NCBI GenBank assembly: GCA_016178505.1 | Contig: JACOTG010000201.1 | Span: 2,413-66,412 of the forward strand | Length of the DNA: 64,000 nucleotides | Source of the DNA: Planctomycetota bacterium | GTDB lineage: Bacteria > Planctomycetota > JACOTG01 | Direction: 5' to 3' | Part shown: positions 1 to 64,000 of the stretch, in pieces | How the letters are laid out: each line of letters begins with the position of its first letter | How positions within the stretch are numbered: position 1 is the stretch's first letter | Position numbers and translations under genes: made by a program | Notes under the pieces: generated by a model | Seen by the model: only the letters and a program-made list of their open reading frames with translations | Databases searched by the model: none | What the model was told of the DNA's origin: nothing

Positions 1-117
1 TTGCCGCAGCCGGACGGGCCGAGCAAGGTCAGGAGTTCTCCCGACTTCGCCTCCAGCGAGAGTCGTTCGATTCCGCCGCCGCTCTCGAAGCGGTGCGTGA
101 TCTCCTCGAAGCGGACG

Positions 118-1281
118 CTAGACATCGTGAAAAACCCGCTGCCTCCGACGAGACGTCGCCCTCGCGATCGCGAGGCCCGGGAGCAACACGACGATGCTTC
201 CCCAAAGCAGCGCTCGAATCCACGTCGGACGGTCGTCCGTTCGGCCGACGCTCCCCTCGGCAGCACCCGTGAATCCGCGCACCTCGGATTCCCAGAACTT
301 CATCCAGCCGGGCTCGAGCTTCGACAGCGTGATCCAATCGATGTCCTGCGGCTCGTAGTGAAGTGCGGCTTGCCAGGCCGGCAGCCGGTCGATCGGGATG
401 TCGCGGCGTGCGGGGATTCGAAAGTGCGCGTTCGCGAGACGCACGCTGGCGTCGATCGAGGTCGCGTACTCGTAGAACTGGCGCGCAAGGTCGGGCGAGG
501 GTCCACCCTTCACGACGGCGAGGCTGTCGGTGATCACGGGAACGTCGCGCTCCGGCACGACGGTCTCGAAGTGGTAGCCGTACCGCTCCCGCTGGAACAC
601 GATGTCCGTGAGATTCCAGACGGTGACCGTCGCTTCACCGCGCTCCATCATCTGATTGAGCAGCGTCGAGTCGGCAGCGTACCCCTTCGTGTTTCGCGCC
701 AGCTCGCGGAGCCAAACGGCCGCGCGCTCCGGTCGTGCCACGGGCCCATCGAGGCGCGCGACCGTCGCGGAAAAAAAGCTGCGCATCGTCCCCGACTCGA
801 TCGGATAGCGAATGACGATTTGGCCGCGGAACCGCGGATCGAGGAGTTCATCGAAAGTGCGGGGTGCATCTTCCGGACGAAGTCGCTCGGAGTTGTAGGC
901 GATGCAGATCGGAAGCGAAAACTGGCCGAACCAGAGATCGTGCGGGTCACGGGCGGCCTTCGGCACGGCATCGGCCCAGCTCGGTCGATAGGAATCGAGG
1001 AGTTTCTCCTCGGCGGCGCGGATGAAAAGGGTCGACGGCCCGCCCCACCAAAGGTCGGCCTGCGGGTTCCCGCGTTCCGCACGAATTCGGTCGAGGCAGG
1101 CCTGCGCACCGAGATCGAGCCAGCGAACGTCGACTCCCGGGTGGGCTTCCTCGAACCCACGTTCGAATTCCTCGAGGATGTCCTTGCCGTGCGGCGAGTA
1201 GATCGTGAGAGTGCGCGCGGGCGCCTCGCGTAGGAGGCTCGCGAAGAGGAATAGACTCGCCAGTGCCGGGAGATCGAGCAT
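118..1281 (-). CDS. ABC transporter periplasmic substrate-binding protein (SBP family 1, Fe3+/thiamine/polyamine type) with an unusual C-terminal TM helix and Arg-rich tail
   Basis: ORF 118..1518(-) trimmed to Met of MLDLPALASLFLFASLL (signal peptide). TLTIYSPHG...DLWWGGP pattern typical of FbpA/TbpA-like SBPs. The longer ORF N-terminus overlaps the neighbouring gene. C-terminus PTWIRALLWGSIVVLLPGLAIARATSRRRQR. Confidence 0.6.
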   Translation of the reverse strand: MLDLPALASLFLFASLLREAPARTLTIYSPHGKDILEEFERGFEEAHPGVDVRWLDLGAQACLDRIRAERGNPQADLWWGGPSTLFIRAAEEKLLDSYRPSWADAVPKAARDPHDLWFGQFSLPICIAYNSERLRPEDAPRTFDELLDPRFRGQIVIRYPIESGTMRSFFSATVARLDGPVARPERAAVWLRELARNTKGYAADSTLLNQMMERGEATVTVWNLTDIVFQRERYGYHFETVVPERDVPVITDSLAVVKGGPSPDLARQFYEYATSIDASVRLANAHFRIPARRDIPIDRLPAWQAALHYEPQDIDWITLSKLEPGWMKFWESEVRGFTGAAEGSVGRTDDRPTWIRALLWGSIVVLLPGLAIARATSRRRQRVFHDV

Positions 1282-1477
1282 CGCGGCCACTCTACCAGTC
1301 ACTTTGTCCCCGGCAAGCGCGCGCCGTCTCACGCTTCGTCGCCGCGGAAGGCTCTGATATGATCTCAAGCCCTTTTCGTCACGGGTCCGATAGCGAACCG
1401 TCGGCGGAAAGTGCGGCGGCCGTTGCGGGCGCGGAGGAGAGGACGGGGGACGCGCAGGAAACGAAAGGACCGTTTTT

Positions 1478-2788
1478 TTGAAGATCGGGATCCTCGGGGC
1501 CGGCGTGACCGGACTCATGACCGGTAATCTTCTCCGGGAGCGCGGCTACTCGGTTCAGCTCTTCGAGTCCGAGTCGAAGCCCGGCGGCCTTTGTCGTAGT
1601 TCCGTCGTCGACGGATTCGTCTTCGACTGGGCGGGCGGCCACATCCTCTACACGAAGGATCGCGAAGTCCACGATCACGTCACGCGCATCATCGGCGCCG
1701 ACCAAATCGTCGAGTCCGAACGGCAGACGAAGATCTTCTATCGCGGAAACTTCGTGAAGTACCCGTTCGAAAACGGACTCGCGGATCTGCCCAAGTCGGA
1801 CAACTTCGATTGTCTCGCCGGCTACATCGAGGCGGCGTTCGCACGACGCAACGGCGCCTCAGCGAAACCGTCGAACTTCAAGGACTGGGTGCTTTGGCGA
1901 TTCGGTCCAGGGATCGCGAAGCACTTCATGTTCCCGTACAACGAGAAGATCTGGAAGGCCGATCTCGCGTCGCTGAGCATCGATTGGGTCGACGGCCGTG
2001 TGCCCGATGCACCGATCGAGGACGTCATTCGATCTTCGATCGGGATTCCCACCGAGGGCTACACGCACCAGGCCCGATTCCGGTATCCCCGTCGCGGCGG
2101 GTTCGGAACGCTCACCGACAGACTCGCCGAGACGCTGGGCGAGGACGTTCGACTTTCAACGCCGGTCCTTCAAGTGCGCCGGCTTGGGAGCGAGTGGGAA
2201 GTCAACGGCGAGCGGTTCGACCGCGTGATCAATACGATTCCGCTACAAGAGCTATATCGTCGTCTCGAGGGCGCCGACCCGACGGCAAGAGCGGCGGCGG
2301 AAGGCCTTCAATTCCGCGGGCTGGTGTCCATTCTCATCGGAGTCGACGGACCGGAGCCAACTCGCCACTCCTGGATTTATCTGCCACACCCCGAGAACGG
2401 ACCAGCGAATCGGATCACTCATCTCGCCAACTACAGCCCAGAGAATGCGCCTCCGGGAAAGCACAGCCTTCTTGCCGAGGTCACGTACGAGGGCGACCTC
2501 CGCGTCGATCAACGTTTCGTCGACGACGTCGTCGACGGACTCCACAGAAGCGGCCTGGTCGACAAGAAGAAGGTCGTGACGACCGCATTTCACAAGAGTC
2601 ATTACGCTTACGTCCTGTTCACGCACGGCTTCCAGCGCAACCTCGACACGGCGACTCACTGGCTCGACTCGATCGGTCTCCACACGGCGGGGAGGTTCGG
2701 GCGGTACGAGTACTTGAACTCCGATCAATGCATGCGCCGGGCGATCGACCTCGTCGACAAGCACTTCCCACCCGTGAAATCGAACTGA
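1478..2788 (+). CDS. FAD-dependent oxidoreductase (amine oxidase / protoporphyrinogen oxidase / UDP-galactopyranose-mutase-like fold)
   Basis: N-terminal Rossmann motif IGILGAGVTGL...ESESKPGG. FPYNEKIW and GRFGRYEYLN motifs typical of this flavoenzyme family. TTG start as given by the ORF track. Confidence 0.6.
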   Translation: MKIGILGAGVTGLMTGNLLRERGYSVQLFESESKPGGLCRSSVVDGFVFDWAGGHILYTKDREVHDHVTRIIGADQIVESERQTKIFYRGNFVKYPFENGLADLPKSDNFDCLAGYIEAAFARRNGASAKPSNFKDWVLWRFGPGIAKHFMFPYNEKIWKADLASLSIDWVDGRVPDAPIEDVIRSSIGIPTEGYTHQARFRYPRRGGFGTLTDRLAETLGEDVRLSTPVLQVRRLGSEWEVNGERFDRVINTIPLQELYRRLEGADPTARAAAEGLQFRGLVSILIGVDGPEPTRHSWIYLPHPENGPANRITHLANYSPENAPPGKHSLLAEVTYEGDLRVDQRFVDDVVDGLHRSGLVDKKKVVTTAFHKSHYAYVLFTHGFQRNLDTATHWLDSIGLHTAGRFGRYEYLNSDQCMRRAIDLVDKHFPPVKSN

Positions 2789-3000
2789 CCTCCCGAGGAC
2801 TCCCGCGGACCGTCGCCTACGGTTACCCAACGAGCCGTGCGTCACGAGTCCGTGACTGCCCACGACGCGGTACACCTGCGATTCCCGCAGTTTCGACGCG
2901 GCACGCGCGGTGCGTCCCGCCCTTGCCGTCCCAGCGCCGGACGCAGGGGCGCGCGATCGACGTGATCGGAGGCGAACCGAGATCAGGGAGGTGACGAGCC

Positions 3001-4776
3001 ATGAACGCGATTCGATTGGCCACAATGATGTCGCTGTCCGTTCTCGGCGGGTTCTCGTCGGCACGCGCGCAGTGCCCTCCGATGCCGTCGAGGCCCGTGC
3101 CGCCGCCGTACGTCAAGCCGCTTCCCGCGAAGCCCAATGCCGGAGTGACGCCGAAGACCGAGGCCGGAGCCGCGCCCGCGCCGACGCCGGAGCCGACTTC
3201 GTGGTGGGGGCTTTGGGCGCGTGTCGGGGCACCATACGTCTTCGATCGGATCGCAGCCACGGAGCCAACGACGTCCGCCGCCGATTTCCTCCTTGGGCGA
3301 TCGGGCGGCCGATCGGCTCCTACGCGAGTGGCTCTCGTCCCCCGCGCAGCCGCCGACGCGTCAATCTCGGCGCTTCTCGACGCGCTCACGGATCCGAGCG
3401 CGGAGGTTCGCGCCGCGGCGGCAATCGCCGTTGGCCGCGCCGGTGATCCATTCGTGCGAGCTCGCCTCGAACGATCGCTCTCCGATTCGAACGACCGCGT
3501 ATGTGCATCGGCAACTCTGGGACTTGGCATGATGGGCGTGAACGACGAAGCCGACGCGCTCCGCCATCTCCTCGCTGACGACGTAGCTGGACGGCGACTC
3601 GCCAGACGGGAATCGGTTCCGACTGCCGCGAGGGCTTCCGCGGCGAGGGCTCTCGGGTTCCTCCGCGATGCGTCGAGCAGCGGTGCGTTGATCGCCGTCC
3701 TCACTGGCCGCGGGAGCGGCGCCCAGGACGACGTTGCACTCGCCGCGCTAGAAGCGCTGGGGTCGATCGATTCGGACGCGTCGACGTCCGCGCTCGTCGG
3801 CATCGCGTCGAGTGGCGGTCAAAGCGACGTGAGGCGTGCGTCTGCACTGGAATCGCTCGGGCGACGTGGAGCCCGCGCCGGTCTGCCATTGGCGATGCGT
3901 GCCTTGCGGGACGGAGGACGCGAGAGCGCGAGGTCTGCCGCTTTGGCGCTCGGTCGGCTTGTCTCGTCGGCCGATTCACGCGTGGTTGCCGAAATCGGGG
4001 TGCTCGCGGAGCGCCACGACCGTGACCCGATCACTCGCGGCATCGCTTGTTTGGCCCTCGGTGCGCTCGGAGGTCGCGACGCGCAGGAGATTCTCGGCCG
4101 AGTGATCCAACGCGACCGTTCCGACGCCGCGCAATTTTCAGCGATTGCGCTCGGGTTCCTCGCTCGAACCACGACGCCAACCGTGACGGCGATGGGCGAG
4201 ACGGCGACGTCGATCCTCCTCGCTTCGATGGCATCGGCAGACCAGCGCGGCGCTGATTTCCGCGCTGCCGTCGCACTGGCCCTTGGTCTCGCGCGGGCCC
4301 ACGATGCGGAAGAGGAACTCCATGTCATGCTGAACTCGCCGGGAGACAAGCTCGTCCGGGTTCGAGGCTCCGCGGCGATCGCGCTCGGCCTCCTCGGTTC
4401 TCACGTCGCTGTCCCCGACATTGCGGCGCTCACCAGGCGATGCGGGATCGAGCAACTGCCCCAGTGCGGCGTGGGGCTCGCACTCCTTTCGAGGCGTCAA
4501 TCTGCGGCCGAGATCGAAGCGCGGCTTTTTTCTGCTGAGACCGACGTCGAGCGCGTCGCGGCCGTCGCAACGCTGGGTTCGATCCGTTCACTGGACTCGG
4601 TCCCGGTTCTCGTTGCCGCCGCACGCGATCGATCCTCGTCCGAATCGCTTCGATCCGCCGCGATCTCGGCGCTAGGCCGCATCGTGGACGCGAGGACCAT
4701 CCCAATCGTGGTCTCGTCGAATTCCGTCGATTCGACCATGGAGCGCGCGGTATCCGATCTGCTTTCTCGACTCTGA
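3001..4776 (+). CDS. secreted HEAT/PBS-lyase-type repeat protein
   Basis: Signal peptide MNAIRLATMMSLSVLGGFSSARAQ. Repeated DP..VRAAAA.ALG..G motifs (HEAT-like). RBS gggagg 7 nt upstream of the ATG. Confidence 0.6.
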   Translation: MNAIRLATMMSLSVLGGFSSARAQCPPMPSRPVPPPYVKPLPAKPNAGVTPKTEAGAAPAPTPEPTSWWGLWARVGAPYVFDRIAATEPTTSAADFLLGRSGGRSAPTRVALVPRAAADASISALLDALTDPSAEVRAAAAIAVGRAGDPFVRARLERSLSDSNDRVCASATLGLGMMGVNDEADALRHLLADDVAGRRLARRESVPTAARASAARALGFLRDASSSGALIAVLTGRGSGAQDDVALAALEALGSIDSDASTSALVGIASSGGQSDVRRASALESLGRRGARAGLPLAMRALRDGGRESARSAALALGRLVSSADSRVVAEIGVLAERHDRDPITRGIACLALGALGGRDAQEILGRVIQRDRSDAAQFSAIALGFLARTTTPTVTAMGETATSILLASMASADQRGADFRAAVALALGLARAHDAEEELHVMLNSPGDKLVRVRGSAAIALGLLGSHVAVPDIAALTRRCGIEQLPQCGVGLALLSRRQSAAEIEARLFSAETDVERVAAVATLGSIRSLDSVPVLVAAARDRSSSESLRSAAISALGRIVDARTIPIVVSSNSVDSTMERAVSDLLSRL

Positions 4777-4781
4777 TTTCA

Positions 4782-4827
4782 CATTGCAGCCCGCCCTCCG
4801 GCACGCGCGGGCTGCAATGTCGTTTTT
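4782..4827 (+). terminator. rho-independent terminator after the HEAT-repeat gene
   Basis: Perfect 13-bp inverted repeat cattgcagcccgc / gcgggctgcaatg with a 12-nt loop, followed by tcgttttt. Confidence 0.6.
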
Positions 4828-4854
4828 GACTTGAGCCACGCCGCCGCCTATACT
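4826..4854 (+). promoter_or_regulatory. sigma-70-like promoter (TTGACT-N17-TATACT) upstream of the kinase-activator fusion gene
   Basis: ttgact at 4826-4831, 17-nt spacer, tatact at 4849-4854, about 70 nt upstream of the ATG at 4926. Confidence 0.45.
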
Positions 4855-4925
4855 CGCGCGCGCGAAGTCGGAGGTAGCCTTTCCTCCCTCCCTAAGTCGA
4901 GCCGAGTGCCGCCACCGAAACACCC

Positions 4926-7900
4926 ATGATCGTCAACGGCCGGTATCGCGTCGCACGCGAGTTGGGGCACGGCTCGTATGCCAAGGTGTATCTGGCATCG
5001 GACAAAGAGCGACCCGGCGCGCACGTAGCTCTCAAGATCCTCGATCTCCCGGCGGACACCGCGGCGCCACGAACCGCCGACACGCGGGACGACGACGCGC
5101 GAACGGCATCACGCGACATCAAGAAGGAATTCCGTCTCCTCACACGCCTCCGCCATCCGAATCTGGAGGAGGTGTACGACTTCGGCGTGGACCGCGACAC
5201 CGGCCATCTCTTCTTCACTGCGGAATTCATCGAAGGGTCGGATTTCGTCACTGCAATCAGGACTGCCACGCCCGACGAGTTCGTGCGATTCGTCGTTCAG
5301 ATCCTCGAAGCTCTCGAGTTCATCCACGGTCGGGACGTCGTTCATGGCGATCTCAAGCCGGAAAACGTGCTTGTCTGTGCCGCGACGGACGACGGCTCCG
5401 TCGCACGGCAAGTCAAGCTCCTCGACTTCGGACTTGCGGGCGCGCGACGACGGCTTGCTTCGGGAGACGGCGGAGCACGTGGCACGCTCGGCTACGCGGC
5501 CCCGGAGGCTGTCATGGGCCGCGAGGTCGATGCACGCTCCGATCTCTACGCGCTCGGGATCCTCCTGTTTCAATCCATCACCGGCGCGTTACCGGCGACG
5601 AAGGCCGCACTCGGTTCGCGCGAGCATTGGAGCGAGATCGAGATGATCGTGCGCGAGAAGTCGACCCAGTTTCCCGAGCCGTTCGCGACGATGCTTCCGA
5701 GGCTCGTCGCCGAAGATCCCAACGCGCGTTGGACCTCTGCGCGCGAAGTTCTCGATCTCCTTCGTCGGGCGCAAGTCGGTTCCGTTCGTGATCCGGCGTC
5801 GTCTCGCATCCCTGCCGAAGTGCCGTTCGTCGGGCGTCGCGAGGAGCTCGCGATCCTCCGACGACTTCACGACGACGTTGCCGAACGGAAGCACGGCCCG
5901 CGAGTCGCGGTCGTCGTCGGCGAGCCGGGCTGCGGCAAGGGGCGACTTCTAGATGAGCTGAAGTACCACGGACAACTGCGCGAAGGGGACGTCGTGTCCG
6001 TGAACGCAGCTGGAGCCGGCGACTCGGCACTGGCCCTGATTCGCCAGATCGTGCGAAGGCTCTCCGAGTCACTCGACCCGTCGGATCTCGCAGCGCACGC
6101 CTCCCTTTTCGCGTCGCTCGGGCTTCGCGACGGGGAGGGTCGGGTCCTGACGCGACCGGTGTTGGGAGCGATGTTCGTTCGCTTTCTGTTGGCGCTCGCG
6201 GATCAACGGCCGCGCACGATCGTAGTGAAGAACGTCGGCGTCGCCGACGCAGCGAGTCGGGACTTGTTGGCTCACGCCGCGTGGCGGCTGTCAGTCGAAG
6301 GTGAGGCCGGTCGAGCGCCGTTGCTCCTCGTCTTCTCTCTCGATCCGGCGATCGCTACACCGGGATTCGAGGCGGACCTTCGCGCCGAGGGAAAAGCGGT
6401 AGAGATCCGCCTTTCGGGTTTCGACGTCACCGAAAGCCGTGCGTTTCTCCAGTCGTTTCTCGGGGGCGGCTCGGCAACGTCGGACCGAGCGGCGTTCGAG
6501 CGATTCGCCGACGAACTTCATGGCGAGTCGAAGGGAAACCCATTGTTCCTTCGTGACCTTCTGCGCTTCGTTGCGGACTCGGGGCGGCTCGCGTGGGACG
6601 CCGGGAACTGGCGGATCCAGCGGACGAAGGGTCGCGGACCGGCGCTTCCGCGTGCGGTATCGGCACTGCTCGAGGCGCGATATCGATCGCTCGACGCGCC
6701 GATGGCATCGGTGTTGGAGGCGTTGTCGGTGGCGAGGCGGCCCATTCATGCTTCGTTGATCGCGACATCGGTAGGCATTCTAGAGCCAGAGGCTCGAGCT
6801 CTCGTCGAGAAGCTTGTCGCGCTCGGAGTCGCTTCACGGGATCCCAAATCGGATCTGTTCTCGACAGGACACCCGCTCATGCAGGCGGTCGTCGAGCGCT
6901 CGCTGGCGGAAGAAAAACGCCAGGCGCTCCATGCTCGCCTCGGCGAAGCCATGTTGGCGACTTTGGGCGATCCGAATGGGCCGGGCGCAGGCGACGTTGC
7001 TCGGCATCTTCTCGCCAGCGCGACTCCGCGTCTGGGGATCAAAATCGCACTTCTCGCGGCGGACGAGGCATTGGAGCGTGGCGATCCGGGCGCGGCAGCC
7101 GACCTCTTTGCGCGCGTCGCCGAAATCGTTGAGTCGCCGGACGCGCGCCCGCCGAGAGGTAAGGGCGTCAATGGGACGCCGCCCGTCAGCGAGATTCACG
7201 TGCGCCACGGCACGGCGGCGTTGCGAGCTGGGCGATTCGAGGAAGCGGAATCTGCCGTTCGTGCCGCGATGCAGGGTGAACGCGACCCCGCGAGGCAAGC
7301 TGCGCTCACTCGCTCGCTCGGCGAAGCACGTCAGCGACGGGGAGATTTCGACGGTGCGCTCGCCGCGTACGAAGAAGCGCTTGCCATGGCGCGCAAGTCG
7401 GACGATCCAGCGACTGAGGCACTCGCACAGAACGCCGTCGGCTATTTGCACTCGCTTTGCGGACGGTACGAGCAGGCGCTTCGTGCGGCTCAGTCCGGGC
7501 TCGATCGACTTCGATCGGCGAGGACGCGCGAGCGCGCACTCTTGCTGAACTTGAAAGCCGTGTGTGAGCTTCGGCTCGGGCGCCACGAGGCGGCCATAGA
7601 ATCGGCGCGGGCAAGCCTATCGCTTTTCGAGGAGCTGTCGGACGAGTCGGGTCAGGCGTCGGCGCTCAACAACCTCGGCATCATCTACGACCGTCGTGGC
7701 GAGACGCCGCTCTCGCTGGAGGCGTATCGAAACGCCGCGCGCCTCTATGAGAAGGCCGGAAACGTCTCCGATCACGCGACGACGTTCAACAACATGGGAA
7801 CGGTTCTCCTTCTTCAGGGTGCGCTCGGTCCAGCTCGGGAACTCTTCGAGAAGAGCCTTGCGATGCGCGAAGAATTGGGAGATCGCTACGGCGTCGCCAC

Positions 7901-10292
7901 GTCCATCGCGAACCTCGGTACGGTGGCACGCGACGCCGGGCGCTTCGCGGACGCCCTCGATCGATACGAGCGAAGTCTCGCGCTGTTCGAACGCGTCGGA
8001 AGTCCGCGCGAGGAAACCATCGTTCGAAACCACCGAGCCGACCTCTTTCTGCAGCTTGGTGACGCCGACGCCGCGCGCTCCGAAATCGCCCGGGCTTCGT
8101 CGATTGCCAAGGCACACAAGCTTGCCACGGAAACCGCGCGATCGACCCTGTTCAGCGCGCGACTCGTGTTGCTGGAGCATGCCGCGACCGGAGATCCGGC
8201 GTGTCTCGCGAAGGCGCGCGAGGCGTTGAGCGCGGCCGATTCGATGTTGCGCGAGATCGGCGACGCACGGCTGCGATGCGAGGTTCTCCTCGATGTCGCT
8301 GACGTCGACTTCGAGCGCGGCGACGCGTCGTCCGCCAGAGAGTCGGCAAACGAAGCAAAACGCATCGCGGACTCGTTGCGCCACGTCGATCTATCCGCGC
8401 GAGCCGCCATGGCGTGCGCGCACGCGAGCGACGACTCCGATGCCCGGCTGAGGCTTCTCGTGTTTGCCGGAGAGCGTGCCGTCGAATCGAGCCGTCCGAT
8501 CGTTTGTGCGCGGGCGTCGTCGGCCCTTGCCGCAGAGTACGGCCGACGCGGAGACGCGAAGTCGGGGGGGGAGTGGCTCGTGCGCGCGGAAAAGGCGATG
8601 GCACAACTCCGCCTTGGCGTACCCGCTGCGCGGCGCGCCGCGTTCGATCGATCGCCCGTCGTCGCCGCCATCGATTTCGCCATGCGTGCGGCGCGGGAAG
8701 TCCCAGCGCCGGCGACCACGACCGCCGCTGGCGCAGACATGGAGCGCGCGGGCCGTGCGTCGATGATTGCGCTTCTGGAGATCAACAAGCGTCTGAACAC
8801 CGAAGGCGACTTCGATCGGCTCCTCGAGTTCATCATAGACTCCGCGATCCGGCTGACGAACGCCGAGCGAGGGTTTCTGGTGTTGACCGGAGACGACGGC
8901 TTGTCGTTCCGCGTGGCTCGCAATTTCAACATGCGCGACATCGATCGCCCCGAATTCGCCGTGAGCCGCTCGATCCTGAATGAGGTGATCGGAAGCGGTC
9001 GGCCGATGATCACCTCGGACGCGCAAGCGGACGCACGGCTTCGCGCATTCACCAGCGTCAGCGACTTGAAGCTGTCTTCGATCCTGTGCACGCCATTCAA
9101 GGCGAAGGATCGCGTGCTCGGGGCCATCTATGTCGACAACCGATTCGAACGAGGACTCTTCGGAGAGGTCGACCTCGAGCTGCTGAAGGCGTTCGCGGAC
9201 CAAGCCGCGATCGCGATCCAAAACTTGCGCCGTACGGCCGAGATCGAGGCGCTGAATCAACGACTCGCCGAGCGCGTGCAGATCCAAGCAACTGAAATCG
9301 AGGGGGCGCGAAAGGAGCGCGAACGGGAAAGCGAGGGGTTCCGACGGCGTTTTGCAGAGATCATCGGCCAAAGCCGGAAGATGCAAGACGTCTATCGACT
9401 CATCGACAAGCTCGCGCCGAGCGACATTCCCGTGTTGATTCTCGGCGAGAGCGGCACGGGAAAGGAACTCGTCGCGAAGGCGATCCACGCGGCGAGCGTG
9501 CGCAAGGACAAGATCTTCTTGTCCGAGAACTGCTCGTCGATTCCAACGACGCTGCTCGAAAGCGAGCTGTTCGGGTATGCAAGGGGCGCTTTCACGGGCG
9601 CCGTCGGCGACAAGAAAGGACTGTTCGAGCTCGCCCACGGCGGAACGATCTTCCTCGACGAAATCGGAGACATGCCGCCGGAGATGCAGATGAAGCTCCT
9701 GCGCGTGTTGCAAGAGCGTGAGTTTCGTCCGCTCGGCGCCAAGGACGTTCGGCACGTCGACGTCCGATTGGTCTCAGCGACCAATCGGGATCTCCCTCGC
9801 GCGGTCGGCGAAGGCTCGTTTCGCAGCGATCTCTACTATCGAATCAATGGAGCAACGATCGTGCTTCCGCCGCTTCGAGAGCGGGCCGAAGACATTCCCC
9901 TGCTGCTAGACCACTTTCTAGCGAAGTTCAGTCGCGAATCGGGCGTGCACCACGAGTTGTCTCCCGATGCGAGAAAGGTGCTTCTCTCGTGGCGTTGGCC
10001 GGGCAACGTTCGCGAACTGGAGAACGAGGTTCGGCGCGCGGTCGCGCTCGGCGATCGCGTCATTGACGTCAATCTGCTGTCGCCCGATATCCGCGAAGCG
10101 CGTGTAGCACTCGTGGATCCGGCGACGTGTGCCAGCCCGCCGATCAAATCGCTCGAGGAGATGGAAAAGCAAGCGATTGCGGTGGCACTCCAGCAATGCT
10201 CCGGCAACAAGCCGGAGGCGGCGCGTCGCCTCGGCATTTCGCTCGCCTCGATCTACGTGAAGATCAAGCGGTACGGGATTCAAACCAAATAG
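4926..10292 (+). CDS. multidomain signalling protein: Ser/Thr protein kinase, STAND (MalT/PknK-like) P-loop NTPase, TPR repeats, GAF, sigma-54 interaction (AAA+) domain and Fis-type HTH (1788 aa)
   Basis: Kinase motifs GHGSYAKVY, HGDLKPENVLV, DFGLA, GTLGYAAPE. P-loop GEPGCGKGRLL (nt ~5921) and GNPLFLRDLL. TPR-like repeats in aa ~750-1100. GAF (LGAIYVDNRF). Sigma-54 AAA+ motifs LILGESGTGKE (nt ~9431), ESELFGY, GAFTGA, ELENEVRRA. C-terminal HTH AARRLGISLASIYVKIKRYGI. Confidence 0.8.
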   Translation: MIVNGRYRVARELGHGSYAKVYLASDKERPGAHVALKILDLPADTAAPRTADTRDDDARTASRDIKKEFRLLTRLRHPNLEEVYDFGVDRDTGHLFFTAEFIEGSDFVTAIRTATPDEFVRFVVQILEALEFIHGRDVVHGDLKPENVLVCAATDDGSVARQVKLLDFGLAGARRRLASGDGGARGTLGYAAPEAVMGREVDARSDLYALGILLFQSITGALPATKAALGSREHWSEIEMIVREKSTQFPEPFATMLPRLVAEDPNARWTSAREVLDLLRRAQVGSVRDPASSRIPAEVPFVGRREELAILRRLHDDVAERKHGPRVAVVVGEPGCGKGRLLDELKYHGQLREGDVVSVNAAGAGDSALALIRQIVRRLSESLDPSDLAAHASLFASLGLRDGEGRVLTRPVLGAMFVRFLLALADQRPRTIVVKNVGVADAASRDLLAHAAWRLSVEGEAGRAPLLLVFSLDPAIATPGFEADLRAEGKAVEIRLSGFDVTESRAFLQSFLGGGSATSDRAAFERFADELHGESKGNPLFLRDLLRFVADSGRLAWDAGNWRIQRTKGRGPALPRAVSALLEARYRSLDAPMASVLEALSVARRPIHASLIATSVGILEPEARALVEKLVALGVASRDPKSDLFSTGHPLMQAVVERSLAEEKRQALHARLGEAMLATLGDPNGPGAGDVARHLLASATPRLGIKIALLAADEALERGDPGAAADLFARVAEIVESPDARPPRGKGVNGTPPVSEIHVRHGTAALRAGRFEEAESAVRAAMQGERDPARQAALTRSLGEARQRRGDFDGALAAYEEALAMARKSDDPATEALAQNAVGYLHSLCGRYEQALRAAQSGLDRLRSARTRERALLLNLKAVCELRLGRHEAAIESARASLSLFEELSDESGQASALNNLGIIYDRRGETPLSLEAYRNAARLYEKAGNVSDHATTFNNMGTVLLLQGALGPARELFEKSLAMREELGDRYGVATSIANLGTVARDAGRFADALDRYERSLALFERVGSPREETIVRNHRADLFLQLGDADAARSEIARASSIAKAHKLATETARSTLFSARLVLLEHAATGDPACLAKAREALSAADSMLREIGDARLRCEVLLDVADVDFERGDASSARESANEAKRIADSLRHVDLSARAAMACAHASDDSDARLRLLVFAGERAVESSRPIVCARASSALAAEYGRRGDAKSGGEWLVRAEKAMAQLRLGVPAARRAAFDRSPVVAAIDFAMRAAREVPAPATTTAAGADMERAGRASMIALLEINKRLNTEGDFDRLLEFIIDSAIRLTNAERGFLVLTGDDGLSFRVARNFNMRDIDRPEFAVSRSILNEVIGSGRPMITSDAQADARLRAFTSVSDLKLSSILCTPFKAKDRVLGAIYVDNRFERGLFGEVDLELLKAFADQAAIAIQNLRRTAEIEALNQRLAERVQIQATEIEGARKERERESEGFRRRFAEIIGQSRKMQDVYRLIDKLAPSDIPVLILGESGTGKELVAKAIHAASVRKDKIFLSENCSSIPTTLLESELFGYARGAFTGAVGDKKGLFELAHGGTIFLDEIGDMPPEMQMKLLRVLQEREFRPLGAKDVRHVDVRLVSATNRDLPRAVGEGSFRSDLYYRINGATIVLPPLRERAEDIPLLLDHFLAKFSRESGVHHELSPDARKVLLSWRWPGNVRELENEVRRAVALGDRVIDVNLLSPDIREARVALVDPATCASPPIKSLEEMEKQAIAVALQQCSGNKPEAARRLGISLASIYVKIKRYGIQTK

Positions 10293-10322
10293 CCTGGGCT
10301 CTACACGGCGGCATCATTTTTG

Positions 10323-10351
10323 TTGCGATGCGCTTTCGTGACGGCTAGATT
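10323..10351 (+). promoter_or_regulatory. possible sigma-70 promoter (TTGCGA-N17-TAGATT) upstream of the Kelch/dockerin gene
   Basis: Hexamers read by eye in the AT-richer intergenic region 10293-10401. Confidence 0.3.
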
Positions 10352-10401
10352 GAATTGCACAACACTAGTGAGTCGGGGCTGTTCGAGGGTCGTTTGAGGG
10401 G

Positions 10402-12444
10402 ATGCCAGACATGGATCGAAGAACATTCTGCTTCAGCATCATCACTGTTAGCATGACAGCGTGGGCGAGTCTGTGCCGGGCTGATCAACCCTTGACAGGA
10501 GATCTGAACTTCGATCGCGTCATCGATGTGTCCGATTTCAGTCTGCTATATGGTTACATCCAGGGAAACAATGGGTTAAGTACGGATCAGCTCGCTGTCG
10601 CCGACATCAATCACGACGGTGTCGTGGATCTGATGGATGTCCGACGCGGGATGACTCGGTATGGCCGCCGTGTTCACTTCGAAGTTCCGCCGTTCGACCC
10701 GTTCGATCCAGCACGTCCAGTTCTCGACAAAGTCATGCCCGGATTCGGGCCAACCCGAACCCTGGTGACCCTGATCGGGTCCGGATTCGACCCGGTCGCA
10801 GCGAACAACGTGGTCCGGTTGGCGGGCGACGTCATGACCGTATTGTCCGCGTCGGCCACAGCGCTCACATTTCGAGTGCCATCGACTGCGCGGACCGGGA
10901 GCATCACGGTCGAGATCGGTGGGCTCGAAAGCTGCGGGGTCCCGTTCCTCGTGGGCGACGCGCCACCGACGACGAACCCCAACTCGGCGACGATCGGAAG
11001 CGAGGACGTCGGCCTCGTCCTTCCCAGCATTGCGGTTGCGCCGGGCTCTCGAATCGAGATTCCGGTGGAGTTCGATTCCGGCAATCATGATTTGGTCGGC
11101 GTCGATTTTCGCATCACGTTCGATCCGACCGTCCTCCATGCCGTCGAGATGGAGCCACTGCCAACGGTTCGGTTCGGCCAGCACTTCTATCGTTGCATCG
11201 ACAACACGACGGGCGTGATCGCGGGAGCGTTCGGATTCGGCCGGACGCCCGGTCGTGCCGTCCAGGTCGCAAATCTGGTGTTCGACGTCGTCGGGACGCC
11301 GGGTCGAATCGGGACCGTCGGCGGTCGCTTGAATGCCATGGCAGACATGGCGCAGCCAACGACTCTTGCCAGCGGTCCGAGATTCCTTTCGTCGAGTCAG
11401 AGCTTCGTTCTGGTTTCGGACGGGACTTTTTCGGAATCGTTGCGCCTTCTCAGCGAGGCAAGGGTTCACGCGACAGCCAACGCCTTGCCGGATGGACGCG
11501 TCCTCATCGCGGGAGGGGACTCGACGAATGGACAGATCCTCTCGAGCGCGACGATATTCGATCCATCGACGGGCGTCGTCACTCCTCATCCCACGGGAAT
11601 GGCCACCTCACGAACCGGTCATTCGGCGACGACGCTCAGCGACGGGCGGATCGTGATCGCGGGTGGCCGCAGCGTCAACGGACCGTTGTCGTCGATCGAG
11701 ATTTTCGAGCCGAGTTCGAACTCGTTCAGAACGGTTTCGCGACAGCTCTCGTCGGCCCGTTCGGATCATGCGGCGGTCCTCATGGCCGACGGGCGAATCG
11801 CTTGGATTGGCGGGCGGGGCGCGTCTGGCGTTCTTGCGAGCGTCGAGGTGTTCGACCCTGCGCTCGAAACGGTTACACGTCTTTCGCTGCCGATGAACGT
11901 TGCTCGATCCGGCCCGTCGGTCGCGCTCCTCTCGACGGGCAACCTCATCGTCACGGGGGGCGTCGGAACGGACGGGCAAGGGGTCCGTTTGGAGTTGACC
12001 GAGATCTACGATCCGATCGGTCTCTCGACGACTTACATCAACGAGAGTTCGGGTCATCGAGTCGGTGCTTTGCATCGGGCGACGCGCCTTCCGTCGGGGA
12101 CGGTAGTGCTCAGCGGAGAAGGTGAAGCCTCACGGTTCGACGTTTCGGATGGCGAATACGAATCGCTGGCAGTGCTCCGCGACTCACGCACCGGACACGT
12201 TGCGGTGCCGCTTCCCGATGGCGCTCTGTTCGTGAGCGCGGGATACGGAGTTGGAGTCCCGGTGCTCCGTACGAGTGAAATCCTCGGCCGAACCTCGGCT
12301 ACGGTCACGTCGCAAGGACCGTTGCTGTTCACCGCGCGAGCGGAGGCGACGGGAGTCGCGTTTCCGGATGGTCGCGTGGTCGTCGTCGGAGGCCTCGATT
12401 GGAACGGGAATCCGATCGCTTCGGTCGAGGTCATGCGACCCTAG
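10402..12444 (+). CDS. secreted protein with N-terminal dockerin-type Ca-binding repeats, an IPT/TIG domain and a Kelch-type beta-propeller
   Basis: Signal peptide. Dockerin-like DLNFDRVIDVSDFSLL...ADINHDGVVDLMDV. IPT-like PVLDKVMPGFGPTRTLVTLIGSGF. Six or more Kelch-like blades (DGRVLIAGG, DGRIVIAGG, DGRIAWIGG, GNLIVTGG, DGRVVVVGG). Confidence 0.7.
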   Translation: MPDMDRRTFCFSIITVSMTAWASLCRADQPLTGDLNFDRVIDVSDFSLLYGYIQGNNGLSTDQLAVADINHDGVVDLMDVRRGMTRYGRRVHFEVPPFDPFDPARPVLDKVMPGFGPTRTLVTLIGSGFDPVAANNVVRLAGDVMTVLSASATALTFRVPSTARTGSITVEIGGLESCGVPFLVGDAPPTTNPNSATIGSEDVGLVLPSIAVAPGSRIEIPVEFDSGNHDLVGVDFRITFDPTVLHAVEMEPLPTVRFGQHFYRCIDNTTGVIAGAFGFGRTPGRAVQVANLVFDVVGTPGRIGTVGGRLNAMADMAQPTTLASGPRFLSSSQSFVLVSDGTFSESLRLLSEARVHATANALPDGRVLIAGGDSTNGQILSSATIFDPSTGVVTPHPTGMATSRTGHSATTLSDGRIVIAGGRSVNGPLSSIEIFEPSSNSFRTVSRQLSSARSDHAAVLMADGRIAWIGGRGASGVLASVEVFDPALETVTRLSLPMNVARSGPSVALLSTGNLIVTGGVGTDGQGVRLELTEIYDPIGLSTTYINESSGHRVGALHRATRLPSGTVVLSGEGEASRFDVSDGEYESLAVLRDSRTGHVAVPLPDGALFVSAGYGVGVPVLRTSEILGRTSATVTSQGPLLFTARAEATGVAFPDGRVVVVGGLDWNGNPIASVEVMRP

Positions 12445-12654
12445 CGCGTTCCCGGCGAATCTGATATCGATCGTCGAGCGCGATGCCGGCGTTCGACGGT
12501 CCTCGGGTCCAATCCAACGGCTAAGCACCGACCTTTGCGCCCATCCGCCGCGGAAGCATTCACTCGGCGAAGGTCGGGCTCCGTTCGACGACGTGTGTCC
12601 ACTGCCGACGGTTCATCTCGATTCAATCCGCGGATTTGCCCCATTGGGGTTCGT

Positions 12655-12682
12655 TTGATTCCGTCGGGGCAGCGGGTATAGT
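12655..12682 (+). promoter_or_regulatory. sigma-70-like promoter TTGATT-N16-TATAGT upstream of the prepilin-type gene
   Basis: ttgatt 12655-12660, tatagt 12677-12682. RBS ggagg 8 nt before the ATG at 12730. Confidence 0.4.
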
Positions 12683-12729
12683 CTGTCGCATTTATTATCG
12701 TCACGCAGGGCAACGTGGAGGCGACTGCC

Positions 12730-13413
12730 ATGAGAATCCGCCGAGGAAACCCGGGTTTCACCATGGTCGAGCTGCTCGTCGTGATTGCGGTGATCGCGAC
12801 GATTTCGTCGATCATCTTGCCGAGTCTGCTCGGCGCACGGATGAGCGCCGCTGAGAGCGCGGCGATGGCGACCCTTCGCACCATCTGTTCAGCGGAGACG
12901 AGCTTCCACGAACGCCAGAGCGCCGACCGCGACGCTGATGGCGAGGGCGAGTACGGATTCCTCGCGGAAATGGCGGGCACCGTGATTCCGCCCCGGGCCG
13001 TGCAAGTCGTCAACCCGCCGATGCTCCCGAACTCCTTCCGCGTGATGAGCTCCGGGTACGTGAGCCGAACGGGCTATCTGTTCCGAGTGGTCCTCCCGGG
13101 CCTCGGCGGCGTTCCCGCCACCGAGGCGGCGACGGGAGGCGAGGACGCGGCGGCGCCGGTCGATTCGAACTTGGCCGAGGCGATCTGGGTCGCCTACTGC
13201 TGGCCGTCCGTCCGCGGCACGACGGGATTCCGAGCGTTCATGGTGAACCAGAGCGGTGCGATCATGCAGACCGACAACGTCGTCCAGGGCTACACCGGGT
13301 ACACGACGCCGATCACACCCGACGCCGCGTTTACGTCGCCGAACAACATCGCGTCGCCGGTCGCATTCAACGCTGCGGGCAACGACGGAGGAATCTGGAA
13401 GCCGGTGCGCTAG
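12730..13413 (+). CDS. prepilin-type N-terminal cleavage/methylation domain protein (type II secretion pseudopilin / type IV pilin-like)
   Basis: MRIRRGNPGFTMVELLVVIAVIATISSIILPSL is the classic prepilin peptidase motif (G|FT.E) followed by a hydrophobic helix. Start moved to the ATG with RBS (ORF track starts at GTG 12715). Confidence 0.65.
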   Translation: MRIRRGNPGFTMVELLVVIAVIATISSIILPSLLGARMSAAESAAMATLRTICSAETSFHERQSADRDADGEGEYGFLAEMAGTVIPPRAVQVVNPPMLPNSFRVMSSGYVSRTGYLFRVVLPGLGGVPATEAATGGEDAAAPVDSNLAEAIWVAYCWPSVRGTTGFRAFMVNQSGAIMQTDNVVQGYTGYTTPITPDAAFTSPNNIASPVAFNAAGNDGGIWKPVR

Positions 13414-13442
13414 ACTTTTCATCGCAGATTGCGAAACGCATA

Positions 13443-13473
13443 ATGCCGAGGTGAACCGCACCTCGGCATTTTT
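13443..13473 (+). terminator. rho-independent terminator after the prepilin-type gene
   Basis: atgccgaggtg / cacctcggcat 11-bp stem with aaccg loop, followed by tttt. Confidence 0.6.
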
Positions 13474-13474
13474 C

Positions 13475-14488
13475 GTGGCCGGAGTCGACGACCTCGTCGA
13501 TGTCATCGTGCGCGCAACGGTGCGCCACGAGTTCACGACCTACCTCATCGGCAGTCGGCTCCCGTCCTCGCTGGAGCCCGGAGCGGCGCGTGAGACCAAG
13601 CGGTTGCTCCACGCGGACATCTCGAGTGCGCTCGATCGGAAGTGGTTCGGACGACGAGTCGATTTCGACGATCCCGAAATTCGAATCCTCGTCGACGTCA
13701 CCCACCGAGAGGCGACGGTTTGGTCAGCGCCGGCGTGGCTGGTTGGTCGCTATCGGAAGTTCGACCGAGAGCTCCCGCAGAGTCGCTGGCCTTGCCGCCG
13801 TTGCCGCGGCTCCGGATGCGAGCGTTGCCTCGGCACCGGCAAGACCTACGTCGAGAGCGTCGAGGAAGCGATCGGCGGTACGGCGCTCCTGGCGTGCGAA
13901 GGTGTGGCGACTCGATTCCACGCCGTCGGCCGCGAGGACGTCGACGCTCGGATGCTGGGGACCGGCCGGCCGTTCGTCCTCGAGATCGTGGAGCCGCTGC
14001 GTCGAGCTGCGGATCTCGACCCCATCCAGCGAGTCGTGACCGAAACGTGGGCGGGGCGAGTCGGCGTCAGCGGACTTCGTTGGGGAAGCGCTCACGACGC
14101 CGAAGCCGTCAAGGCTCGGGAATGCGAGAAGAGCTATCGGGTCGTGATTGCCGCGCCGCGTCCGCTGTGTTCCGAGGATGCGGCTCGCATCGCGGATTTG
14201 ACGTCGGCCGAGCTGAAGCAGGAGACTCCGAATCGGGTTCTTCATCGACGGGGCGACGTGCGTCGACGACGACGAGTCTTTCGAGCGGAAGCACGTTCGA
14301 TCCGCGGAGGTCTCATCGAGGCGCGCTTCCGGGTCCAATCGGGAACCTACGTCAAGGAGCTGGTCTCGGGGGACTCGGGCCGAACGACCCCGAGTGTCTC
14401 GGCGCTTCTCGGCACGGCGTGCCGGGTTCTCTTACTCGACGTCGTCGCCGTTCACGATGACATCACCGCGCTCCCCCACGACTCATGA
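13475..14488 (+). CDS. tRNA pseudouridine synthase Pus10 family (archaeal/eukaryotic-type psi54/psi55 synthase) homologue; start uncertain
   Basis: Zn ribbon CRRCRGSGCERCLGTG. Signature AVGREDVDARMLGTGRPFVLEI (catalytic Asp region of Pus10) and YVKELVSGDSGRTTPSVSALLG. The ORF track N-terminus (from 13256) overlaps the pilin gene and terminator. The first in-frame GTG after the terminator is 13475; 13508 and 13520 are alternatives. Confidence 0.55.
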   Translation: MAGVDDLVDVIVRATVRHEFTTYLIGSRLPSSLEPGAARETKRLLHADISSALDRKWFGRRVDFDDPEIRILVDVTHREATVWSAPAWLVGRYRKFDRELPQSRWPCRRCRGSGCERCLGTGKTYVESVEEAIGGTALLACEGVATRFHAVGREDVDARMLGTGRPFVLEIVEPLRRAADLDPIQRVVTETWAGRVGVSGLRWGSAHDAEAVKARECEKSYRVVIAAPRPLCSEDAARIADLTSAELKQETPNRVLHRRGDVRRRRRVFRAEARSIRGGLIEARFRVQSGTYVKELVSGDSGRTTPSVSALLGTACRVLLLDVVAVHDDITALPHDS

Positions 14489-15033
14489 GCTGGTTTGGCT
14501 TTTTCCTCAACCTCGCTCTCGTCGCAGGGCTTGCGTTCGGCGTCTACTCTTGGTGGAAGTGGCGCCAAGCGGTCCGCGCGCGGCGATTTCGCCTCGATCC
14601 CGTGTCGTCGCCTCCCGGCCCGTGGGTTCGTGCGACGCGATGGTTGTTCGAGTCACTCATCGTGCTCGAAGTCCTGTTGGCGATCGCACACCTTGGCGGC
14701 GGCGTGAGCTCGTTCGCCGACGTCGTTTCCGGCGGAGCGACGAATCGCTTGCTCGTGGCGGTCGACCTCGTTTTCTTCGTTTTTCTGCTGCGATCGGACG
14801 TCGTGTCGAGCGCGGCTCTCTTGTGCGACGACGCGATCCGGATGGGGTGGGGCATTGCTGCGCGTTACGGCGAGGTGGAATCGGTCGAGTGGCTCGGCGC
14901 GGACCTTCTCGTCGTGCGGACGCATTCGGCACGCCTCGCTTTCTCGGTGCGCGAACGCGAGCGCGAGTCGGTTGCCCGATTCATCGGTGAGAAAACCGGA
15001 AAGGTCGTGGCCGTTCGGTCAGATCGCTCCTGA
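14485..15033 (+). CDS. hypothetical membrane protein (4 predicted TM helices), start overlaps the Pus10 stop (ATGA)
   Basis: ORF with hydrophobic segments LNLALVAGLAFGVYSWW, LIVLEVLLAIAHLGG, LLVAVDLVFFVFLL. ATGA overlap suggests co-translation with the upstream gene. Confidence 0.4.
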   Translation: MSWFGFFLNLALVAGLAFGVYSWWKWRQAVRARRFRLDPVSSPPGPWVRATRWLFESLIVLEVLLAIAHLGGGVSSFADVVSGGATNRLLVAVDLVFFVFLLRSDVVSSAALLCDDAIRMGWGIAARYGEVESVEWLGADLLVVRTHSARLAFSVRERERESVARFIGEKTGKVVAVRSDRS

Positions 15034-15541
15034 ACCGGGCGTTCTCGGGCGGGCGAACAGGACGAACACCGCCCATAACACGACCGGGAAGAACAGAATG
15101 CCCATCGTGCTGAAAAACGTGTGAAGGAAACGATAGATCGCCGCCGTTCCGGGAGCGATTGGGGCGAGTCCGAGCGCCGCGTAGTTGAATTGAAGCTCGA
15201 AAAAAACGGCGAGCACTTGAGTGAGCAGTAGCAGGGGAAACGCCAGCGCCGCGCGTACCGATGCGGAGAGAAGTGGTAGGTCGGTAGCCCCGAGAAAGAG
15301 CGCCAAGAACGTCGTCACGTCGAAATGTCCGGCCGTTCCCTTGAACGGAATCACCGACTCGCCGCCGCCCGCGGCGCGAAGGACGATCTGGATCCTGTCG
15401 CCGCGGACTCCGATGCTCTCGAGAAGTCCCTGTGGGTCGATCGGGGGGAGAACGAGGTTCGATGCGCTAGCGAGGAGCCAGTCCAGCAACGGCGAGGCCA
15501 ACCACCACACTCCAAACGCGACGGCGTACGCGAACGCGAAC
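15019..15541 (-). CDS. hypothetical polytopic membrane protein downstream of the exosortase-like gene (start undefined, possibly GTG/TTG or a frameshifted continuation)
   Basis: Hydrophobic, codon-plausible reading FAFAYAVAFGVWWLASPLL...ILFFPVVLWAVFVLFA. No ATG until near the C-terminus. The N-terminal Arg-rich part of the 275-aa ORF overlaps gene 15542..16090 in another frame and is rejected. Confidence 0.3.
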
Positions 15542-16090
15542 CTAGCGAGCCTCCGCCGCCAGGTCGCCGGTCGGGGGACGGAACGTCGTTCGGGCCCAGA
15601 GGGCCCAGACTCCGAAGACGAATGCGATGAAGAACGTTTGCCAGACATACACGTGTATGAACTCGAACGCGGAACTCTCGCGACTCGCCAGGTAGAATAG
15701 CGTGACGACCCGCACCAAGTTGAGCAGGAATATCGCCGGCAAGCCCACCAGGAGACCCAAGCCGCGAGAACGCCACGATGCCGGAAACGCGACGATGGCA
15801 GCAACGAACAGGATCCACTCGTACGTGACGTCGCATCCGTGCGCAATGGTGATCGCCGAGCCGCTCGAGGGAACCAGCGTCAATCCGTTTCGAACGACGG
15901 CTTCGCCGAGGACCTCGAGCACACAGGCCGCACTGGCAGCGGTCGCGCTCATGAACGGCTCGACGACCGCATCCTCGAGCGCGGGAACGAAGAGGAGCGC
16001 GAAGAGCACGATGACGATTCCGCCGAAGCGCAAGCAGAAGCGAAGTGGCGCGGAGCGCGTCCCAATCCGCCCGGATTCGGTCGAAGGCAT
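15542..16090 (-). CDS. putative minimal exosortase/archaeosortase-family membrane protein
   Basis: 5 TM helices. ITIAHGCDVTYEWILF (Cys in a TM helix, cf. the exosortase ACSG motif) followed about 45 aa later by FLLNLVRVVTLF (N-x-x-R motif, conserved Arg). Resemblance judged by eye only. Confidence 0.35.
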   Translation of the reverse strand: MPSTESGRIGTRSAPLRFCLRFGGIVIVLFALLFVPALEDAVVEPFMSATAASAACVLEVLGEAVVRNGLTLVPSSGSAITIAHGCDVTYEWILFVAAIVAFPASWRSRGLGLLVGLPAIFLLNLVRVVTLFYLASRESSAFEFIHVYVWQTFFIAFVFGVWALWARTTFRPPTGDLAAEAR

Positions 16091-16146
16091 GGGCGCAAGC
16101 TAGCGGTGCCGGATTCCAGCGTCAAGGCAAGCCGCGGCGAGATCGC

Positions 16147-17718
16147 GTGACGCGTCGCGTCCGGATCGTCGTCGTCCTTGCGTGCGTCGTGGTCTCTGGT
16201 GGAGTCCTGCGGCACTTCGATCAACACCCGATCGATCTCACGCGCTTTGCGCCCGCCGACGCGAGCGTCGCCCCACACGAGCCACCGCGCGGCATTGCGG
16301 GTGGAGCGCTCCTCGTCGTTTCACCTGAGGTCGTGGCACGCGCGTCGGGCGCGGACGCGAGCTTCGCGTGGCTCGACATCCTGGAGAACGAGTACGGCGC
16401 CACACGTTGGATTCGTGCGGACGAATTGTCCCGCGACGCCGGCGCCGTGACCCTGGCCGTCGTGTCGCGAAGTGCAGCGTCGGACATCGACGCCCGCGCG
16501 CTCGATCGGCTCGCGACACGCGCACTCGTGATCGTCATCGACGTCGACGGATCGGACGCAGCGCGCCCAGCGCATGCCGGGTCCGCGCCGATCATCGCCG
16601 TCGACGACCTGGCAAACCGCGTCGCGCGTCGCCGCCAGGGTCTCCTCGGATCGCGACAGACGATCGACAAGAGACTGGGGCGCTACCCGCAGGTGCGAGA
16701 ACCCGAGGACCTCCTCGAATCGCCAGATTCGCTCGACCGAGAGTTTCCCGACGCCGACCGACTCGTCGCCGACCTCGCCGCTCGAATCGACACGCTCGTG
16801 GCGATTCCGCGCCTAGCGATGCACCCGGCAGGATTCGCGGGAACGTTTCTGATGACGCACGACGAGGACGAACAAGGCGGCGCTTCGACTCTTTCTCTCC
16901 TGCGACGAGAAGCCGAGTGGGGCGGCCGTTCGACGGTGTTCCTCGTTCCGTCGGGCCGACTCTGGGAGTCCTGGTCCGATGCCGAGATCGCCGAGGCCAG
17001 ACGGCTCGGCGCGGATCTCGAGCTCCATTGGAATCGCTTCGCGATGCCCGCGGGCGTGTGGAAGGTCGAGCCGTACAAGACCGTGTACCGCCTCTCGACG
17101 CAGCGCGAGACGTTGCGCCGGCGCGGGCTCGAAGCCACGATGAACCGCACGCACTACCTCCACCTCGGATCGGATCTCTCGGAGTTCTTTCGCACGCTCG
17201 ACGCGGCCGGCATCGAAGTGGACGCGACCTTCGGTCCGAATCGCGCCGGGCGTGGCCACCTGTTCGGAACGGCGCGGCCATTCCATCCGATCGATCGGAC
17301 CGGCCTGCCGTCGCCCGTGATGGAGGTTCCGTTCCAGACGCAGGAAGATTGGGGCGGCGTCGACGAAGCGTTCTTGGCTCGGCTCTTTCGTCAGAGCGCC
17401 GACGTGGATCACTAGACTCTCGCGGCGATCATTCACCCCCACCTCATCGTGCGCGACGATGCCGGCGCCCGCCTTCACCGGCGTCTCTTCGAGCTCGCGC
17501 GCGAGACGCAGCATTGGGTCGCAAACCTCGGGGACTATCTTGCGTTTCGCCGCGCGCGACTCGCGACCGTCATCCGGTTCACCCGTGCGCCGGACGGTCG
17601 CGTTGTCGCTCTCGACGTCGACGTTCCGGATGGCGTGCCACCGATGGCTCTTCGGGTTCCGAAACGCGCGCCTCTGACGCTGCTCGCCGGCCCGCACCAC
17701 GTAACGCTCGAGGACTGA
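16147..17718 (+). pseudogene. membrane-anchored polysaccharide-deacetylase-like / hypothetical protein interrupted by a single in-frame TAG at 17413-17415 (pseudogene, split gene or sequencing error)
   Basis: ORFs 16045..17415 and 17449..17718 are in the same frame with no other stop between them. Sequence continuity across the stop (...SADVDH*TLAAIIHPHLIVRDDAGARLHRRLFELARE...). N-terminal TM anchor VRIVVVLACVVVSGGVL. Likely start GTG ~16147. Confidence 0.4.
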
Positions 17719-17770
17719 TCTCGCCGCGAGTCGATCGAGTGCGAAACGAGTGGGCGAGAGCCGAACGGCT

Positions 17771-19135
17771 TCAGGAAGCGCGACGGAAGAGGAACGCCGT
17801 GTAGAGGGCGATCATTGCTGCCAGCGCCGCGATCCCGAGGGGGCCGATCGCGGAAACCTCCATCGGCGGCGGCGGGGGTGCGGCGAACCGCTGAGCGAAG
17901 ATCCCGTCGGATTCACCGTCGGCGCCGCTTCGATCCTCGAATGCGATGACGGCCTCGCCGGAGTCCGCGACCGCCACCGATGGCGCTGCCTGGTCCAGGT
18001 TCACCGTCGAGTTGACGCGAAACGCGGGACCCATCGCCGCTCCGCTGGCGGCGAAACACCGCGCAAAGATTCCCGAGCCGCTTCCGTCGCGACCGCTCGT
18101 CTCGATCCACGCAACCGTGACGCGGCCCTCGTCGTCGATTCCGACGGGAGACGGAAATTGGTTGCCCGAGACGACGTCGTTCGCGCGCACCTGGCCCGTG
18201 GTCGGTTGACCGAAGCGATCGAACGCGCGGAAGTAGACGCCGGCGCCGTCGCCGTCGAGGCCCGACCAGTCCGTCCATGCAACGACGAACCGGCCGTCTC
18301 GCGTCATCGCGACGTAGGGGTCCTTTTGATCGCCGGCGACGACGACAGGCGCGGCGACATCGCCCGTCCGAGGCGTGCCACCCGCGCCGAACAATCGAAA
18401 GAAGACGCCATGCCCCGAGCCGTCGGCCGCACCACGATCCATCCACGCGATGACGCAGCGCCCGTCCGCGGCCATCGCGATCGCCGGCCCCACCTGGTTG
18501 CTCTGGGTTCGAACGTTGACGAGAACTTGCGGGCCGCGCGGCGTGCCATCGGCCAAGAAGAAACGCGCCCAGACGTCCGGCGTCCCCCCATTCGTGGAGT
18601 CGACCCACGCGATGGCAAAGTTACCGGCGGAATCCATTGCCGCCTGCGGCTGGAACTGGGAGCCGGCGACGATCGACGGCACCACGAACTCGGGACCCGC
18701 GCGTACGCCGTCGCTCGTGTACCGTTGTGCGATCACGCCGAGCGCGTCGCCATCTCGGCCGTTGTAATCGGTCCATGCGACGACGAAGTCACCGGAGTCG
18801 TCGATTGCGACTGTGGGTTCGTTCTGTGTCCCGGCCGTGGTCGCATTGGCCACGTGCTCGCCCGTGATCGGGGCTCCGTCCGCGCCGTATGCGCGCACGG
18901 AAACATTGAGTCCGGTCCCGTTCGACCACGTGACGACGAATTGCCCGATTCGGTTCATCGCGACCTCGGGCTGATTCTGCGCCCCTCGAGTCGTCTCGTT
19001 GACGCGAAATTCGCCGCCCTCAGTGCCTCCCCCCGCCGCGTATGCGACGCGTGACGCCAACGCCAACGCGAGCACGAGCCATTCGATGGACCAGCCACGG
19101 CCCGCACGGTGAGACGGCTCAGGAGCGTGATTCAA
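17771..19135 (-). CDS. secreted seven-repeat (beta-propeller-like) protein with C-terminal PEP-CTERM-like sorting signal
   Basis: Signal peptide. Seven ~48-aa repeats centred on FVVAWTD / G.DGDG.GV. C-terminus PPPPPMEVSAIGPLGIAALAAMIALYTAFLFRRAS (Pro-rich / PME motif, TM helix, basic end). Confidence 0.5.
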   Translation of the reverse strand: MNHAPEPSHRAGRGWSIEWLVLALALASRVAYAAGGGTEGGEFRVNETTRGAQNQPEVAMNRIGQFVVTWSNGTGLNVSVRAYGADGAPITGEHVANATTAGTQNEPTVAIDDSGDFVVAWTDYNGRDGDALGVIAQRYTSDGVRAGPEFVVPSIVAGSQFQPQAAMDSAGNFAIAWVDSTNGGTPDVWARFFLADGTPRGPQVLVNVRTQSNQVGPAIAMAADGRCVIAWMDRGAADGSGHGVFFRLFGAGGTPRTGDVAAPVVVAGDQKDPYVAMTRDGRFVVAWTDWSGLDGDGAGVYFRAFDRFGQPTTGQVRANDVVSGNQFPSPVGIDDEGRVTVAWIETSGRDGSGSGIFARCFAASGAAMGPAFRVNSTVNLDQAAPSVAVADSGEAVIAFEDRSGADGESDGIFAQRFAAPPPPPMEVSAIGPLGIAALAAMIALYTAFLFRRAS

Positions 19136-19403
19136 CGGTCTTCTGGACCCCCTTGGAGGATGCTTGAACGGTCGACAGTCTGTCCGCGCCGTGCGCCACG
19201 GTCAAGCCCGCCTTGCCGGTCCGACGTCGCTCCGTGCCGATGCGAAACGTCGGGTCCGGCTCGGATTGCGCGGCTGTCACGAAGCCCTTACAATCCGAGT
19301 CCGAGAATCGATGAGCGACCGTCCGCGTCGGTCGGGCCGTTGCTCGCTGCGGGGAGTTCTTGGAGACGCCGGCTCGAATCATCGTCGTTTGCGCGTGGAA
19401 ACC

Positions 19404-20306
19404 ATGGAGTCCGTCGAGGAACTTCGCGAGATCTGTCAAAGGCCCGTCGAGACGTTGAACGACCTTCCGGGGCGACTCTACGGGAACCGAATCTCGATCT
19501 ACGTCACGCGCTCGTTCTTGCAACTCGGAATCTCGGCGAACGCGGCAAGCGCTCTCATGGCGATCTTCGGGCTCGCCGGTGCCGGCCTCTTGGTGTTCGG
19601 CCGCGTCGTGGCCATCGCCGGGTTCGCCCTGTTGGAAATCTCATACATCCTCGACTGCGTCGACGGCGAGATCGCGCGCTACCAGCGCCGCACGTCACTG
19701 CTGGCGGCTGCGTACGACTACGTCACGCACCTCCTCATCAAGAGTGCGGCCTACATCTGCCTCGGCATCGGTTTGTTCGGCGAGCTGCACGAACCGTGGG
19801 TCTTGATCGCGGCGTTCGTCGCTCTTCTCGCAACGCTCCTCCAAAAGTTCCTTTGGGATCTCGCATCGATCCTTTTCTGCCGGAAGCTCCTGCTTCTTCC
19901 CGATCGCGAGGAAGCGATGCGATTCATCGAGGAGCTGATGCCCGAGGGCGTGCCGGAGGCGCCGCGCATCGTGCGCCGCGCGGGACTGCGCCGCGTGCTC
20001 GGTGCCGCCCGGTCGCTTTTCCTCAACTTCGACGTTGCGGTGATCTTGCTCCTGTTCGCGTCGGTTGCCGACGCCTTTGGCGCGCGCTGGACTGTCGGCC
20101 ACATCGTTCTCAACGCGAAGGCGACGCTCCTCTTGGCGCTCGCGATCGCGCTGCCCGTTCACTTCGTGGATTCGCTGATCACCTATGTTCGAAAGGGTCA
20201 CCTCCATCGCGACCTCCGACGCCTTACGGTGAGATCTCGGGAGATCGCCTCGCGCGAAGTTCGGCCCGCACGCGGTCGAGAAGCGAGCGCCGCTCCAATC
20301 GCGTGA
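19404..20306 (+). CDS. CDP-alcohol phosphatidyltransferase family protein
   Basis: Motif YILDCVDGEIARYQRRTSLLAAAYDYVTHLL (D-G-x2-A-R...G-x3-D-x3-D). Multiple TM helices. Start set at ATG of METMESVEEL; the upstream part of the ORF is Arg-rich and rejected. Confidence 0.6.
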   Translation: MESVEELREICQRPVETLNDLPGRLYGNRISIYVTRSFLQLGISANAASALMAIFGLAGAGLLVFGRVVAIAGFALLEISYILDCVDGEIARYQRRTSLLAAAYDYVTHLLIKSAAYICLGIGLFGELHEPWVLIAAFVALLATLLQKFLWDLASILFCRKLLLLPDREEAMRFIEELMPEGVPEAPRIVRRAGLRRVLGAARSLFLNFDVAVILLLFASVADAFGARWTVGHIVLNAKATLLLALAIALPVHFVDSLITYVRKGHLHRDLRRLTVRSREIASREVRPARGREASAAPIA

Positions 20307-21765
20307 ACGTCAGGAAGAACGCTGGCAGCCAAAAAAGCAGTAGCGACCCTCCGAAAACGGCGGCCAAACTTCCCCAATCGTCGATCGGCCCGATCCCGCG
20401 CACGGCCGCGAATCCGAGGACGAAGGCCGGCACCGCCGGCGTCATCGCCGGAACGATTGCCTCGCGAACATAGCTCGCCACCGACGTGCCGAGCGCGCGA
20501 CACGCGATGATGGGCAGGACGATGCCATTGGAGATGGCAAGGGGGATCGCCGTCCCGATCGCGACACCGAACAGTCCCATCGATCTCACGAGGGCAATCG
20601 AAAGGGCGAGGTTGGCGACGGCCTCGCCGACGTAGAGGAACGCGACGGCGCGGACGTGCCCGATCCCTTTGAGCACGGCGACGCCGGGCTGCTGCGCGAT
20701 CGCGAGAAACAGAGCGGACGTGAGCACGGCGAGTACCGGATAGGCGTCATCCGCGTAGGCCGCGCCGACCCATCGCCTCAGAAAGTCGTGACCCGCCGCG
20801 ACGAAGAAAAAGATGGCGGGAAGCGCGAGCACGATGACGCCCTTCGTCGCGATGAGATGGAGCCGACGAAGCGATTCTCGCTCCCGCCGAGCCTCGTAGC
20901 TCGCGGCGAGCGGCGTGAGGATCATGACGGCGGCCCACAAGAGGTCGTAGAGCGGGTCGACGAACTTGCGTCCAAAGTCGTAGGGCGTGACCTTCTCCGT
21001 GGAGAGAAACCGTCCGACGACGATGAGGTCCGTCGGTCCGATGACTTGGATCGAGGCGGCGATCAAGAAGGCGTAGACGTTGTACGACGCGATCTCTCGA
21101 AAGGCGGATGGTTCTGCCAGACGCATGCCGACGTCGACGCCCGGGAGGAGCCGTCGTGCGAGAACGGAGAGCCCGAGTCCGCGAAGCGTGCTTTCGATCA
21201 GGGACACGAGTGCGATCGTTCGCACGCCGAAACCCGCTCGTACGAGGAGAACGAGGAATACCGTCTTCACGCCGAGGAGCGCCATCGTCCACGCGTTGAT
21301 CGCGCCGTATCGCTGCAGTCCGACGAGCGATGCGTTCCAGACGGCAAACGCGAAAGTGATCGCGAGATCGATTCCCGCGAGCAGGAAGCAAACGCGCGCC
21401 TTGTCGACGACGTCGTGCGGGACGTGGAAGAGGTTCGGCACGAGCACGGTCCCAACGAGCGTCAGGAGGACGATCACGGCCGACGCGATCGCGAAGAAGA
21501 CTCGGCTCGTCGCTATCGTCCGCGATAGGCCGCCCGTGTTCGCCAATGCCGCATCGCGCGCGGTGAAGCGCACGACACCCGAGTTCATGCCGAGATCGAG
21601 GAGCTTGAAATAAGCGACGGTGCTCAGCAGCTCCGACCACAAACCGTAGTCGAACGGCCCCAGATGGCGGACGAGGAACGGCGAGAGGAAGAACGAGATG
21701 AGGGCGACGGCGAGGAATTTGGACCAGTTGGAGAAAACGCCGGAGAGAAGCCGAGGCTCGGCCAT
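20224..21765 (-). CDS. polysaccharide biosynthesis protein / oligosaccharide flippase (Wzx, MOP superfamily)
   Basis: 513 aa with about 12-14 TM helices. N-terminus FSNWSKFLAVALISFFLSPFLVRHLGPFDYGLW typical of Wzx-like flippases. 3' end overlaps the convergent gene by 83 nt. Confidence 0.7.
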   Translation of the reverse strand: MAEPRLLSGVFSNWSKFLAVALISFFLSPFLVRHLGPFDYGLWSELLSTVAYFKLLDLGMNSGVVRFTARDAALANTGGLSRTIATSRVFFAIASAVIVLLTLVGTVLVPNLFHVPHDVVDKARVCFLLAGIDLAITFAFAVWNASLVGLQRYGAINAWTMALLGVKTVFLVLLVRAGFGVRTIALVSLIESTLRGLGLSVLARRLLPGVDVGMRLAEPSAFREIASYNVYAFLIAASIQVIGPTDLIVVGRFLSTEKVTPYDFGRKFVDPLYDLLWAAVMILTPLAASYEARRERESLRRLHLIATKGVIVLALPAIFFFVAAGHDFLRRWVGAAYADDAYPVLAVLTSALFLAIAQQPGVAVLKGIGHVRAVAFLYVGEAVANLALSIALVRSMGLFGVAIGTAIPLAISNGIVLPIIACRALGTSVASYVREAIVPAMTPAVPAFVLGFAAVRGIGPIDDWGSLAAVFGGSLLLFWLPAFFLTFTRLERRSLLDRVRAELRARRSPEISP

Positions 21766-21801
21766 TCGCGGGGCGAAGGTATCAGACGGCGGGGCGGCGC
21801 G

Positions 21802-22503
21802 CTACGCGATCAACGCCGGAAGCTCCGTGAGGCGTCGGATGCGCAGGCCGTCGAACGGCACCGTGCCCGTGCGATCGAGGAACACGCCGGTCATCCCTTG
21901 AGACTGCGCGGCCCGCGCGTCCTTCTCGGGATGATCGCCGACGTGCATGGCGTCCTTGGCCGCGACGCCGATTCGTTCGAGTCCACGGCGGAAGAACTCG
22001 GGCGCGGGCTTTTCCATCTGTTCGCTGGCGGAGTCGAGCGTCACGGTGAACGCGTCGCCGAATCCGATGCCTCTGAGGATCTGCGGCAAGTCGACGCCCC
22101 AGTTCGACAGCACGCCGAGTCGAAGGCCGCGCTTTCGAAGCGTCGCCACGGCCTCGATCGCATCCGGGAACGCGACGAAGGTCTTGGGGTCGGCGAACGT
22201 CGCGAAGATCTTGGCAACGCACGGCTCGAGCTCGCCCCAGAACCCGACCTCGTCGAGAACGCGCTCGACGTAGCGACGGAACCACGCCGGTGAGAATCGG
22301 TAGCCGCCCTGCCAGACCAGCGGAAACGTTTTGTCCGCCGTTTCCATGACTTTCTTCATCAAGACGACGTCGACGGGATCGCCGAATTCGGAGGCGACGT
22401 GGGCATAGATCTCGTGGCGCGGTTGGCGAAGATCGAAGAGCGTTCCTCGGCCATCGAAGAAAACGGCCTTCACGCTGACGGGCACTTTCGTGGGCGTGGT
22501 CAT
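21802..22503 (-). CDS. HAD-superfamily hydrolase (haloacid dehalogenase-like phosphatase)
   Basis: VKAVFFDGRGTLFD (motif I DxD-type), LGVLSNW, VGDHPEKDARAAQSQGMTGVFL (motif IV). Start set to Met of MTTPTKVPV; the longer ORF N-terminus is Ser/Arg-rich junk. Confidence 0.65.
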   Translation of the reverse strand: MTTPTKVPVSVKAVFFDGRGTLFDLRQPRHEIYAHVASEFGDPVDVVLMKKVMETADKTFPLVWQGGYRFSPAWFRRYVERVLDEVGFWGELEPCVAKIFATFADPKTFVAFPDAIEAVATLRKRGLRLGVLSNWGVDLPQILRGIGFGDAFTVTLDSASEQMEKPAPEFFRRGLERIGVAAKDAMHVGDHPEKDARAAQSQGMTGVFLDRTGTVPFDGLRIRRLTELPALIA

Positions 22504-22549
22504 GGCGGAACTTCCTACCACGGGGTCGCAACGATGGCTACAGCCCCTC

Positions 22550-24988
22550 TCACTTGCCGGTAATGTAGCCCAATGCCCGCAAGCGCCGTCGCAATTCGTC
22601 GTCGAGGAAGCCTCGATTCCTCGGTTGATTCTCGGCGGTCCGATGGAGCCACTCGTCGAGGCGCTGGGACATTTGGCGCTCGACGTCGGGCTCGCTGCCC
22701 GAGACGTCCGTATGCTCGCCCGGGTCCGAGTCGAGGTGGAAGAACCGGAAGAGCGGCTCCAAGAGATCGATCCGCCAGAGCTTGCGGGCGCCCTGCCGGA
22801 TCGCGCTGATGCGGACGCGCTTCTTGAAAGACTCAGCATCTCGAAGCTCGCCGATGCCTTGCTCGGTGGTCGTGAACACCGGGCGGTCGGCGGCGCCGTT
22901 GGCGAGCACGTTGCAGCCCGCGATCGGGACGTCGAGAAGTGCGGCGAGCGTGGGCAGCACGTCTTCGCTTCCTACGGGCGTGTCGCTCTCGCCCGCCGCA
23001 ACCCTGCCAGGCCACCAGAAGACCAACGGCACGTGGACGGTTTCCTCGCTGACGTCGAACTCGTGCCCGAGGAATCCGTGTTCGCAAAATGCCTCACCGT
23101 GGTCGGACGTGAAGACGATCACGGTTCGATCGAGGATGCCGCGCGCGCGCAAGTCGTCGCGGAGCCGGCCGAAGCACTCGTCGAAGTACCCGATCTCCCC
23201 GTCGTAGCGGTCACGAATGAGGTCGATTTCTTCGGGCGTGAGCGCCAGACGTTGTCCTTGTTGGAGCGCTGCGTTGAACGCGTTCACCCGGGAGTTCACC
23301 GTGGCACCGAGACGGGTGGCGACCTCGGGCGACGCGAAGCGGTTGAGCCACGAGCCGGGCGCTCCGTAGGGCTGGTGCGGGTCGAAGTAGTGGAGATAGG
23401 CGAAGAACCGCGACTGAGAGTTTTGGTCGAGCCAATTCTCGAAGGCGCGGTTCACCTCTTCGGCACGAAGGCCGACGAGCTCCTGGAATTCATCGAATCC
23501 GCGGGCATAGCCGCCGTCGCGCGTGATCCACGGGTTCGTCACGAACGCCGCCGTGGAAAAGCCACGAGCTTGGAATCGCTCGGCTCCGTGTTGCACGTCT
23601 TCGGTGATTCGCGCGCGGTCGTAGGCGATTGCGCCGTGCTCGAGCGGCGGGAGAGCGGTGAGGATCGTTGTCGTCGACGGCACCGTCCACGACGACGCGG
23701 CAGTACACCGCCGGAAGAGAAGGCCCTGCGACGCCAGGCGATCGACGTTCGGGCTCGTATGTCGCGTGGACCCGTAGCAGCCGAGATGGTCGGCACGCAG
23801 CGTGTCGACGAGCACGAAGATCACGTTTGGCTTGCCCGAGTCGGCCACGTCCCTAGCGACCGTCCGCTCGCGAATCAGCGCGGCTCGCGTCCAGAAGAGC
23901 GGTGCGTATCCGTTGCGCCCATCGGCCCAGCTCGTCTGGAGAACGACCGGCGCCGGTTCGTTCGATAGTCCTGCGACGCGGAACCGCTTCGAATGCAAGC
24001 GCTGCAACGCGGCTTCCGTCATCGAGACTCGCTCTCGCAATTGCTCGCGGCCCGCGACGGACACGATGAACTCGACGTCGCCCTCAGCCGGGATGACGTC
24101 GTCTGGATGCAGGGCACGCGCGATTTTGGCGAGGGCACCGAATTCCACTTCCAGTGCCGCGCCTGCCGGCAGCGTCACCATCGCCGAGAGTCGCGAATCG
24201 GGCGGCATCTCGAGAAGCGGCTTGCCGTCGCCCTTGCCGACGACGACCGTGTTCGCCTTCAAGTCGTCGTATCCGTCCGTGCGGACGACCGCGCCGGTTG
24301 CCCACTCGGCGCGGAAGTCGCGCACGAGGTCGATCTGTGGAGTGTCGAGGACGATGAGAGCGTCGTCGCCCTCGAGCAGAGTTCCGTTCGAGAGGAAGAG
24401 CGGGTTTGCGAAACCGGCGAGCACGCTCGTGTCGTCGGGATGTCCAAGCCCGGCGGCGCGCATCTCGAGGTCGACCGTCCGGCCGCGAAAGCGCGAAAGG
24501 TCGAGGTCGGGGAGGTCGCGCCATGCGCGGTCCTCGCCGCGCTCGCCGGGGCGAAGTTCGACCACGAGCACCTCTTCGCCGCCCGCGAGAATCGAGAGGC
24601 GCGTCGCCGACGTTGGCTTTCCCCAGGACGCCGGATCGACGGCGGCACCGGCGAGAAGTCGCGCGCCCTCGCCGAGCACGAACGATGGGAACGTGACGCG
24701 CATGCCTTGCTGCAGTCGAATGACCTTTCGTGCTTCCTGGTTCACGAAGAACACAGGCACGCTGCGCAGGTCGGGGACGTCGGGCTCCATGCGGACGCGC
24801 GGGTTGGTGGAGTAGTCGCCTACGAGGTCGCGGGACGTGTTCGATCGGAAATGGGTGTCGCCGTGTTTGCCGTGGCAGCTCCCGGACACCATCGCGCCTG
24901 CAACGCAACACGCGGCGAGAACGACCACCGTCAACACATGGGTCGATCGGCGCGATGCCGGGGTTTTCGGGCCGGGACGGTGTGACAA
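22550..24988 (-). CDS. sulfatase-like hydrolase/transferase (alkaline-phosphatase superfamily) with ~350-aa N-terminal extra domain
   Basis: NVIFVLVDTLRADHLGCYG...NVDRLASQGLLFRRCTAASSWTVPSTTTILTAL matches the sulfatase-family N-terminal core. The canonical C/S-x-P-x-R is replaced by S-W-T-V-P-S. Signal peptide present. Confidence 0.6.
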   Translation of the reverse strand: MSHRPGPKTPASRRSTHVLTVVVLAACCVAGAMVSGSCHGKHGDTHFRSNTSRDLVGDYSTNPRVRMEPDVPDLRSVPVFFVNQEARKVIRLQQGMRVTFPSFVLGEGARLLAGAAVDPASWGKPTSATRLSILAGGEEVLVVELRPGERGEDRAWRDLPDLDLSRFRGRTVDLEMRAAGLGHPDDTSVLAGFANPLFLSNGTLLEGDDALIVLDTPQIDLVRDFRAEWATGAVVRTDGYDDLKANTVVVGKGDGKPLLEMPPDSRLSAMVTLPAGAALEVEFGALAKIARALHPDDVIPAEGDVEFIVSVAGREQLRERVSMTEAALQRLHSKRFRVAGLSNEPAPVVLQTSWADGRNGYAPLFWTRAALIRERTVARDVADSGKPNVIFVLVDTLRADHLGCYGSTRHTSPNVDRLASQGLLFRRCTAASSWTVPSTTTILTALPPLEHGAIAYDRARITEDVQHGAERFQARGFSTAAFVTNPWITRDGGYARGFDEFQELVGLRAEEVNRAFENWLDQNSQSRFFAYLHYFDPHQPYGAPGSWLNRFASPEVATRLGATVNSRVNAFNAALQQGQRLALTPEEIDLIRDRYDGEIGYFDECFGRLRDDLRARGILDRTVIVFTSDHGEAFCEHGFLGHEFDVSEETVHVPLVFWWPGRVAAGESDTPVGSEDVLPTLAALLDVPIAGCNVLANGAADRPVFTTTEQGIGELRDAESFKKRVRISAIRQGARKLWRIDLLEPLFRFFHLDSDPGEHTDVSGSEPDVERQMSQRLDEWLHRTAENQPRNRGFLDDELRRRLRALGYITGK

Positions 24989-25081
24989 GGAGCCTCCAAG
25001 GGTTTGCGCCGCGCCGACATCTTATTCCGAAAGGAGCCGGGCATCATCTGCCGATGGTATCGGACGCGAAAGGAGTCGAGC

Positions 25082-27088
25082 TTGCCCCGAGATCTCCCCA
25101 TCGGAAACGGAACCGTGCTCGTGAACTTCGACACGGTCCACCACGTCGTTCGCGACATCTATTTCCCGAGCGTCGGCCTGGAAAACCACACGATCGGCCA
25201 CCGCCAGGCGTTTGGCGTGTGGGTCGACGGACAGTTCGCTTGGATTTGGGACGGTTGGACGATCACGCGTCGATACGAAACGGACACGCTGGTCACGAAC
25301 GTCGTCGCGCGACACGATGTGCTCGGCATCGAACTGCGGATTCGCGATGCCGTCGACTTCCACCTTTGGGCGTATTTGCGCGAGATCGACGTCACGGATT
25401 TCCACGGTCAGGACCGCGAGGTGCGTCTCTTCTTCCATCTCGACCTGCACATCTCGGGCAGCGAGGTCGGCGACACGGCGCACTACGATCCGGTCACGCA
25501 GTCCGTCGTGCACTACAAGGGCGCGCGCTATTTCCTGCACGGCGCGGCCGTCGAGGGCCGTCCGGGCATTCACCAGTGGGCGTGCGGCGCCAAGGAGATC
25601 AACGGTGCCGAAGGAACGTGGCGGGACGCCGAGGACGGGCGGCTCGAGGGCAATCCGATCGCTCAGGGCGCCGTCGACTCGACGGTTGGCGTCACGGTGC
25701 GCGTGCCCGCGTTCGGCACGTCGCAGGCCCATTACTGGCTCGTCTTCCACAATGAGTATCGGGGCATCGCCAAGCTCGACCAGCTCGTGAAGGAGAAGGG
25801 CCCGAGTGCGCTGATCCATCGCACAGCCGCTTATTGGCGCGTCTGGTTGAATCGCGAGGACTGGAAGCTCGCCGGCCTGCCCGAGCGCGGCGTGCGCCTC
25901 TTCAAGCATAGTCTGCTGGTCCTGCGAACCCAGATCGACAACGGCGGCGCGATCATCGCGGCCAACGATCACGACATCACACAGTTCGCACGCGACACCT
26001 ACTCGTACTGCTGGCCGCGCGACGGGGCGCTCGTCGCTCACGCGCTGTCGATGGCGGGATTTGGCGAGGTTTCGCGCCGGTTCTTCGAGTTCTGCAAGAA
26101 GGTCATTCGCGAGGACGGCTGCTTCCTGCACAAGTACAACCCCGACGGTACACTCGCCTCGTCGTGGCATCCCTGGTATCGAAGCGGCCAGCCGGAGCTC
26201 CCGATCCAGGAAGACGAGACAGCGCTCGTCGTATGGGCACTTTGGAAGCACTTCGAGCGTTATCGCGACACCGAGTTTCTCACGCCGCTCTATCGCCATC
26301 TCGTTCTGAACGCCGGCGACTTCCTCGTTCGTCACCGCGACTCGGCGACCAAGCTTCCGTTGCCATCGCACGACCTGTGGGAGGAGCGATACGGCGTCCA
26401 CCTCTTCACGATCGCGGCGGTGGTCGGCGGACTCCGCGCGGCGGCGAACTTCGCGCGGACCTTCGACGACGTGACGAACGCTCGGCGCTATGCCGCCGCG
26501 GCCGATGAGGTCATCGAGGGACTCGGCCATTTCTTCTGGCACGAGGAGGAGCGTCGCTTCGCACGGATGGGAACCCGCAACGAGCGCGGCTACACCCTCG
26601 ACATGTGCACGGATGCCTCGGCGTACGGACTCTTCGCGTTCGGCGCGCTCCCCGCGAACGACCCGCGAGTCGTCGCGATGATGGAGGCCGTGCGCGAGCG
26701 GCTCACCGTGCGCACGCCGGTCGGTGGCGTTGCCCGCTACGAAAACGACCACTATCACCGCGTAGCGGACGACTCGTCAAAGGTTCCCGGCAACCCGTGG
26801 TTCATCTGCACGCTCTGGCTCGCACAGTTCGAGATCGCGCGCGCGACGAGCATCGACGAGCTGCAGCGTGAAACGCTGCCGATCCTCGAATGGGTGTGCG
26901 ACCACTGCCTTCCGACCGGCATCCTTGCCGAGCAGGTCCACCCGTTCGACAACCGACCGATCTCGGTCTCGCCGCTCACCTGGAGTCACGCGACCTACGT
27001 GACGACCGTCCTCCAGTACGCGGAGAAGCACCGCCGCCTCTCGACCCCGCACCGCCGCGCCAACGACACGCGCATCCCGATCGCGTAA
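25082..27088 (+). CDS. glycoside hydrolase family 15 (glucoamylase/glucodextranase-like)
   Basis: RDLPIGNGTVLVNFD N-terminus and (alpha/alpha)6 barrel-region motifs (WPRDGA, HLFT.AAVVGGL) characteristic of GH15. TTG start chosen at 25082. Confidence 0.65.
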   Translation: MPRDLPIGNGTVLVNFDTVHHVVRDIYFPSVGLENHTIGHRQAFGVWVDGQFAWIWDGWTITRRYETDTLVTNVVARHDVLGIELRIRDAVDFHLWAYLREIDVTDFHGQDREVRLFFHLDLHISGSEVGDTAHYDPVTQSVVHYKGARYFLHGAAVEGRPGIHQWACGAKEINGAEGTWRDAEDGRLEGNPIAQGAVDSTVGVTVRVPAFGTSQAHYWLVFHNEYRGIAKLDQLVKEKGPSALIHRTAAYWRVWLNREDWKLAGLPERGVRLFKHSLLVLRTQIDNGGAIIAANDHDITQFARDTYSYCWPRDGALVAHALSMAGFGEVSRRFFEFCKKVIREDGCFLHKYNPDGTLASSWHPWYRSGQPELPIQEDETALVVWALWKHFERYRDTEFLTPLYRHLVLNAGDFLVRHRDSATKLPLPSHDLWEERYGVHLFTIAAVVGGLRAAANFARTFDDVTNARRYAAAADEVIEGLGHFFWHEEERRFARMGTRNERGYTLDMCTDASAYGLFAFGALPANDPRVVAMMEAVRERLTVRTPVGGVARYENDHYHRVADDSSKVPGNPWFICTLWLAQFEIARATSIDELQRETLPILEWVCDHCLPTGILAEQVHPFDNRPISVSPLTWSHATYVTTVLQYAEKHRRLSTPHRRANDTRIPIA

Positions 27089-27094
27089 GGGTTC

Positions 27095-28537
27095 TCAAGG
27101 ATGCCGAAGGTCCGAGCCGGCGATCTTGCGGCGCAACCGCGCGAGGTATGCTCGCGCGATTCGCTGGCGGAGGGGAGCGTCGGGAAAGGTGATCGTCGGA
27201 TCAGAGAATCCAGCCCAGCCAAAGCGCACGTCGGCGGCCTCCGTGCGAAATGCAAGCGAGATCGTGCGACCGGCGAAGGGCCCGAGGTCGACCTCGACGG
27301 GATGCCAGCGACGATCGGCGGCAATGTTCTTCGGATCGACGAACTGGGAGCGAAGATCCGTGCGCTTGCCCCCCGCGAACGCGGCGATCGTGAACGTGAC
27401 GCCGGCGCCTTTGTCGGGGCTCCAGACGTCTGGGTTGAGCGCGAACGCGGTGCGCAGCGTCGCCGCGCGCGGCACGCGCACGCGAAACCGCACCTCGCTC
27501 ACCGGATGCACCAGCAGCGTCGGTCGTGGGTCGCCGCCGACCGTGAACACCGTTTCATAAACGCTCGTGCGATCTCCTGCGACCACCTGCGCTCGCGCGA
27601 GTCGACGCAAGAGCCGAAACGTTCCGCCCGTTTCGTACGGATCGTATGCGGCGAGCGCCGCGCCAATCACCCCTGCGCCGGCGATGAGCGGCGCCTTCAC
27701 GCCCCACCCGAATCGCTTTCCTTCGTCGATCGGACTTTCGGCGACGACGCGCTCGTTCTCGCGCCACTCGTAGCGGAACGACGCCACCATGTCGGCGACG
27801 GTGTGGAAGTACACGAGCCCGAACCAATCCCGCGCGCACCACTGGTCGAGGTAGAGACGCCGAAACGTATGGCGGATCGTCGGCCGGTGCGAGTGATAGA
27901 CGAGCGAGCGCGGCTCGAAGACGACGCGATGTCCCGCTAGAATCGCCTTCCGGCTCCAGTCGACGTCCTCGGCCCACAAGTTCTCTGCAATCGGAATCCG
28001 CTCCCACACGGATCGGCGCCGCGCGGACGACACGTCGTCGAAATTGCAAAGCATCCGGCGCTGCTTCGGCGTGAGCTCGGCGAACGCTTCCGGCGAAGCG
28101 ATCTCGGAGACCCGCGGCTCTGCCGCCGACGTCATCCACGCGAGCAGCTGGCGGCGCTCGACGGGGTCCGCCGCTTCTCTCGGGAGCTGGCGGCTGTAGG
28201 CGCCGGCCACGCGCGGGTCGCGATCGAAGTTCTCGACGAGCATCGAGAGCCACGCCGAATCGGCCGGCATCGCGTCCGCGACGAGACAGACCAAGATCTC
28301 GCCCGTGGCCGCCTGGCATCCGAGGTTTCGCGTGGCGCCGTGGTTGAACTGAGTGGGCCGGATCTCGATGAGGCGAGCCGGCGTGCGGCGCACGATCTCC
28401 TGCGAGCCGTCGGTGGATCCGGAATCGATGACGATCACCTCGAACGGGGCGGGGAAGTCCTGCGAAAAGACGGCGTCGAGGAGTCGCGGCAAGTTTGCCG
28501 CCTCGTTCTTCGCCGGGATGACGATCGAGACTTTCAG
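27095..28537 (-). CDS. glycosyltransferase family 2 with C-terminal TM and extra domain (start codon uncertain, overlaps the upstream stop)
   Basis: KVSIVIPAKNEAANLPRLLDAVFSQDF...EVIVIDSGSTDGS (GT2 motifs). No in-frame ATG near the domain start. The upstream ORF portion overlaps the epimerase gene in another frame. Confidence 0.5.
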   Translation of the reverse strand: MKVSIVIPAKNEAANLPRLLDAVFSQDFPAPFEVIVIDSGSTDGSQEIVRRTPARLIEIRPTQFNHGATRNLGCQAATGEILVCLVADAMPADSAWLSMLVENFDRDPRVAGAYSRQLPREAADPVERRQLLAWMTSAAEPRVSEIASPEAFAELTPKQRRMLCNFDDVSSARRRSVWERIPIAENLWAEDVDWSRKAILAGHRVVFEPRSLVYHSHRPTIRHTFRRLYLDQWCARDWFGLVYFHTVADMVASFRYEWRENERVVAESPIDEGKRFGWGVKAPLIAGAGVIGAALAAYDPYETGGTFRLLRRLARAQVVAGDRTSVYETVFTVGGDPRPTLLVHPVSEVRFRVRVPRAATLRTAFALNPDVWSPDKGAGVTFTIAAFAGGKRTDLRSQFVDPKNIAADRRWHPVEVDLGPFAGRTISLAFRTEAADVRFGWAGFSDPTITFPDAPLRQRIARAYLARLRRKIAGSDLRHP

Positions 28538-29661
28538 TGCGTGAGGCCTCGGGCGTCCAGTTCCTTCTTCGCCGAGTCGAACCGGTCGGCTGCGGTCTGC
28601 GTCCGCACCCAGCCGAGGAGATCGTCGACGCCTTTCTCGAACGCGACTTTTGGCCGGAATCCGAGGAGCTGGGTCGCTCGTGAGATGTCGGCGGCGCAGT
28701 GGCGGATGTCGCCCTCTCGGAACTTGTGCTCGACCGACGGCGTCAGCCCGCGCCCCGGCTGCAGCTTCGAGATGAGCAAGTTCGACAGCTCGAGCACCGA
28801 GAAACGGCGACCCGTGCCGATGTTCACCGGTTCGTAATCGGCGCCGCTCGTCTCGAGCGCGAGCACGTTCGCCTGCGCGATGTCCGAGACGTGCACGAAG
28901 TCCCTCGTCTGCAAACCGTCCTCGAACACGACGGGTCGTTGCCCGTTCAGCAAGCGTCCCGAAAAGATCGCCGCGACGCCGGTGTACGGGTTCGAGAGCG
29001 CTTGGCGCGGGCCGTAGACGTTGAAGTACCGCAGCGCGATGGTGGGGATGCGGTACGACCATCCCACCGACAGGCACAGCTCCTCCTGATCACGCTTCGT
29101 CACGGCGTAGACCGACGTCGGTACGAGCGGCTTCTGCTCGTCGGTCCCCACGGGCTCGAGCGTGCCGTGGCCGTTCGGGCACTCCACTTCCCAACGACGC
29201 GCTTCGAGCTGTGCGCGCGGCCGCAGCTTCGGCGCGAGATCGCCGCACGTCTTGCATCGGTAGCGGCCCTCGCCGTAAATCGACATCGACGACGCGACGA
29301 CGAGCTTCTTGATCCGGTCGCGACGCTTCACGATCGCTTCGAGCAGACGCGCGGTGCCCACGCAGTTCGCTTCGGTGTAGGCATCGATTTGGTACATCGA
29401 CTGCCCGACACCAACCTTCGCCGCGAGGTGCAGCACCCAGTCGATTCCGTCGAGCGCGCGCTCGACGGCGGTGCGATCGAGCACGTCACCGCGCTGGAAC
29501 TCGACCTTCTTCGAGAGGTAGTCGGGCGGCCCCGAGAGGGAGCCGTGGACTTGAGGATCCAGGCTGTCGAGCACGCGGATCACGTGCCCGCGAGGCAAGA
29601 GCGCGTCGATCGTGTGCGAGCCGATGAACCCGGCGCCGCCCGTGACGAGAACGTGTGCCAT
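28534..29661 (-). CDS. NAD-dependent epimerase/dehydratase (SDR; UDP-glucuronate decarboxylase / dTDP-glucose dehydratase-like) with a ~35-aa Zn-ribbon insertion
   Basis: VLVTGGAGFIGSH. Catalytic YAVTK. Insertion YRCKTCGDLAPKLRPRAQLEARRWEVECPNGHG (C-x2-C...C-x3-H) between the Ser and Tyr-x3-Lys regions. Confidence 0.75.
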   Translation of the reverse strand: MAHVLVTGGAGFIGSHTIDALLPRGHVIRVLDSLDPQVHGSLSGPPDYLSKKVEFQRGDVLDRTAVERALDGIDWVLHLAAKVGVGQSMYQIDAYTEANCVGTARLLEAIVKRRDRIKKLVVASSMSIYGEGRYRCKTCGDLAPKLRPRAQLEARRWEVECPNGHGTLEPVGTDEQKPLVPTSVYAVTKRDQEELCLSVGWSYRIPTIALRYFNVYGPRQALSNPYTGVAAIFSGRLLNGQRPVVFEDGLQTRDFVHVSDIAQANVLALETSGADYEPVNIGTGRRFSVLELSNLLISKLQPGRGLTPSVEHKFREGDIRHCAADISRATQLLGFRPKVAFEKGVDDLLGWVRTQTAADRFDSAKKELDARGLTH

Positions 29662-29664
29662 CCG

Positions 29665-31209
29665 CTACGCTCCCACGGCCAGGTCATGGCCGATGGGGCT
29701 CGGGCTCGGCTGGAACGGCGCCCCCGGCAACTTGATCTCGATTCCGCTCCAACGCTCGATTCCGATCGCTTGCTTCAAGTTCGGCATCTCGGCCTCCACC
29801 CGGTTGGTCGTGAGGCTGTCGAGGAACGCGTCGCGGCGACCGGCCGCGAGGTGGTCGAATTGGTAGTTGAGGAAGAATCGCACGTACTGGCGGACCGCGT
29901 TCTCATAGGTCATCCGATAGAGCCAATCCGTCTCGACTTCGCTCACGTTCGCGCCGATCCCCGTGCGCGACGCCTCGACCCACTCTTCGAGCGACGCCGG
30001 CGGGACGAAGTCGCCGCGCCGCACGCTGAGATCGAAGAGCGGCGTTCCCGGCACGGGCTGGTAGACCTGGATGCAGTTGAGCGTGGAGGGAATGAACCGC
30101 ATGAGGTCCATCGTCTGCTCCATTTCTTCGCGCGTTTCCGTCGGGAAGCCGAACACGTACGAGGCGATCGAGTAGATCCCGGCCTTCGACAACGAGCGCG
30201 TCACTGCAGCGACCACCTTGCGATCGATTTCCTTGTCGAGCATTTCGAGGATTCGGTTCGACCCGGACTCGACCCCGAAGAAGAGCATCTCGCAGCCGGC
30301 GCGCGCCAGGAGTTGGATCAACTCGTCGTCGAGCATCGACTGGCGACCGGACGCGTACCACTTCGCATCGAGGCCGCGGCCGATGAAGTAATCGCAGTAC
30401 TCGCGCGTCACGCGCCGATTGAAGATCGTCAACATGTCGATGAAGTCGAATGCCGTCACGTCGTGCCGCGACAGGCTGCGGATGAACTCGATCTCGCGGA
30501 CGATCCGCTCGGGGTGCGTGTAGCGGTACTTGCCGAGGTAGTCGCGCACGTTGTCATTGGCCTGGAAGCAGAACGTGCAGCGGTAGATGCAGGACCGCGA
30601 CGTGTTCATCTTGATGCGCCAGCGGTCCGAGAGACGCAAGTCCTCGCCGATGCGCGTCGCGTAACGGTCGATGTCGGGTAGGAGGTCCCACGCCGGAAGG
30701 GGCAGCTCGTTGAGGTCGACGCCGTCACCGTGCGGCGGGAAGACCTCGATGCGCCCGCCGTCCTTTCGCTTGATCGCGACGTTGTGGAGCCGCACGCCGT
30801 CGCGCCGGCCTTGAAAGTGTCGCAAGAGGTCTCGCGTCGCGTGCTCGCCTTCTCCGATGACGACGGCGTCGATCGCCGGATGCTCGAGCGTTTGTTCCGG
30901 CAAGATCGTGGGATGGGGACCGCCCCATATCACCGTCGCACCCAGCTCCTTCGCGACCTTCGAGATGAGGAGCGCGCGCCCGAGCTGCGGTCCGGTGAGC
31001 GCGCTGACGCCAACGACGTCGGGGGTGTGGCGCTGGAGCGCGGCCTCGACCGTGGCCCGATCGAGCGGACGCCGGTCGTAGTCCTCGATCGCGACCTCAT
31101 GCCCGTCTTCACGAAGCACGGCCGCGAGGGCGATCGCCCATAGGGGCGGGTAGGTGGTGTCGTATCCGCAGACGTCGTCCTTGCCGGGATTGAGGAACAG
31201 CACCCGCAT
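29665..31209 (-). CDS. B12-binding-domain radical SAM enzyme (class B radical SAM, probable C-methyltransferase)
   Basis: N-terminal cobalamin-binding-like domain (MRVLFLNPGKDD...). Radical SAM cluster motif CIYRCTFC (CxxxCxxC). Confidence 0.75.
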   Translation of the reverse strand: MRVLFLNPGKDDVCGYDTTYPPLWAIALAAVLREDGHEVAIEDYDRRPLDRATVEAALQRHTPDVVGVSALTGPQLGRALLISKVAKELGATVIWGGPHPTILPEQTLEHPAIDAVVIGEGEHATRDLLRHFQGRRDGVRLHNVAIKRKDGGRIEVFPPHGDGVDLNELPLPAWDLLPDIDRYATRIGEDLRLSDRWRIKMNTSRSCIYRCTFCFQANDNVRDYLGKYRYTHPERIVREIEFIRSLSRHDVTAFDFIDMLTIFNRRVTREYCDYFIGRGLDAKWYASGRQSMLDDELIQLLARAGCEMLFFGVESGSNRILEMLDKEIDRKVVAAVTRSLSKAGIYSIASYVFGFPTETREEMEQTMDLMRFIPSTLNCIQVYQPVPGTPLFDLSVRRGDFVPPASLEEWVEASRTGIGANVSEVETDWLYRMTYENAVRQYVRFFLNYQFDHLAAGRRDAFLDSLTTNRVEAEMPNLKQAIGIERWSGIEIKLPGAPFQPSPSPIGHDLAVGA

Positions 31210-31261
31210 GTGGTCGAGCTCCGGGACGTGAAGCCGAGGTTACCGCCGCCGATCGGCCGTT

Positions 31262-31368
31262 CGTGACGCCGGGATCACCGCCGACCGTGGCGCGGGCGTG
31301 ATGCCGGGATCACTACCGACGATGGGGCGGGCGTGATGCCGGGATCACTACCGACAATGGGGCGGGAT
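31262..31368. repeat. three tandem ~35-37-bp direct repeats, each containing a GTGAT-N6-ATCAC inverted repeat, in the divergent promoter region between the radical SAM gene and wzm
   Basis: Units cgtgacgccgggatcaccgccgaccgtggcgcgggcg / tgatgccgggatcactaccgacgatggggcgggcg / tgatgccgggatcactaccgacaatggggcgggat. Copies 2 and 3 are 33/35 identical. Confidence 0.7.
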
Positions 31369-31491
31369 TATAGCGCAGCAGGGTGCAGATTCAATCGTGG
31401 CGCACTGGACGGTCCCGCGGCACGCCATTACACTCAGTCGCTCTTTTTGTTCTGTGCCTCGTCGAACTGCGGCCCCGCATCTGGAAACGCC

Positions 31492-32331
31492 ATGTTATCT
31501 GGGCTCGCGCGCATCGCCGGTTTCCCGGCAGAGCTGTACCGCTATCGCGGCCTGATCTCGACGCTCGTGCGGCGCGAGATCAAGGGGCGGTATCTCCAGT
31601 CGGCATTCGGGGGGATCTGGGCCGTCGTCAACCCACTGTTCATGCTGGTCGTGTACACGTTCGTCTTCTCGGGGATTTTCCACGTCGAGGCACCGGCGAC
31701 GGCGGCGCTGAAGACGGAGGGGCAGAAGACCGTCGCGGCCGCTCTCTACATCTTCTGCGGGATGATCCCCTGGATGGCGTTCGCCGAAGGCCTCCATCGC
31801 TCGACGATGATCGTGATGGAGAACGCCAACCTCATCAAGAAGGTTGCGTTCCCGTCCGAGATCCTGCCGGTGTACGTCGTTCTCTATACGGTCGTGAACG
31901 AGCTGATCGGGCTCGGCCTGCTCGTCATCGCGACCGCCATCCTGCTCCATACCGTGTCGCCGTTCCTGTTCATGTATCCGGTCCTGCTGGCGATGCGGAT
32001 CCTGTTCTCGTTCGGCATCTCTTACTTCTTCGCCGGCTTCAACGTCTTCGTGCGCGACTTCGGGCACGTGGTCGGCCTCGTGGTCACGATGTGGATGTTC
32101 CTGACGCCGATCTTCTACTTCCGCGAGAAGATCGGGGAGGAGTGGGTGCGCACCGTTCTCGGGTTCAACCCGATGTATCACCTCATCAACTCGTATCGAG
32201 ACGTGTTCTTGAACGGGCGAATGCCGGCACTCGACAGCCTCGGCATCTTCCTCGCGTTCGCCCTCGTGTTCTTCACCGTGGGGTATCTCTTCTTCATGTC
32301 TTCCAAGCACAAGTTCGCGGACGAGATTTAG
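31492..32331 (+). CDS. wzm: ABC-2 type polysaccharide/O-antigen export permease (Wzm/KpsM-like)
   Basis: 6 TM ABC-2 permease, LYRYRGLISTLVRREIKGRY N-terminus typical of Wzm/TagG. Start moved from the ORF-track 31333 (inside the repeats) to ATG 31492. Confidence 0.7.
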   Translation: MLSGLARIAGFPAELYRYRGLISTLVRREIKGRYLQSAFGGIWAVVNPLFMLVVYTFVFSGIFHVEAPATAALKTEGQKTVAAALYIFCGMIPWMAFAEGLHRSTMIVMENANLIKKVAFPSEILPVYVVLYTVVNELIGLGLLVIATAILLHTVSPFLFMYPVLLAMRILFSFGISYFFAGFNVFVRDFGHVVGLVVTMWMFLTPIFYFREKIGEEWVRTVLGFNPMYHLINSYRDVFLNGRMPALDSLGIFLAFALVFFTVGYLFFMSSKHKFADEI

Positions 32332-32334
32332 CGC

Positions 32335-33585
32335 GTGAGCGACGACTTCGCCGTCAAGACCTGGGACCTCAGCAAGAAGTACAAGCTCTACAAGAAGTCC
32401 TACCACCGCGTCCTGGAAGCGCTCTCCGGTCAACGCAAGCGGTACCACGAGGAGCTGTGGGCGCTGCGCGACGTGAACATCGAAGTGGCGAAGGGGTCGG
32501 TGCTCGGCATCGTGGGATCGAACGGCGCCGGCAAGTCCACGTTGCTGAAGCTCCTCACCGGGACGTCGTACCCGACCACCGGCCGGATGCAGGTGAACGG
32601 CAAGATATCCGCGCTCCTCGAGCTCGGCGCCGGCTTCCATCCCGACTTCACGGGTCACGACAACATCTACATGAACGCGTCGATCCTCGGTTTCACGCAC
32701 GACGAGATCGACGAGAAGTACGAAGACATCGTCCGGTTCTCCGAGCTCGGCGACTTCATTCAACAGCCGGTCCGCATCTACTCGTCGGGCATGGTGATGC
32801 GCCTCGGCTTCTCGGTCGCGATCTCGATGGACCCGGACGTGATGATCATCGACGAGATCCTCGCGGTCGGGGACCAGCACTTCCAGAAGAAGTGCATCGA
32901 CCGGATTCATTCGTTCAAAGAGCGCGGGAAGACGATCCTCTTCTGCTCGCACACCCTCTATCACGTGCGCCAGATCTGCGACCGCGCGATCTGGATCAAG
33001 CAGGGTCGCGTCGAGATGGACGGCAATCCGATCGACGTCACGAACGAGTACGGCAACTTCGAGAGGCGGCTCTTCAAGGAGGCGATGACGCACGAGGCGA
33101 AGCACTACGCTTACGTCTCGGGCACGGAAAAGAAGGAGCTGCCGTTCATCGAGTCGGTGGAGCTGTCGCCGGCGGGAAAGAACGCGCCGATCCGGACTCT
33201 GCGCACGGGACAGGACTTCGACGTGACCGTGCGCTACACCATCCCGGACCGAAAGATGAAGGTGAACGTCGGCGTCGCGATCAACCGCGCAGACGGCATC
33301 TTCTGTTTCGGCTCGTCGATCGACCACGACAAGATCGATTTCGAATCGCAGGGAGGCATCGCCGTCTATCGAGTCCAGAATCTGCGGCTTCTCGCCGGCG
33401 AATACAACGTTTCTGTCTACCTCGCGGACGACAAGTCCCTCGTCGTCTACGATCAGAAACCCGAAGAGCTCGAGTTCAAGGTCGAGTACTCGGGCTACCA
33501 CATCGGTCTCTTCCTCCCGGATAGCCAGTGGGTCTTCCCCAAGAACTCTCAGAACGGCCGCAGCGAAACGAAGAAAGGCGAGTGA
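32335..33585 (+). CDS. wzt: ABC transporter ATP-binding protein (Wzt/TagH-like) with a C-terminal ~160-aa substrate-recognition extension
   Basis: Walker A GSNGAGKSTLLKLL, signature YSSGMVMRLGF, Walker B MIIDEILAVGD, H-loop. Extra C-terminal beta-rich domain as in O-antigen Wzt. Confidence 0.8.
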   Translation: MSDDFAVKTWDLSKKYKLYKKSYHRVLEALSGQRKRYHEELWALRDVNIEVAKGSVLGIVGSNGAGKSTLLKLLTGTSYPTTGRMQVNGKISALLELGAGFHPDFTGHDNIYMNASILGFTHDEIDEKYEDIVRFSELGDFIQQPVRIYSSGMVMRLGFSVAISMDPDVMIIDEILAVGDQHFQKKCIDRIHSFKERGKTILFCSHTLYHVRQICDRAIWIKQGRVEMDGNPIDVTNEYGNFERRLFKEAMTHEAKHYAYVSGTEKKELPFIESVELSPAGKNAPIRTLRTGQDFDVTVRYTIPDRKMKVNVGVAINRADGIFCFGSSIDHDKIDFESQGGIAVYRVQNLRLLAGEYNVSVYLADDKSLVVYDQKPEELEFKVEYSGYHIGLFLPDSQWVFPKNSQNGRSETKKGE

Positions 33586-33595
33586 GCGCGCGACG

Positions 33596-35416
33596 ATGAG
33601 CCACCCTTCCAGCGAGGGCGAGAACTTCCTCGGGCCGGTCTACCCGACGGCGAACGCGGCGCGCATGGTCGAGCGGTTCGGCATCCGAGAAACCGACCGC
33701 GTGCTCGACGTCGGGGGCGGCTTCTATCCATTCAAGCGTGCCGACGTGATCACCGACCTTTCGTTCAGCGACACGACGAACCGCAACGGCGCGCAGATGC
33801 TCTTCACCGAGGGCAAGCGCTACGTCGAGTGCCCGGCCGAGACGCTGCCGTTTCGCGACAAGGAGTTCGACTTCGTCTTCTGCTCGCACGTACTCGAGCA
33901 CACGGTCGACCCGGCCGCCGCGTGCGGGGAGATCCAGCGCGTCGGCAAGCGCGGGTACATCGAAGTGCCGCACAAGTTCTCCGAGTACCTGACGGGGAAT
34001 CCGACGCACCGGTGGCTGGTGACGCCGAAGGACGGCGGCCTTCGCTTCGAGGCGAAGAACTTCATCGAATCACCGTTCCAGAACGTGCTTCACAGTCACA
34101 TCGTGAACGACCCCGAGTTCCAGGGAGTGGCGGCGGGCTCGTTCCGCAACCTGCTCAACATCCAGCTCGCGTGGACGGGCTCGTTCCCGGTGGAGGTCGT
34201 GCGAACCGTGGAGCGCGGCGAGCGCTTCGACTACGACGACCCGCGTCAAGCCGGGCTCGCGCATCTCCTGTTCGCGTTCAACAACCTCAAGTGGGACGCC
34301 AACTGCGAATATGCGCTGTGCGATGCCATCGAGGCGACGCGCTTCCTTCCCGACGATGCGGACGCCTGGCACGTGCTCGGGATCTACTACTTGCGGCTCC
34401 TGATGCTGCGCGAGGGGCGAGACTGCCTCGTGCGCGCGCGAGAGCTGCGGTCCGGCGACGCGACGATCGAGCACAACCTCGCACTCGCGGAGCGTTTTCT
34501 CGCGGAGCATCGATGCGATCTCCGCCAGGTCGCGTTGCCGAAGATCCGCCGCGCGATCGACGGCGCGAAGCCGCGAGCATCTCTGGCATCTGCTGCATCG
34601 CCTCTCGTCAGCATCTTGTACCGCGCGCCGGCGACCGCGGACGCGATCCGCGAAGGGTTCTCCAGCATCGCGGCGCAGCGATATCCGAACCGCGAGACGA
34701 TCATCGTGAGCGAGGCCCCCGACGACGCCCGGCGCGCGCTCGCCGGTTTGTCCACCGAGATGTCCGTGCGATACGTGGCGACGCCGCGCGGGTCGTCGCC
34801 CGGCGTCGCGTTCAACTCGGCGCTTCGCGACGCGAAAGGGGAGATCGTCGCATACCTCGACCCGGACCAGCTCTATCAGGTCTACCACTTGCCGCGCCTC
34901 GTCGGCTTCCTGAACGCGTCGGGCGAGTCGGTTGCGTACTCGGATGCGCTCCGCGTTGGCTTCTCCGAGTCCGCAGGATCGCCGCGTCGCTACGCTTGGG
35001 ACTCCCAGGTCGTCCTCTCGACCGAGTTCGATCCGCGCGACCTCGAGGGGCGGCCGAGCGCTGCCGTGCCGATCGGCGCGATCGTCCACCGGAGGTCGTG
35101 CGCGGACGCCGTCGGCGGGCTCGACCCCGTGATGCGCGACCTGCTCGGGCGTGATCTCCTTACGCGCCTGTCGCGAGGCTTCCGGATCCACCACGTTCGC
35201 GAAATCACCCTCGAGTGGCGAGTGCCGTCGGCCGGCGCGGCGACCAGCGCCGACCCCGGCGCGGTTCCGGCGGAAGGCCAGCGATTGCTCGACCGATACT
35301 CGCACTTCGAGCCGCTCGAGCTCATGCGCAAGGTCGTCGAGCTCTACAACATGAACGAGTACTTGCGGCACGAGCTGGAGCGAACGAAATCGGGCTCGTC
35401 GGCGAAGACGCCGTGA
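33596..35416 (+). CDS. bifunctional SAM-dependent methyltransferase / glycosyltransferase family 2 protein (chain-terminator-like)
   Basis: Class I MTase motifs VLDVGGGFYPF and FDFVFCSHVLEH in aa 1-200. TPR-like linker. C-terminal GT2 region SILYRAPATADAIREGF...YLDPDQ. Confidence 0.6.
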   Translation: MSHPSSEGENFLGPVYPTANAARMVERFGIRETDRVLDVGGGFYPFKRADVITDLSFSDTTNRNGAQMLFTEGKRYVECPAETLPFRDKEFDFVFCSHVLEHTVDPAAACGEIQRVGKRGYIEVPHKFSEYLTGNPTHRWLVTPKDGGLRFEAKNFIESPFQNVLHSHIVNDPEFQGVAAGSFRNLLNIQLAWTGSFPVEVVRTVERGERFDYDDPRQAGLAHLLFAFNNLKWDANCEYALCDAIEATRFLPDDADAWHVLGIYYLRLLMLREGRDCLVRARELRSGDATIEHNLALAERFLAEHRCDLRQVALPKIRRAIDGAKPRASLASAASPLVSILYRAPATADAIREGFSSIAAQRYPNRETIIVSEAPDDARRALAGLSTEMSVRYVATPRGSSPGVAFNSALRDAKGEIVAYLDPDQLYQVYHLPRLVGFLNASGESVAYSDALRVGFSESAGSPRRYAWDSQVVLSTEFDPRDLEGRPSAAVPIGAIVHRRSCADAVGGLDPVMRDLLGRDLLTRLSRGFRIHHVREITLEWRVPSAGAATSADPGAVPAEGQRLLDRYSHFEPLELMRKVVELYNMNEYLRHELERTKSGSSAKTP

Positions 35417-35432
35417 CCCTGGGCGCGACATA

Positions 35433-36530
35433 GTGGCCGACCTCGCCGTCGTCGTCGTCAACTACAACTCCGCGGACTTCTTGCGGGGATGCGTGGAGTC
35501 TCTTGGTCAAGCGGGCGGCGGATCTCTCGAGATCGTGATCGTAGACAACGGCTCGGAGCCGGACGACCGCGCCGCCGCGCACGCGCTCGCGGGACCTCAC
35601 GTGCACGTCATCGACGCGCCGGACAACCCGGGGTACGGCGGCGGGCTCAACCGCGGGATTGCGCTCACGACGGCGCCGTTTCTCGCGCTGATGAATCCCG
35701 ATGTTCGCGTCTGCCCGGGCGCGTTCGACGAGCTGCGTCGTTGGGTCGAGGCCGACGCGCTGATCGGCGCGGCGGGTCCGCGCACGTTCATGGACGAGGG
35801 TCTTCTGATCCAGCACCCGATGAATCGTCTCCTCACGCCGGGGCGATTCCGAGCGGCCGCGCGGGCGCTCGACGATCCTTCGACCGCTCGTCGATTCGTC
35901 GGAGGCTACACGCGCTATGCACTGCGGTACTGGGCGTCGGTCTTTCCGAGGCCGATCGAAATGCTCTCCGGCGCGTGCCTCTTCACCCGGCGCGACGTCA
36001 TCGAGAAGGTCGGCGTCTTCGACGAATCGTTTCCGCTCTACTTCGAGGACGCGGATTGGTGCGCTCGAGTCCGCGAGTTCGGTTACCGCCTCGAGTACGT
36101 TCCGGCGGCGCGCATCCTCCATTTCCACAACATCAGCGGCTCGCGATCACCCGAGGTCGCGGCGAAGCGCTACGCGGTCGCGGAAGCGCGATTCGCTACA
36201 AAGCACTTCGGCCGCCTCGGGCAGTGGCGATACCGTCGTGAGTCGGCACGTCGAGCCGAGCGACTCGCCGCCGGCCCACCCTTGTCGCCCTGGCCGCTGA
36301 TCGACCTCGGGGCCCTCGGCGAGCCGCCGGCGTTTCCAGCACGCGGGCCCGCGCTCGCGGAGGTCGCGGGAACGCCTCTCTTCGACTACCCGGTTGCGAG
36401 CTTCGTCGGCGCCGAACCGTTCAGCATCCCCGACGACGTGTGGGCACGAATGGGAAGCGGGCCGTGGTTCGTGCGCGTGGTGCTCCTTGACGCGACGACG
36501 GTGGTCCGCGCGTGGACGTTTAGAAAATGA
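35433..36530 (+). CDS. glycosyltransferase family 2
   Basis: LAVVVVNYNSADFLRGCVESL...VIVDNGS...DNPGYGGGLNRG (GT2 A-type motifs). GTG start. Confidence 0.65.
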   Translation: MADLAVVVVNYNSADFLRGCVESLGQAGGGSLEIVIVDNGSEPDDRAAAHALAGPHVHVIDAPDNPGYGGGLNRGIALTTAPFLALMNPDVRVCPGAFDELRRWVEADALIGAAGPRTFMDEGLLIQHPMNRLLTPGRFRAAARALDDPSTARRFVGGYTRYALRYWASVFPRPIEMLSGACLFTRRDVIEKVGVFDESFPLYFEDADWCARVREFGYRLEYVPAARILHFHNISGSRSPEVAAKRYAVAEARFATKHFGRLGQWRYRRESARRAERLAAGPPLSPWPLIDLGALGEPPAFPARGPALAEVAGTPLFDYPVASFVGAEPFSIPDDVWARMGSGPWFVRVVLLDATTVVRAWTFRK

Positions 36531-37393
36531 GCAGCATGCAGCGGAAGATCGCGGATCCGACGACGCTCGGCGAGTGCGTGCGGACGATGTTTCCGGAATC
36601 GTCGGGTCGGACGCGCAAGCAGTTCCTGGAAGCCGGGCGAGTGCGGGTGAACGGCGTCACGCAAAAGATCGCCCGCACGCCCCTCGCGGCCGGTGACGTC
36701 GTCGAGGTAGGCGATGGTGAGGTGTCGACGAAACTGCCGCGCGGCGTCGAGATCATCCACGAAGACGACGACCTCCTGGTGATCGTGAAGGGGCCGAACC
36801 TCCTCACCGTCGCCAGCGATCGCGTGCGCGACCGCACCGTTTATGCGTTCCTGACGGACTACGTCCAGAAGCGCGCGCCCGAGGCACGGGTCTTCATCGT
36901 TCATCGCCTCGACCGCCTCGCCTCTGGGCTGCTCGTGTTCGCGAAGACTCCGGAGATGAAGATCGCGCTCCAAGCGCAGTTCGAGGCGCACACGGCCGAG
37001 CGCGTCTACGTGGCCGTCGTCGAAGGCCGCCCCGAACGGCGAGAAGGGGTGATCGACAAGCGGCTGGCTGAAGATCCGACGTCGGGGAAAATGCGCGCAG
37101 CGCGCGCGACCGACGTCGAAGCGCGCGACGCCATCACCCGCTGGCGCGTGCTGCGCGAAGGCACACGTACGACCACCCTCGAAGTGCGCCTCGAGACGGG
37201 ACGCAAGAATCAGATCCGTGTCCACCTCGCGTCGGTCGGCCACCCGATCGTCGGCGACGAAACGTACGGCAGCCGCGTCGATCCCATTGGGCGCCTCGCG
37301 CTCCACGCACGGACGCTGGCGTTCGATCATCCGCGAACCGGCGCGAGACTCCGCTTCGAGTCTCCGCCGCCGAGCGCGTTCCAGAAGATCTGA
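36527..37393 (+). CDS. RluA-family 23S rRNA/tRNA pseudouridine synthase (RluC/RluD-like, S4 domain N-terminal)
   Basis: Catalytic motif HRLDRLASGLLVFAKT. S4-like RVRVNG. ATGA overlap with the upstream GT2 stop. Confidence 0.8.
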   Translation: MSSMQRKIADPTTLGECVRTMFPESSGRTRKQFLEAGRVRVNGVTQKIARTPLAAGDVVEVGDGEVSTKLPRGVEIIHEDDDLLVIVKGPNLLTVASDRVRDRTVYAFLTDYVQKRAPEARVFIVHRLDRLASGLLVFAKTPEMKIALQAQFEAHTAERVYVAVVEGRPERREGVIDKRLAEDPTSGKMRAARATDVEARDAITRWRVLREGTRTTTLEVRLETGRKNQIRVHLASVGHPIVGDETYGSRVDPIGRLALHARTLAFDHPRTGARLRFESPPPSAFQKI

Positions 37394-37505
37394 AGCCGCA
37401 CTCGAGGGTGCGAGCGGTTAGAATCCGGCGTGCCTCGGCGCCGGGAGAATCGGTTCTCCTGGCACGGCCGACACGGGAAACGCAGTCACCAACGAGGTGC
37501 TCGTC

Positions 37506-38543
37506 ATGAGAAAGTCGCTTCCGATCTTCCTCGCGTGCAGCGCACTCGCACTGACCAGCGGTCGCGCGCTCGCGACCTTTTCCATCGTGGCCGTCGACAA
37601 GAACACCGGCGAGGTCGGCTGCGCCGGGGCATCGTGCATCAGCTCGGTTTACATCATAGGCGACCCGATCCAGGGGCTCGGCGCCATCAACACGCAGGCG
37701 CAGTACGATCGGGCCAACCAGAACGTAGCGCACTCACGAATGCTCGCCGGCGACACGCCGCAGCAGATCGTCGACTACATGCATGCGTACGATAGCAGCC
37801 CCGAGATCCGCCAGTACGGAATCGTCGATCTGTCGTTCGGGGGACGCTCTGCGGCGTTCACCGGCAATCAGGATCTCTACTGGGCCGGCCATCGCACGGG
37901 GCCCGGATACTCGATCCAGGGAAACATCCTCCTCGGTCCGCAAGTCGTCAGCGACATGGAACGAGCGTTCCTCGCGAGCGAGGGGCTGCCGCTCGCCGAT
38001 CGCCTGATGCAGATGCTCGAGGCCGCTGCATACCGCGGCGCCGACCGTCGCTGCACGAACACGTCGTCGCTTTCCGCGTTCATCAAGATCGCGCGCATCG
38101 GCGACGGCGACTCGCCTTACCTCTACATCGCGGCCGGCAGCAACCGCGGCGAAGAGCCGATCGTTGCGCTTCGTCGACGCTACAACGAGTGGAAGACGTC
38201 GGTTAGCACGCACGTCGACCCGTACCTGACCGAAGTTTCCGTTCGCCCGCCGGTGCGCCTGGCCGACGGCCGCGACTTCGGTTACCTCATCGTCGTGCCG
38301 CGAAACGTCGCGCGCGTGAAGCTCGGCACCGGGATGACGATCGCCGTGACGAACACCGGCGGCGGGACGATCGGCGCATTCCAAGAGATCCGCCCAGGCG
38401 TCTACGCCGCGCCGATCACGTCGCCGCGAACGACCGGCCTCGACGTCTTCACGGTGACGGTGGACGACGGCAGCGGTGCCGGCCCGATCGAGATGGCCAA
38501 CGCCTCCGTGTGCCGCTACATCCCGGCTCCCGCGGGCCGCTGA
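37506..38543 (+). CDS. DUF1028-family secreted protein (Ntn-hydrolase-like fold, N-terminal Thr after signal peptide)
   Basis: Signal peptide then TFSIVAVDKNTGEVGCAGAS, the hallmark N-terminus of DUF1028. RBS gagg 8 nt before the ATG at 37506. Confidence 0.6.
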   Translation: MRKSLPIFLACSALALTSGRALATFSIVAVDKNTGEVGCAGASCISSVYIIGDPIQGLGAINTQAQYDRANQNVAHSRMLAGDTPQQIVDYMHAYDSSPEIRQYGIVDLSFGGRSAAFTGNQDLYWAGHRTGPGYSIQGNILLGPQVVSDMERAFLASEGLPLADRLMQMLEAAAYRGADRRCTNTSSLSAFIKIARIGDGDSPYLYIAAGSNRGEEPIVALRRRYNEWKTSVSTHVDPYLTEVSVRPPVRLADGRDFGYLIVVPRNVARVKLGTGMTIAVTNTGGGTIGAFQEIRPGVYAAPITSPRTTGLDVFTVTVDDGSGAGPIEMANASVCRYIPAPAGR

Positions 38544-38683
38544 CCGCGAAACTCCATCTCAGAGGACGATTCGAGGCCACCCGAGTCAAAGTGGAATTCC
38601 GCCCTCGTGCGGAGCCAGCGACGTGGCGATTCAGATTCTGACGAAGCCAAGCCCTCCGTGGGGGGGATTACGGCGACATCCTC

Positions 38684-39259
38684 GTGCACGGAATGAAGGG
38701 CGATTCCATCGGGCCGAACGACGATCGGATTCCACTGGAGCGAACGGGACCGTTCGTGCCACCGATCACGTTTCCATTTTTCTATCCGAACGCCGGATTC
38801 GTCGTGACCGACGCATTGCGAAAAGAAATCGAACGCGCCGGGCTTGCTGGATTCGAGTTTCGTCCCGTCCTCAAGGTCCGAATCGTTCGGGTCGACTGGC
38901 AGCTATGGGATTCGACCTCGGATGAACCGGAGGAGTGGCCGGAGAGCGGCGAGCCCGAAGACTACCTCGCGGAACGACCCCATTCTCCTGAGCTCGCGGA
39001 ACGAATGGGCGAGCTGTGGATGGTCAACATCTTGGCCAAGGCCAAGGTCAATCGAGTGCCCAAGGTTCACCGCAAAGGAGCATCGCTCACCGAACGGCTC
39101 GAGGACGTCGACATCTACCTGCGCTCCGACACGATCCCCGACGCAGACCTGTTCAGCGCGGAAACCGTGCTGCACATCTATGCGTCCGAGCTCGCGCAAG
39201 ACTTCTTCCGCCGAACGGTGCCGGACTTCGTGAGCTTCCGACGCACACTCTCGTGTTGA
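38684..39259 (+). CDS. hypothetical protein (orphan, lower-GC segment)
   Basis: 191-aa ORF with no motif I recognise. Local GC content visibly lower (~58%) than flanks. Confidence 0.35.
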   Translation: MHGMKGDSIGPNDDRIPLERTGPFVPPITFPFFYPNAGFVVTDALRKEIERAGLAGFEFRPVLKVRIVRVDWQLWDSTSDEPEEWPESGEPEDYLAERPHSPELAERMGELWMVNILAKAKVNRVPKVHRKGASLTERLEDVDIYLRSDTIPDADLFSAETVLHIYASELAQDFFRRTVPDFVSFRRTLSC

Positions 39260-39582
39260 TCGGCGTTACGTGACGGCGCAAGCGTCACTTCAATCAACGG
39301 AACTCGATTCGACGGATGGGCGATGCTCCCTTTGGAACTTCTTTGGAAATGCTGAGCGTTGGTGCGAAACGCCGCGACGCGTTTCTCGCGCGGGTTGATT
39401 CGAACCGCGCGACGGTTTCCGCTGCGGTGATCCTCGCGCGCGCCACGCGAGCGTTCGTGTGACCACTCGCGAGAAATGCGTTACATCGACTCGCCACGCG
39501 GCGTCGCATTCCCAATGAGGATTGTCGACCGCGCTGCGACTCAGAGCGTTGTGGGCGGCCGAAGTGCGCGTGACGCGCAAAG

Positions 39583-39620
39583 GAAAAGGAGCCCGGCAAT
39601 CGTGACCGCCGGGCTCCTTC
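39583..39620. terminator. bidirectional hairpin / rho-independent terminator downstream of groEL
   Basis: ggagcccggc-N9-gccgggctcc hairpin. On the minus strand it is followed by ttttccttt. Confidence 0.5.
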
Positions 39621-39645
39621 GTTTGGTCTGAGACTTCGCGGACTA

Positions 39646-41274
39646 TTACATGCCCATGCCGCCGCCGTGCGGCATCGCGGGCATCTTTTCCTTCTCTTCC
39701 GGGATCTCGCTGATGAGAGCCTCGGTGGTGAGGAGGAGCGACGCGATTGACGCGGCGTTCTGGAGCGCCGAGCGCGTGACCTTCGTCGGATCGATGATGC
39801 CTTCCTTGACGAGGTCGAGGTATTGTCCGGTTCGCGCGTCGAAGCCCTCGTTGGCGTTCTTGGCCTCCTTGACGCGCTGGACGACGATCGCGCCGTCCAC
39901 GCCCGCATTGACCGCGATCTGGCGCAGGGGCGCCTCGACCGCGCGGCGAACGATGTCGACGCCGACCTTCTCGTCGCCGGTGAGCTTCAGCTTGTCGAGC
40001 GCCTTGCTCGCGCGAATGAGCGCGACGCCGCCGCCCGGCAGGATGCCTTCCTCGACGGCCGCGCGGGTCGCATGGAGCGCGTCTTCGACGCGCGCCTTCT
40101 TCTCCTTCATTTCGGTCTCGGTCGCTGCGCCGACGTTGATCTGCGCGACTCCGCCCGAGAGCTTCGCCAGGCGCTCCTGGAACTTCTCGCGATCGTAGTC
40201 GGACGTCGTGGCGTCGATCTCGCGCTTGATCTGGGCGATGCGGCCCTGGATGGCCGCGGTCTCGCCGGCGCCCTCGACGATCGTGGTGTTCTCTTTGTCG
40301 ACGACGATCTTCTTCGCTTGGCCGAGGTCCTCGATCTTCACGTTGGCGAGCTCGATCCCGAGATCCTCGAAGATCGCCTTGCCGCCCGTGCGGACGGCGA
40401 TGTCCTCGAGCATGGCCTTGCGGCGATCGCCGAACCCGGGAGCCTTCACGGCGCAGCACTCGAACGTGCCGCGCAGGCGGTTCACGACGAGCGTCGCGAG
40501 CGCTTCGCCTTCGACGTCTTCGGCGATGATGACGAGCGGCTTGCCCGCGCGGTGGATCTTCTCGAGCAGCGGCACGAGGTCCTTCACCGACGAGATCTTC
40601 TTCTCGTGGATGAGGACGTACGGCTTGTCGAGAACGGCCTCCATCGAGTCGTTCTTGTTCACGAAGTAGGGCGAGATGTAGCCCTTGTCGAACTGCATGC
40701 CCTCGACCCACTCGACGTTGGTCTCGAGCCCCTTTCCTTCTTCGACGGTGATGACGCCGTCCTTGCCGACCTTTTCCATGGCGTCGGCGATCTGCTTGCC
40801 GATCTCCTCGTCGTTGTTCGAGGCGATGGCGCCGACCTGCGCGATCTCCTTCTTGCCCTTCACTTCCTTGCTCATCGACTTCAGCTCGTCGATGATCGCC
40901 CCGACCGCCGCCTCGATGCCGCGCTTCAGCGAGATCGGATTCGCGCCTGCGGTGACGTTGCGCAATCCTTCCTCGAAGATGGCCTCTGCAAGAACGGTGG
41001 CCGTCGTCGTGCCGTCGCCGGCGATTTCCGACGTCTTGCTGGCGACTTCCTTCACCATCTGCGCGCCCATGTTCTCGTAGGCGTCCTGCAGCTCGATCTC
41101 CTTCGCGACGGTGACGCCGTCCTTGGTGACGGTCGGCGACCCGAAGCTCTTCTCGAGGATGACGTTTCGGCCGCGCGGGCCGAGCGTCACCTTCACGGCG
41201 CGGCTGAGCTTGCGCACGCCGCTGCGAATGGCTTCACGCGCTTCCTGGTCGAAGGCGATTTTCTTGGCGCTCAT
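39646..41274 (-). CDS. groL: chaperonin GroEL (60-kDa)
   Basis: [20 protein letters not shown]...GGGMGM C-terminus. Full-length unmistakable GroEL. Confidence 0.95.
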
Positions 41275-41347
41275 GGTTTCTCTATCTCCTGGTTTCTCGT
41301 TGATTTCTCATGTGGCGGACTCGGCGCCGAGCCGGCGTCGAAGTGCG

Positions 41348-41653
41348 CTACTGGACGATGGCGAGGATGTCCTCTTCGGCCATGATCAAATAGCCTTCGC
41401 CGCCATGGCGAACTTCGGTGCCCGCGTACGAGTTGAAGATGACGCGGTCGTTCACCTTCACTTGGAACTCGACGCGCCGGCCGTTGTCGAGGACTCGACC
41501 TTCGCCGACGGCGACGACCTTGCCCTCGCGCGGCTTTTCCTTCGCCGTGTCGGGCAGGACGATTCCGCCCTTCGTGCGTTCCTCGGCCTCGAGGCGCTTG
41601 ATGAGGACCTTGTCGTTCAACGGTCGGATCTTCTCCGTCGCCATCTCGATCAC
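41348..41653 (-). CDS. groS: co-chaperonin GroES (10-kDa)
   Basis: [26 protein letters not shown]...[13 protein letters not shown]. Alternative start at ATG 41644 (MATEKIRPL). Confidence 0.9.
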
Positions 41654-42084
41654 TCCCTTCTATCTGGGTTCCTGTAGTAGCGTTCCAGTAGCATCTGGAC
41701 GCTGATTTTCACGACTTCCGCTTCGAACGGCTTCAAGATGATGGTGAACGCGCCCGCATCGAGCGCTTCGAGCTGCAGCTCCTTCGACTTGTCCGCGGTG
41801 AGGAAAATTGTCGGTGGCAGCGGATTGCGCACCTGATCGATCAGGCGCAGCGTCGCGAGCCCTGTGAGGTCGCGCATGTACATGTCGAGGATCAAGAGGT
41901 GCAGCGCCTCGATTCTTGCGATCTCGATGGCTTGCTTCCCGCAGTCCGCCTGCAGGACACGATGGCCTTCGCGATCGAGCAATCCTGTGACGGTTCGCCG
42001 GCACGCCGCGTCGTCGTCGGCGACGAGAATCGTGAACCGTTCGTGTGCCTCGTCTCGGCCCGGTAGCGTCGTTCGTATGGACAT
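41650..42084 (-). CDS. single-domain response regulator (CheY-like receiver), stop overlaps the groES start
   Basis: [20 protein letters not shown]...[13 protein letters not shown]...[29 protein letters not shown] (phospho-acceptor Asp in LILD, Thr/Lys motifs). The N-terminal extension of the ORF is rejected. Confidence 0.7.
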
Positions 42085-42381
42085 GACTTCGCCGATCCTA
42101 TCCGAGTGCGTGCGTCTTCGTATGGGGCCAGTATCAAACGCAGTGCCGATTCGACGCGGTCGTGGCGAGCATTCATAAACCCCAAAGAACAAAATGCTAA
42201 GAAGGTCGTGCCCAAGTTTCGTTCCAGGGCGTCGATGGGCCGCGTGCCAATCTGGCAGCCAACTCACGGTACCTCAGAAGGATTCTGTCAGAGTGTCAGT
42301 CGCCGATTCGCCGGCGGCTTGAAAGGACCGTGCGCGACGGTTAACGTCTGCGCGCACGTTCGGAGGGATGGAGTCAGAAGG

Positions 42382-43350
42382 GTGTCGATCATCGATCTTC
42401 GAAGACGCTGCCGCCGATGCATCGCGGTGTCCGTCGCGTTCGCGATGGTTGCCGCAGCTCCGTTGATTCTCGCGTCCGGCTGCGGCCGCGTCTCGCCGCG
42501 CGCGGCTGACGACGACGAGCCCACGGACGATCGGCCGGAGCTGGTTCGACGGTACGACATCCTCCGGAATCGGAATCCGATCGAATCGGAGCCCGTGCGG
42601 GAGACGCTTTCCGACGGATGGCGCCGCGCTCGATTCACGTTTCGTGGACAGAACCGGCGGGTGCTCACCGCGGAACTCGTGACGCCGCCGGCGACCGCGG
42701 GCGACGGCCCGGGCGCGATGGCGGTCGCCGTGTATCTCCTGCGAGCCGTCGAGACTCCGGACGTCGCACTCGAAGTCGCGCGCGGACTGCAACCCTTGCG
42801 CGTGGCGGTGCTGTCCTTTTCGCCCGAGAGCAGCGCGGGCTCGGCCTCTGCAAACGAGAAGCGAGAGACGCTCGAGAGAGATCGCCTCGCCGCACTCGAT
42901 GCACGGTTCGCGCTCGATGCGCTCGCCGCGTTTCCCGAGATCGATCGCGGTCGGATCGTCGTGATCGGCGCGAGTCAGGGCGCCGCACCCGCGTGCATCG
43001 TCGGGGGAGTCGACCCGCACGTGAACGGCGTCGTTTCCATCGTCGGAGGCGGCGACATCGCCGCCACGATGCGCGAGCGCTTCGCGGCGGATCCGGGCGA
43101 GCGCGCGGCCGAGATCAAGTCGGCGCTCAAGCGCATCGACCCGCGCGCCTACTTGCCATTTCTCGGGCCTCGTCCGATCCTGTTCGTTCAAGCGGAGCGC
43201 GACACGACTCCGCGTCCGCACGTGGAGTCGCTGATCGCGGCAGCGACGTCGAACAAGCACGTGGTCTGGCTCGACGAGGAGCATCGTTTTCCGTTCGACC
43301 GCGCAGCCCCTGCCGTGCGAGAGTGGCTGCGCACTCAACTGGGTTGGTGA
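42382..43350 (+). CDS. alpha/beta-hydrolase lipoprotein (dienelactone hydrolase / peptidase S9-like)
   Basis: Lipobox LILASGC. Nucleophile elbow VVIGASQGA. His near the C-terminus (DEEHRFPF). GTG start. Confidence 0.5.
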   Translation: MSIIDLRRRCRRCIAVSVAFAMVAAAPLILASGCGRVSPRAADDDEPTDDRPELVRRYDILRNRNPIESEPVRETLSDGWRRARFTFRGQNRRVLTAELVTPPATAGDGPGAMAVAVYLLRAVETPDVALEVARGLQPLRVAVLSFSPESSAGSASANEKRETLERDRLAALDARFALDALAAFPEIDRGRIVVIGASQGAAPACIVGGVDPHVNGVVSIVGGGDIAATMRERFAADPGERAAEIKSALKRIDPRAYLPFLGPRPILFVQAERDTTPRPHVESLIAAATSNKHVVWLDEEHRFPFDRAAPAVREWLRTQLGW

Positions 43351-43373
43351 CGTCGGCTGGAATGTCTGAGAAC

Positions 43374-43389
43374 GAGCGATCGCTCGCGA
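43374..43389. promoter_or_regulatory. perfect 12-bp palindrome GAGCGATCGCTC (plus TCGCGA) about 45 nt upstream of the FHA-activator gene, possible operator
   Basis: Read directly. Lies between the stop of the hydrolase gene and the RBS gagggagg of the next gene. Confidence 0.25.
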
Positions 43390-43428
43390 GAGCGACGGAC
43401 TCGGAATCCTGCGTGTGAGGGAGGTGGA

Positions 43429-45381
43429 ATGGCGCGTCTGATCCAACTTTCGGGGCCGTCGATCACGCCGGCGACCACCCGCAAGGCGGAGGTCACGTTC
43501 GGTCGCGATCGCACCAACGACTATCAACTCGGCGATCCGTCGACGTCGCGGACGCACGCCAAGATCGCGTTCGAGGGGGGGCGTTACACGCTCGTCGATC
43601 TCGGGAGCCGCAACGGGACCTATCACAACGGGGCGAAAGTGACGAAGGCCACGCCGTTGTCGAACGGCGACCTCGTGAAATTCGGCTACCCCGAATTCCG
43701 GTTCGAGTGCGCGACGCGCGAGCACGTGCCGGTGATCGAGCTCACGCGCGACAGCGCGACGGTGACCTCGATGCCGCAGGCGCCGCGGCCCGTGGCGTCC
43801 ACGCAAGAACGTTCGATCGGACCGGACGCCGCCGAGCTGACTGCGTTGCGCCGCGATCACGAGAAGCTGATGCTGCTTTACGAGATCGGCAAGGACGTGC
43901 ACACGGCGCTCGACGATCCAACCGCGCTCCTCAAGAAATCGCTCGAGATCGTGTTCAAGGTGCTCGACGCCGAACGGGCGTTCGTCGCCACGGTGGACCG
44001 CGACTCGGGCGCGCTCGTCTACGAGGAAGTGCGCGACCGCGACGGGAAAGACCTGGACGTCGAGAAGGAGATCCCGGTCAGCAAGACGATCACCCACGAC
44101 GTCGTGAAGAACAAGCGCGCGATCCTCACGCGCGATGCCGTGGCGGAGGAACAGTACCGGGGCATTCAGTCGATCGCGGACATGAAGCTGCTCTCGGCAA
44201 TGTGCGTTCCGCTGATGTATCGAGACCAGGCGCTCGGGATCCTCTATGCCGACAATCACGCGCAGCGAAATTGCTTTTCGCCTGCGGATCTCGAGTTCTT
44301 CGCATCGCTCGGACATCTCGTCGGCATCGCGCTCGGAAACGCGACGCTCTTCCGGCGCGAGCGCGAGGAGAAGGCCGCACTGATCGAGATCCTCGGCCAG
44401 GAAGTCGGCATGGTCGGGCGAAAGAGCGCGAGCATGCAGGCAGTCTTCGAGCAGATCGATCGCGTTGCGCCGAGCGAGGCAAACGTGATCATCACGGGCG
44501 AGTCGGGCGCGGGCAAAGAGCTCGTTGCACGCGCCATTCACAATCAATCGCATCGCAAGGCGAAGGCATTCGTCCCGGTCAACTGTGCGGCGATTCCGGA
44601 CACGCTCCTGGAGAGCGAGCTCTTCGGCTACGCGCCGAACTCGGGCATCTCGGGTGCGTCGCCGAAGGGCAAGCCGGGCAAGTTCGAGCTCGCGCACGGC
44701 GGGACGATCTTCCTCGACGAAATCGGCGACATGCCTCCGGCGACACAGGCGAAGATCTTGCGCGTCGTGCAGGATCGCCGCGTCGAGCGCCTGTCCGCGA
44801 CCGAACCGACCCAGGTCGACGTGCGCATCCTCTCGGCGACGAACCGAGACCTTTCGGAGGAGATCAAGGCCGGGCGCTTTCGGGAGGATCTCTTCTACCG
44901 GCTCAAGGTCGTGCAGGTCCACGTGCCGCCCTTGCGCGAACGCCGCGAGGACATTCCGGAGTTGGTCGAGTACTTCGTCCGCCGTGCGTGCGCGCGCAAC
45001 AACCGCTTCATCCGCGAGGTCCAGCAGAAGGCGATGGACCTCCTCCAGGGATATCCGTGGCCGGGCAACGTGCGAGAACTCGAGAACGCGATCGAAGCCG
45101 CGGTGGTCATGAGCGGCGGCCCGGTCGTCACGACCGACGTCCTGAGCGAACGGGTGCGGCAAGGACGCAAAGGAATCCCGTCACACTTGCCGACCTGGGA
45201 CGAAGAGGAGCGCCAGTATCTCCTTCGCGTGTTGCGTCACTGCAAGGGAGTGAAGTCGCACGCGGCCGACGTCACGGGGTTGGCCCGAAAGACGATCCAC
45301 GAGAAGATCAAGCAGCACAATCTGAAGCCGTCCGACTGGGGAGGCGCCGGGGACGACGAGCCCGAGGCCGGCTCGGATTGA
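43429..45381 (+). CDS. sigma-54-dependent transcriptional activator with N-terminal FHA domain and central GAF domain (FHA-GAF-AAA+-HTH)
   Basis: FHA: TFGRDRTNDYQLGDPSTSRTHAKIAFEGGRYTLVDLGSRNGTYHNG. GAF. Sigma-54 AAA+: IITGESGAGKELVARAIH, ESELFGY, ELENAIEAAV. C-terminal Fis-type HTH. Confidence 0.8.
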   Translation: MARLIQLSGPSITPATTRKAEVTFGRDRTNDYQLGDPSTSRTHAKIAFEGGRYTLVDLGSRNGTYHNGAKVTKATPLSNGDLVKFGYPEFRFECATREHVPVIELTRDSATVTSMPQAPRPVASTQERSIGPDAAELTALRRDHEKLMLLYEIGKDVHTALDDPTALLKKSLEIVFKVLDAERAFVATVDRDSGALVYEEVRDRDGKDLDVEKEIPVSKTITHDVVKNKRAILTRDAVAEEQYRGIQSIADMKLLSAMCVPLMYRDQALGILYADNHAQRNCFSPADLEFFASLGHLVGIALGNATLFRREREEKAALIEILGQEVGMVGRKSASMQAVFEQIDRVAPSEANVIITGESGAGKELVARAIHNQSHRKAKAFVPVNCAAIPDTLLESELFGYAPNSGISGASPKGKPGKFELAHGGTIFLDEIGDMPPATQAKILRVVQDRRVERLSATEPTQVDVRILSATNRDLSEEIKAGRFREDLFYRLKVVQVHVPPLRERREDIPELVEYFVRRACARNNRFIREVQQKAMDLLQGYPWPGNVRELENAIEAAVVMSGGPVVTTDVLSERVRQGRKGIPSHLPTWDEEERQYLLRVLRHCKGVKSHAADVTGLARKTIHEKIKQHNLKPSDWGGAGDDEPEAGSD

Positions 45382-45385
45382 CGTC

Positions 45386-46030
45386 CTATTTCTTCGGTTT
45401 GACCTGCACCCAGTTTTCCTTCTCGTCCTGGTACCAATAGCCGACGGGCGCCTCTTCGACCCACTTCTTCGCGAAGATCGATTGGATGCGCGGCACGTCG
45501 GCGGCCGAAATGTCGTTGGCGACGGCGAGCTCTCGGTAGAGCGCACTGCGATCGGCGTTTTCGGCGTCGACGAGCCGTCGCGCCTCCGTCTTGTCCTTCA
45601 GAGTGACGCCGTCGATCTCGCGAACCCCGAGGTTGCCGTTCTTGAGGATTCCGACGAGGCCCTTCTCGTAGAGCGGCTTCAACTTCTCGAGTCGCTCCTT
45701 CTGCGAGGCCTGGATCTTCTTCACGGCCGGGCTCGAAGCGTTCAAGTTGATCGGCTTGTCTTGGAGAGCAAGCTCCGCCGCATACACCGGGCGATCGAAC
45801 AGCGAGGCGAGGAAGCCCGTCTTCGGCGGCTCCTTTGCATCGGTCGATTCGGGTGACGGCACCGTCGAGTTGGGGTCGGCGGTCTCGACCGAGCTCTGGT
45901 AGTACTCGCGAGCCATCTTCCTCGCCAAGGCTTCCAACTCGGTCGCCGGGAAATTGACGGTCACGTAGAAGCAGCCAGTCACGATCGCCAGGAGGGCGAG
46001 GCACGCCGGTCTAGTCGTCATGCGGTTCAT
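45386..46030 (-). CDS. YdbL-like lipoprotein (DUF1318 family)
   Basis: Lipobox LAIVTGC. C-terminal region ADRSALYRELAVANDISAADVPRIQSIFAKKWVEEAPVGYWYQDEKENWVQV resembles E. coli YdbL (ERKASYQQLAKQNNVSVDDIAKLAGQKLV...GEYVQGINGKWVRK). Confidence 0.6.
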   Translation of the reverse strand: MNRMTTRPACLALLAIVTGCFYVTVNFPATELEALARKMAREYYQSSVETADPNSTVPSPESTDAKEPPKTGFLASLFDRPVYAAELALQDKPINLNASSPAVKKIQASQKERLEKLKPLYEKGLVGILKNGNLGVREIDGVTLKDKTEARRLVDAENADRSALYRELAVANDISAADVPRIQSIFAKKWVEEAPVGYWYQDEKENWVQVKPKK

Positions 46031-46105
46031 GGTTCGTTTGCTCCTGTTGTTCGAGATGCCGCAATCGTGGACGACATTCTAGCACTCGCCTCGAGATCAT
46101 CCGGG

Positions 46106-49100
46106 TCAGTCGGTTTTCTTGGCGTGCGCGCTTCGGATCTCCGCGATGAACTCGTCGAACGAAACGCCGAAGACCGCCGGATTGATCTTGATCGCGAGCC
46201 GAGGAAGCAAGCCAGCGGGGAGCAGTAGATACTCCTGCACTCCTTCCAGTTGTCGGAGCGGCCACGTGAATCGATCGGGCGTTCCGAACAGATCGTTGCC
46301 GTCCGCATCGAATCGACCGTGAAACTGGAAGATCCCGTTTTGGAGTGCGATCGCTGCGCCGATCTTCGAGTAGCGGAATGCGCCGAGGAAGTTCGCAAGA
46401 TGGCCCTGCAGAGTCAGGCGTCCTTCGGTGCTCAGATACGGGATCTGTTGCAGCGCTTTCAGGCCGACGATCTGCTTCGAGCGACCGTCGACGGTTCGAA
46501 ACCGCGCGAGGAATCGCTCGAGCTCGCCGGCGCCGATCCAGACGTACGGGACGTCGGCCTCGACGATTCCACGGACTTCGCCGTAGTCGAAGATCGTGGA
46601 CACGCGCTCGAGATCGACGTCCCACGCGGTCAGCGAGGTCTTGAATCGAGCGAGAGAACTGAACGGATGGTCGCCGGAGACGTCGCCGATCTTCACGTGA
46701 CCGCCGAATGCGCTGACGATCGTGTCGCCGCGCACGCGCAGCTGCGCCACCGAAGCGGATACCGCCAGTTCTGTCGGCGTGAGCATCGTCGCGTCGAACG
46801 GATACTTCGCTGCGAGTTCGGGAATCATTTGCGAGACCCGAAGACCGGAGAATCCGACGTCGGCGACGAGCATCACGCGATTGGCGACGTCGTCGAGCGT
46901 GTCCTCGGCGCGGATGCCGACGCGCTGAAGGGAGATGTCTCCGCCGAATCCCGAAAGGCGGATCGGCTCGAGGGACGTCTCGTTCTGCCATCCGCCTTCG
47001 GCTGGGCGAAACACGAGCCGCAGATGATCGCCGTGCACGGAACCGACGCGAAGCGATGAGACCGCGACCGTCGCGGTGTCGGCGGGCGCGGGCACGCCAA
47101 TCCCGAGCGGGACGTCGGCGTCGAGCATTTCCAAGTCGAGCGATTCGCCGTGCACGGCGACGTCGTGGAGACGGACTCGGCCGTTCATCGTCGTCGGCGC
47201 GTCGTGACGCAGGCGTGCGTCGACGTTCGCCTCGGCGCGGCCCGAGACGCGCAGCGCGGCGATCTTGGGCTCGGAGTCCTGCACGTTCGGCACGACGAGC
47301 GCTCGAAACGCCGCATCGAAATCGGGAACCGATGCGTGCAGTGCGATCGCCGCGTCGGGGGCCGTTCGTAGCCCCGTCGCCGATCCGGAGACGTCGGCGT
47401 CGACGAGCCCACCGAACGAAACGCGCGACGAGCGAAGCTCGAGTCGATCGGCGTCGAGGTCGTAGCTGCCGCCGGAGTCGAGCGACAGGGCGGTGATCGT
47501 GGCGTCGATGCTGTACTTCTTCGCAACGCCGAAGAAGCCGGTCGCGTTCCCGCGAACCGCGAGGTCGAGCCGCCGGCGGTCGGAGAGCGTCCCGTCGATC
47601 GAGAGAGTAGCCGCGACGCCGTCGGCTTCGACGTCGGCGAGTGCGAAGCCGATGCCGCCGAGGGTGACGTCGCCCGCGAGCCGGTGAGCGTTCGCTTCGT
47701 CCGATCGGTCATAGGCCAGCCGACAACCGAGCGTCCCGCGCATGGACGGAACGACGTGCGCGAGGGAGACGTCGCTGGCCGTAAGCGTTCCCGTGCGGAC
47801 GGCGCGATCGACGATGCGAAGACGAGTTTCGAGGCGGCCGAGCGTCGGCGACGTGATCGTGACGCCGGCCTCGACGTCTCCCGCTGCCGAGGCACTGCGC
47901 GCGGTTGCGTCCACGGTCGCGTCGGCGGTGCCGCCGCCCAGTGCGGCCGCGAGCTCGACGCCGTGTACGTCGCCTTTCGCGGTCGCACGCCAGCCTCCGT
48001 CGACCGCGCGCGCGAGGTTGGCGACCAGCGATGCACGGCCGTTCACGAGCCGTGCGGGGGCTTCCGGCGAATTCATGCCCGTGAGATCGACGTGCATTTC
48101 CGCGGCGACGTCGCCGTCGCGAGACGTTTCGAATCGATCGACCCGAATCGTCGCGTGCCCGGCGACGGGCGAGCCCCAGGGCGCGAGGTCGGTCTCGATC
48201 GTCGTGGGACGCGTGAGAATCGCTCGGGCATCGGCGACGTTCAGTGAGACGGAGGCGTCGCGCAGCTCCACGAGGCGGATCTGGGCGCGTTCGATCCCGG
48301 CGCTGACGACCTCGTTAACCACGGACACGTCGGCCACGACGTCGACGGGTGTTCGACCGATCGGCTCCGGAAACGTCGCAGAATCGATGTGAATGCGAAC
48401 GTGACCCGCGACTCCAGAGCCTTCGAGGGTCGCATCCGCCTCGATCTCCGACGCGCCGCCGACGGTGCCCGAGGGCACGCCGAGTGCATCGAGGAGCTCG
48501 AGCGGTGGGTTCGCCGCACGCGCGACGAGATGGAGTCGTCGCTGCGCGTCGACCGCGATGTCGAGTCGACACGGGCCGATCGATCCGCTCAGGGTGGCGC
48601 TCGTGAGTCCCGACCCGCCGAGCGTCGCCTCCCCGCGAACGTCCGAAAGCCGAATGGTTCGTCCTCGCCTCACGAAATTCACGACGCCGCTCTCGACCTC
48701 GACCCGATCGACGCGTGCGCCAGCGTTGCCCGTCCTACCCTTGCCGAGGCGAGAGAAAACGTCCGCGAGGTCATGCGTGCGGTCGAGATCGACGGCGACT
48801 TCGAGTCCCCGTACGACGATGCTCTCCACGTGGGGCGAGCCGGACGCGAGGGTGCGGGTATCGAATCGAGCGTCCACGAGTTCCGCACGCGCGGCAATGG
48901 CGTCGCCTGAATTGCCGAGCTCGACGTTTCCGATCGATGCGCGGCCCGGCGAGACGCCGAGGCCGCGAAGCTCGCCGGCGACGCGAAGTCCGGTGGCGTC
49001 CGAGGCCCGTCGAAGCAGGGACGGCCAAGCGAACGTGCGCACGAGCTGCGGGAGGAAGGCCCACGCTGCGGTCAAGAGCGCGACGATTGCCGCCGCAGCG

Positions 49101-49138
49101 ACGATGGTCCGGCGAGGCCAGCGTCTCGTTTTGGGCAT
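46106..49138 (-). CDS. large AsmA/YdbH-family inner-membrane-anchored protein (1010 aa)
   Basis: N-terminal TM anchor RRTIVAAAAIVALLTAAWAF, long repetitive beta-rich body. Synteny with the ydbL-like gene immediately downstream, as in the E. coli ydbH-ynbE-ydbL operon. Confidence 0.55.
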   Translation of the reverse strand: MPKTRRWPRRTIVAAAAIVALLTAAWAFLPQLVRTFAWPSLLRRASDATGLRVAGELRGLGVSPGRASIGNVELGNSGDAIAARAELVDARFDTRTLASGSPHVESIVVRGLEVAVDLDRTHDLADVFSRLGKGRTGNAGARVDRVEVESGVVNFVRRGRTIRLSDVRGEATLGGSGLTSATLSGSIGPCRLDIAVDAQRRLHLVARAANPPLELLDALGVPSGTVGGASEIEADATLEGSGVAGHVRIHIDSATFPEPIGRTPVDVVADVSVVNEVVSAGIERAQIRLVELRDASVSLNVADARAILTRPTTIETDLAPWGSPVAGHATIRVDRFETSRDGDVAAEMHVDLTGMNSPEAPARLVNGRASLVANLARAVDGGWRATAKGDVHGVELAAALGGGTADATVDATARSASAAGDVEAGVTITSPTLGRLETRLRIVDRAVRTGTLTASDVSLAHVVPSMRGTLGCRLAYDRSDEANAHRLAGDVTLGGIGFALADVEADGVAATLSIDGTLSDRRRLDLAVRGNATGFFGVAKKYSIDATITALSLDSGGSYDLDADRLELRSSRVSFGGLVDADVSGSATGLRTAPDAAIALHASVPDFDAAFRALVVPNVQDSEPKIAALRVSGRAEANVDARLRHDAPTTMNGRVRLHDVAVHGESLDLEMLDADVPLGIGVPAPADTATVAVSSLRVGSVHGDHLRLVFRPAEGGWQNETSLEPIRLSGFGGDISLQRVGIRAEDTLDDVANRVMLVADVGFSGLRVSQMIPELAAKYPFDATMLTPTELAVSASVAQLRVRGDTIVSAFGGHVKIGDVSGDHPFSSLARFKTSLTAWDVDLERVSTIFDYGEVRGIVEADVPYVWIGAGELERFLARFRTVDGRSKQIVGLKALQQIPYLSTEGRLTLQGHLANFLGAFRYSKIGAAIALQNGIFQFHGRFDADGNDLFGTPDRFTWPLRQLEGVQEYLLLPAGLLPRLAIKINPAVFGVSFDEFIAEIRSAHAKKTD

Positions 49139-49142
49139 TCGC

Positions 49143-50252
49143 TCAACTCGCCGGCGCGACCAGCGCGGCGCAACACGCCGTCATCGCCGCGTCGACGGTC
49201 ACGAAGTCGAGGCAAACCGCGCGTGGACACGCGCGCCTCCGGCACGGGCTGCAGGGAACGTTCGCGCTGACCGCCGAACTGCCCGGCAGTCGCGGGCCGT
49301 AGACGTCGGGATCCTTCGGGCCAAAGAGAATGACGACCCGGGTCCCGGCCGCTTCTGCGAGGTGCAGCGGTCCGGTGTCGCCGCCGACCACGAGGTCGGC
49401 CTCACCGAGGATCGCAGCCAACTCGACGAGCGCCTCGGCTCTCGGCGCCAGCCACGACTCTTCGCGCATGTGACGCCGGACGGACTCGGCGAGGGCGCGC
49501 TCGCCGGGGCCGTACGTGACGACGATCGTCGCGTCGTGCTCGCGCCGGAGCCGATCGCCGAGCTCCGCGAGCCGCTCGACTCCCCAGCGCTTGAAAGCCC
49601 CGTACGCCGACGTGCTCGGATGGATCACGATGCGCGGGCCGGCGCCGGGGAGCGCTCCCCAAAAGGCGCGGGCGGCGCCGATCGCCGCATCGGGGACGTC
49701 GAGGTGCAAGTCGAGCGTCGCGGGCGGCGCGACCCCGAGCGGCGCCAGCAGCGAGAGGTCCTTGTCCATCCGGTGGCGAATGCCGGGCGGGACGATCACC
49801 CGATCCGTTTGAAAGCGACTGTTTCCCTCGCGACCGCTGCGGGAAGCGAATCCGATTCGCCGGGGCGCGGCCGCCGCGACGACCGCGAGCGCGCTCTTGG
49901 CATTCGATTGAAAGTCGAGCGTGACGTCGAATCGGCGGCGCCGGAGCGAACGGTAGAAGCGAAACATCTCGACGAGCGTCGGCACGAATCGAATCGGCGA
50001 GCGAAGTCCGGCGACGAATCGACGCCGCGGAAAAACGATTCGGTCATCCACTTCCAGAACGCGATCCACGATTGCCGCGGCGCGATCTTCGGTGAGCCAG
50101 GTCAAGTGGGCATCGGGGTAGGCTCGACGGAGCGCGCGGACCGCCGGCAACGCGAACAGCACGTCGCCGATCGCGCTGAGCCGGATCACGAGGATTCGCG
50201 GACCCGACCGAGCGGCCGGATTGCCGGTGGAGCGAGCATCGAGCGAGATCAC
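49143..50252 (-). CDS. glycosyltransferase family 9 (ADP-heptose:LPS heptosyltransferase-like)
   Basis: RILVIRLSAIGDVLFALPAVRALRRAYPDAHLTWL N-terminus and C-terminal GGDTGPLHLAEAAGTRVVILFGP, both diagnostic for GT9. Start set at GTG (residue 40 of the ORF). Confidence 0.65.
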   Translation of the reverse strand: MISLDARSTGNPAARSGPRILVIRLSAIGDVLFALPAVRALRRAYPDAHLTWLTEDRAAAIVDRVLEVDDRIVFPRRRFVAGLRSPIRFVPTLVEMFRFYRSLRRRRFDVTLDFQSNAKSALAVVAAAAPRRIGFASRSGREGNSRFQTDRVIVPPGIRHRMDKDLSLLAPLGVAPPATLDLHLDVPDAAIGAARAFWGALPGAGPRIVIHPSTSAYGAFKRWGVERLAELGDRLRREHDATIVVTYGPGERALAESVRRHMREESWLAPRAEALVELAAILGEADLVVGGDTGPLHLAEAAGTRVVILFGPKDPDVYGPRLPGSSAVSANVPCSPCRRRACPRAVCLDFVTVDAAMTACCAALVAPAS

Positions 50253-50419
50253 GAGGACGGGATTATATGAAAGAAGCCGCGCCGGGATGTTCGAGTGCCG
50301 ATTCTGCGGTCGAAGGTCGCCGATCCGGGGCAGCGGCGTCTTGCTGCGCTCCGGACGTCGGTGCGACAATCGCGCGCCGCACGGCTGGAGGATTTCGAAT
50401 CTATTCGGAGCGGGTGTTC

Positions 50420-51031
50420 ATGACGAACCCCACTCGAGGCGACGTGACGCGGCTCCTCGACTCGGCCGAGCGCGGCGACGAAACCGCGGCGACGTTGCTT
50501 CTTCCGATCGTCTACGACGAGCTTCGGCGGCTTGCTCGCAGTCGCCTCGCGCGTGAGCCGGCGGGGCAGACGCTTCAAGCAACGGCGCTCGTCCACGAGG
50601 CCTACGTGCGGCTCGTCGGCGAGGAGGGGGCACGATTCGATGGCCGGGCGCACTTCTTTGCCGCTGCGGCCCGTGCGATGCGTCGAATTCTCGTCGAGCG
50701 GGCACGTCACCACGGACGGCGGAAGCGCGGCGGCGGGCGCGATCGGCTGTCTCTTTCGGACGTGGCGCTTTCGTCGGGCGACGACGCATCGTCCGTCGAC
50801 GTCCTCGACCTCAACGAGGCGCTCGAGCGGCTCGCCCGCTACGACGAGCGAAAGTGCGACGTCGTGTCGCTGCGTTTCTTCGCCGGCCTCGATATCGACG
50901 AGATCGCGCGAGCGCTCGGCGTCTCACGGGCGACGATCAAGGCCGACTGGAGCTATGCGCGAGCATGGCTGCACCGCGAGCTGACGAAGGGCGACACGCG
51001 CTTCGACGCCGGGGCAAACGATGAGTGCTGA
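50420..51031 (+). CDS. ECF-type RNA polymerase sigma factor of the Ser/Thr-kinase-associated family (TIGR02999-like)
   Basis: DVTRLLDSAERGDETAATLLLPIVYDELRRLA N-terminus typical of this ECF group. Region 2/4 helices. Overlaps the downstream kinase gene by 11 nt. Confidence 0.75.
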   Translation: MTNPTRGDVTRLLDSAERGDETAATLLLPIVYDELRRLARSRLAREPAGQTLQATALVHEAYVRLVGEEGARFDGRAHFFAAAARAMRRILVERARHHGRRKRGGGRDRLSLSDVALSSGDDASSVDVLDLNEALERLARYDERKCDVVSLRFFAGLDIDEIARALGVSRATIKADWSYARAWLHRELTKGDTRFDAGANDEC

Positions 51032-53690
51032 GGGTGCGCGACGAGCCGAGGATCTCTTCCTCGCGGCGTTGGATGTGTCTGCGGCCGAGCGCCCCGGGTT
51101 TCTCCGCGAGCGATGCGGCGACGACGACGAGCTTCGCGTGGAAGTCGAGTCGCTTCTCGCCCATCACGTCGAGTCGACGGGATTCCTCGAGACGCCGATC
51201 GCCGAAGCGATCTCACCGCCGGTTCCCGAGCGCATCGGCGACTACGCGATTCGCGGCATGGTCGGCGAGGGGGGCATGGGCGTCGTCTATCTCGCCGAGC
51301 AGGAGAACCCACGCCGGACGGTCGCGCTGAAGATGATTCGTCCGGGTCTTGCCTCCCGAGAAACGCTTCGTCGATTCGAGCGAGAGGCCCGGCTCATCGG
51401 CCGACTCCAGCATCCCGGGATCGCGCAGATCTTCGAGGCGGGAACTGCGGATGCCGGTCTCGGCCCGCAGCCGTTCTTCGCAATGGAGCTGATCCGTGGA
51501 CGCACGCTCATCGAGCACGCCGAATCGGAGAGGCTCGGCATCCGAGAGCGACTTTCGCTCTTCGTCAGAGTGTGCGTCGCCGTGGAGCACGCGCACCGAG
51601 CGGGCGTGATCCACCGCGACCTGAAGCCGAGCAACGTCCTCGTCGATGCGACCGGTCAACCGAAGGTGATCGACTTCGGGGTGGCGCGCGCGACGGACTC
51701 GGGCGTCGAAGGGACGACGCTGCGAACGGACGTCGGCCGGCTCATGGGCACGTTGCCGTACATGAGCCCCGAGCAGTGCGCGGCGAGCCCGGAGTCGATC
51801 GATGCGCGTTCGGACGTCTATGCGCTAGGCGTGATCGGCTACGAGCTGCTCACGGGCAAGCTGCCGCTCGACGTCGGCGAACGGCCTCTCCTGGAGGCCG
51901 CTCGAATCGTTCGGGAGGACGATGCGACGCCGCTGTCGTCCTACGGCGCGATCTTCCGCGGCGACCTCGAGACGATCTTCGCGAAAGCGCTCGAGAAGGA
52001 TCGCGCCCGGCGATACGCGAGCGCCGGTGAGCTGGCTCGGGACGTCGATCGTTTTCTGAGGGACGAGCCGATCTTCGCGCGCCCCGCGAGCACCTTCTAC
52101 CACCTCGACAAGTTCGCGCGCCGAAACCGGGCTCTCGTCGCCGGCGTCGCCGCTGCTTTCGTCACGCTCGCGTCCGGAATCGTCGGAACGACGTGGCAAT
52201 GGCGTGCCTCGGTGAAAGAACGCCGGCGCGCCGAATCCGCCGAGACGCTGGCCACGAGACGTCTCGAGGAGGTGACGAAGGCAAAGGACCTGGCACAGGC
52301 ACGCGCCGACGAGTCGACGACGATGTTCGACTTCCTGCGTGACATGCTCGTGGCCGTCGATCCGAAGGCACTCGGGCGCGACGTCAAGGTCGTCGACGTC
52401 CTCGACGCCGCCTCGAAGAAGGTCGACTCGGCGGTCGCCGGGCATCCCGTGATCCAGGCAAAGCTCGATCAAGCGATCGGCGTGACGTACGACGGGTTGG
52501 GCCGGTTCGACGAGGCCGAGGCTCGCCTGCGAGCGGCGCTCGCGCTTCGACGCGGTCTCGGAACCGACGACGATCGCGACCTTCTCGCCGTGAAAAACGA
52601 TCTCGGCCAGGTGCTCACGGACAAGGGCGAACCCGGAAAAGGAGAGGAGGTGCTGCGTCCCATTCTCGCAAGACTGCTCGCTCGATACGGCGAGTCGGAC
52701 GCCCTCACGCTCGCCGCGATGAACAATCTCACGCTCGCGCTGTTTCTCCAAAAGAAGCTCGACGAGGCGGAGTCGCTGGGCCGGCGTGCGCTGGAGCTCC
52801 GTCGCCGCCATCTCGGCGACCGCGACGCGGAAACGCTCGTCTCGATGGAGACCCTTGCAGAGATCTTGCAGGCGAGCGGCAGGTTTCGCGACGCCGAGAC
52901 GCTGTTCAAGGCGGCGCTCGCAGGGCAGTACGAGGTGTCGGGCGCCGACGACCCCTACACGATCGCCGCGACGAACAACCTGTCGGCGCTTTACGAGGAC
53001 ATGGATCTTCCCGATCGCACCGAGCCCCTCATTCGCCGAGCGCTCGATGCCGCACGACGAGTGTTCGGCCCCCAGCACGTGAACACGTGCCGATCGATGC
53101 ACGGGCTCGCATTGCACCTCTACCAAAAGGGAAGCTACGCCGAAGCCGCGGATCTCGAGCGTCGTGCTCTGCCCGGTTTTCGCCTCGCTCTCGGCGACGA
53201 TCACGAGGACACCCGCTTCGCCATGCGACTCCTCGCCAGAGCGCTGCGGGCGCTGAACCAACTCGACGAGTGCGAGGAACGCTATCGCGAGGTGCTTGCG
53301 GCGTATCGTCGTGCTGAAGGGGATGACTCGCGGACGACCATCGCCGTGAAGTTCCAGCTCGCCGTCTGCCTGATGTCGGAGGGCAAATTTGCGGAGGCCA
53401 ATGGGCTCTTCTCGGAGACGTTGGAGTCAGGCCGGCACGTGCTGCCGCCCGCATCGGACGACCTCGCGCTGTACGAGCAATTCTATGGACGATGCCTGCG
53501 GTTCGAAGAGCGATTCGACGAAGCCGAGCCCCATCTGCTCGAAGGGTACCGCCGGCTGAACGAGGCGTACGGAGCGCGCCATGACCGCGTCGTCGACGCG
53601 ATCGGCGACCTTGTCAACCTGTACGAGAAGTGGGGCAAACCCGAAAAGGCAGCGGAGTATCGAGTGCTCGTGCCCGCCGAGCCGAAGTGA
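51021..53690 (+). CDS. Ser/Thr protein kinase with single TM helix and extracytoplasmic TPR domain
   Basis: GEGGMGVVYLA, HRDLKPSNVLV, DFGVA, GTLPYMSPEQ. TM LVAGVAAAFVTLASGIVG. More than 10 TPR-like repeats C-terminal. Confidence 0.8.
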   Translation: MSAEGARRAEDLFLAALDVSAAERPGFLRERCGDDDELRVEVESLLAHHVESTGFLETPIAEAISPPVPERIGDYAIRGMVGEGGMGVVYLAEQENPRRTVALKMIRPGLASRETLRRFEREARLIGRLQHPGIAQIFEAGTADAGLGPQPFFAMELIRGRTLIEHAESERLGIRERLSLFVRVCVAVEHAHRAGVIHRDLKPSNVLVDATGQPKVIDFGVARATDSGVEGTTLRTDVGRLMGTLPYMSPEQCAASPESIDARSDVYALGVIGYELLTGKLPLDVGERPLLEAARIVREDDATPLSSYGAIFRGDLETIFAKALEKDRARRYASAGELARDVDRFLRDEPIFARPASTFYHLDKFARRNRALVAGVAAAFVTLASGIVGTTWQWRASVKERRRAESAETLATRRLEEVTKAKDLAQARADESTTMFDFLRDMLVAVDPKALGRDVKVVDVLDAASKKVDSAVAGHPVIQAKLDQAIGVTYDGLGRFDEAEARLRAALALRRGLGTDDDRDLLAVKNDLGQVLTDKGEPGKGEEVLRPILARLLARYGESDALTLAAMNNLTLALFLQKKLDEAESLGRRALELRRRHLGDRDAETLVSMETLAEILQASGRFRDAETLFKAALAGQYEVSGADDPYTIAATNNLSALYEDMDLPDRTEPLIRRALDAARRVFGPQHVNTCRSMHGLALHLYQKGSYAEAADLERRALPGFRLALGDDHEDTRFAMRLLARALRALNQLDECEERYREVLAAYRRAEGDDSRTTIAVKFQLAVCLMSEGKFAEANGLFSETLESGRHVLPPASDDLALYEQFYGRCLRFEERFDEAEPHLLEGYRRLNEAYGARHDRVVDAIGDLVNLYEKWGKPEKAAEYRVLVPAEPK

Positions 53691-53698
53691 TGAAGGGG

Positions 53699-54499
53699 CT
53701 ACCGCCCGGAAGCGTTCGGCGCTTGCGGCTCTTCTGAGGACCACATCGCCGGCTTCCATTTTTGCGGATCGAGGGCCACGCGGTCCAGCGCATCGAGGAT
53801 TTGCTGCGGCTTCGCCAGCGCGAGGATCCTCGACCAACGTCCGATCGCGCCGTTGCCGAGGAGGATCACGCCGGCGTGCTGCGTCTTGTCGGCATCGACG
53901 ACCGGATCCGGATCGAACAGGCCGAGCCGGTGACGGAGTCCTTCGATGTCGCTGCGGTTTCCGGTGAGGAAGGACCAGCCCGGCCGCGCCCCGTACCGCT
54001 CGGCGTATTGCTTCAGCACTGTCGGAGTGTCTTTTTCGGGGTCGAGCGAAATCGACAAGATAAAAACGTCACGCCCGACGCGATCGCCGAGTGCGTCCTG
54101 CACTTTCGCGAGTTTGGCGGACGTCCCGGGACACGAGCCCTGACACATCGTGAACATGAAGTTGATCATGACGACCTTTCCCTTCACGAGGTCGTCGTAG
54201 AAGCGGACGGGCTTGTCGTCCTGCGTCAGGAGGGGAATGTTCGGGAGCTTTCCCGATTGGATCTCGTCGACGCTCGGCGACCGCGGCGTCTCCTCGTCGT
54301 CGAGGTCGTTCGACTCGATGTCGCCATCGAGTGCCACCTCGGTCCCACTCGTCGTCGAGTCGACTTGGGCAAGCGAATCGGGACGACCTTTCCGAGCGCT
54401 CGACCCCGAACACGCAGCGAGGCAGACCACGCACGACGCGAGCACTGCGCGTATGCCCGCTCGCGCCGTAGCCCACTCTTTCATCGATTCGATCTTCAT
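53699..54499 (-). CDS. SCO1/SenC-family copper chaperone lipoprotein (thioredoxin fold)
   Basis: Lipobox LAAC. CxxxC motif MCQGSCP with downstream conserved His region, typical of SCO1. Confidence 0.65.
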   Translation of the reverse strand: MKIESMKEWATARAGIRAVLASCVVCLAACSGSSARKGRPDSLAQVDSTTSGTEVALDGDIESNDLDDEETPRSPSVDEIQSGKLPNIPLLTQDDKPVRFYDDLVKGKVVMINFMFTMCQGSCPGTSAKLAKVQDALGDRVGRDVFILSISLDPEKDTPTVLKQYAERYGARPGWSFLTGNRSDIEGLRHRLGLFDPDPVVDADKTQHAGVILLGNGAIGRWSRILALAKPQQILDALDRVALDPQKWKPAMWSSEEPQAPNASGR

Positions 54500-54536
54500 C
54501 TACCTTCTCCGATCCCGGCCCGAGCTCGAATCTCGA

Positions 54537-56126
54537 TCACAGAATCGTGTCGAACCGGCCCATCATCGCCACGTCCTCGTGCTCGATGTTGTGGCAGTGG
54601 AACACGTACTGGCCGGCGAACTGACGGAACTCGATGTAGATCCGAACTTCCTCGCTCGGGTTGAGGACGACCGTGTCCTTTCGCCCCTGTTCCCAAGCCG
54701 GGGGGATGCGTCCGTTTCGAGTCAGGATCCGGTGCGACTCGAGGTGGATGTGGATCGGGTGGAACCACCCTCCACCTCCGTTCTTGAGCGTCCAGATCTC
54801 CGGAACGCCGAGGCGCGGCCTCGCCAGCACGCGGTTCGGATCGAAGAACTCTCCGTTGACGACCCAACCTCCGTGGCTTCGCGCGAACTCGAAACGCCGC
54901 TGGACGGTGACGGCGCCGGGGTTGATCGGAGGGAGCTCACGCAGGTTGTTCGGCACCTGGCTCGGATCGGCCGCGGGTCCGTCGACGATGAACTTAAGGA
55001 CTTGCGTCCCGTGGGACACGACTCGATCCGGACCCCGGCCGCTCGTTTGCTGCAATCGGTTCTCGAGGAAGATCGCGGTGCCCGTCGGAATGCCGTTGAA
55101 GTCGAGGACGACGTCGATGCGCTCGGCCGGCGCGATCCGGATGCTCGTGCGCGTGATCGGGTGCGGCAGCAGGTTGTCGTCCGCGCCGATTTGCACGAAG
55201 GATCGACCGTTGCTCAAGAAGAACTCGAAGAAGCGCGCGTTCGAGCCGTTGAGGAATCGGAAGCGGTACTTGCGCTGCTTGACGCTGAAGAACGGCTGAA
55301 TGGCGCCGTTGACGCAGAACTTGTCGCCGAGGAAACCGTTGTGGCTGAAGGAGTCGTAGACGAGCTCCCCGTTGCCCGCGAACAGCTTGTCTTGGACGAC
55401 CATCGGCACGTCGAAGTCTCCGCTCGGGAGACGGAGCGCATTTGGATTCGGGTCGTTTTCGTTGCCCGAATCCACGTCGTCGAACATGAGGTGGAAGCCG
55501 GCGAGCCCTCGGTAGACGTTCTGCGCCGTGAAGTCCACGAGGTGGTCGTGGTACCAGAGCGTCGATTCGCCTTCCCTCGGATCGTTGTCGGGGTTGGAGT
55601 TCGGCCAGCAGTAGTCGTATGACTCGCCCGGGCGGAAGAACAGCGTGGGAATTCCGTCGGACAGGTCCTCCTGGAATCCACCGTGTCGATGGACCGTGGT
55701 GTTCGGAACGCCGAATGAACGCGGCGCCGTCGGCAGATCGTTCACGAATCGAGCGACCGCCGGAACGTTCACGCGGCCGATGAAGGTCGGTCCCGGGGTG
55801 AGCGGCGCGTTCGGAGCGTTCACGTCTTGATATCCCCACACGGTGGCGGGGGGTAGATCCGGATGGAAGCTATGCAGTCCTTCCTTCTCGTGGATCTCGT
55901 AGAAGACGGTGCCGCCCGGCGTCGCACACCGGGTCGAGAATGCAGCGACCGGCTGAACGGTTGCCGGCAGTGGGAGCGATCGCAGAAAGGGTGTAGTCGC
56001 CGGGCTGCCGCCGTTGCCTCCGCCGGGAAGTCGGAGCAAGTTTCGGCCGAGCGCCTGTTCGAGCGGCAACATCGCCGATCCACCCGCGAGCAGACCCATC
56101 TTCAGCAGATCCCGTCTCGTCAGCAT
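54537..56126 (-). CDS. multicopper oxidase (Tat-secreted; CueO/bilirubin-oxidase-like)
   Basis: Tat signal MLTRRDLLKMGLLAGGSAMLP. Copper-binding motifs HDH, HPIHIHL, HCHNIEHED. Start set to the Met of the Tat signal. Confidence 0.75.
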   Translation of the reverse strand: MLTRRDLLKMGLLAGGSAMLPLEQALGRNLLRLPGGGNGGSPATTPFLRSLPLPATVQPVAAFSTRCATPGGTVFYEIHEKEGLHSFHPDLPPATVWGYQDVNAPNAPLTPGPTFIGRVNVPAVARFVNDLPTAPRSFGVPNTTVHRHGGFQEDLSDGIPTLFFRPGESYDYCWPNSNPDNDPREGESTLWYHDHLVDFTAQNVYRGLAGFHLMFDDVDSGNENDPNPNALRLPSGDFDVPMVVQDKLFAGNGELVYDSFSHNGFLGDKFCVNGAIQPFFSVKQRKYRFRFLNGSNARFFEFFLSNGRSFVQIGADDNLLPHPITRTSIRIAPAERIDVVLDFNGIPTGTAIFLENRLQQTSGRGPDRVVSHGTQVLKFIVDGPAADPSQVPNNLRELPPINPGAVTVQRRFEFARSHGGWVVNGEFFDPNRVLARPRLGVPEIWTLKNGGGGWFHPIHIHLESHRILTRNGRIPPAWEQGRKDTVVLNPSEEVRIYIEFRQFAGQYVFHCHNIEHEDVAMMGRFDTIL

Positions 56127-56436
56127 GATCCACTCTCCTGTTTCTCGCATGCGAATCCGCGATCGTGTCGAGTTCCGCCTGACTCGATCGCTGTTCGCAT
56201 CGATGCCAGTACCATCCCCGTCACTGCGGACGACGCCAGTCGTCGAATTCAGAGCAGAGAAAAGGCGACTGCCGAGGGATGTGGCCGAAGTTCCACTCGA
56301 GTGCCCCTCTGTGCTCCCCAAGAACGTCACGCCTGTCATCGCACCCCGTATGTCGCGTGACAGTGCTGTGCATGATGTCGCAGCGATGGCATCGGCGCAA
56401 TAGTCAGCCTCGATTTTCCCTCGTCAACGGCCGACA

Positions 56437-57420
56437 TTGACGCTCGAGCAACGAGGTCTTAAGATCGCCGCGACCTTGTTTGCAAATGCAGGAGACGCGT
56501 TCGTGACCCTCGCCAACTCGGCCGTTGTCCCCGGCCGTTTCCGAATCGTGGAGGGCGATCGGGGGCGGAAACTCCTCATCGTTCGCGACGGGTATGAGGA
56601 CGCGCTCGGGCCGCTGCTCGACCTTCCCTACGAGAATTTGCTGGCGCTGCCGTCGTCAGGACCGATCCGGCGATTCCGCGGGCGTGGTGCGCCGATCTCG
56701 TTCGCGATTCCAGGCCATCCAGGCGAGCGCGCGTTCGTTCGAACTTACCGCCGCGGCGGCTTGCTCCGGCACGTCCTCCCCAATTGTTTCCATGGAAGTG
56801 CGCGACCGATGCGCGAGCTCGGCGCGGTCGAGCGAGCGTGCGAGGGTGGGGTCGCGACGGCCCGGGCGCTGGCCCTGCTCGGCGAGCGCCGATGGTTCGG
56901 GTTCTTCTCGTGGCGGATCGCGCTCGTCGAGATCCCCGGGTCAATCGACCTCGAACGGTTCTTCCGAGCGCGCAGAACGGCCCCCGGAGCGCGTCGCGTC
57001 CGATCGGTGATTCGCGAGGCGTCGCGAACGGTTGCGGCGCTGCATGCCGCCGGCCTCGACCACGCGGATCTGCACTTGAAGAACTTGTTGGTCGACGAGA
57101 GCGGCGAGGGCCCAGTCTTCGTCGTCGACCTCGACAAGGCGACACACCACGATCCGCTTCCGCTCCGCCGTGTGGAGGCGAACCTGTTGCGGCTCGATCG
57201 CTCCGTCGAAAAGCAAAGGCGTCGAGGAGTGATTCTGTCGCGCTGTGATCGCTTGCGCTTCCTGCGCGATTACGGGAAGGCCGGCTTGCCTCCGCGCGCG
57301 GCCCTTCGACGATTGCTCCGTCGTCGGGCGCGCACGCTCTGGTGGCATCGGCTCGGGTGGTCGCTCTCGGAACTCGTCCGCGGCGGCGCATCGCACGCCG
57401 GGGTGGATGTCGATGCGTGA
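56437..57420 (+). CDS. lipopolysaccharide kinase family protein (Kdo/WaaP-like)
   Basis: Catalytic loop LDHADLHLKNLLVD and FVVDLDKA typical of the Kdo / LPS core kinase family. TTG start as in the ORF track. Confidence 0.55.
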   Translation: MTLEQRGLKIAATLFANAGDAFVTLANSAVVPGRFRIVEGDRGRKLLIVRDGYEDALGPLLDLPYENLLALPSSGPIRRFRGRGAPISFAIPGHPGERAFVRTYRRGGLLRHVLPNCFHGSARPMRELGAVERACEGGVATARALALLGERRWFGFFSWRIALVEIPGSIDLERFFRARRTAPGARRVRSVIREASRTVAALHAAGLDHADLHLKNLLVDESGEGPVFVVDLDKATHHDPLPLRRVEANLLRLDRSVEKQRRRGVILSRCDRLRFLRDYGKAGLPPRAALRRLLRRRARTLWWHRLGWSLSELVRGGASHAGVDVDA

Positions 57421-57467
57421 GTCGCTCGTCGCTTCGAGCGGGGCCGGAAGTTCGGCGGGACTCGTGC

Positions 57468-58244
57468 ATGGCTGATCGCCCACGCATCACCGCATGCATC
57501 ATCACCCTGAACGAAGAGGCCAACATCCAGGAGTGCCTCGAGAGCATCAAGTGGGTCGACGAAATCGTGGTCATCGACTCCGAGAGCACGGACCGCACGG
57601 TCGAGATCTGCGACAGATACGGCGCGCGGGTGGAACGTCGGCCGTTCCCCGGTCACATCGAGCAGAAGAACCATGCCGTGCGTTCCGCCACGAGCCCGTG
57701 GGTACTGTGCATCGATGCCGACGAGCGGCTATCGCCCGCTCTGTCGACGGAGATCCAACGCGAGCTGGAGACGAACGGTGATACGCTCGACGGATACTAC
57801 ATGCCCCGCCACACGTTCTATCTCGGTCGATGGATCGACCACGGTGGATGGTATCCGGACTATAAGCTGCGCCTCTTCAAAAAGGAGAAAGGTGCGTGGG
57901 GCGGGACCAATCCGCACGACCGGGTCGTGCTCGAAGGCGAGACGAGAGTGCTGAGAAGCGATCTCTTGCACTTCACGTACCGTGACATCTCGCACCACGT
58001 GCGCACGATCAACTCGTTCACGACGATCATGGCCGAAGAGCGACACCGGCAAGGTCGGCGCTTTGGTCTGCCGGTTCTGGTGCTGAAACCGTTCTTCAAG
58101 TTCTTCAAGATGTACGTTTGGCAGAAAGGCTTCTTGGACGGGCTCCCCGGTTTCGTGATCGCAGTCAGCGGAGCGTACTACGTGTTCCTCGCGGACGCGA
58201 AGTTGTGGGAGATCCAACGGCTCGGCGAGCGAGCGAAATCGTGA
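57468..58244 (+). CDS. glycosyltransferase family 2 (LPS core WaaE/KdtX-like)
   Basis: ITACIITLNEEANIQECLESIKWVDEIVVIDSESTDRT...CIDADERL. Highly characteristic of WaaE-like LPS core glucosyltransferases. Confidence 0.7.
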   Translation: MADRPRITACIITLNEEANIQECLESIKWVDEIVVIDSESTDRTVEICDRYGARVERRPFPGHIEQKNHAVRSATSPWVLCIDADERLSPALSTEIQRELETNGDTLDGYYMPRHTFYLGRWIDHGGWYPDYKLRLFKKEKGAWGGTNPHDRVVLEGETRVLRSDLLHFTYRDISHHVRTINSFTTIMAEERHRQGRRFGLPVLVLKPFFKFFKMYVWQKGFLDGLPGFVIAVSGAYYVFLADAKLWEIQRLGERAKS

Positions 58245-59950
58245 GCGAGGCGACGGCGATGGTCGACGTTCCGATCGACATCGAAGGGACGCGATGCCGC
58301 GCCGTCGACGTGATTCGCGATGGTCTCGCGTGGCGCGTCGACGCCGATTGGCGCGACGTCGTCGTCCGCGATGTCATCGACCGGCTGCCGGCAATTCGCG
58401 AGGGCGCCGCGCTGGGCACCGTCGTCAAGCAGAACCTCATGCGCACCGTTTATCGCATCGCGGTGGAGGGTGCGCCCGGTCGTTGCGTCTATCTCAAAGT
58501 TCATCGCGTTCCGACTTTGATCGAGAAGCTGAAGTCGCTCGTCCGTGCGAGCCGCGCGGAAACCGAATGGCGGATGATGACGATCTTCCGCGAGTCGGGG
58601 CTTCCGACCGCACGCCCGCTTGCGGTTGCCGAGCGCCGCGCAGGAGCCGTGCTTCGCGACGCGTACTTCGTGACGGAGGGGATCGCCGACGCGACCGATC
58701 TGGTGCCGTACTTGAATCGCGCATTCCCCGTGCGATTGCGCGGTGGCGTGCGCGGGGCAAAGCGCGCTTTGCTCGCCCGGCTGGCTCGTCTCGTTCGTTC
58801 GATGCACGAGCGCGGGATCTACTACAGCGATCTCCACAGCGGGAACATCCTCGTCACCGGCGATCCGCCGGACGAGGCCCGCATCCACTTCATCGATCTC
58901 CACACGGGCCATCGTGTCTCGAAGCTCGGCGTCAGGAGGCGCCTTCGGAATCTGGCGCGGTTGAGCCACTCGCTGCTCGAGGCGACGACTCGGACCGACC
59001 GACTGCGATTCTTCCTCGATTACGCGGCCGGCGATGCGGTCCTCGGACCGGCGCTGCGTTCGGCATTTCGGCGATTGGAGGCCCGTGTGGCGCGGCTCGA
59101 GCGGCGCCGGCTGCGAAGCCGTGCGCTGCGCTGCGTCATGGAGAGCAGTCGATTCACGCGGCTGCGCAGTGACGGACTTCGCGGGTTCGCCCAGCGACGT
59201 TTTTCTGCTGGGGTTTGGCGCGAGGTGATCACCGGACATGCTCGGGCGCTTCGAGGAGACGTTGGCAGGAAGTTCAAGGACGGCCGCAGCACTCGCGTGA
59301 CGGGATTCGAAACGTCCGCGGGCGAATGTGTGTGCGTCAAGGAATACCGATGCCCGTCGCCGCTGGATCGACTGAAGCGCGCGCTCGGGTATCGAAAGGC
59401 ATTGCGTTCATGGCGCGCGGGAAACGCGCTTCTCGTCCGCGGAATCGAGGTCGCCGAGCCGCTCGCGTTCCTGCGGGCGGCGGGTCCCGGCGGCGCGGAT
59501 TTGCTCGTCATGCGCGACGTGTCTGATCTCTCGCGACTCGATCATTTCGTTTTCGAGCGCATGGCGGGGACGAGGAATCGAGAGCGGCGCCGGCTGGAAC
59601 GCGAGATGGCGACCTTCGTCGCCGACCTGCATCGTCGCGGCGCTTACCACAATGATCTGAAGGCGTGCAACGTGCTCGTCGCCGGAACCGACGCAGCGCG
59701 GAGGTTCCTGCTGATCGATTTCGACGGCGCGCGCACCGTGCGCGGAGGGGTGAGCGTGCGCCGGCGCATCAAGAACCTCGCGCAGCTGTCGGCGAGCATT
59801 CCGACGTTCGTGTCGCTATCGGAGCGGTTTCGGTTCCTTCGCGACTACTCGCAGGGCCGAATGTCGCGAGCCGAGCGGCGGCGGTACTACGTGGGTGTGA
59901 TTCGCGCGTGCCGGCGCAAGACGACCGTCGGAGAGAGGCCGATCGAGTGA
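58243..59950 (+). CDS. tandem two-domain lipopolysaccharide-kinase-like protein (two Kdo/WaaP-type kinase domains)
   Basis: First domain YYSDLHSGNILV...FIDLHTG. Second domain AYHNDLKACNVLVAG...LIDFDGAR. GTGA overlap with the upstream GT2 stop. Confidence 0.55.
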
Positions 59951-59999
59951 TCGAGGTCTTGCGAAAGATCGACGTGGCGAAGCGGTGGATCGAGGTCAC

Positions 60000-61208
60000 A
60001 TGAGAATTCTGCATCTCTTCTCGAACTGGAAGTGGACCGGGCCTGCGGAGCCTGCCCTGAATCTCGCCGCAGAGCTTCGCCGCGCCGGGCACGACGTGCT
60101 CTTCGCGTGCGGACGACCGGTGAAGGGATGTGAGAACTTCGTCGCACGCGAGGCGCGCGCGCGGGGAATCGAGCCGATTCTCCAGTTTCGACTGAACAAG
60201 CATCGACGTCCGCTCGACAACCTCCACGATCAGCGCCGATTGCCGAAATTCATCGAACGAGAACAGATCGACATCGTTCATGCCCATCTCGACAACGATC
60301 ACCTGCTCGCGGCGCGCGCCGTGAGATCGCTTTCGCGTGCGGTTCCGGTGGTGCGCACGTACTACGGCGGCGAGCCGCCGTCGCGTCGATCGATCACGCG
60401 AAAGCTCCTCGAGGGCTCGAGCGACGCCATCATCGTGATCTCGGACCGCGTCCGCGACGCGCTCGTGGCCGAGCTCGGAGTGCCCGTCGGGACTCTCTTC
60501 CGGCTCGAGGGGACGGTCGATCTCGCGCGATTCGACCCGGCACGACGAGTGAAGTCGATCCGCGAGCGGCTCGACGTCGCGGGAGATGCGCCCTGTTTCG
60601 GCATCGTCGCTCGCATGCAGCGACACCGTCGGTTCGACCTCTTGCTCGACACGATCAGCCGAGTCGTGGCGCGCGAGCCTCGTGCGCGATTCGTGTTCGT
60701 CGGTCGCGGAACGCGGATGGAAGAAGTCCTCCGAAAGCCGGCCCGAGAGCGGTCAATCGAAGCGTTTCTGAGATTCCCCGGATACCTGGAGGGGGACGAG
60801 TTCGTGGCGGCCCTCGCGTCGATGGATGCGCTCCTGTTCACGGTGCCCGGTTCGGACGGATCGTGCCGTGCCGTCCGGGAAGCGATGGCGATGGGGCTTC
60901 CCATCGTTGCGTCGAAGCGCGGCATCCTCCCGGAGCTCGTGAAGGACGACGAGACCGGGTTTTCGCTCGACGAGGAGCCGGGGGCGTGGGCATCGGCGGT
61001 GCTGCGCCTCGCGTCGGATCGCGCGCTTCGATCCCGGATTTCGCAGGGCGCTCGGCGACATGCGGCCCGGTTCGCGATCGCCGACCATGCTCGCGAGGTC
61101 GCACGAATCTATCGGTTCCTGTCGCGTCGCGTCGCGTCGAGGGCGCGACTGGGTTCGACGGAGTCGGGCGTCGCCGCCGTCAATTGGAAGCGGAGGAGTC
61201 GCGTCTGA
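60000..61208 (+). CDS. glycosyltransferase family 4 (GT-B, group 1)
   Basis: MRILHLFSNWKWTGP N-terminus and C-terminal E-x7-E-like region (AVREAMAMGLPIVASKRGILPELV). Confidence 0.7.
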   Translation: MRILHLFSNWKWTGPAEPALNLAAELRRAGHDVLFACGRPVKGCENFVAREARARGIEPILQFRLNKHRRPLDNLHDQRRLPKFIEREQIDIVHAHLDNDHLLAARAVRSLSRAVPVVRTYYGGEPPSRRSITRKLLEGSSDAIIVISDRVRDALVAELGVPVGTLFRLEGTVDLARFDPARRVKSIRERLDVAGDAPCFGIVARMQRHRRFDLLLDTISRVVAREPRARFVFVGRGTRMEEVLRKPARERSIEAFLRFPGYLEGDEFVAALASMDALLFTVPGSDGSCRAVREAMAMGLPIVASKRGILPELVKDDETGFSLDEEPGAWASAVLRLASDRALRSRISQGARRHAARFAIADHAREVARIYRFLSRRVASRARLGSTESGVAAVNWKRRSRV

Positions 61209-61267
61209 CGCGAGGTTTCGACGGCCCGGAGGTTGCGGTGGGGACGCGAGTCGGTTTGTCGTCGCAT

Positions 61268-61296
61268 TGACTTCGACAAGGACCCGCCATAGGATG
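61268..61296 (+). promoter_or_regulatory. sigma-70-like promoter TTGACT-N17-TAGGAT upstream of the GluRS-like gene
   Basis: ttgacttcgacaaggacccgccataggat read by eye. Confidence 0.35.
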
Positions 61297-61382
61297 CGGG
61301 CCTCACGGCATTCGGAGCAGGCGGTGCTCCGAGGCCCACGAAAGCGACTCGCTCAGACGTTCTCTTGGGGATTCCGAGGCCG

Positions 61383-62846
61383 ATGAACACCAGCGGCTCC
61401 GATGGCGTGCGGGTCGGCATCGCACCCGTCGTCACGCCGCCGATCGCCGTCTCGGGACTTCGCGCTGCGCTGTTCGCGTGGCTTTACGTTCGCGCGCACG
61501 GCGGCACGCTCGTGCTTCGCGTGGCGGACGCGCAAGGCCCGAGGATTCGCGACGAGCTGACCTCGCTCTTGCTGGAGAACCTGCGCTGGATCGGAATCGA
61601 TTGGCAGGAAGGGCCCGATGTCGGCGGGCCGCATGCCCCGTATCTGACGTCTCGCCGCGTCGATCACTATCGGGACGGCGCGCAACGGCTCCTCGACGAC
61701 GGGATCGCGTTTCGCTGCTTCTGCACTCCAGAGGAGATCGAGGCCCGAGCGCAGAAGGAGAAGCGCGGTCGGAGCTCGCAGAAGCCGACGGGGCATCGGT
61801 GCGCTTCGATTTCAGCGGCTGAAGCCGAGCGCCGCGCTCGCGCGGGAGCGCGAACGTTCGTCCGACTTCGCGGCGACGCGTGCGGGCGTGTGGCCTCGGA
61901 CGACGTCGTGCGCGGGCGAATCTTCGTCGAGCCGCCAGCGGAGGCGTTTCTGGTCGATCCCGACGGCGCGCCGTTCGACGGATTCGCGTCCGCGATCGAC
62001 GAGGTCACGATGCGGATCGACGTGTCCTTTCGCGACGACGAATCCATGCCCGAAACGGCGGTTCAGATTCGGGTGGCACGCGCGCTGGGTCTGTCCGTGC
62101 CGCGAATCGCGCACGTGGGGGAGATCGTGGGACCCGATGGAGCGAGATTCGGCAAACGACACGGTGCGGCGACGGCTCAGTCGTTCCGGCGACTTGGCTA
62201 CCACCCGAGGGCGCTCGCGAATTTCCTCGTGGCGTTGTCGTGGTCGCATCCCGACGGACTCGAGCGATTCGATCCGGCGACTCTCGATCGAGATTTCGCG
62301 CGGTCGCCGATTCGCCGCGAGCCCGCCGTCTTCGATTTCAAGGCGCTGAATCGCATCTCAGCGCAGACGATTCGCGAGGAAAGTCCTGACTTCTTGCTCG
62401 ATCGCGTCTACCCCTACCTCCTCGAAGGAGGATTCATCGACGAAGGAGGCGACCGAGCACGTTTGCGAGAGGTGGTTGCCGTTTGTCGCGAGCACTTGAG
62501 CTGCCTTTCGGAGATCGTGAAGTACGCGGACATCTTCTTTGGCGAGACGTTCATCGAGGTCAAAGAACGCAAACTCCTCAAGCGCGAGTCGTCCCGGCAG
62601 ATCCTCGTCGCCTTCCGGGAGCGCGTCGAAAGGATGAGCGATCTCGATGCGGAAGGATTTCGTCGGACCATCACTGAAGTGCAAGGCGCGACGCGGGCGA
62701 CTCGCGAAACGGTCTTGCTCACGCTGCGAGTCGCGCTCACCGGGCAGACCGCGGGGCCCGACGTGTCGGACGTGGCGCCGGTCCTCGGTCCGCGCGCCTG
62801 TGCCGAAAAAGTCGAGCGGGCCCTTCACCTAGCCCATCAGTCGTAG
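61383..62846 (+). CDS. glutamyl-tRNA synthetase paralogue with degenerate HIGH and KMSKS motifs (full length incl. anticodon-binding domain)
   Basis: Colinear with GluRS (GIAPVVTPPIAVSGLRAALFAWLYVRAHGGTLVLRVADAQ vs E. coli [40 protein letters not shown]). HIGH is replaced by IAVS, KLSKR by RFGKR. C-terminal LRVALTG motif retained. Confidence 0.6.
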   Translation: MNTSGSDGVRVGIAPVVTPPIAVSGLRAALFAWLYVRAHGGTLVLRVADAQGPRIRDELTSLLLENLRWIGIDWQEGPDVGGPHAPYLTSRRVDHYRDGAQRLLDDGIAFRCFCTPEEIEARAQKEKRGRSSQKPTGHRCASISAAEAERRARAGARTFVRLRGDACGRVASDDVVRGRIFVEPPAEAFLVDPDGAPFDGFASAIDEVTMRIDVSFRDDESMPETAVQIRVARALGLSVPRIAHVGEIVGPDGARFGKRHGAATAQSFRRLGYHPRALANFLVALSWSHPDGLERFDPATLDRDFARSPIRREPAVFDFKALNRISAQTIREESPDFLLDRVYPYLLEGGFIDEGGDRARLREVVAVCREHLSCLSEIVKYADIFFGETFIEVKERKLLKRESSRQILVAFRERVERMSDLDAEGFRRTITEVQGATRATRETVLLTLRVALTGQTAGPDVSDVAPVLGPRACAEKVERALHLAHQS

Positions 62847-62915
62847 TAGATATTTCGCTTTTCCCCGGCCGGCGCATCCTGCCGGCAGCAGCCCGAAGGC
62901 GAAGGAGACCACGGC

Positions 62916-64000
62916 GTGGCGATCCAGCTCTACAACACGCTCACCAAGCAGAAAGAGCCGTTCGTCCCGCTCGAGCCCGGCAAAGTCCGCATGTACAACT
63001 GCGGACCGACGGTCTACAACTTCGCGCACGTCGGCAACTTTCGGTCGTTCCTGCTCGCGGATCTGCTTCGTCGATACTTCGACTACCGCGGATTCGACGT
63101 CCGCCAAGTCATGAACATCACCGACGTCGGTCACTTGCTCGCGGACGCCGATGCGGGCGTCGACAAAGTCGAGGAGGAAGCCCGCAAACAGAAAAAGGAC
63201 CCTTACGCGATCGTCGCGTTCTACCTCGATGCGTTCATGCGAGACGTCGAGGCGTTGAATCTGCGGCCGGCTCACCACTATCCGCGTGCGACCGAGCACG
63301 TCCCGGAGATGCTGGCGCTCGTCGAGAAGCTCTTGAAAGGCGGGTACGCATACGTCGCGAAGGGTGCCGTCTACTTCGACGTTTCTCGGTTCCCGGCGTA
63401 CGGTCGGCTGTCAGGCAACTCGCTCGAGGCGCTCAAGGCCGGTGCGCGCATCGAGATCAACCCAGACAAGAAGCAACCTTACGATTTTGCCCTGTGGAAG
63501 CAGGATCCATTGCACCTGATGCAATGGGATTCGCCGTGGGGTCGTGGCTTCCCCGGGTGGCACATCGAGTGCAGCGCGATGGCGATGAAGTATCTCGGCG
63601 AATCGATCGACGTGCACACCGGGGGAGAAGACAACATCTTCCCGCACCACGAATGCGAGATCGCGCAATCGGAAGCCGCCACGGGGCGACCGTTCGTCAA
63701 GTACTGGGTGCACACACGACACCTGCTCGTCGAAGGCGAGAAGATGTCGAAGTCAGTCGGGAACTTCTACACGATCCGCGATCTCGTGAAGATGGGGTAC
63801 AGCGGCAAGGCAATTCGATACCTGCTGCTGTCGACGCATTATCGTCAGAACGCAAACCTCACGTTCGACGGCCTCGAGGCCGCGAAGAAGACGGTCGATC
63901 GGATCAATGCGTTCGCGCAGAACCTCCGCGACGTTTCGGCGGAGAAGCCCAACCCCGAGTTGATGGATACCATCAAGCGTGCTCGCTCCCAATTCGTCGA
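62916..64000 (+). CDS. cysS: cysteinyl-tRNA synthetase (3' partial, runs off window)
   Basis: YNCGPTVYNFAHVGNFRSFLLADLL (HIGH motif), Zn-binding Cys. RBS aaggag 10 nt upstream of the GTG. Confidence 0.85.
   Translation, partial: MAIQLYNTLTKQKEPFVPLEPGKVRMYNCGPTVYNFAHVGNFRSFLLADLLRRYFDYRGFDVRQVMNITDVGHLLADADAGVDKVEEEARKQKKDPYAIVAFYLDAFMRDVEALNLRPAHHYPRATEHVPEMLALVEKLLKGGYAYVAKGAVYFDVSRFPAYGRLSGNSLEALKAGARIEINPDKKQPYDFALWKQDPLHLMQWDSPWGRGFPGWHIECSAMAMKYLGESIDVHTGGEDNIFPHHECEIAQSEAATGRPFVKYWVHTRHLLVEGEKMSKSVGNFYTIRDLVKMGYSGKAIRYLLLSTHYRQNANLTFDGLEAAKKTVDRINAFAQNLRDVSAEKPNPELMDTIKRARSQFV

Follow-up and report, generated by a model that had tools for sequence, protein, structure and literature searches.

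Bacteria with complex lifestyles, such as Planctomycetota, Myxococcota and Acidobacteriota, have greatly enlarged sets of both Hanks-type kinases and sigma-54 activators. In the stretch of Planctomycetota DNA analysed here (64,000 nucleotides, called the window below), a first-pass annotation had described one 1788-aa protein which carries both, joined through a STAND NTPase, TPRs and a GAF domain, and had named a Kelch gene and a pilin-like gene just downstream as its candidate targets. The locus raises the question of whether such a chain is one genuine regulator, which of its parts could still sense or switch, and which gene it would control.

Reading frame and domain order

The regulator is encoded by one unbroken ORF with an ATG start, and the Pfam domains follow each other in the order given by the first-pass annotation, i.e. 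Hanks kinase, STAND NTPase, TPR, GAF, sigma-54 AAA+ and Fis-type HTH (Table 1). The identical sequence is present in nr as MBI1852381.1, titled "sigma 54-interacting transcriptional regulator". It contains no credible transmembrane segment, the top Kyte-Doolittle 19-residue mean being 1.73, at a helix that belongs to the folded NOD domain.

Such a frame could also be an artefact, in which an assembly chimera or a frameshift fused two separate genes, one for a kinase/STAND protein and one for a GAF-type sigma-54 activator. This explanation is effectively refuted, and we give it practically no weight: a protein from a different assembly (P0002) shares 60% identity and is colinear across 100% of the length, a second MAG encodes a homologue of identical length with more than 90% identity, over 100 other proteins of 1500-2100 aa from independent sources have the same domain set, and GC3 is uniform (0.74) along the frame, which has no internal stop.

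The promoter that had been proposed for the regulator gene turned out to be real. In the locus of the 60%-identical orthologue (L001), TTGACA-N17-TATACT stands at the same place with diverged spacer and flanks; a promoter scan of the region gave 5 sites matching as well versus 1.0 expected. Upstream of it, the hairpin that separates the HEAT-repeat gene from the regulator gene has 15 bp, interrupted by a small internal loop, and a folding energy of -27.3 kcal/mol (z = -4.18); none of 200 shuffles folds equally well.

Table 1. Features of the regulator locus and sigma-54 sites beside related genes (positions are those of the window, residues those of the 1788-aa protein)
Feature	Position	Strand	Residues	Remark
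Terminator-like hairpin of upstream HEAT-repeat gene (3001..4776)	4781..4820	+		T-run 4823-4827 after it
Sigma-70-type promoter of regulator gene	4826..4854	+		TTGACT-N17-TATACT; 10/12 consensus positions
Regulator gene	4926..10292	+	1-1788
Hanks-type Ser/Thr kinase domain	4944..5750	+	7-275	non-RD (HGD); Pfam, motif alignment
Pkinase			7-275	Pfam, 126.9 bits vs cut-off 31.7
STAND nucleotide-binding/oligomerisation domain with helical and winged-helix parts	5790..7124	+	about 289-733	AAA_16, AF2 model
AAA_16			300-453	Pfam
STAND P-loop GEPGCGKG	5919-5942	+		degenerate Walker A: Ser/Thr after Lys missing
STAND Walker B strand TIVVKNVG	6216-6239	+		degenerate: no acidic residue
TPR/helical-repeat sensor arm	7185..8795	+	about 754-1290	Pfam TPR_12, TPR_MalT
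TPR_12/TPR_MalT and others			about 797-1068	Pfam
GAF domain	8808..9221	+	1295-1432	Pfam
Sigma-54 interaction AAA+ domain and lid	9360..10103	+	1479-1726
Sigma54_activat (PF00158)			1479-1645	Pfam, 240.6 bits, profile positions 1-167/168
AAA+ Walker A GESGTGKE	9444-9467	+
GAFTGA loop	9585-9602	+	1554-1559	aligned with ZraR GAFTGA
AAA+ Walker B IFLDEIG	9648-9668	+
AAA_lid_14			1651-1726	Pfam
Fis-type HTH DNA-binding domain	10149..10274	+	1742-1783	HTH_8, 46.3 bits (Pfam); aligned to ZraR C-terminus
Conserved block 1	10309..10327	+		CGGCATCATTTTTGTTGCG; begins 17 bases past regulator stop codon
Conserved block 2	10346..10353	+		TAGATTGA; candidate -10, 17-18 nt after TTGnGn
Kelch gene, candidate target	10402..12444	+		680 aa: signal-peptide-like N-terminus, dockerin, TIG, cohesin, Kelch beta-propeller
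Sigma-70-like promoter before pilin gene	12655-12682	+		TTGATT-N16-TATAGT
Pilin-like gene	12715..13413	+		prepilin N-terminus GFTMVELLVV; likely start ATG 12730
L002 sigma-54 site				TTGGCATGAATGGTGCT; 38 nt before Big_2 lipoprotein gene
L003 sigma-54 site				downstream of regulator gene, same strand
L013 sigma-54 site				TGGCACCTTGTTTGC; downstream of regulator gene, same strand
L016 sigma-54 site				TGGCATCGACGCTGC; downstream of regulator gene, same strand
L008 sigma-54 site				divergent intergenic region, facing divergent neighbour

Kinase, STAND domain and TPR arm

Aligned to StkP/PknB, the kinase keeps its motifs intact: K37 (VALK), E68, H-G-D142-LKPE-N147, D167-FG and APE at 192-194, including the catalytic Asp and Lys (D142 and K37) which had earlier been judged intact by eye. 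The Arg of the RD class is absent, HGD replacing HRD, and non-RD forms (HGD, HND, HAD) predominate among the kinase domains of the family. Kinases of the non-RD type are usually independent of activation-loop autophosphorylation.

The STAND part presents a different picture. By fold, all elements of the MalT/PknK/Apaf-1 class are present: after the NOD fold come the helical and winged-helix domains, and then the sensor arm built of repeats (AF2, PDB and Pfam). In the AF2 model of residues 289-1100 (pLDDT 88.5, pTM 0.77), GKG lies where strand 1 passes into helix 1, and VVKN ends a strand. Foldseek matched the model best to 6mfv, a STAND-TPR protein (E = 1.2e-15), with Apaf-1 and Cdc6 next. Both nucleotide motifs are degenerate, and so are those of the 60%-identical orthologue (Walker A GEPGIGKA, Walker B TLVVRN). 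When the motifs were compared with those of 25 relatives, most had GK[ST] in Walker A, and the others covering Walker B retained one acidic residue or more, in many of them as [DE]D; among 26 aligned relatives, the double degeneration is limited to the window protein and this orthologue. Because Walker A and Walker B are degenerate in both proteins, an NTP-driven STAND switch is unlikely here, and the nucleotide-dependent oligomerisation put forward by the first-pass annotation is doubtful for this regulator. Judged from its motifs, the STAND is a member of the class by fold and descent, and probably has no active NTPase. In the TPR arm, modelled helix pairs reach residue 1100, with LGN/Pins among the PDB TPR matches, and residues 1100-1290 presumably form further helical repeat.

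The C-terminal sigma-54 activator

The regulator ends, as had been claimed, in a complete sigma-54 activator with an intact GAFTGA loop: Walker A, Walker B and HTH_8 are all found (Table 1), FRSDLYYR is carried as well, and the activator part can be aligned with ZraR 1ojl over its whole length. HTH_8 is the sole DNA-binding domain, with no GerE/LuxR HTH detected by Pfam. Because this complete activator is fused at the C-terminus, DNA binding and transcription output are expected to take place in cis. Against TIGR01817 (NifA), the GAF and AAA+ part scores 380.4 bits, under the equivalog cut-off of 528.85, and because the score is under every equivalog cut-off, the regulator is none of the named NifA, NorR or FhlA regulators. 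The charged linker after the GAF domain (1433-1478) looks helical by eye. No rpoN (RpoN-box ORF) was found within the 64-kb window; Planctomycetota in general use sigma-54 (PMC12316311).

Family size and sigma-54 sites beside relatives

The architecture is common in databases, not rare; commonness had been named by the first-pass annotation among the outcomes that would refute it. At least 118 other 90%-identity clusters from Planctomycetota, Acidobacteriota and Polyangia have the kinase and sigma-54 domain set, which is a lower bound, the last of the matches listed still scoring 451 bits; among these matches, 118 of 119 other proteins carry both Pkinase and Sigma54_activat. Two members with the same full architecture (L002, L003) belong to GTDB species representatives of Planctomycetota, and several family members are auto-named "serine/threonine-protein kinase PknK" by JGI. 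A genome-contig search with the N-terminal 1290 aa gave relatives at 24-30% identity only. Full-text literature searches found no study describing a kinase-sigma-54-activator fusion, so that prior characterisation in relatives did not turn up; a myxobacterial kinome paper reportedly may mention such fusions. The regulator is a new member of a catalogued, apparently uncharacterised family, whose architecture is common in environmental bacteria.

In the wider family, half of ten more distant loci (5 of 10) carry a GG-N10-GC site scoring 10.9 bits or more in an intergenic region that directly adjoins the regulator gene (Table 1), far above chance, and L009, L014 and L017 have no sigma-54 site near the family gene. 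A random 300-nt strand window reaches this score with P = 0.009, which gives about 0.18 matches expected in 20 windows and a binomial probability of roughly 1e-6, by arithmetic from the per-window P. The neighbourhoods of distant members differ, and only the position of the sigma-54 promoter recurs. These five sites beside the regulator gene support the model in which the adjacent gene is the target.

Candidate target genes and the intergenic blocks

The two genes downstream are of the types that had been claimed, a secreted-type Kelch/dockerin protein and a pilin-like protein. As a target, the Kelch gene gained support, from its adjacency in four loci and the sigma-54 sites beside family genes, whereas the pilin gene did not, having no sigma-54 site but a sigma-70-like promoter. 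In each case, the gene right after an orthologous activator gene encodes a Kelch orthologue (68%, 55% and 53% identity), so the adjacency is kept in the window, L001, L011 and L012. Part of it may be plain synteny, because the window and L001 also share the upstream SBP and amine-oxidase genes. The pilin gene follows the Kelch gene also in L011 and not in L001. With the Kelch protein as query, a metagenome scan found no relatives. A link to PEP-CTERM sorting was considered and rejected: an exosortase fragment is encoded close by, but the Kelch protein lacks a PEP-CTERM tail.

The first-pass annotation had suggested a search for GG-N10-GC promoters upstream of these two genes. With TGGCAC-N5-TTGC at up to 2 mismatches over the 64-kb window, no canonical site was found upstream of either gene; the number of two-mismatch matches (40) equals expectation (40.25), and the best-scoring site (63558) falls in coding sequence, by eye a cysteinyl-tRNA synthetase.

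Phylogenetic footprinting of the four loci pointed to two short blocks between the regulator and the Kelch gene. Block 1 has the four-locus consensus CGGCAyCwwTTTTGTTG within diverged surrounding sequence, and block 2 is invariant as TAGAyT at constant spacing. Going by its letters, block 1 is a candidate either for a sigma-54 -24/-12 element (GG-N10-GT) or for the T-tract and -35 (TTGCGA) of a sigma-70-type promoter. It is identical to the Salmonella pspG site TGGCATGATTTTTGTAAG at 13 of 18 positions, and Salmonella pspA, pspG and hydN are validated sigma-54 promoters with TGT at -12 (PMC3844500 Table 3). Under a Salmonella-derived matrix its core scores 5.2 bits, versus at least 14.2 for the training sites, and ranks 56th in the window; it departs by a C where position 1 should be T, by a C at position 7, and by a T where -12 should be C. 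Block 1 has no match in Rfam at E <= 1 and does not recur elsewhere in the 64-kb window at up to 3 mismatches, and the two-block motif was not found in a metagenome scan. It can form a small hairpin, but a terminator or RNA structure was rejected: z is near 0 in all but one of the four loci, and the T-run forms part of the loop instead of following the stem. No conserved upstream activator site was found: codon-aware alignment of the last 507 nt of the four orthologues gave fully conserved stretches, which are inseparable from coding constraint and codon bias, and a search for shared repeated k-mers gave no convincing candidate.

Proposed mechanism and alternative explanations

We lean, if only slightly, to the reading that the protein is a cytoplasmic single-chain sigma-54 enhancer-binding protein, in which a PknK-like sensory module stands ahead of a NifA-like GAF/AAA+/HTH cassette, block 1 drives the Kelch gene and the STAND is not a switch. 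The regulator would be produced from its own housekeeping-type promoter, and the GAF domain with the charged linker would keep the AAA+ domain inactive. The sensory module would consist of a predicted-active non-RD Hanks kinase, the STAND and the TPR arm, and the AAA+ domain may be released by a protein or peptide partner of the TPR arm, by a small molecule in the GAF pocket, or by auto- or trans-phosphorylation through the kinase. Once freed, it would hexamerise and remodel the sigma-54 holoenzyme at a promoter adjoining the regulator gene, here most likely the candidate GG-N10-GT at 10309-10327, switching on the secreted Kelch protein. The STAND of this lineage, which has lost the Ser/Thr of Walker A and both acidic residues of Walker B, would most likely act as a hydrolysis-independent scaffold or oligomerisation platform instead of an NTP-driven switch. 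A more specific version is tentative, and we hold it rather unlikely as a whole: phosphorylation, TPR partner and GAF ligand would be integrated on the dead STAND scaffold to gate the hexamer, a non-canonical promoter with GT at -12, located 17 nt past the stop, would fire the Kelch gene, and the cassette would be general to a family spanning at least three phyla.

The most serious competitor, short of even chances in our judgement, concerns the target. It holds that the Kelch gene is not controlled by the regulator and is read from a sigma-70-type TTGCGA-N17-TAGATT preceded by a T-rich element, and that the sigma-54 promoters of the regulator lie elsewhere in the genome. Such a promoter accounts for both conserved blocks, and a sigma-54 element for block 1 only; the -35 TTG and the -10 TAnnnT are invariant in the four loci across a spacer of 17-18 nt that is otherwise unconserved, and T-tracts likewise precede the -35 of the regulator and pilin promoters. 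The weak sigma-54 matrix score of block 1, reached by a random 300-nt window with P = 0.15, and the three family loci with no nearby site point the same way. However, a sigma-70 promoter does not account for the invariant CGGCA ahead of the T-tract, the hexamers match just 3-4 of 6 positions each and the site is not called by a consensus scan, and block 1 occupies the very position of the sigma-54 consensus sites in four relatives (just past the regulator stop, on the same strand).

Two other alternatives concern the protein itself. The kinase might be a second, independent output, so that the TPR arm and GAF domain sense while the protein both phosphorylates other proteins and activates sigma-54 transcription, and the AAA+ domain is not controlled by phosphorylation within the chain. 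The fully intact catalytic residues and the non-RD class agree with this, as does the fact that PknK, to which the N-terminal module is closest among described proteins, phosphorylates a separate transcription factor. We nevertheless consider it unlikely: because the N-terminal kinase is kept in 118 of 119 relatives among the matches listed, functional coupling to the remaining chain is suggested, and one Polyangia subgroup has lost the catalytic-loop Lys and kept the kinase domain, which is easier to reconcile with regulation or scaffolding than with an enzymatic output. Very improbable, and rejected here, is the idea that the protein serves in conflict or in defence against phages, as a STAND-based system (Avs-like or kinase-containing), instead of regulating transcription. 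PADLOC models for kinase defence (PD-T4-6, mad6, MkoA) and RtcR-type activators do match single domains, but these matches are confined to generic kinase or AAA+ domains and do not cover the architecture, Pfam detects no effector domain (nuclease, protease, TIR or other), the chain ends in a complete sigma-54 activator with its HTH, and the neighbouring genes are not defence genes.

The family unites a Hanks-type kinase and a sigma-54 activator in a single chain. The regulator is a useful lead, not a surprise, its architecture being common and yet without a study that we could find; assembled wholly from known modules and already abundant in databases, it has its practical value as a test bed. 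Because a recognisable sigma-54 promoter adjoins the gene in half of the relatives examined, each such locus supplies regulator, promoter and target as a triplet suited to reconstruction in a reporter strain. Besides, natural variants are at hand for comparing the inputs: the STAND P-loop is dead in this lineage, the catalytic loop of the kinase is dead in the Polyangia subgroup, and other members have canonical motifs.

Comparison with known systems

With NifA, FhlA and NorR, the regulator shares its C-terminal 510 residues, i.e. GAF, linker, sigma-54 AAA+ with GAFTGA, and Fis-type HTH. The match to TIGR01817 (380 bits) covers profile positions 4-468 of 534; models for NorR and FhlA match too, and solved NifA 9qq6 and ZraR 1ojl are matched by the C-terminal part. 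It differs in about 1290 extra residues (kinase, STAND, TPR) before the GAF domain and in the absence of nif, hyc and nor genes near its gene, so it is NifA-like in layout only. At the promoter, the nearest counterparts are the PspF-dependent sites: candidate block 1 (cGGCATcATTTTTGTtgc) resembles pspG (TGGCATGATTTTTGTAAG), and pspA also has TTGT at -12 (PMC3844500). Block 1, as a candidate element from an unrelated organism, differs from pspG by T to C at position 1 and G to C at position 7.

The N-terminal order of kinase, P-loop STAND and TPR is shared with Mycobacterium tuberculosis PknK, from which the regulator differs by its C-terminal sigma-54 activator and its degenerate STAND Walker motifs. 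PknK is a Hanks kinase fused to a MalT-like STAND/TPR region, and a C-terminal LuxR HTH, which the first-pass annotation had given as the normal end of PknK-like proteins, is typical of MalT/LAL regulators rather than of PknK. MalT/LAL regulators likewise join a STAND NTPase and a TPR-like arm (TPR_MalT) to a DNA-binding output in one chain, the shared idea being ligand-controlled oligomerisation that activates transcription. Their LuxR HTH works on the sigma-70 holoenzyme, whereas the regulator has a sigma-54 AAA+ motor and a Fis-type HTH, adds an N-terminal kinase and lacks the NTPase motifs required for a MalT-type ATP switch. By structure, modelled residues 289-1100 are closest to the PH0952-type STAND-TPR protein (PDB 6mfv; 745 alignment columns), with 14% sequence identity, and PH0952 has no kinase, GAF or sigma-54 module.

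The same logic, in which Hanks-type kinase signalling is coupled to sigma-54 transcription, is found in the FHA-domain enhancer-binding proteins of Myxococcus, where, as Jelsbak, Givskov and Kaiser are said to have described in 2005, a Ser/Thr kinase acts on a sigma-54 activator in trans. There, a separate kinase and activator are linked by a phospho-threonine-binding FHA domain, whereas the regulator is one chain that has no FHA domain.

Integrity of the regulator and size of its family

The regulator gene is a single ORF of 1788 aa with an ATG start and zero internal stops (ORF listing and translation), and the Pfam scan bears out the domain order proposed in the first-pass annotation, kinase-STAND-TPR-GAF-sigma-54 AAA+-HTH. 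A frameshift or assembly chimera, which was named there as the refuting scenario, is contradicted by P0002, an orthologue from a different assembly that is colinear across the entire length with 60% identity, by a same-length protein with over 90% identity in a second MAG, and by the uniform GC3 of the ORF (0.74), so the regulator is a genuine single protein. Its exact sequence is found in nr as MBI1852381.1, labeled "sigma 54-interacting transcriptional regulator". The C-terminal 510 residues are NifA-, NorR- and FhlA-like in NCBIfam, all under the equivalog cut-offs (380 bits vs 528.85 for the NifA model).

The architecture proved to be common. Pkinase and Sigma54_activat occur together in at least 118 of 119 other proteins among the matches listed, which also contain GAF (all) and HTH_8 (most); these matches are 1359-2174 residues long with scores down to 451 bits, and the counts are lower bounds. 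They come from Planctomycetota, Acidobacteriota (including Thermoanaerobaculia), Polyangia and "Deltaproteobacteria", and the loci L002 and L003 belong to Planctomycetota GTDB species representatives with the identical full architecture. JGI names for the relatives are "PknK" or "transcriptional regulator with GAF, ATPase, and Fis domain". A full-text literature search found no paper describing or testing a kinase-sigma-54-activator fusion; such fusions are reportedly noted in myxobacterial genome and kinome papers. Because the architecture is abundant in databases, the regulator is a further member of a catalogued family whose characterisation was not found, rather than a one-off invention. 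A defence-system identity was rejected, as PADLOC matches generic domains only.

Features of the window and predicted sigma-54 sites beside distant family members (window positions, regulator residues or locus)
Feature	Position	Sequence	Source or score	Remark
GG-N10-GC match	2899-2913 (+)	CGGCACGCGCGGTGC		two consensus mismatches; intergenic, 88 nt upstream of HEAT-repeat gene
HEAT-repeat gene	3001-4776			591 aa, signal-peptide-like start
Regulator promoter	4826-4854	TTGACT-N17-TATACT	10/12 consensus positions	
Regulator ORF	4926-10292 (+)			
Pkinase	residues 7-275		Pfam	
AAA_16	residues 300-453		Pfam	
TPR_12/TPR_MalT	residues about 797-1068		Pfam	
GAF	residues 1295-1432		Pfam	
Sigma54_activat	residues 1479-1645		Pfam, 240.6 bits	full profile
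AAA_lid_14	residues 1651-1726		Pfam	
HTH_8	residues 1742-1783		Pfam	
Block 1	10309-10327	CGGCAyCwwTTTTGTTGnG		first base 17 nt past regulator stop codon
Block 2	10346-10353	TAGAyTrG		17-18 nt after block 1
Kelch gene	10402-12444 (+)			
Pus10-type gene	13256-14488 (+)			conserved at L011 3713-4744
Exosortase (EpsH) homologue	15542-16090 (-)			also L011 5287-5814
454-aa protein gene	17771-19135 (-)	PPPPPMEVSAIGPLGIAALAAMIALYTAFLFRRAS		C-terminal end
Predicted site	L002	TTGGCATGAATGGTGCT	16.0 bits	canonical; 38 nt ahead of lipoprotein gene (four Big_2 domains)
Predicted site	L003	CGGCACGTGAAGTGC	10.9 bits	
Predicted site	L013	TGGCACCTTGTTTGC	11.1 bits	canonical; past AT-rich spacer
Predicted site	L016	TGGCATCGACGCTGC	12.3 bits	about 45 nt before 111-aa gene
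Predicted site	L008	TGGCTCGCCCATTGC	13.6 bits	oriented to divergent neighbour

Catalytic and nucleotide-binding motifs

Aligned with StkP and PknB, the kinase contains the complete set of K37, E68, D142, N147, D167-FG and APE, so the catalytic Lys and Asp (K37 and D142) are in place as had been claimed by eye. A Gly precedes the catalytic Asp (HGD), which makes this a non-RD kinase, the commonest kinase state within the family. In the sigma-54 module, which aligns along its whole length with ZraR 1ojl and NifA 9qq6, the motifs GESGTGKE, GAFTGA, IFLDEIG and FRSDLYYR are all intact, confirming what had been said of the GAFTGA loop.

The AlphaFold2 model of residues 289-1100 (pLDDT 88.5, pTM 0.77) has the STAND-TPR protein 6mfv as its best PDB match (E = 1.2e-15), followed by Apaf-1 and Cdc6, and the STAND fold assignment is therefore sound. 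The P-loop reads GEPGCGKG in the regulator and GEPGIGKA in the orthologue, lacking the Mg-coordinating Ser/Thr, and the Walker B strand ends in VVKN and VVRN respectively, with no acidic residues. GK[ST] is kept in most of 24 other aligned relatives, and at least one acidic residue survives in the Walker B segment of all those that cover it. The modelled positions of these residues are the expected strand-loop-helix and strand-end. Given the missing Ser/Thr and acidic residues, the NTP-driven STAND switch has probably been lost in the regulator's lineage, and the earlier suggestion of nucleotide-dependent oligomerisation is doubtful for this protein. Judged by its motifs, the protein combines a complete sigma-54 activator and an intact kinase with a degenerate STAND module.

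Besides, a large Polyangia-type subgroup (P0007, P0013, P0019 and about 35 similar matches) has the P-loop GxPGSGRR, with Arg replacing Lys, and the catalytic loop HGDV[TC]PxN, with Lys lost. These are probably pseudokinase and pseudo-NTPase forms of the same architecture.

Transcription unit and downstream neighbours

The upstream HEAT-repeat gene terminates in a strong hairpin (-27.3 kcal/mol, z = -4.2) with a T-run behind it. Together with the 10/12 match of the regulator's promoter, this marks the regulator gene as its own transcription unit, with a conserved promoter of the housekeeping type. The HEAT-repeat gene is present in the window lineage only (window vs L001). No weight was placed on the GG-N10-GC match before it, since at that stringency hits are as many as chance predicts and L001 lacks the gene.

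The gene directly downstream of the regulator encodes 680 aa with a signal-peptide-like N-terminus, dockerin, TIG, cohesin and a Kelch propeller; beyond it lie a pilin-like gene and a Pus10 homologue. Kelch orthologues in L011, L001 and L012 (68%, 55% and 53% identical) each stand directly downstream of an orthologue of the activator gene, so the pairing of the regulator gene with that of a secreted protein is kept in four loci. Part of this conservation may be plain synteny, since the window (118-4776) and L001 (4236-6947) also have in common the solute-binding-protein (SBP, -) and amine-oxidase (+) genes that precede the regulator. Both neighbours had been named as candidate targets; the Kelch gene remains one, and the pilin gene has a sigma-70-like TTGATT-N16-TATAGT and no sigma-54-like element.

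Several further observations concern these neighbours. Dockerin and cohesin within one chain suggest self-assembly or surface scaffolding of the Kelch protein, whose N-terminus (MPDMDRRTFCF...) resembles a twin-arginine signal; the NCBI-annotated start is 30 codons later. The exosortase homologue is short (profile positions 106-252 of 254 only), and the 454-aa protein near it ends in a PEP-CTERM-like sorting tail, which is absent from the Kelch protein. The Pus10-type tRNA pseudouridine(54/55) synthase lies on a Planctomycetota contig (TIGR01213 306.6 bits vs cut-off 200; Pfam Pus10_C 206 bits); Pus10 is usually counted among the enzymes of archaea and eukaryotes. Its true start is probably later than listed, because over roughly its first 50 codons the ORF overlaps the pilin-like gene.

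Predicted sigma-54 promoters beside family members

Ten more distant family loci were scored with the same Salmonella-derived core matrix as block 1. In half of them (5 of 10) a site scoring 10.9 bits or more, its GG-N10-GC pair intact, lies in the intergenic region touching the regulator gene and faces the neighbour. In L010 and L015, sites of 17-18 bits lie one or two genes off, and L009, L014 and L017 gave no such site with this matrix. Random 300-nt strand windows drawn from all the analysed sequence reach 10.9 bits with P = 0.009; for 20 flanking windows about 0.18 hits are expected vs five observed, a binomial probability of roughly 1e-6 by our own arithmetic. This shows that family members adjoin predicted sigma-54 promoters. 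In four of the five loci the promoter lies between the regulator gene and the gene downstream of it, and block 1 has the same position in the window.

For instance, in L002 (8402-8667 and 8668-10641), from a Planctomycetia MAG, a 1997-aa homologue is followed by an AT-rich spacer, the canonical site and the lipoprotein gene, whose product has four Ig-like domains of the Big_2 type. Here, as in the window, a beta-sandwich protein that is secreted or at the surface is the putative target. In L016, three AGTCTCA(C/T) copies (two direct, one inverted) at 9400-9600, 100-300 nt before the canonical sigma-54 promoter that follows the kinase-activator gene, are a candidate upstream activator site of the L016 homologue.

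The four activator-Kelch intergenic regions (window, L001, L011, L012) have diverged save blocks 1 and 2. We lean, by a modest degree, towards block 1 being a sigma-54 promoter of the form GG-N10-GT; the validated Salmonella sites of pspG (TGGCATGATTTTTGTAAG), pspA and hydN have TGT at -12 (PMC3844500 Table 3), and our estimate was raised because four of the five family sites share its layout. Its weak matrix score counts against this, 5.2 bits vs at least 14.2 for the training sites. The main rival is a sigma-70-type promoter TTGnGn-N17/18-TAGAyT for the Kelch gene. Such a promoter would account for both blocks and the spacing between them, but leaves the invariant CGGCA unexplained. A hairpin at block 1 was rejected, since in three of the four loci it falls short of significance and there is no Rfam match. 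The finding is mainly of value for the recurrence of the regulator-promoter-neighbour layout, through which the family becomes tractable by experiment.

Proposed mechanism and comparison with known systems

In a mechanism modelled on NifA-type and DctD/NtrC1-type activators and on MalT/PknK, AAA+ assembly would be prevented by the GAF domain and the charged linker 1433-1478. A TPR-bound partner, a GAF ligand or phosphorylation by the N-terminal kinase could relieve this inhibition, and the kinase may serve as input, output or both. The STAND module, turning over no NTP, may provide a scaffold or a surface for oligomerisation, and the AAA+ hexamer would then open the adjoining sigma-54 promoter.

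The regulator belongs to the bEBP superfamily, to the non-RD class of the Hanks kinase family and, by fold, to the STAND class. It is not an equivalog of NifA, NorR or FhlA, scoring under their cut-offs, and it falls outside the MalT/LAL regulators because the LuxR HTH is missing. It would work like GAF-type enhancer-binding proteins, with a PknK-like sensory module added in front.

Follow-up and report, generated by a model that had tools for sequence, protein, structure and literature searches.

The pseudouridine synthase Pus10 is stated to be present in archaea and eukaryotes and absent from bacteria (PMC7912444; PMC12710931), and reviews to this effect span 2006 to 2025 (PMC1616971, PMC7912444, PMC12710931). 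Bacteria normally use TruB, and truB of E. coli is complemented by the Pus10 of Pyrococcus furiosus (PfuPus10; PMC1616971). In humans, which also have TRUB1, the main product of PUS10 is Psi54, formed in certain tRNAs (PMC7912444), while the archaeal enzymes of Methanocaldococcus jannaschii and P. furiosus (TIGR01213, COG1258) are tRNA Psi54/Psi55 synthases. N-terminal CXXC zinc-binding motifs adjoining the THUMP domain are a feature of Pus10 (PMC1616971); the roles of individual residues in Psi54 and Psi55 formation, and those of the forefinger loops ffl1 and ffl2, come from mutagenesis of the M. jannaschii protein, MjPus10 (PMC3753934). Here, we describe a Pus10 gene in a 64-kb stretch of DNA, hereafter the window, from a contig that is bacterial and thus lies outside the stated phyletic range, which describes a distribution and is not a biochemical criterion.

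Identity of the reading frame

The features of the gene are as follows, with residues numbered from the codon at 13475:

13451..14488, plus strand: Pus10 coding sequence, 345 amino acids (alternative start GTG 13475, giving 337 amino acids)
13496..13696, plus strand: THUMP-like N-terminal domain, residues 8-74 (Pfam Pus10_THUMP_arc, sub-threshold)
13793..13828, plus strand: cysteine cluster C107-x2-C110-x4-C115-x2-C118 (CRRCRGSGCERC) in the forefinger-loop region
13919..13945, plus strand: active-site segment H149-AV-G-R153-E-D155-V-D157 (by alignment; roles from PMC3753934)
14243..14248, plus strand: thumb-loop His257-Arg258, equivalent to His376/Arg377 of MjPus10 (by alignment; PMC3753934)

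The frame is open up to the TGA at 14486-14488, and its product passes the equivalog model of archaeal Pus10, TIGR01213 (NCBIfam), with 306.5 bits (E 2.6e-91; cut-off 200); Pfam Pus10_C (PF21238) adds 206.8 bits (E 4.6e-61; cut-off 27). Its sole sequence match in the PDB is human PUS10 (2v9k; E 2e-27). The AlphaFold2 (AF2) model has a pLDDT of 92.3 and displays the Pus10 fold, with a THUMP-containing N-terminal domain followed by the catalytic domain, in the same order as in archaeal Pus10. In a Foldseek search with this model, 2v9k ranked first (E 1.3e-28, TMq 0.81), with the full length aligned, and the runners-up were TruA (E 1e-8, TM 0.45) and TruB (E ~1e-6, TM 0.36). Human PUS10 is, therefore, the best whole-length structural match, with a sequence identity of 23% and a catalytic domain that also aligns by sequence, although its N-terminal domain is longer. 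None of the Pfam and NCBIfam profiles for TruA, TruB and TruD matches the reading frame. With TruB, the protein shares the pseudouridine-synthase core fold and probably the product, Psi55, but it lacks both the PUA domain and the HXGXLD motif, and belongs to a different family. The frame ending at 14488 thus encodes a true Pus10-family pseudouridine synthase, and not a TruA, TruB or TruD.

An earlier note, made from the sequence alone, had called this frame Pus10 on the basis of motifs that are all present: WPCRRCRGSGCERCLGTGK at nucleotides 13793-13828, GREDVDARMLGTGRPF from nucleotide 13928, and YVKELVSGDSGRTTPS. The call holds: the best matches, by profile and by fold, are not to the TruD or TruA families, and the motifs have not arisen by chance within some other fold, because the scores against TIGR01213, Pus10_C and human PUS10 place sequence and structure alike in the Pus10 family. 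Moreover, NCBI already holds a 99% identical protein of 345 amino acids (P0001), labelled 'Pus10 [Planctomycetes bacterium]'.

Active-site residues and the short architecture

The active-site segment conforms to the GREDXD motif as G152-R153-E-D155-V-D157, with the catalytic Asp155 accompanied by Arg at -2, His at -6 and Asp at +2; the motif residues are invariant in our alignment. Among 18 archaeal and bacterial sequences, 52 alignment columns are invariant, every catalytic residue being among them, as are the four cysteines of the forefinger cluster. Following the published mapping (PMC3753934), ffl1 and ffl2 correspond to C107-R111 and C118-V129. Additionally, Y221, V293/K294 and L321 align with Y339, I412/K413 and L440 of the Methanocaldococcus protein. 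Archaeal Pus10 and the window protein, therefore, have in common the GREDXD motif, the forefinger cysteine cluster, the thumb His-Arg pair, the Tyr, the Ile/Val-Lys pair and the Leu. Taken together, H149, R153, D155, D157, Y221, H257/R258, V293/K294, L321 and complete ffl1 and ffl2 loops are all conserved, such that the full set of Psi54/Psi55 catalytic and specificity residues mapped in MjPus10 is retained, as judged by alignment. From these residues, it may be envisaged that the T-arm of the tRNA would be gripped between the complete cysteine-rich forefinger loop and the His-Arg thumb loop; U55, and probably U54 too, would then be flipped out and isomerised via the catalytic Asp155 of GREDVD, with the vacated base position being filled by Arg153 or His149.

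A departure from archaeal Pus10, to which the identity is 33-48%, besides the bacterial setting, is the lack of the N-terminal CXXC...CXXC zinc ribbon. The match to TIGR01213 begins at model position 71, the first ~70 positions, which include the ribbon, being absent; there is no cysteine pair ahead of residue 107; and there is no room 5' of the gene for a ribbon, because the pilin-like gene upstream ends at 13413. The THUMP-like domain is nonetheless recognizable, albeit below threshold (E 3e-4, 21.3 bits against a cut-off of 28). The CxxC-x4-CxxC pattern that had been read as a zinc ribbon is indeed present and conserved in archaeal Pus10, but it is the forefinger-loop cluster; in the alignment with human PUS10, which lacks this CxxCxGxGCxxC insertion, the stretch is a gap. 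Since roughly 30 of the nearest 150 clusters at 50% identity have likewise lost the ribbon, we regard this loss as an architectural variant and not as grounds for exclusion from the family, although it might alter substrate binding.

This last point bears on a reading that we consider possible, but rather unlikely, in which TruB has been kept for Psi55 and the short Pus10 has been neofunctionalised to modify U54 only, or else rRNA, tmRNA or mRNA. Loss of the ribbon beside the THUMP domain would fit such a change, as would the standing of TruB as the usual bacterial enzyme (PMC1616971) and the precedent of human PUS10, which forms mostly Psi54 alongside TRUB1 (PMC7912444); an RluA-type pseudouridine synthase within the window also points to an ordinary bacterial complement of these enzymes. 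Set against this, the residues for both Psi54 and Psi55 are all kept, forefinger loop and thumb His-Arg included, and no sequence feature indicates another substrate.

The truncated N-terminus could also be taken as a sign of decay, the gene being an inactive leftover of an old transfer. Two near-identical MAG contigs differ at 11 nucleotides, three of which lie in pus10, all three nonsynonymous and all in the N-terminal part, which gives a faint hint of relaxed constraint in that region. Yet the frame is intact and the model confident, the invariant columns span every catalytic residue, orthologues in five other contigs with the same pilin-Pus10 gene order persist at 42-64% identity, and the short architecture recurs in many clusters; we, therefore, hold a decaying relic to be very improbable, and retain the reading of a functional enzyme.

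Expression signals and neighbouring genes

Upstream and downstream of pus10 lie the following:

12730..13413, plus strand: pilin-like gene, 227 amino acids from ATG 12730 (Pfam N_methyl, TIGR02532)
13416..13444, plus strand: sigma-70-like promoter match, TTTTCA-17 nt-CATAAT, with 6 nt between its -10 box and GTG 13451
13442..13470, plus strand: 12-bp hairpin then UUUUUC, intrinsic terminator of the pilin-like gene (RNAfold)
14485..15033, plus strand: TM182, a 182-residue orphan membrane protein whose ATG overlaps the Pus10 stop (ATGA 14485-14488)

The pilin-like frame opens at GTG 12715, and its product carries the prepilin N-terminal methylation motif GFTMVELLVVIAVIA. Directly 3' of its stop codon, the GC-rich hairpin and U-run have the form of an intrinsic terminator (dG -23.6 kcal/mol; z -5.83; none of 200 shuffles as stable), even though a simple consensus terminator scanner did not list it. 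It had been claimed earlier that pus10 starts against this terminator with no visible ribosome-binding site: the hairpin is real and no Shine-Dalgarno sequence is visible ahead of pus10 in the window, but GTG 13451 is a likelier start than 13475. We prefer the former codon because P0001 has 345 amino acids and the orthologues require the longer N-terminus; in the related locus L003, no in-frame start other than the conserved GTG can be seen close to the conserved first helix, the codons further downstream having been inspected by eye only. The true start is, thus, probably GTG 13451.

The promoter match is one of two found in 2.7 kb, where 0.2 would be expected. Its -35 element is weak and is not kept in L003 or L093; the -10 element recurs as CATAAT-N6-GTG in the window and L003, and as GATAAT-N6-GTG in L093, and both of these loci keep the longer pattern ATAATG..G..GTG of the window. 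A -10 box about 6-8 nt before the start, conserved in orthologues and accompanied by no Shine-Dalgarno sequence, is the signature of a leaderless gene, and the ATAAT box 6 nt before GTG 13451 suggests that the pus10 mRNA may be of this kind; such a transcript, translated from 13451, would account better for the missing ribosome-binding site. Transcription of the pilin-like gene would then stop at the strong terminator before pus10, whereas a transcript from the CATAAT box would begin at GTG 13451. This codon lies within the 5' arm of the hairpin; leaderless transcripts would lack that arm and would, therefore, read through into pus10. In subgroup B, the start codons of the orthologues follow a Shine-Dalgarno sequence and lie 170 nt from the pilin-like gene.

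The membrane protein encoded downstream, TM182, would presumably be translated by termination-reinitiation at the ATGA. The overlap is seen in the window, L001 and L093, and homologues lie directly 3' of Pus10 in L003 (36-nt gap) and L093. The protein had been described as having four transmembrane segments; it overlaps the stop and is hydrophobic, but it has three clear segments, the third of which could be split into two, followed by a small soluble C-terminal domain. A low-confidence AF2 model (pLDDT 59) contains three transmembrane helices and a beta-beta-beta-alpha C-terminal domain. TM182 has no Pfam or NCBIfam match, and only two word-seeded matches were found in 5.8e9 proteins. Membership of an XrtH module was considered and rejected, as L093 keeps the Pus10-TM182 pair without XrtH.

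With regard to the upstream neighbour, pilin-like orthologues of 48-72% identity lie directly 5' of Pus10 in L001, L003, L004/L005, L086, L087 and L093; the pair is kept in every related locus examined (5/5 loci) and has been assembled independently in several samples. These adjacencies invite the proposal that Pus10 works with the pilin-like protein, TM182 or both in an envelope module, for example through membrane tethering or control of pilin expression. The pilin-like gene keeps its place despite differing flanks, TM182 is directly 3' in 3/3 subgroup-A lineages, even those without the XrtH pair, and a separate, lysine-rich short-form group (P0013/P0091) has a Peptidase_A24 gene, of the prepilin-peptidase family, directly 3' of Pus10. 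We nevertheless consider an envelope module improbable: a terminator stands between the pilin-like gene and pus10, synteny beyond the pair reaches an rSAM/ABC block, implying genomes related enough for inherited adjacency, none of the 80 further metagenomic Pus10 loci listed has a pilin or TM182 homologue, and no known biochemical logic joins these proteins. The membrane protein as a Pus10 partner, as earlier envisaged, is thus only partly borne out, in that the overlap is real but conserved only in the closest subgroup; TM182 is not next to Pus10 in subgroup B or in other bacterial groups. We propose that it is a lineage-specific passenger and not a general Pus10 partner.

Host, ancestry and function

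The gene is contiguous with bacterial ones: the window also carries GroEL (855 bits), GroES and a sigma-54 activator, with exosortase XrtH and the prepilin-type gene adjoining pus10, which bears out the earlier assignment to a bacterial host. The closest named GroELs are all from Planctomycetota. An archaeal contig misplaced in a bacterial bin, or a chimeric assembly, might be suspected, given that some bacterial-labelled Pus10 matches lie on short contigs (Bipolaricaulia, 4.2 kb; Pseudomonadota, 6.8 kb); however, the same arrangement is found on a 107-kb NCBI contig, the independent assemblies agree and the composition is uniform, such that an artefact is effectively refuted. Indeed, the GC and GC3 contents of pus10 (0.663 and 0.75) are similar to those of its neighbours (GC3 of the pilin-like gene, 0.85), and since a related bacterial clade shares both pus10 and its upstream neighbour, the acquisition was not recent.

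In a neighbour-joining (NJ) tree with 100 bootstraps, the window protein forms a clade with P0001-4, P0032 and P0081 at a support of 65, whereas the deeper branches, and the grouping of every short form into one clade, receive low values of 20-40. Phylogeny had been proposed earlier as a means of tracing acquisition from archaea: the tree defines the protein's own clade, but no donor lineage is nameable. Of the best 80 species-level matches from a genome-collection scan with the short-form alignment, 78 are archaeal (33-48% identity), which supports an archaeal ancestry; the window's own lineage is absent from those 80. A metagenome scan with the single Pus10 protein gave no relative above 43% identity among the 80 loci listed; the conserved pattern REDVDARM dominates these matches.

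In L089 and L090, Pus10 lies in the archaeal Pus10-L21e-RpoF-DUF655 cluster, in contrast to its position after a pilin-like gene in the window. In Fraserbacteria, it adjoins tsaD and hpt on a 116-kb contig (L026); in this group and in Bipolaricaulota, the protein is of the long, ribbon-bearing type, unlike the short form of the window. Other short-form genes are found beside MurC-like ligase and PyrD genes (L091) or an ECF sigma factor (L088); these groups lack a pilin or TM182 gene next to Pus10, and cluster weakly with the window clade (NJ bootstrap 20-31).

Overall, the likeliest account is that pus10 specifies a functional RNA pseudouridine synthase of the Pus10 family, that it is archaeal in ancestry, and that it has long been resident in a deep-branching Planctomycetota lineage. 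The HXGXLD motif of TruB occurs in no credible reading frame within the 64-kb window, which is also free of Rfam matches, those to tRNA genes included; the genome could still encode TruB, in which case the Psi55 role of Pus10 may be redundant. More speculatively, and with considerable reservation, this lineage, and perhaps other Pus10-bearing bacteria, could have swapped TruB for an archaeal-derived, ribbon-less Pus10 and so gained an archaeal-style Psi54-Psi55 T-loop, and the linkage to a pilin and a membrane orphan might mean a further lineage-specific role.

As databases already label bacterial proteins as Pus10, the finding is a modest phyletic surprise and not a new kind of system. Nevertheless, the window locus and several other bacterial contexts make the statement that bacteria have no Pus10 out of date, and the compact, ribbon-less enzyme provides a natural experiment on the contribution of the ribbon to tRNA recognition. 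Should truB be absent from these genomes, an archaeal enzyme would have taken over, by non-orthologous replacement, from a tRNA enzyme that is near-universal in bacteria; should it be present, the purpose of a second T-loop pseudouridine synthase would become the question, as it is with human PUS10.

Identity of the enzyme

The frame closed by the TGA at 14486-14488 is open back to 13256, its part upstream of 13413 overlapping a pilin-like gene, and its translation from the GTG at 13475 (337 aa; residue numbers count from this codon) contains every motif quoted in the earlier note. It scores 306.5 bits against TIGR01213, the NCBIfam equivalog model for tRNA pseudouridine(54/55) synthase Pus10 (cut-off 200), and 206.8 bits against Pfam Pus10_C (cut-off 27); residues 8-74 match the archaeal Pus10 THUMP model below threshold. 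The only solved structure matched by sequence is human PUS10 (2v9k; E 2e-27). The AlphaFold2 model, built from 14 short-form sequences (those without the N-terminal CXXC zinc ribbon), has a mean pLDDT of 92.3, and a Foldseek search of the PDB places 2v9k first (E 1.3e-28, TM 0.81 over the whole query), followed by TruA (1e-8), and Cbf5 and TruB (about 1e-6 to 1e-7). Because Pus10 ranks first by profile, sequence and fold, the ORF is neither best matched by a TruA/TruD-family enzyme nor a chance motif within a different fold, the two readings that the earlier note had set against its own. Judged from its sequence and predicted fold, the ORF ending at 14488 encodes a Pus10-type pseudouridine synthase, as originally claimed.

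Mutagenesis of Pus10 from M. jannaschii (MjPus10) defined a number of functional residues: Arg273, the catalytic Asp275 and Asp277 of the GREDXD site, a His six residues ahead of the Asp, Tyr339, Ile412/Lys413, Leu440, the thumb-loop residues His376/Arg377, and two forefinger segments, ffl1 (Cys227-Arg231) and ffl2 (Cys238-Val249), which are required for Psi54 and dispensable for Psi55 (PMC3753934). In alignments with Methanocaldococcus and other archaea, every one of these elements has a planctomycete counterpart, namely, H149, R153, D155, D157, Y221, H257/R258, V293/K294, L321, C107-R111 (ffl1) and C118-V129 (ffl2). Since its Cys residues align with the two forefinger segments, the CxxC-x4-CxxC motif, previously taken for a zinc ribbon, is indeed present, albeit in the forefinger region and not at the N-terminus. 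All four Cys are invariant in 18/18 aligned archaeal and bacterial sequences; human PUS10 aligns without this stretch. The pattern, CxxCxGxGCxxCxGxG, resembles DnaJ-type zinc knuckles, a likeness that makes zinc binding by this cluster likely.

The TIGR01213 alignment starts at model position 71 in the planctomycete protein, which, by alignment, lacks the extra ~70-110 residues with two CXXC pairs of long archaeal Pus10. Pus10 has been described with "CXXC Zn binding motifs" in its N-terminal region (PMC1616971), and these are the missing motifs; as the pilin-like gene stops at 13413, the upstream sequence leaves no space for them. Loss of the ribbon is not unique to this gene: a survey of 1.84 billion representative proteins (50%-identity clusters) found 2390 Pus10 clusters at E <= 1e-3, and the N-terminal extension is absent in 36 of the 150 nearest, ~30 of which have no CxxC ahead of the THUMP part. 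Two N-terminal CxxC motifs occur in 89/92 long clusters among the same 150.

Bacterial host and relatives

The host of pus10 is a bacterium. The same 64-kb window encodes a sigma-54-dependent activator together with GroES and GroEL (855 bits). Two MAG proteins filed at NCBI under "Planctomycetes bacterium" match this GroEL at 100% identity, and its named relatives at 74-80% identity are all Planctomycetota. Moreover, an exosortase and a prepilin-type protein adjoin Pus10, whose composition (GC 0.663, GC3 0.75) is that of its neighbours.

Features of the window
4926-10292 (+), Ser/Thr kinase, 1789 aa, with AAA, TPR and GAF domains
10402-12444 (+), secreted protein, 680 aa, with dockerin, cohesin, TIG and Kelch propeller domains
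12730-13413 (+), pilin-like gene
14485-15033 (+), TM182, the 182-aa membrane protein directly downstream of pus10
15019-16090 (-), XrtH (exosortase H, 120 bits) and an adjacent 160-aa membrane protein
16045-17415 (+), conserved ~450-550-aa protein, no family match
36527-37393 (+), 289-aa ORF with the RluA-family HRLD active-site motif
39646-41653 (-), groES-groEL operon

NCBI nr already lists a 99% identical protein, P0001 (345 aa), under the name Pus10 and the source "Planctomycetes bacterium"; its gene sits on L001, a 107-kb contig of GCA_016200105.1 that differs from the window at 11/21,038 positions. Three of these 11 differences, against ~0.5 expected from gene length, lie in pus10 (13451-14488 in the window, 10001-11038 in L001); all three are nonsynonymous and in the N-terminal THUMP-like part.

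Among the 80 best matches in GTDB species genomes, 78 are archaeal (33-48% identity), including Thermoplasmata, Methanomassiliicoccales, Bathyarchaeia and methanogens; two carry bacterial labels, Bipolaricaulota and Fraserbacteria. In the latter (region L026 5749-9664, on a 116-kb contig), Pus10 is a long form of 416 aa with the zinc ribbon, adjoining tsaD and hpt; a 371-aa ORF beside it looks, from its translation judged by eye, like an archaeal-type fructose-1,6-bisphosphate aldolase/phosphatase. In a neighbour-joining tree (196 sequences, 100 bootstraps), the window protein groups with its homologues P0001-P0003 (support 100), then with P0004, P0032 and P0081 (support 65), and all true short forms fall with a few archaeal long forms in a loose group (support 31). 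Short forms adjoin PyrD/PyrK and a MurC-like ligase (280 bits, narrowly missing the MurC cut-off of 335) at locus L091, and an ECF sigma factor at L088, both bacterial contexts; P0092 and P0115 sit in the classical archaeal cluster Pus10-L21e-RpoF-DUF655-KsgA. Nearly all archaea but only scattered bacteria have Pus10, a distribution that fits archaea-to-bacteria transfer.

Two further observations concern these relatives. A lysine-rich short-form group (L092 6571-8495; P0013 contigs) has a Peptidase_A24 gene (prepilin-peptidase family) directly downstream, followed by DUF92 and RtcA, on two divergent contigs. This is a second case, independent of the first, of a short Pus10 lying beside a type-IV-pilus-related gene. 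Additionally, in L003, a 60%-identity relative, both subunits (A and B) of an archaeal-type topoisomerase VI are encoded (12434-15417, minus strand) at a distance of 3.4 kb on the downstream side of the Pus10 block, a further case of an archaeal-flavoured gene in this lineage; the 64-kb window has no topoisomerase VI homologue.

Start codon and gene neighbourhood

The pilin-like gene, whose GC3 (0.85) points to high expression, is closed by a 12-bp hairpin at 13442-13470 (dG -23.6 kcal/mol, z -5.8) and a U-run after it. In 2.7 kb, where 0.2 promoter-like matches would be expected, there are just two; one is TTTTCA-17-CATAAT (13416-13444). Its -35 element is weak, and six bases separate the end of its -10 box from GTG 13451, the start used for P0001. 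The layout recurs in orthologous loci, as CATAAT-GACGCC-GTG in L003 and GATAAT-GCCGGG-GTG in L093; in L003, inspection of the downstream codons by eye left this GTG as the sole in-frame start to be seen close to the conserved first helix. From these sequences, we infer a leaderless pus10 mRNA starting at ~13451. Such a transcript would be without the 5' arm of the hairpin, and would therefore not terminate there; it would also explain the absent RBS remarked on earlier, although for a start that probably lies upstream, at GTG 13451. Subgroup B Pus10 starts are Shine-Dalgarno-led.

In every clade locus read (window, L001, L003, L004/L005, L086, L087 and L093), Pus10 is directly preceded, on its own strand, by a pilin-like gene of 226-228 aa (L003 7254-7937; L004 7145-7831; L086 6755-7435; L087 5017-5700; L093 3-281), usually with a terminator-like hairpin between. 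These proteins are orthologous, at 48-72% identity, tracking Pus10 divergence. The outer flanks differ despite this adjacency: in subgroup B, the upstream side carries an iron-dependent repressor, ferritin and FeoAB, and the downstream side a HEAT-repeat gene. Immediately ahead of the pilin-like gene in the window come the 1789-aa kinase and then the 680-aa secreted protein. A radical-SAM/ABC-transporter block is common to L086 (3 kb from Pus10) and the window (15 kb); the genomes are thus close enough relatives for inheritance to account for the adjacency, and we read the pilin linkage as conserved synteny whose meaning is uncertain and do not count it as a sign of common function.

Downstream of Pus10, subgroup A (window, L003, L093) has TM182 and then the ~450-550-aa protein. 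The convergent XrtH pair lies between them in the window and L003; as it is missing in L093, it behaves like an insertion or deletion inside a conserved block. TM182 is an orphan, with no match in Pfam or NCBIfam, and only two, word-seeded, in 5.8 billion proteins. Its membrane helices are borne out, although a low-confidence model has three hydrophobic helices, not the four proposed, and a small C-terminal beta-beta-beta-alpha domain. The ATGA overlap with the Pus10 stop, as first reported, is present in two subgroup-A lineages, those of the window and L093, L003 having a 36-nt spacer with GGAG. The suggested partnership holds as an adjacency kept in 3/3 subgroup-A lineages; TM182 is absent from subgroup B and the other bacterial Pus10 groups, and is a lineage-specific, probably co-transcribed gene rather than a partner of Pus10 in general.

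TruB and the distribution of Pus10

No TruB-type HXGXLD motif was found in credible ORFs of the 64-kb window. Given its HRLD motif, the 289-aa ORF is probably a second pseudouridine synthase there. We consider it unlikely that Pus10 replaces TruB to produce an archaeal-style Psi54-Psi55 T-loop in this bacterium.

Annotation of the planctomycete gene as Pus10 predates the present analysis, as genome pipelines assign it already. Reviews of 2021 (PMC7912444) and 2025 (PMC12710931) call Pus10 absent from bacteria, as did the original 2006 paper (PMC1616971), and full-text literature searches returned no report of a bacterial or planctomycete Pus10. The locus contradicts the textbook distribution of Pus10, yet the enzyme family is well understood; it is a clean case of an archaeal-type tRNA pseudouridine synthase, compact and without the zinc ribbon, settled in a bacterial lineage.

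Follow-up and report, generated by a model that had tools for sequence, protein, structure and literature searches.

The window analysed here is a 64-kb stretch of DNA from a Planctomycetota genome. Between positions 15019 and 19135 it contains four genes with the following features.

15019 to 15648, minus strand: divergent XrtH-associated polytopic membrane protein, start uncertain, recognised with a profile of xrtH-downstream proteins
15542 to 16090, minus strand: xrtH, coding for a full-length exosortase H of 182 aa, with a putative active site formed by Cys86, Asn124-x-x-Arg127 and His146
16147 to 17718, plus strand: predicted CE4-fold protein (polysaccharide deacetylase-like) with a membrane anchor; the public record has 523 aa, the window an interrupted copy
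17413 to 17415, plus strand: in-frame TAG, shortening the window's copy of the CE4-fold protein to 422 aa
17771 to 19135, minus strand: secreted protein with seven repeats (454 aa, start at TTG 19135), candidate substrate of XrtH
17774 to 17833, minus strand: transmembrane (TM) helix IAALAAMIALYTAFLF and, after it, the basic C-terminus RRAS, from the sequence
17834 to 17857, minus strand: putative sorting-signal signature motif V-S-A-I-G-P-L-G, from the tail alignment
19037 to 19135, minus strand: predicted N-terminal signal peptide LNHAPEPSHRAGRGWSIEWLVLALALASRVAYA, followed by A, read from the sequence by eye

The 182-aa protein scored 120.4 bits against TIGR04177 (cutoff 86, E = 6.8e-35), its residues 16 to 168 aligning with positions 1 to 154 of the 158 in the model, and it also matched TIGR04178 (46.2 bits, cutoff 23) and PF09721 (37.7 bits). 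With these matches the HMM search proposed in the original prediction confirmed the exosortase family membership of the gene. AHGCD with its Cys and the N-x-x-R motif (NLVR) were both found in this membrane protein where they had been predicted, and C86, N124, R127 and H146 were invariant in an alignment of 14 homologues. The description as a miniature EpsH-type enzyme of "only" 182 aa had to be abandoned, since this is the normal size of XrtH and the model is covered from end to end at a score above its curated cutoff. The enzyme thus resembles the XrtH proteins of TIGR04177 in passing that cutoff, in its short architecture of about 160 to 180 aa and in keeping the Cys, N-x-x-R and His residues. 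The surroundings of the active site differ: the clade of this XrtH has AHGCDVTYEW where the XrtH proteins outside it read GCNG(V/I)E. The closest XrtH among the GTDB representatives scanned was just 43% identical. No other exosortase-like ORF was present in the 64-kb window. An identical protein already carries the NCBI name "exosortase H", and the label that NCBI and JGI use for it and for related proteins is "exosortase H (IPTLxxWG-CTERM-specific)". Judged from its sequence, the gene at 15542 to 16090 is therefore a complete, ordinary and already annotated XrtH in a Planctomycetota genome; the enzyme is correctly named in public annotation and the locus is otherwise routine.

Immediately downstream lies a second gene for a polytopic membrane protein. 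Starting at ATG 15648 it encodes 209 aa and overlaps xrtH by 107 nt; the starts chosen by gene callers, GTG 15510 and TTG 15501, give 163 and 160 aa, in which case the first TM helix would be cut. On a profile built from 70 xrtH-downstream proteins it scored 29.5 to 35.2 bits, the sole such match in the window. Searched directly with NF041730 it gave 7.1 bits over its full length (cutoff 35), and the xrtH-downstream members of the 70-protein profile themselves reached 17.9 to 26.6 bits. A putative membrane partner lies downstream here as in the TIGR04177 XrtH systems; it falls far below the NF041730 cutoff. We attribute the ORF at 15019 to 15541 to a predicted divergent homologue of the membrane protein found downstream of xrtH in 70 other genomes. 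As a separate observation, the window has no canonical start codon at the place where the partner gene of the related locus L092 starts.

The secreted protein at 17771 to 19135 contains seven units of 51 to 56 aa between residue 40 and about residue 420, so that the seven repeats of the original prediction and the tail quoted there were recovered. It is one gene away from xrtH and not two, as had been stated. The protein scored 30.7 bits on NF053835 PDIAV_lipo and is presumably a seven-bladed beta-propeller. The public gene call (395 aa) begins within repeat 1; from TTG 19135 the protein gains an N-terminus that, by eye, is equivalent to the signal-peptide-like N-termini of the orthologues P0016, P0023 and P0024. 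More than 1348 homologues of the repeat module were found, and in other phyla the propeller is joined to T9SS, dockerin, SLH or RTX C-terminal modules, which marks the C-terminus as an exchangeable export or anchoring module.

In the window this C-terminus reads PPPPPMEVSAIGPLGIAALAAMIALYTAFLFRRAS. At the extreme end of the protein, which also bears the signal peptide predicted by eye, the motif is followed by a 16-residue hydrophobic segment and RRAS. VSAIGPLG aligned with I-P-A-I-G-P-L-G, I-P-A-L-G-P-T-A and the canonical I-P-T-x-S-x-W-G. Orthologue tails carry IPALGPTA, IPAIGPLG or VPAAGTAA, with a TM helix and RR or KK next in line; conserved among them is an IPTL-CTERM-like [IV]-P-A-[IL]-G-P-x-[GA] directly before the helix, where the window has Ser in place of the conserved Pro. 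The motif keeps its position in repeat-protein homologues that are 43 to 65% identical. With TIGR04174 (IPTL_CTERM, cutoff 20.5) the tails of orthologues and homologues gave 21.4 (P0060, above the cutoff), 18.2, 15.6 (P0016), 13.9 and 12.1 bits. The value of 18.2 belongs to the tail SIPALGPTALGLLAMLVALLASRLLRRSA of L004/L006, where XrtH is 77% identical to that of the window; this tail also matched the IPTL-like segment in NF033207 midcut_by_XrtH (27.7 bits). The window tail itself gave no match to TIGR04174 at E ≤ 10, nor an IPTL match after an in silico change of Ser to Pro. Of the I-P-T-L-x-x-W-G signature it keeps just the last Gly together with the two hydrophobic residues; Pro, Thr and Trp are missing. 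The C-termini of 576 ORFs in the window were searched with a profile built from nine tails, the window's own being left out; the repeat protein was the only significant match (18.4 bits, E = 4e-5) and the next best ORF end reached 6.0 bits. The tail of the window thus differs from IPTL-CTERM proper in being invisible to that model and shares with it the layout of motif, TM helix and basic end on a secreted protein near xrtH. By the NCBIfam and JGI names, IPTL-CTERM is the signal class after which XrtH is called. From these alignments and scores the tail is read as a degenerate exosortase H (IPTL-type) sorting signal and not as a PEP-CTERM variant. A second tail pointed out in the original prediction, that of the PhnS-like substrate-binding protein (SBP) at 118 to 1518 (minus strand), does end in a TM helix and RRRQR, but does not share this signal: it scored −0.8 bits on the tail profile, matched no sorting domain and was rejected as a second substrate of this signal class.

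Between xrtH and the repeat-protein gene, on the opposite strand and divergent from xrtH across a 56-bp spacer, lies the gene for the CE4-fold protein. Neither this protein nor 44 members of its family matched any Pfam or NCBIfam model, PF01522 included, and phmmer against the PDB assigned no function; a profile of the family reached CE4 entries among the PDB sequences at only E of about 1 to 2. The AlphaFold model of the 523-aa protein, usable with the 44-sequence alignment (with five sequences pLDDT was 48 and the model unusable), contains a predicted NodB-type deformed (beta/alpha) barrel. T235, H236 and D237 are nearly invariant in the family, HWNR is invariant in the five-sequence alignment, and candidate segments for the CE4 catalytic and metal triad were assigned by eye. 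Compared with the CE4 (NodB-type) deacetylases 3rxz, 1z7a, HP0310 (3qbu), ArnD (8t0j) and the PelA deacetylase domain (9cgy), the protein lacks the PF01522 sequence match, has no evident second metal-binding His of the H-x-x-x-H motif and possesses an additional N-terminal alpha/beta domain and a C-terminal beta-sandwich. According to the model, the divergent neighbour of xrtH has a CE4 deacetylase fold, in agreement with the polysaccharide-deacetylase-like gene predicted at this place, though sequence HMMs did not detect it. In the window the TAG at 17413 to 17415 removes a conserved ...IIHPHL... segment together with the beta-sandwich. The site reads TCG (Ser) in the public record JACQFJ010000083.1 and in two Logan assemblies, one Logan contig stops exactly at it, and the 422-aa NCBI protein HYR85_18770 represents the TAG allele.

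Comparison between genomes gave a mixed picture of linkage. In two other Planctomycetota, xrtH is directly preceded by the gene of a canonical IPTL-CTERM protein (22.6 bits in L084, 25.2 bits in L065), the cassette of substrate, xrtH and membrane protein is present as well, and the tails have the layout seen in the repeat protein. Three lineages have both the repeat protein and xrtH: as neighbours in L001 and L004/6, and on different contigs of the same MAG in GCA_973473515.1. In L093 the repeat protein is present with its tail, and xrtH and the partner gene are absent. Among 80 genomes searched, substrates within 10 kb of xrtH were found at two Planctomycetota loci only; an IPTL-type tail was seen within this distance at none of 78 non-Planctomycetota loci (Acidobacteriota/Thermoanaerobaculia), so that adjacency is not the rule. 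The divergent CE4-fold gene pairs with xrtH in this clade only, in contrast to other XrtH systems. All four genes showed dN/dS of 0.19 to 0.38, with dS near saturation, which reflects purifying selection. Scans of the region for promoters, terminators and Rfam families found nothing. The CE4-fold enzyme and the neighbouring envelope-glycan genes suggest the cell-surface glycoconjugate layer as the destination of the protein.

We take the locus to be, with reasonable probability, an XrtH protein-sorting module of a Planctomycetota MAG, with the repeat protein as candidate substrate. Two other readings of the genes can be set aside almost completely. The possibility had been raised that 15019 to 15541 continues the exosortase beyond a frameshift. 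One larger enzyme would then have been divided, by this frameshift or by an assembly error, into two ORFs; both indeed lie on the same strand, overlap or abut, and encode polytopic membrane proteins. The 182-aa protein however fills the XrtH model by itself, the same two-gene arrangement occurs in at least 70 other genomes, three independent assemblies have the same sequence, and the xrtH of L004 ends at the same point although the partner gene is absent there. Frameshifted or truncated exosortases are therefore out, the downstream ORF being a separate conserved gene, and we give a split enzyme practically no credence. The tail, for its part, had been described as a non-canonical PEP-CTERM signal with P-M-E for P-E-P, cut by a miniature EpsH-type exosortase in an EPS locus. 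The tripartite layout holds, yet it is common to all exosortase signals; a Pro-rich stretch does precede the tail and glycan-biosynthesis genes are close by. As in the PEP-CTERM/exosortase A (EpsH, XrtA) systems (PMC1569441), the enzyme belongs to the superfamily of PF09721 and TIGR04178, the signal is C-terminal and tripartite, and polysaccharide-biosynthesis genes are near. Against this, the tail gave no match to TIGR02595 (PEP-CTERM) at E ≤ 10 and has no P-E-P motif, and the position of P-M-E is occupied by PSP, PAS or AAA in orthologues, in which the [IV]PA[IL]GP that follows is conserved; a PEP-CTERM identity is ruled out by the absent match and the unconserved P-M-E. The enzyme is of the short XrtH type and not an XrtA of about eight TM helices and 280 to 500 aa, its only match to EpsH is that of the generic Pfam domain (positions 106 to 252 of 254), and a single candidate substrate is visible in the 64-kb window where XrtA systems have dozens. 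We consider the PEP-CTERM reading very improbable.

An alternative with more in its favour, which we nevertheless regard as unlikely, is that the tail is a permanent membrane anchor or a decayed, uncleaved signal, that the substrates of XrtH are encoded elsewhere in the genome, and that the adjacency is a historical remnant or a coincidence. The missing IPTL_CTERM match of the window tail and the Ser in place of the conserved Pro agree with it, as do the retention of repeat protein and tail in L093, the unlinked genes in GCA_973473515.1 and the rarity of substrates beside xrtH in the 80 genomes. Signs of erosion in this strain, namely the TAG in the CE4 gene and the lack of a canonical start where the partner gene of L092 begins, point in the same direction. 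On the other side, the orthologue tails score as IPTL-CTERM-like and not as members of another sorting class, homologues at 43 to 65% identity have the motif at the same position, and the window tail was recovered by the tail profile. The same cassette in two other Planctomycetota and the long-term purifying selection on xrtH and the repeat protein equally argue against mere anchoring or decay. The Pro to Ser exchange and the nonsense codon may nevertheless mean that the module is partly impaired in this strain.

For the favoured sorting module, we infer that XrtH cleaves the tail of the repeat protein. The N-terminal signal peptide would direct the protein to Sec for export, and the C-terminal helix would hold it in the cytoplasmic membrane, with RR facing the cytoplasm. 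The membrane-embedded Cys of XrtH would then cut at or near [IV]-[PS]-A-[IL]-G-P on the outer face of the membrane, after which the protein would be released or, by analogy with archaeosortase A, transferred to an acceptor in the envelope. Archaeosortase A of Haloferax volcanii, which recognises PGF-CTERM proteins, is homologous to XrtH and has the same conserved residues, and for it the cleavage and the importance of these residues are experimentally established (PMC6098224). It is the only experimentally characterised model, with C-terminal cleavage of a Sec substrate and a covalent lipid on the S-layer glycoprotein (PMC6098224). XrtH, in contrast to this archaeal enzyme, belongs to another domain of life, and the PGF motif and the acceptor lipid differ. 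In Methylomirabilis, the S-layer was found to be the location of an IPTL-CTERM protein (PMC8671808); our literature search found no biochemical or experimental work on XrtH or IPTL-CTERM.

Curated sorting-signal HMMs miss diverged tails such as this one, so that substrates of annotated exosortases can stay labelled "hypothetical protein". To our knowledge, exosortases are widespread and the substrate-product chemistry is known for almost none of them. With one enzyme beside one candidate substrate, the locus offers the simplest setting for a test of cleavage, and the CE4-fold neighbour suggests a testable idea on the acceptor. In a speculative extension, to which we attach a low probability, the XrtH of this clade would have been re-specified to [IV]-P-A-[IL]-G-P-x-G, a single propeller protein being its dedicated substrate, and the conserved CE4-fold partner of XrtH would make the acceptor: an envelope glycan would be de-N-acetylated and its free amine would attack the XrtH acyl-enzyme, linking protein and polysaccharide covalently. 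If true, an amine acceptor made by a CE4 enzyme would, for the first time, provide a concrete proposal for the acceptor chemistry of a bacterial exosortase.

Judged by its sequence, the locus is that of an exosortase H (XrtH) with an IPTL-type signal, and the original prediction, which had read it as a mini-EpsH with a PEP-CTERM protein, mis-classified it; the exosortase nature itself is already present in public annotation. The genes concerned are:

15542-16090, minus strand: xrtH, polytopic membrane protein of 182 aa (TIGR04177, TIGR04178, PF09721)
15019-15541, minus strand: ORF of the XrtH-partner membrane protein, recognized by a profile of xrtH-downstream proteins
16147-17718, plus strand: CE4-fold gene, 523 aa with an N-terminal transmembrane (TM) helix, divergent from xrtH with 56 bp between them
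17771-19135, minus strand: repeat protein of 454 aa, the candidate XrtH substrate, with a signal-peptide-like N-terminus, repeats, a Pro-rich linker and a tail

The 182-aa protein scored 120.4 bits against TIGR04177 (exosortase H, curated cutoff 86), with model positions 1-154 of 158 aligned, and passed both the generic TIGR04178 signature and Pfam PF09721; for all other exosortase/archaeosortase subfamily models its score was under the cutoff. Cys86, Asn124, Arg127 and His146 showed no variation among 14 aligned homologues. NCBI names the identical protein 'exosortase H'; its relatives appear in JGI as 'exosortase H (IPTLxxWG-CTERM-specific)'. The initial suspicion of an exosortase was right, and the concern about a length of only 182 aa was unfounded, since this is the normal size for XrtH. 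The window contains no second exosortase-like ORF.

Comparison with other loci shows that ORF 15019-15541, once considered a frameshifted part of the exosortase, is a gene separate from xrtH. A scan of GTDB species representatives yielded 80 XrtH loci, mainly from Acidobacteriota/Thermoanaerobaculia plus two from Planctomycetota, and in about 70 of them a membrane protein of ~190-200 aa follows xrtH, frequently with a short overlap. When a profile was built from those 70 proteins alone, the window ORF scored 29.5 bits (E = 2e-5, database size 1e6) and its longer form 35.2 bits, and no other ORF of the window matched. The model for 'exosortase H-associated membrane protein', NF041730, has a cutoff of 35; the Acidobacteriota proteins reached 17.9-26.6 bits on it, and the window protein 7.1 bits in an alignment spanning the whole model. 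At loci L092/L094 an orthologue with 53% identity lies after xrtH. The GTG or TTG chosen by gene callers is downstream of where the alignment to the profile starts, and also of the beginning of the first TM helix; the sole canonical start farther upstream is the ATG at 15648, which entails a 107-nt overlap with xrtH.

The repeat protein comprises seven repeats of 51-56 aa each; its public gene call, of 395 aa, starts inside repeat 1, and its orthologues carry signal peptides. More than 1348 homologues of the repeat module were found, and in other phyla it is joined to C-terminal T9SS, dockerin, SLH or RTX modules, so that the C-terminus evidently serves as the place where exchanged, lineage-specific export or anchoring signals are attached. 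Across homologues P0015-P0134 of this PDIAV-like propeller module, which has no Pfam family, at least five C-terminal types occur (T9SS, dockerin, SLH, RTX, IPTL-like). Stable neighbours of the repeat protein are envelope-glycan genes, namely a CDP-alcohol-phosphatidyltransferase-like gene, a MATE/Wzx-like flippase, a HAD hydrolase, a sulfatase-family protein, an epimerase and a radical-SAM enzyme.

In every one of the closest homologues, of ~450 aa, the C-terminus consists of a short motif, then a TM helix, then a cluster of basic residues, the motif being IPAIGPLG (P0016, 65% identical), IPALGPTA (loci L004 and L006), VPAAGTAA (P0017), VPSLDPLG or VPATGPSA. Homologue tails scored 21.4, 18.2, 15.6, 13.9 and 12.1 bits against IPTL_CTERM (TIGR04174, cutoff 20.5) and at most 27.7 bits against the IPTL-like segment of NF033207 ('midcut-by-XrtH'), and the close orthologue tails from L004/L006, P0016 and P0017 gave no PEP-CTERM match in NCBIfam scoring. 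The Pro-Met-Glu proposed as a variant PEP motif falls in a non-conserved linker position, occupied by PSP, PAS or AAA in orthologues. The window's own tail, VSAIGPLG, has no IPTL match and is alone in the set in carrying Ser at the conserved Pro position; a profile of nine other tails recovered it at 18.4 bits (E = 4e-5), and of the window's 576 ORF C-termini no other matched. The PhnS-like substrate-binding protein (118-1518, minus strand), whose tail is a TM helix with RRRQR, scored -0.8 bits on this profile and matches neither it nor any sorting-domain model.

For the 523-aa protein there were no sequence matches in Pfam, NCBIfam or PDB, and its family, which is unannotated, comprises 441 clusters. 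AlphaFold gave a pLDDT of 48 from a 5-sequence alignment and a pLDDT of 95.2 (pTM 0.93) from a 44-sequence alignment whose target was the homologue P0135 (521 aa, 87% identical), not the window protein itself. The modelled structure therefore supports the earlier 'deacetylase-like' label at fold level.

In reverse complement, the window corresponds to part of a 107-kb contig, JACQFJ010000083.1 (Planctomycetota MAG GCA_016200105.1), with 11 substitutions in 20.5 kb, and NCBI proteins with HYR85_ locus tags match the window alleles. It therefore appears to stem from a sister assembly of the same population. The differences are:

5784, 9066, 9644, 9751, 13474, 13521, 13581, 14931, 17414, 18368 and 22286: sites differing from JACQFJ010000083.1
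17413-17415, plus strand, codon of site 17414: in-frame TAG in the CE4-fold gene, TCG (Ser) in the public record

The TAG shortens the CE4-fold protein to 422 aa, ahead of a conserved HPH segment. Two read-level assemblies have TCG, as in the sister record. Since NCBI holds the 422-aa product (HYR85_18770) and one Logan contig stops exactly at this site, the sequences are consistent with a real nonsense polymorphism within the population. Given this allele and the Pro-to-Ser change in the tail, the module may possibly be impaired in this strain.

Two other Planctomycetota loci show the gene order canonical IPTL-CTERM protein, xrtH, ~230-aa membrane protein:

7583-9994 of L084 (Pirellulales MAG): region with the IPTL-CTERM protein immediately upstream of xrtH; tail IPTVSGWG, 22.6 bits
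16-5255 of L065 (Phycisphaeraceae MAG): region with the IPTL-CTERM protein immediately upstream of xrtH; tail IPTTSEWG, 25.2 bits

Adjacency of a putative substrate gene to xrtH therefore recurs in this phylum. One of these IPTL-CTERM proteins has 361 aa, the other is a Cys-rich repeat protein of >1234 aa. For the ~230-aa membrane proteins no match was obtained to NF041730 or to the profile of Acidobacteriota partners; they may represent a second family of partners. In the clade to which the window belongs, the gene arrangement is variable. L004, L005 and L006 (XrtH 77% identical) have the repeat protein, CE4 gene and xrtH without the partner gene; in MAG GCA_973473515.1 a single contig carries xrtH, partner and CE4 gene, and a different one carries the repeat protein, whose tail has IPAIGPLG. 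In L093 the repeat protein adjoins a frameshifted CE4 gene (2309-3738, two tblastn segments in different frames), and xrtH is entirely absent, as is the partner, which suggests that the module decays as a unit. Pairwise comparison of the module's four genes, those for XrtH, its partner, the CE4-fold protein and the repeat protein, gave dN/dS of 0.19-0.38, and the control gene beside them, which encodes a 182-aa protein, gave 0.23-0.44. With dS close to saturation, these ratios indicate long-term constraint.

That conserved 182-aa protein (14485-15033, plus strand; N-terminal TM helices, no family match) is always convergent to the xrtH/partner pair and persists in L093. Beside it lies a bacterial Pus10-like pseudouridine synthase (13451-14488, plus strand; PF21238 Pus10_C, 206.7 bits, THUMP-like N-terminus); Pus10 is usually regarded as archaeal and eukaryotic. 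In four related lineages the genes for a pilin, Pus10, the 182-aa protein and XrtH stay together as one block of synteny. A type IV pilin-like gene (12715-13413) adjoins that of a 677-aa secreted Kelch beta-propeller protein (10402-12444, plus strand) with weak dockerin and cohesin matches, and both are conserved in relatives.

What goes beyond these sequence assignments we infer. By homology with archaeosortase A, for which cleavage activity and its dependence on conserved residues are experimentally supported (PMC6098224), the propeller protein would most likely be exported by Sec, kept in the cytoplasmic membrane by its C-terminal helix, cut at the motif by XrtH, and then released or moved to an envelope acceptor. 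Our literature search found no XrtH biochemistry, and a single mention of an IPTL-CTERM protein, localised to an S-layer (PMC8671808). The main value of the locus would be its compact pairing of one enzyme with one candidate substrate beside a CE4-fold gene.
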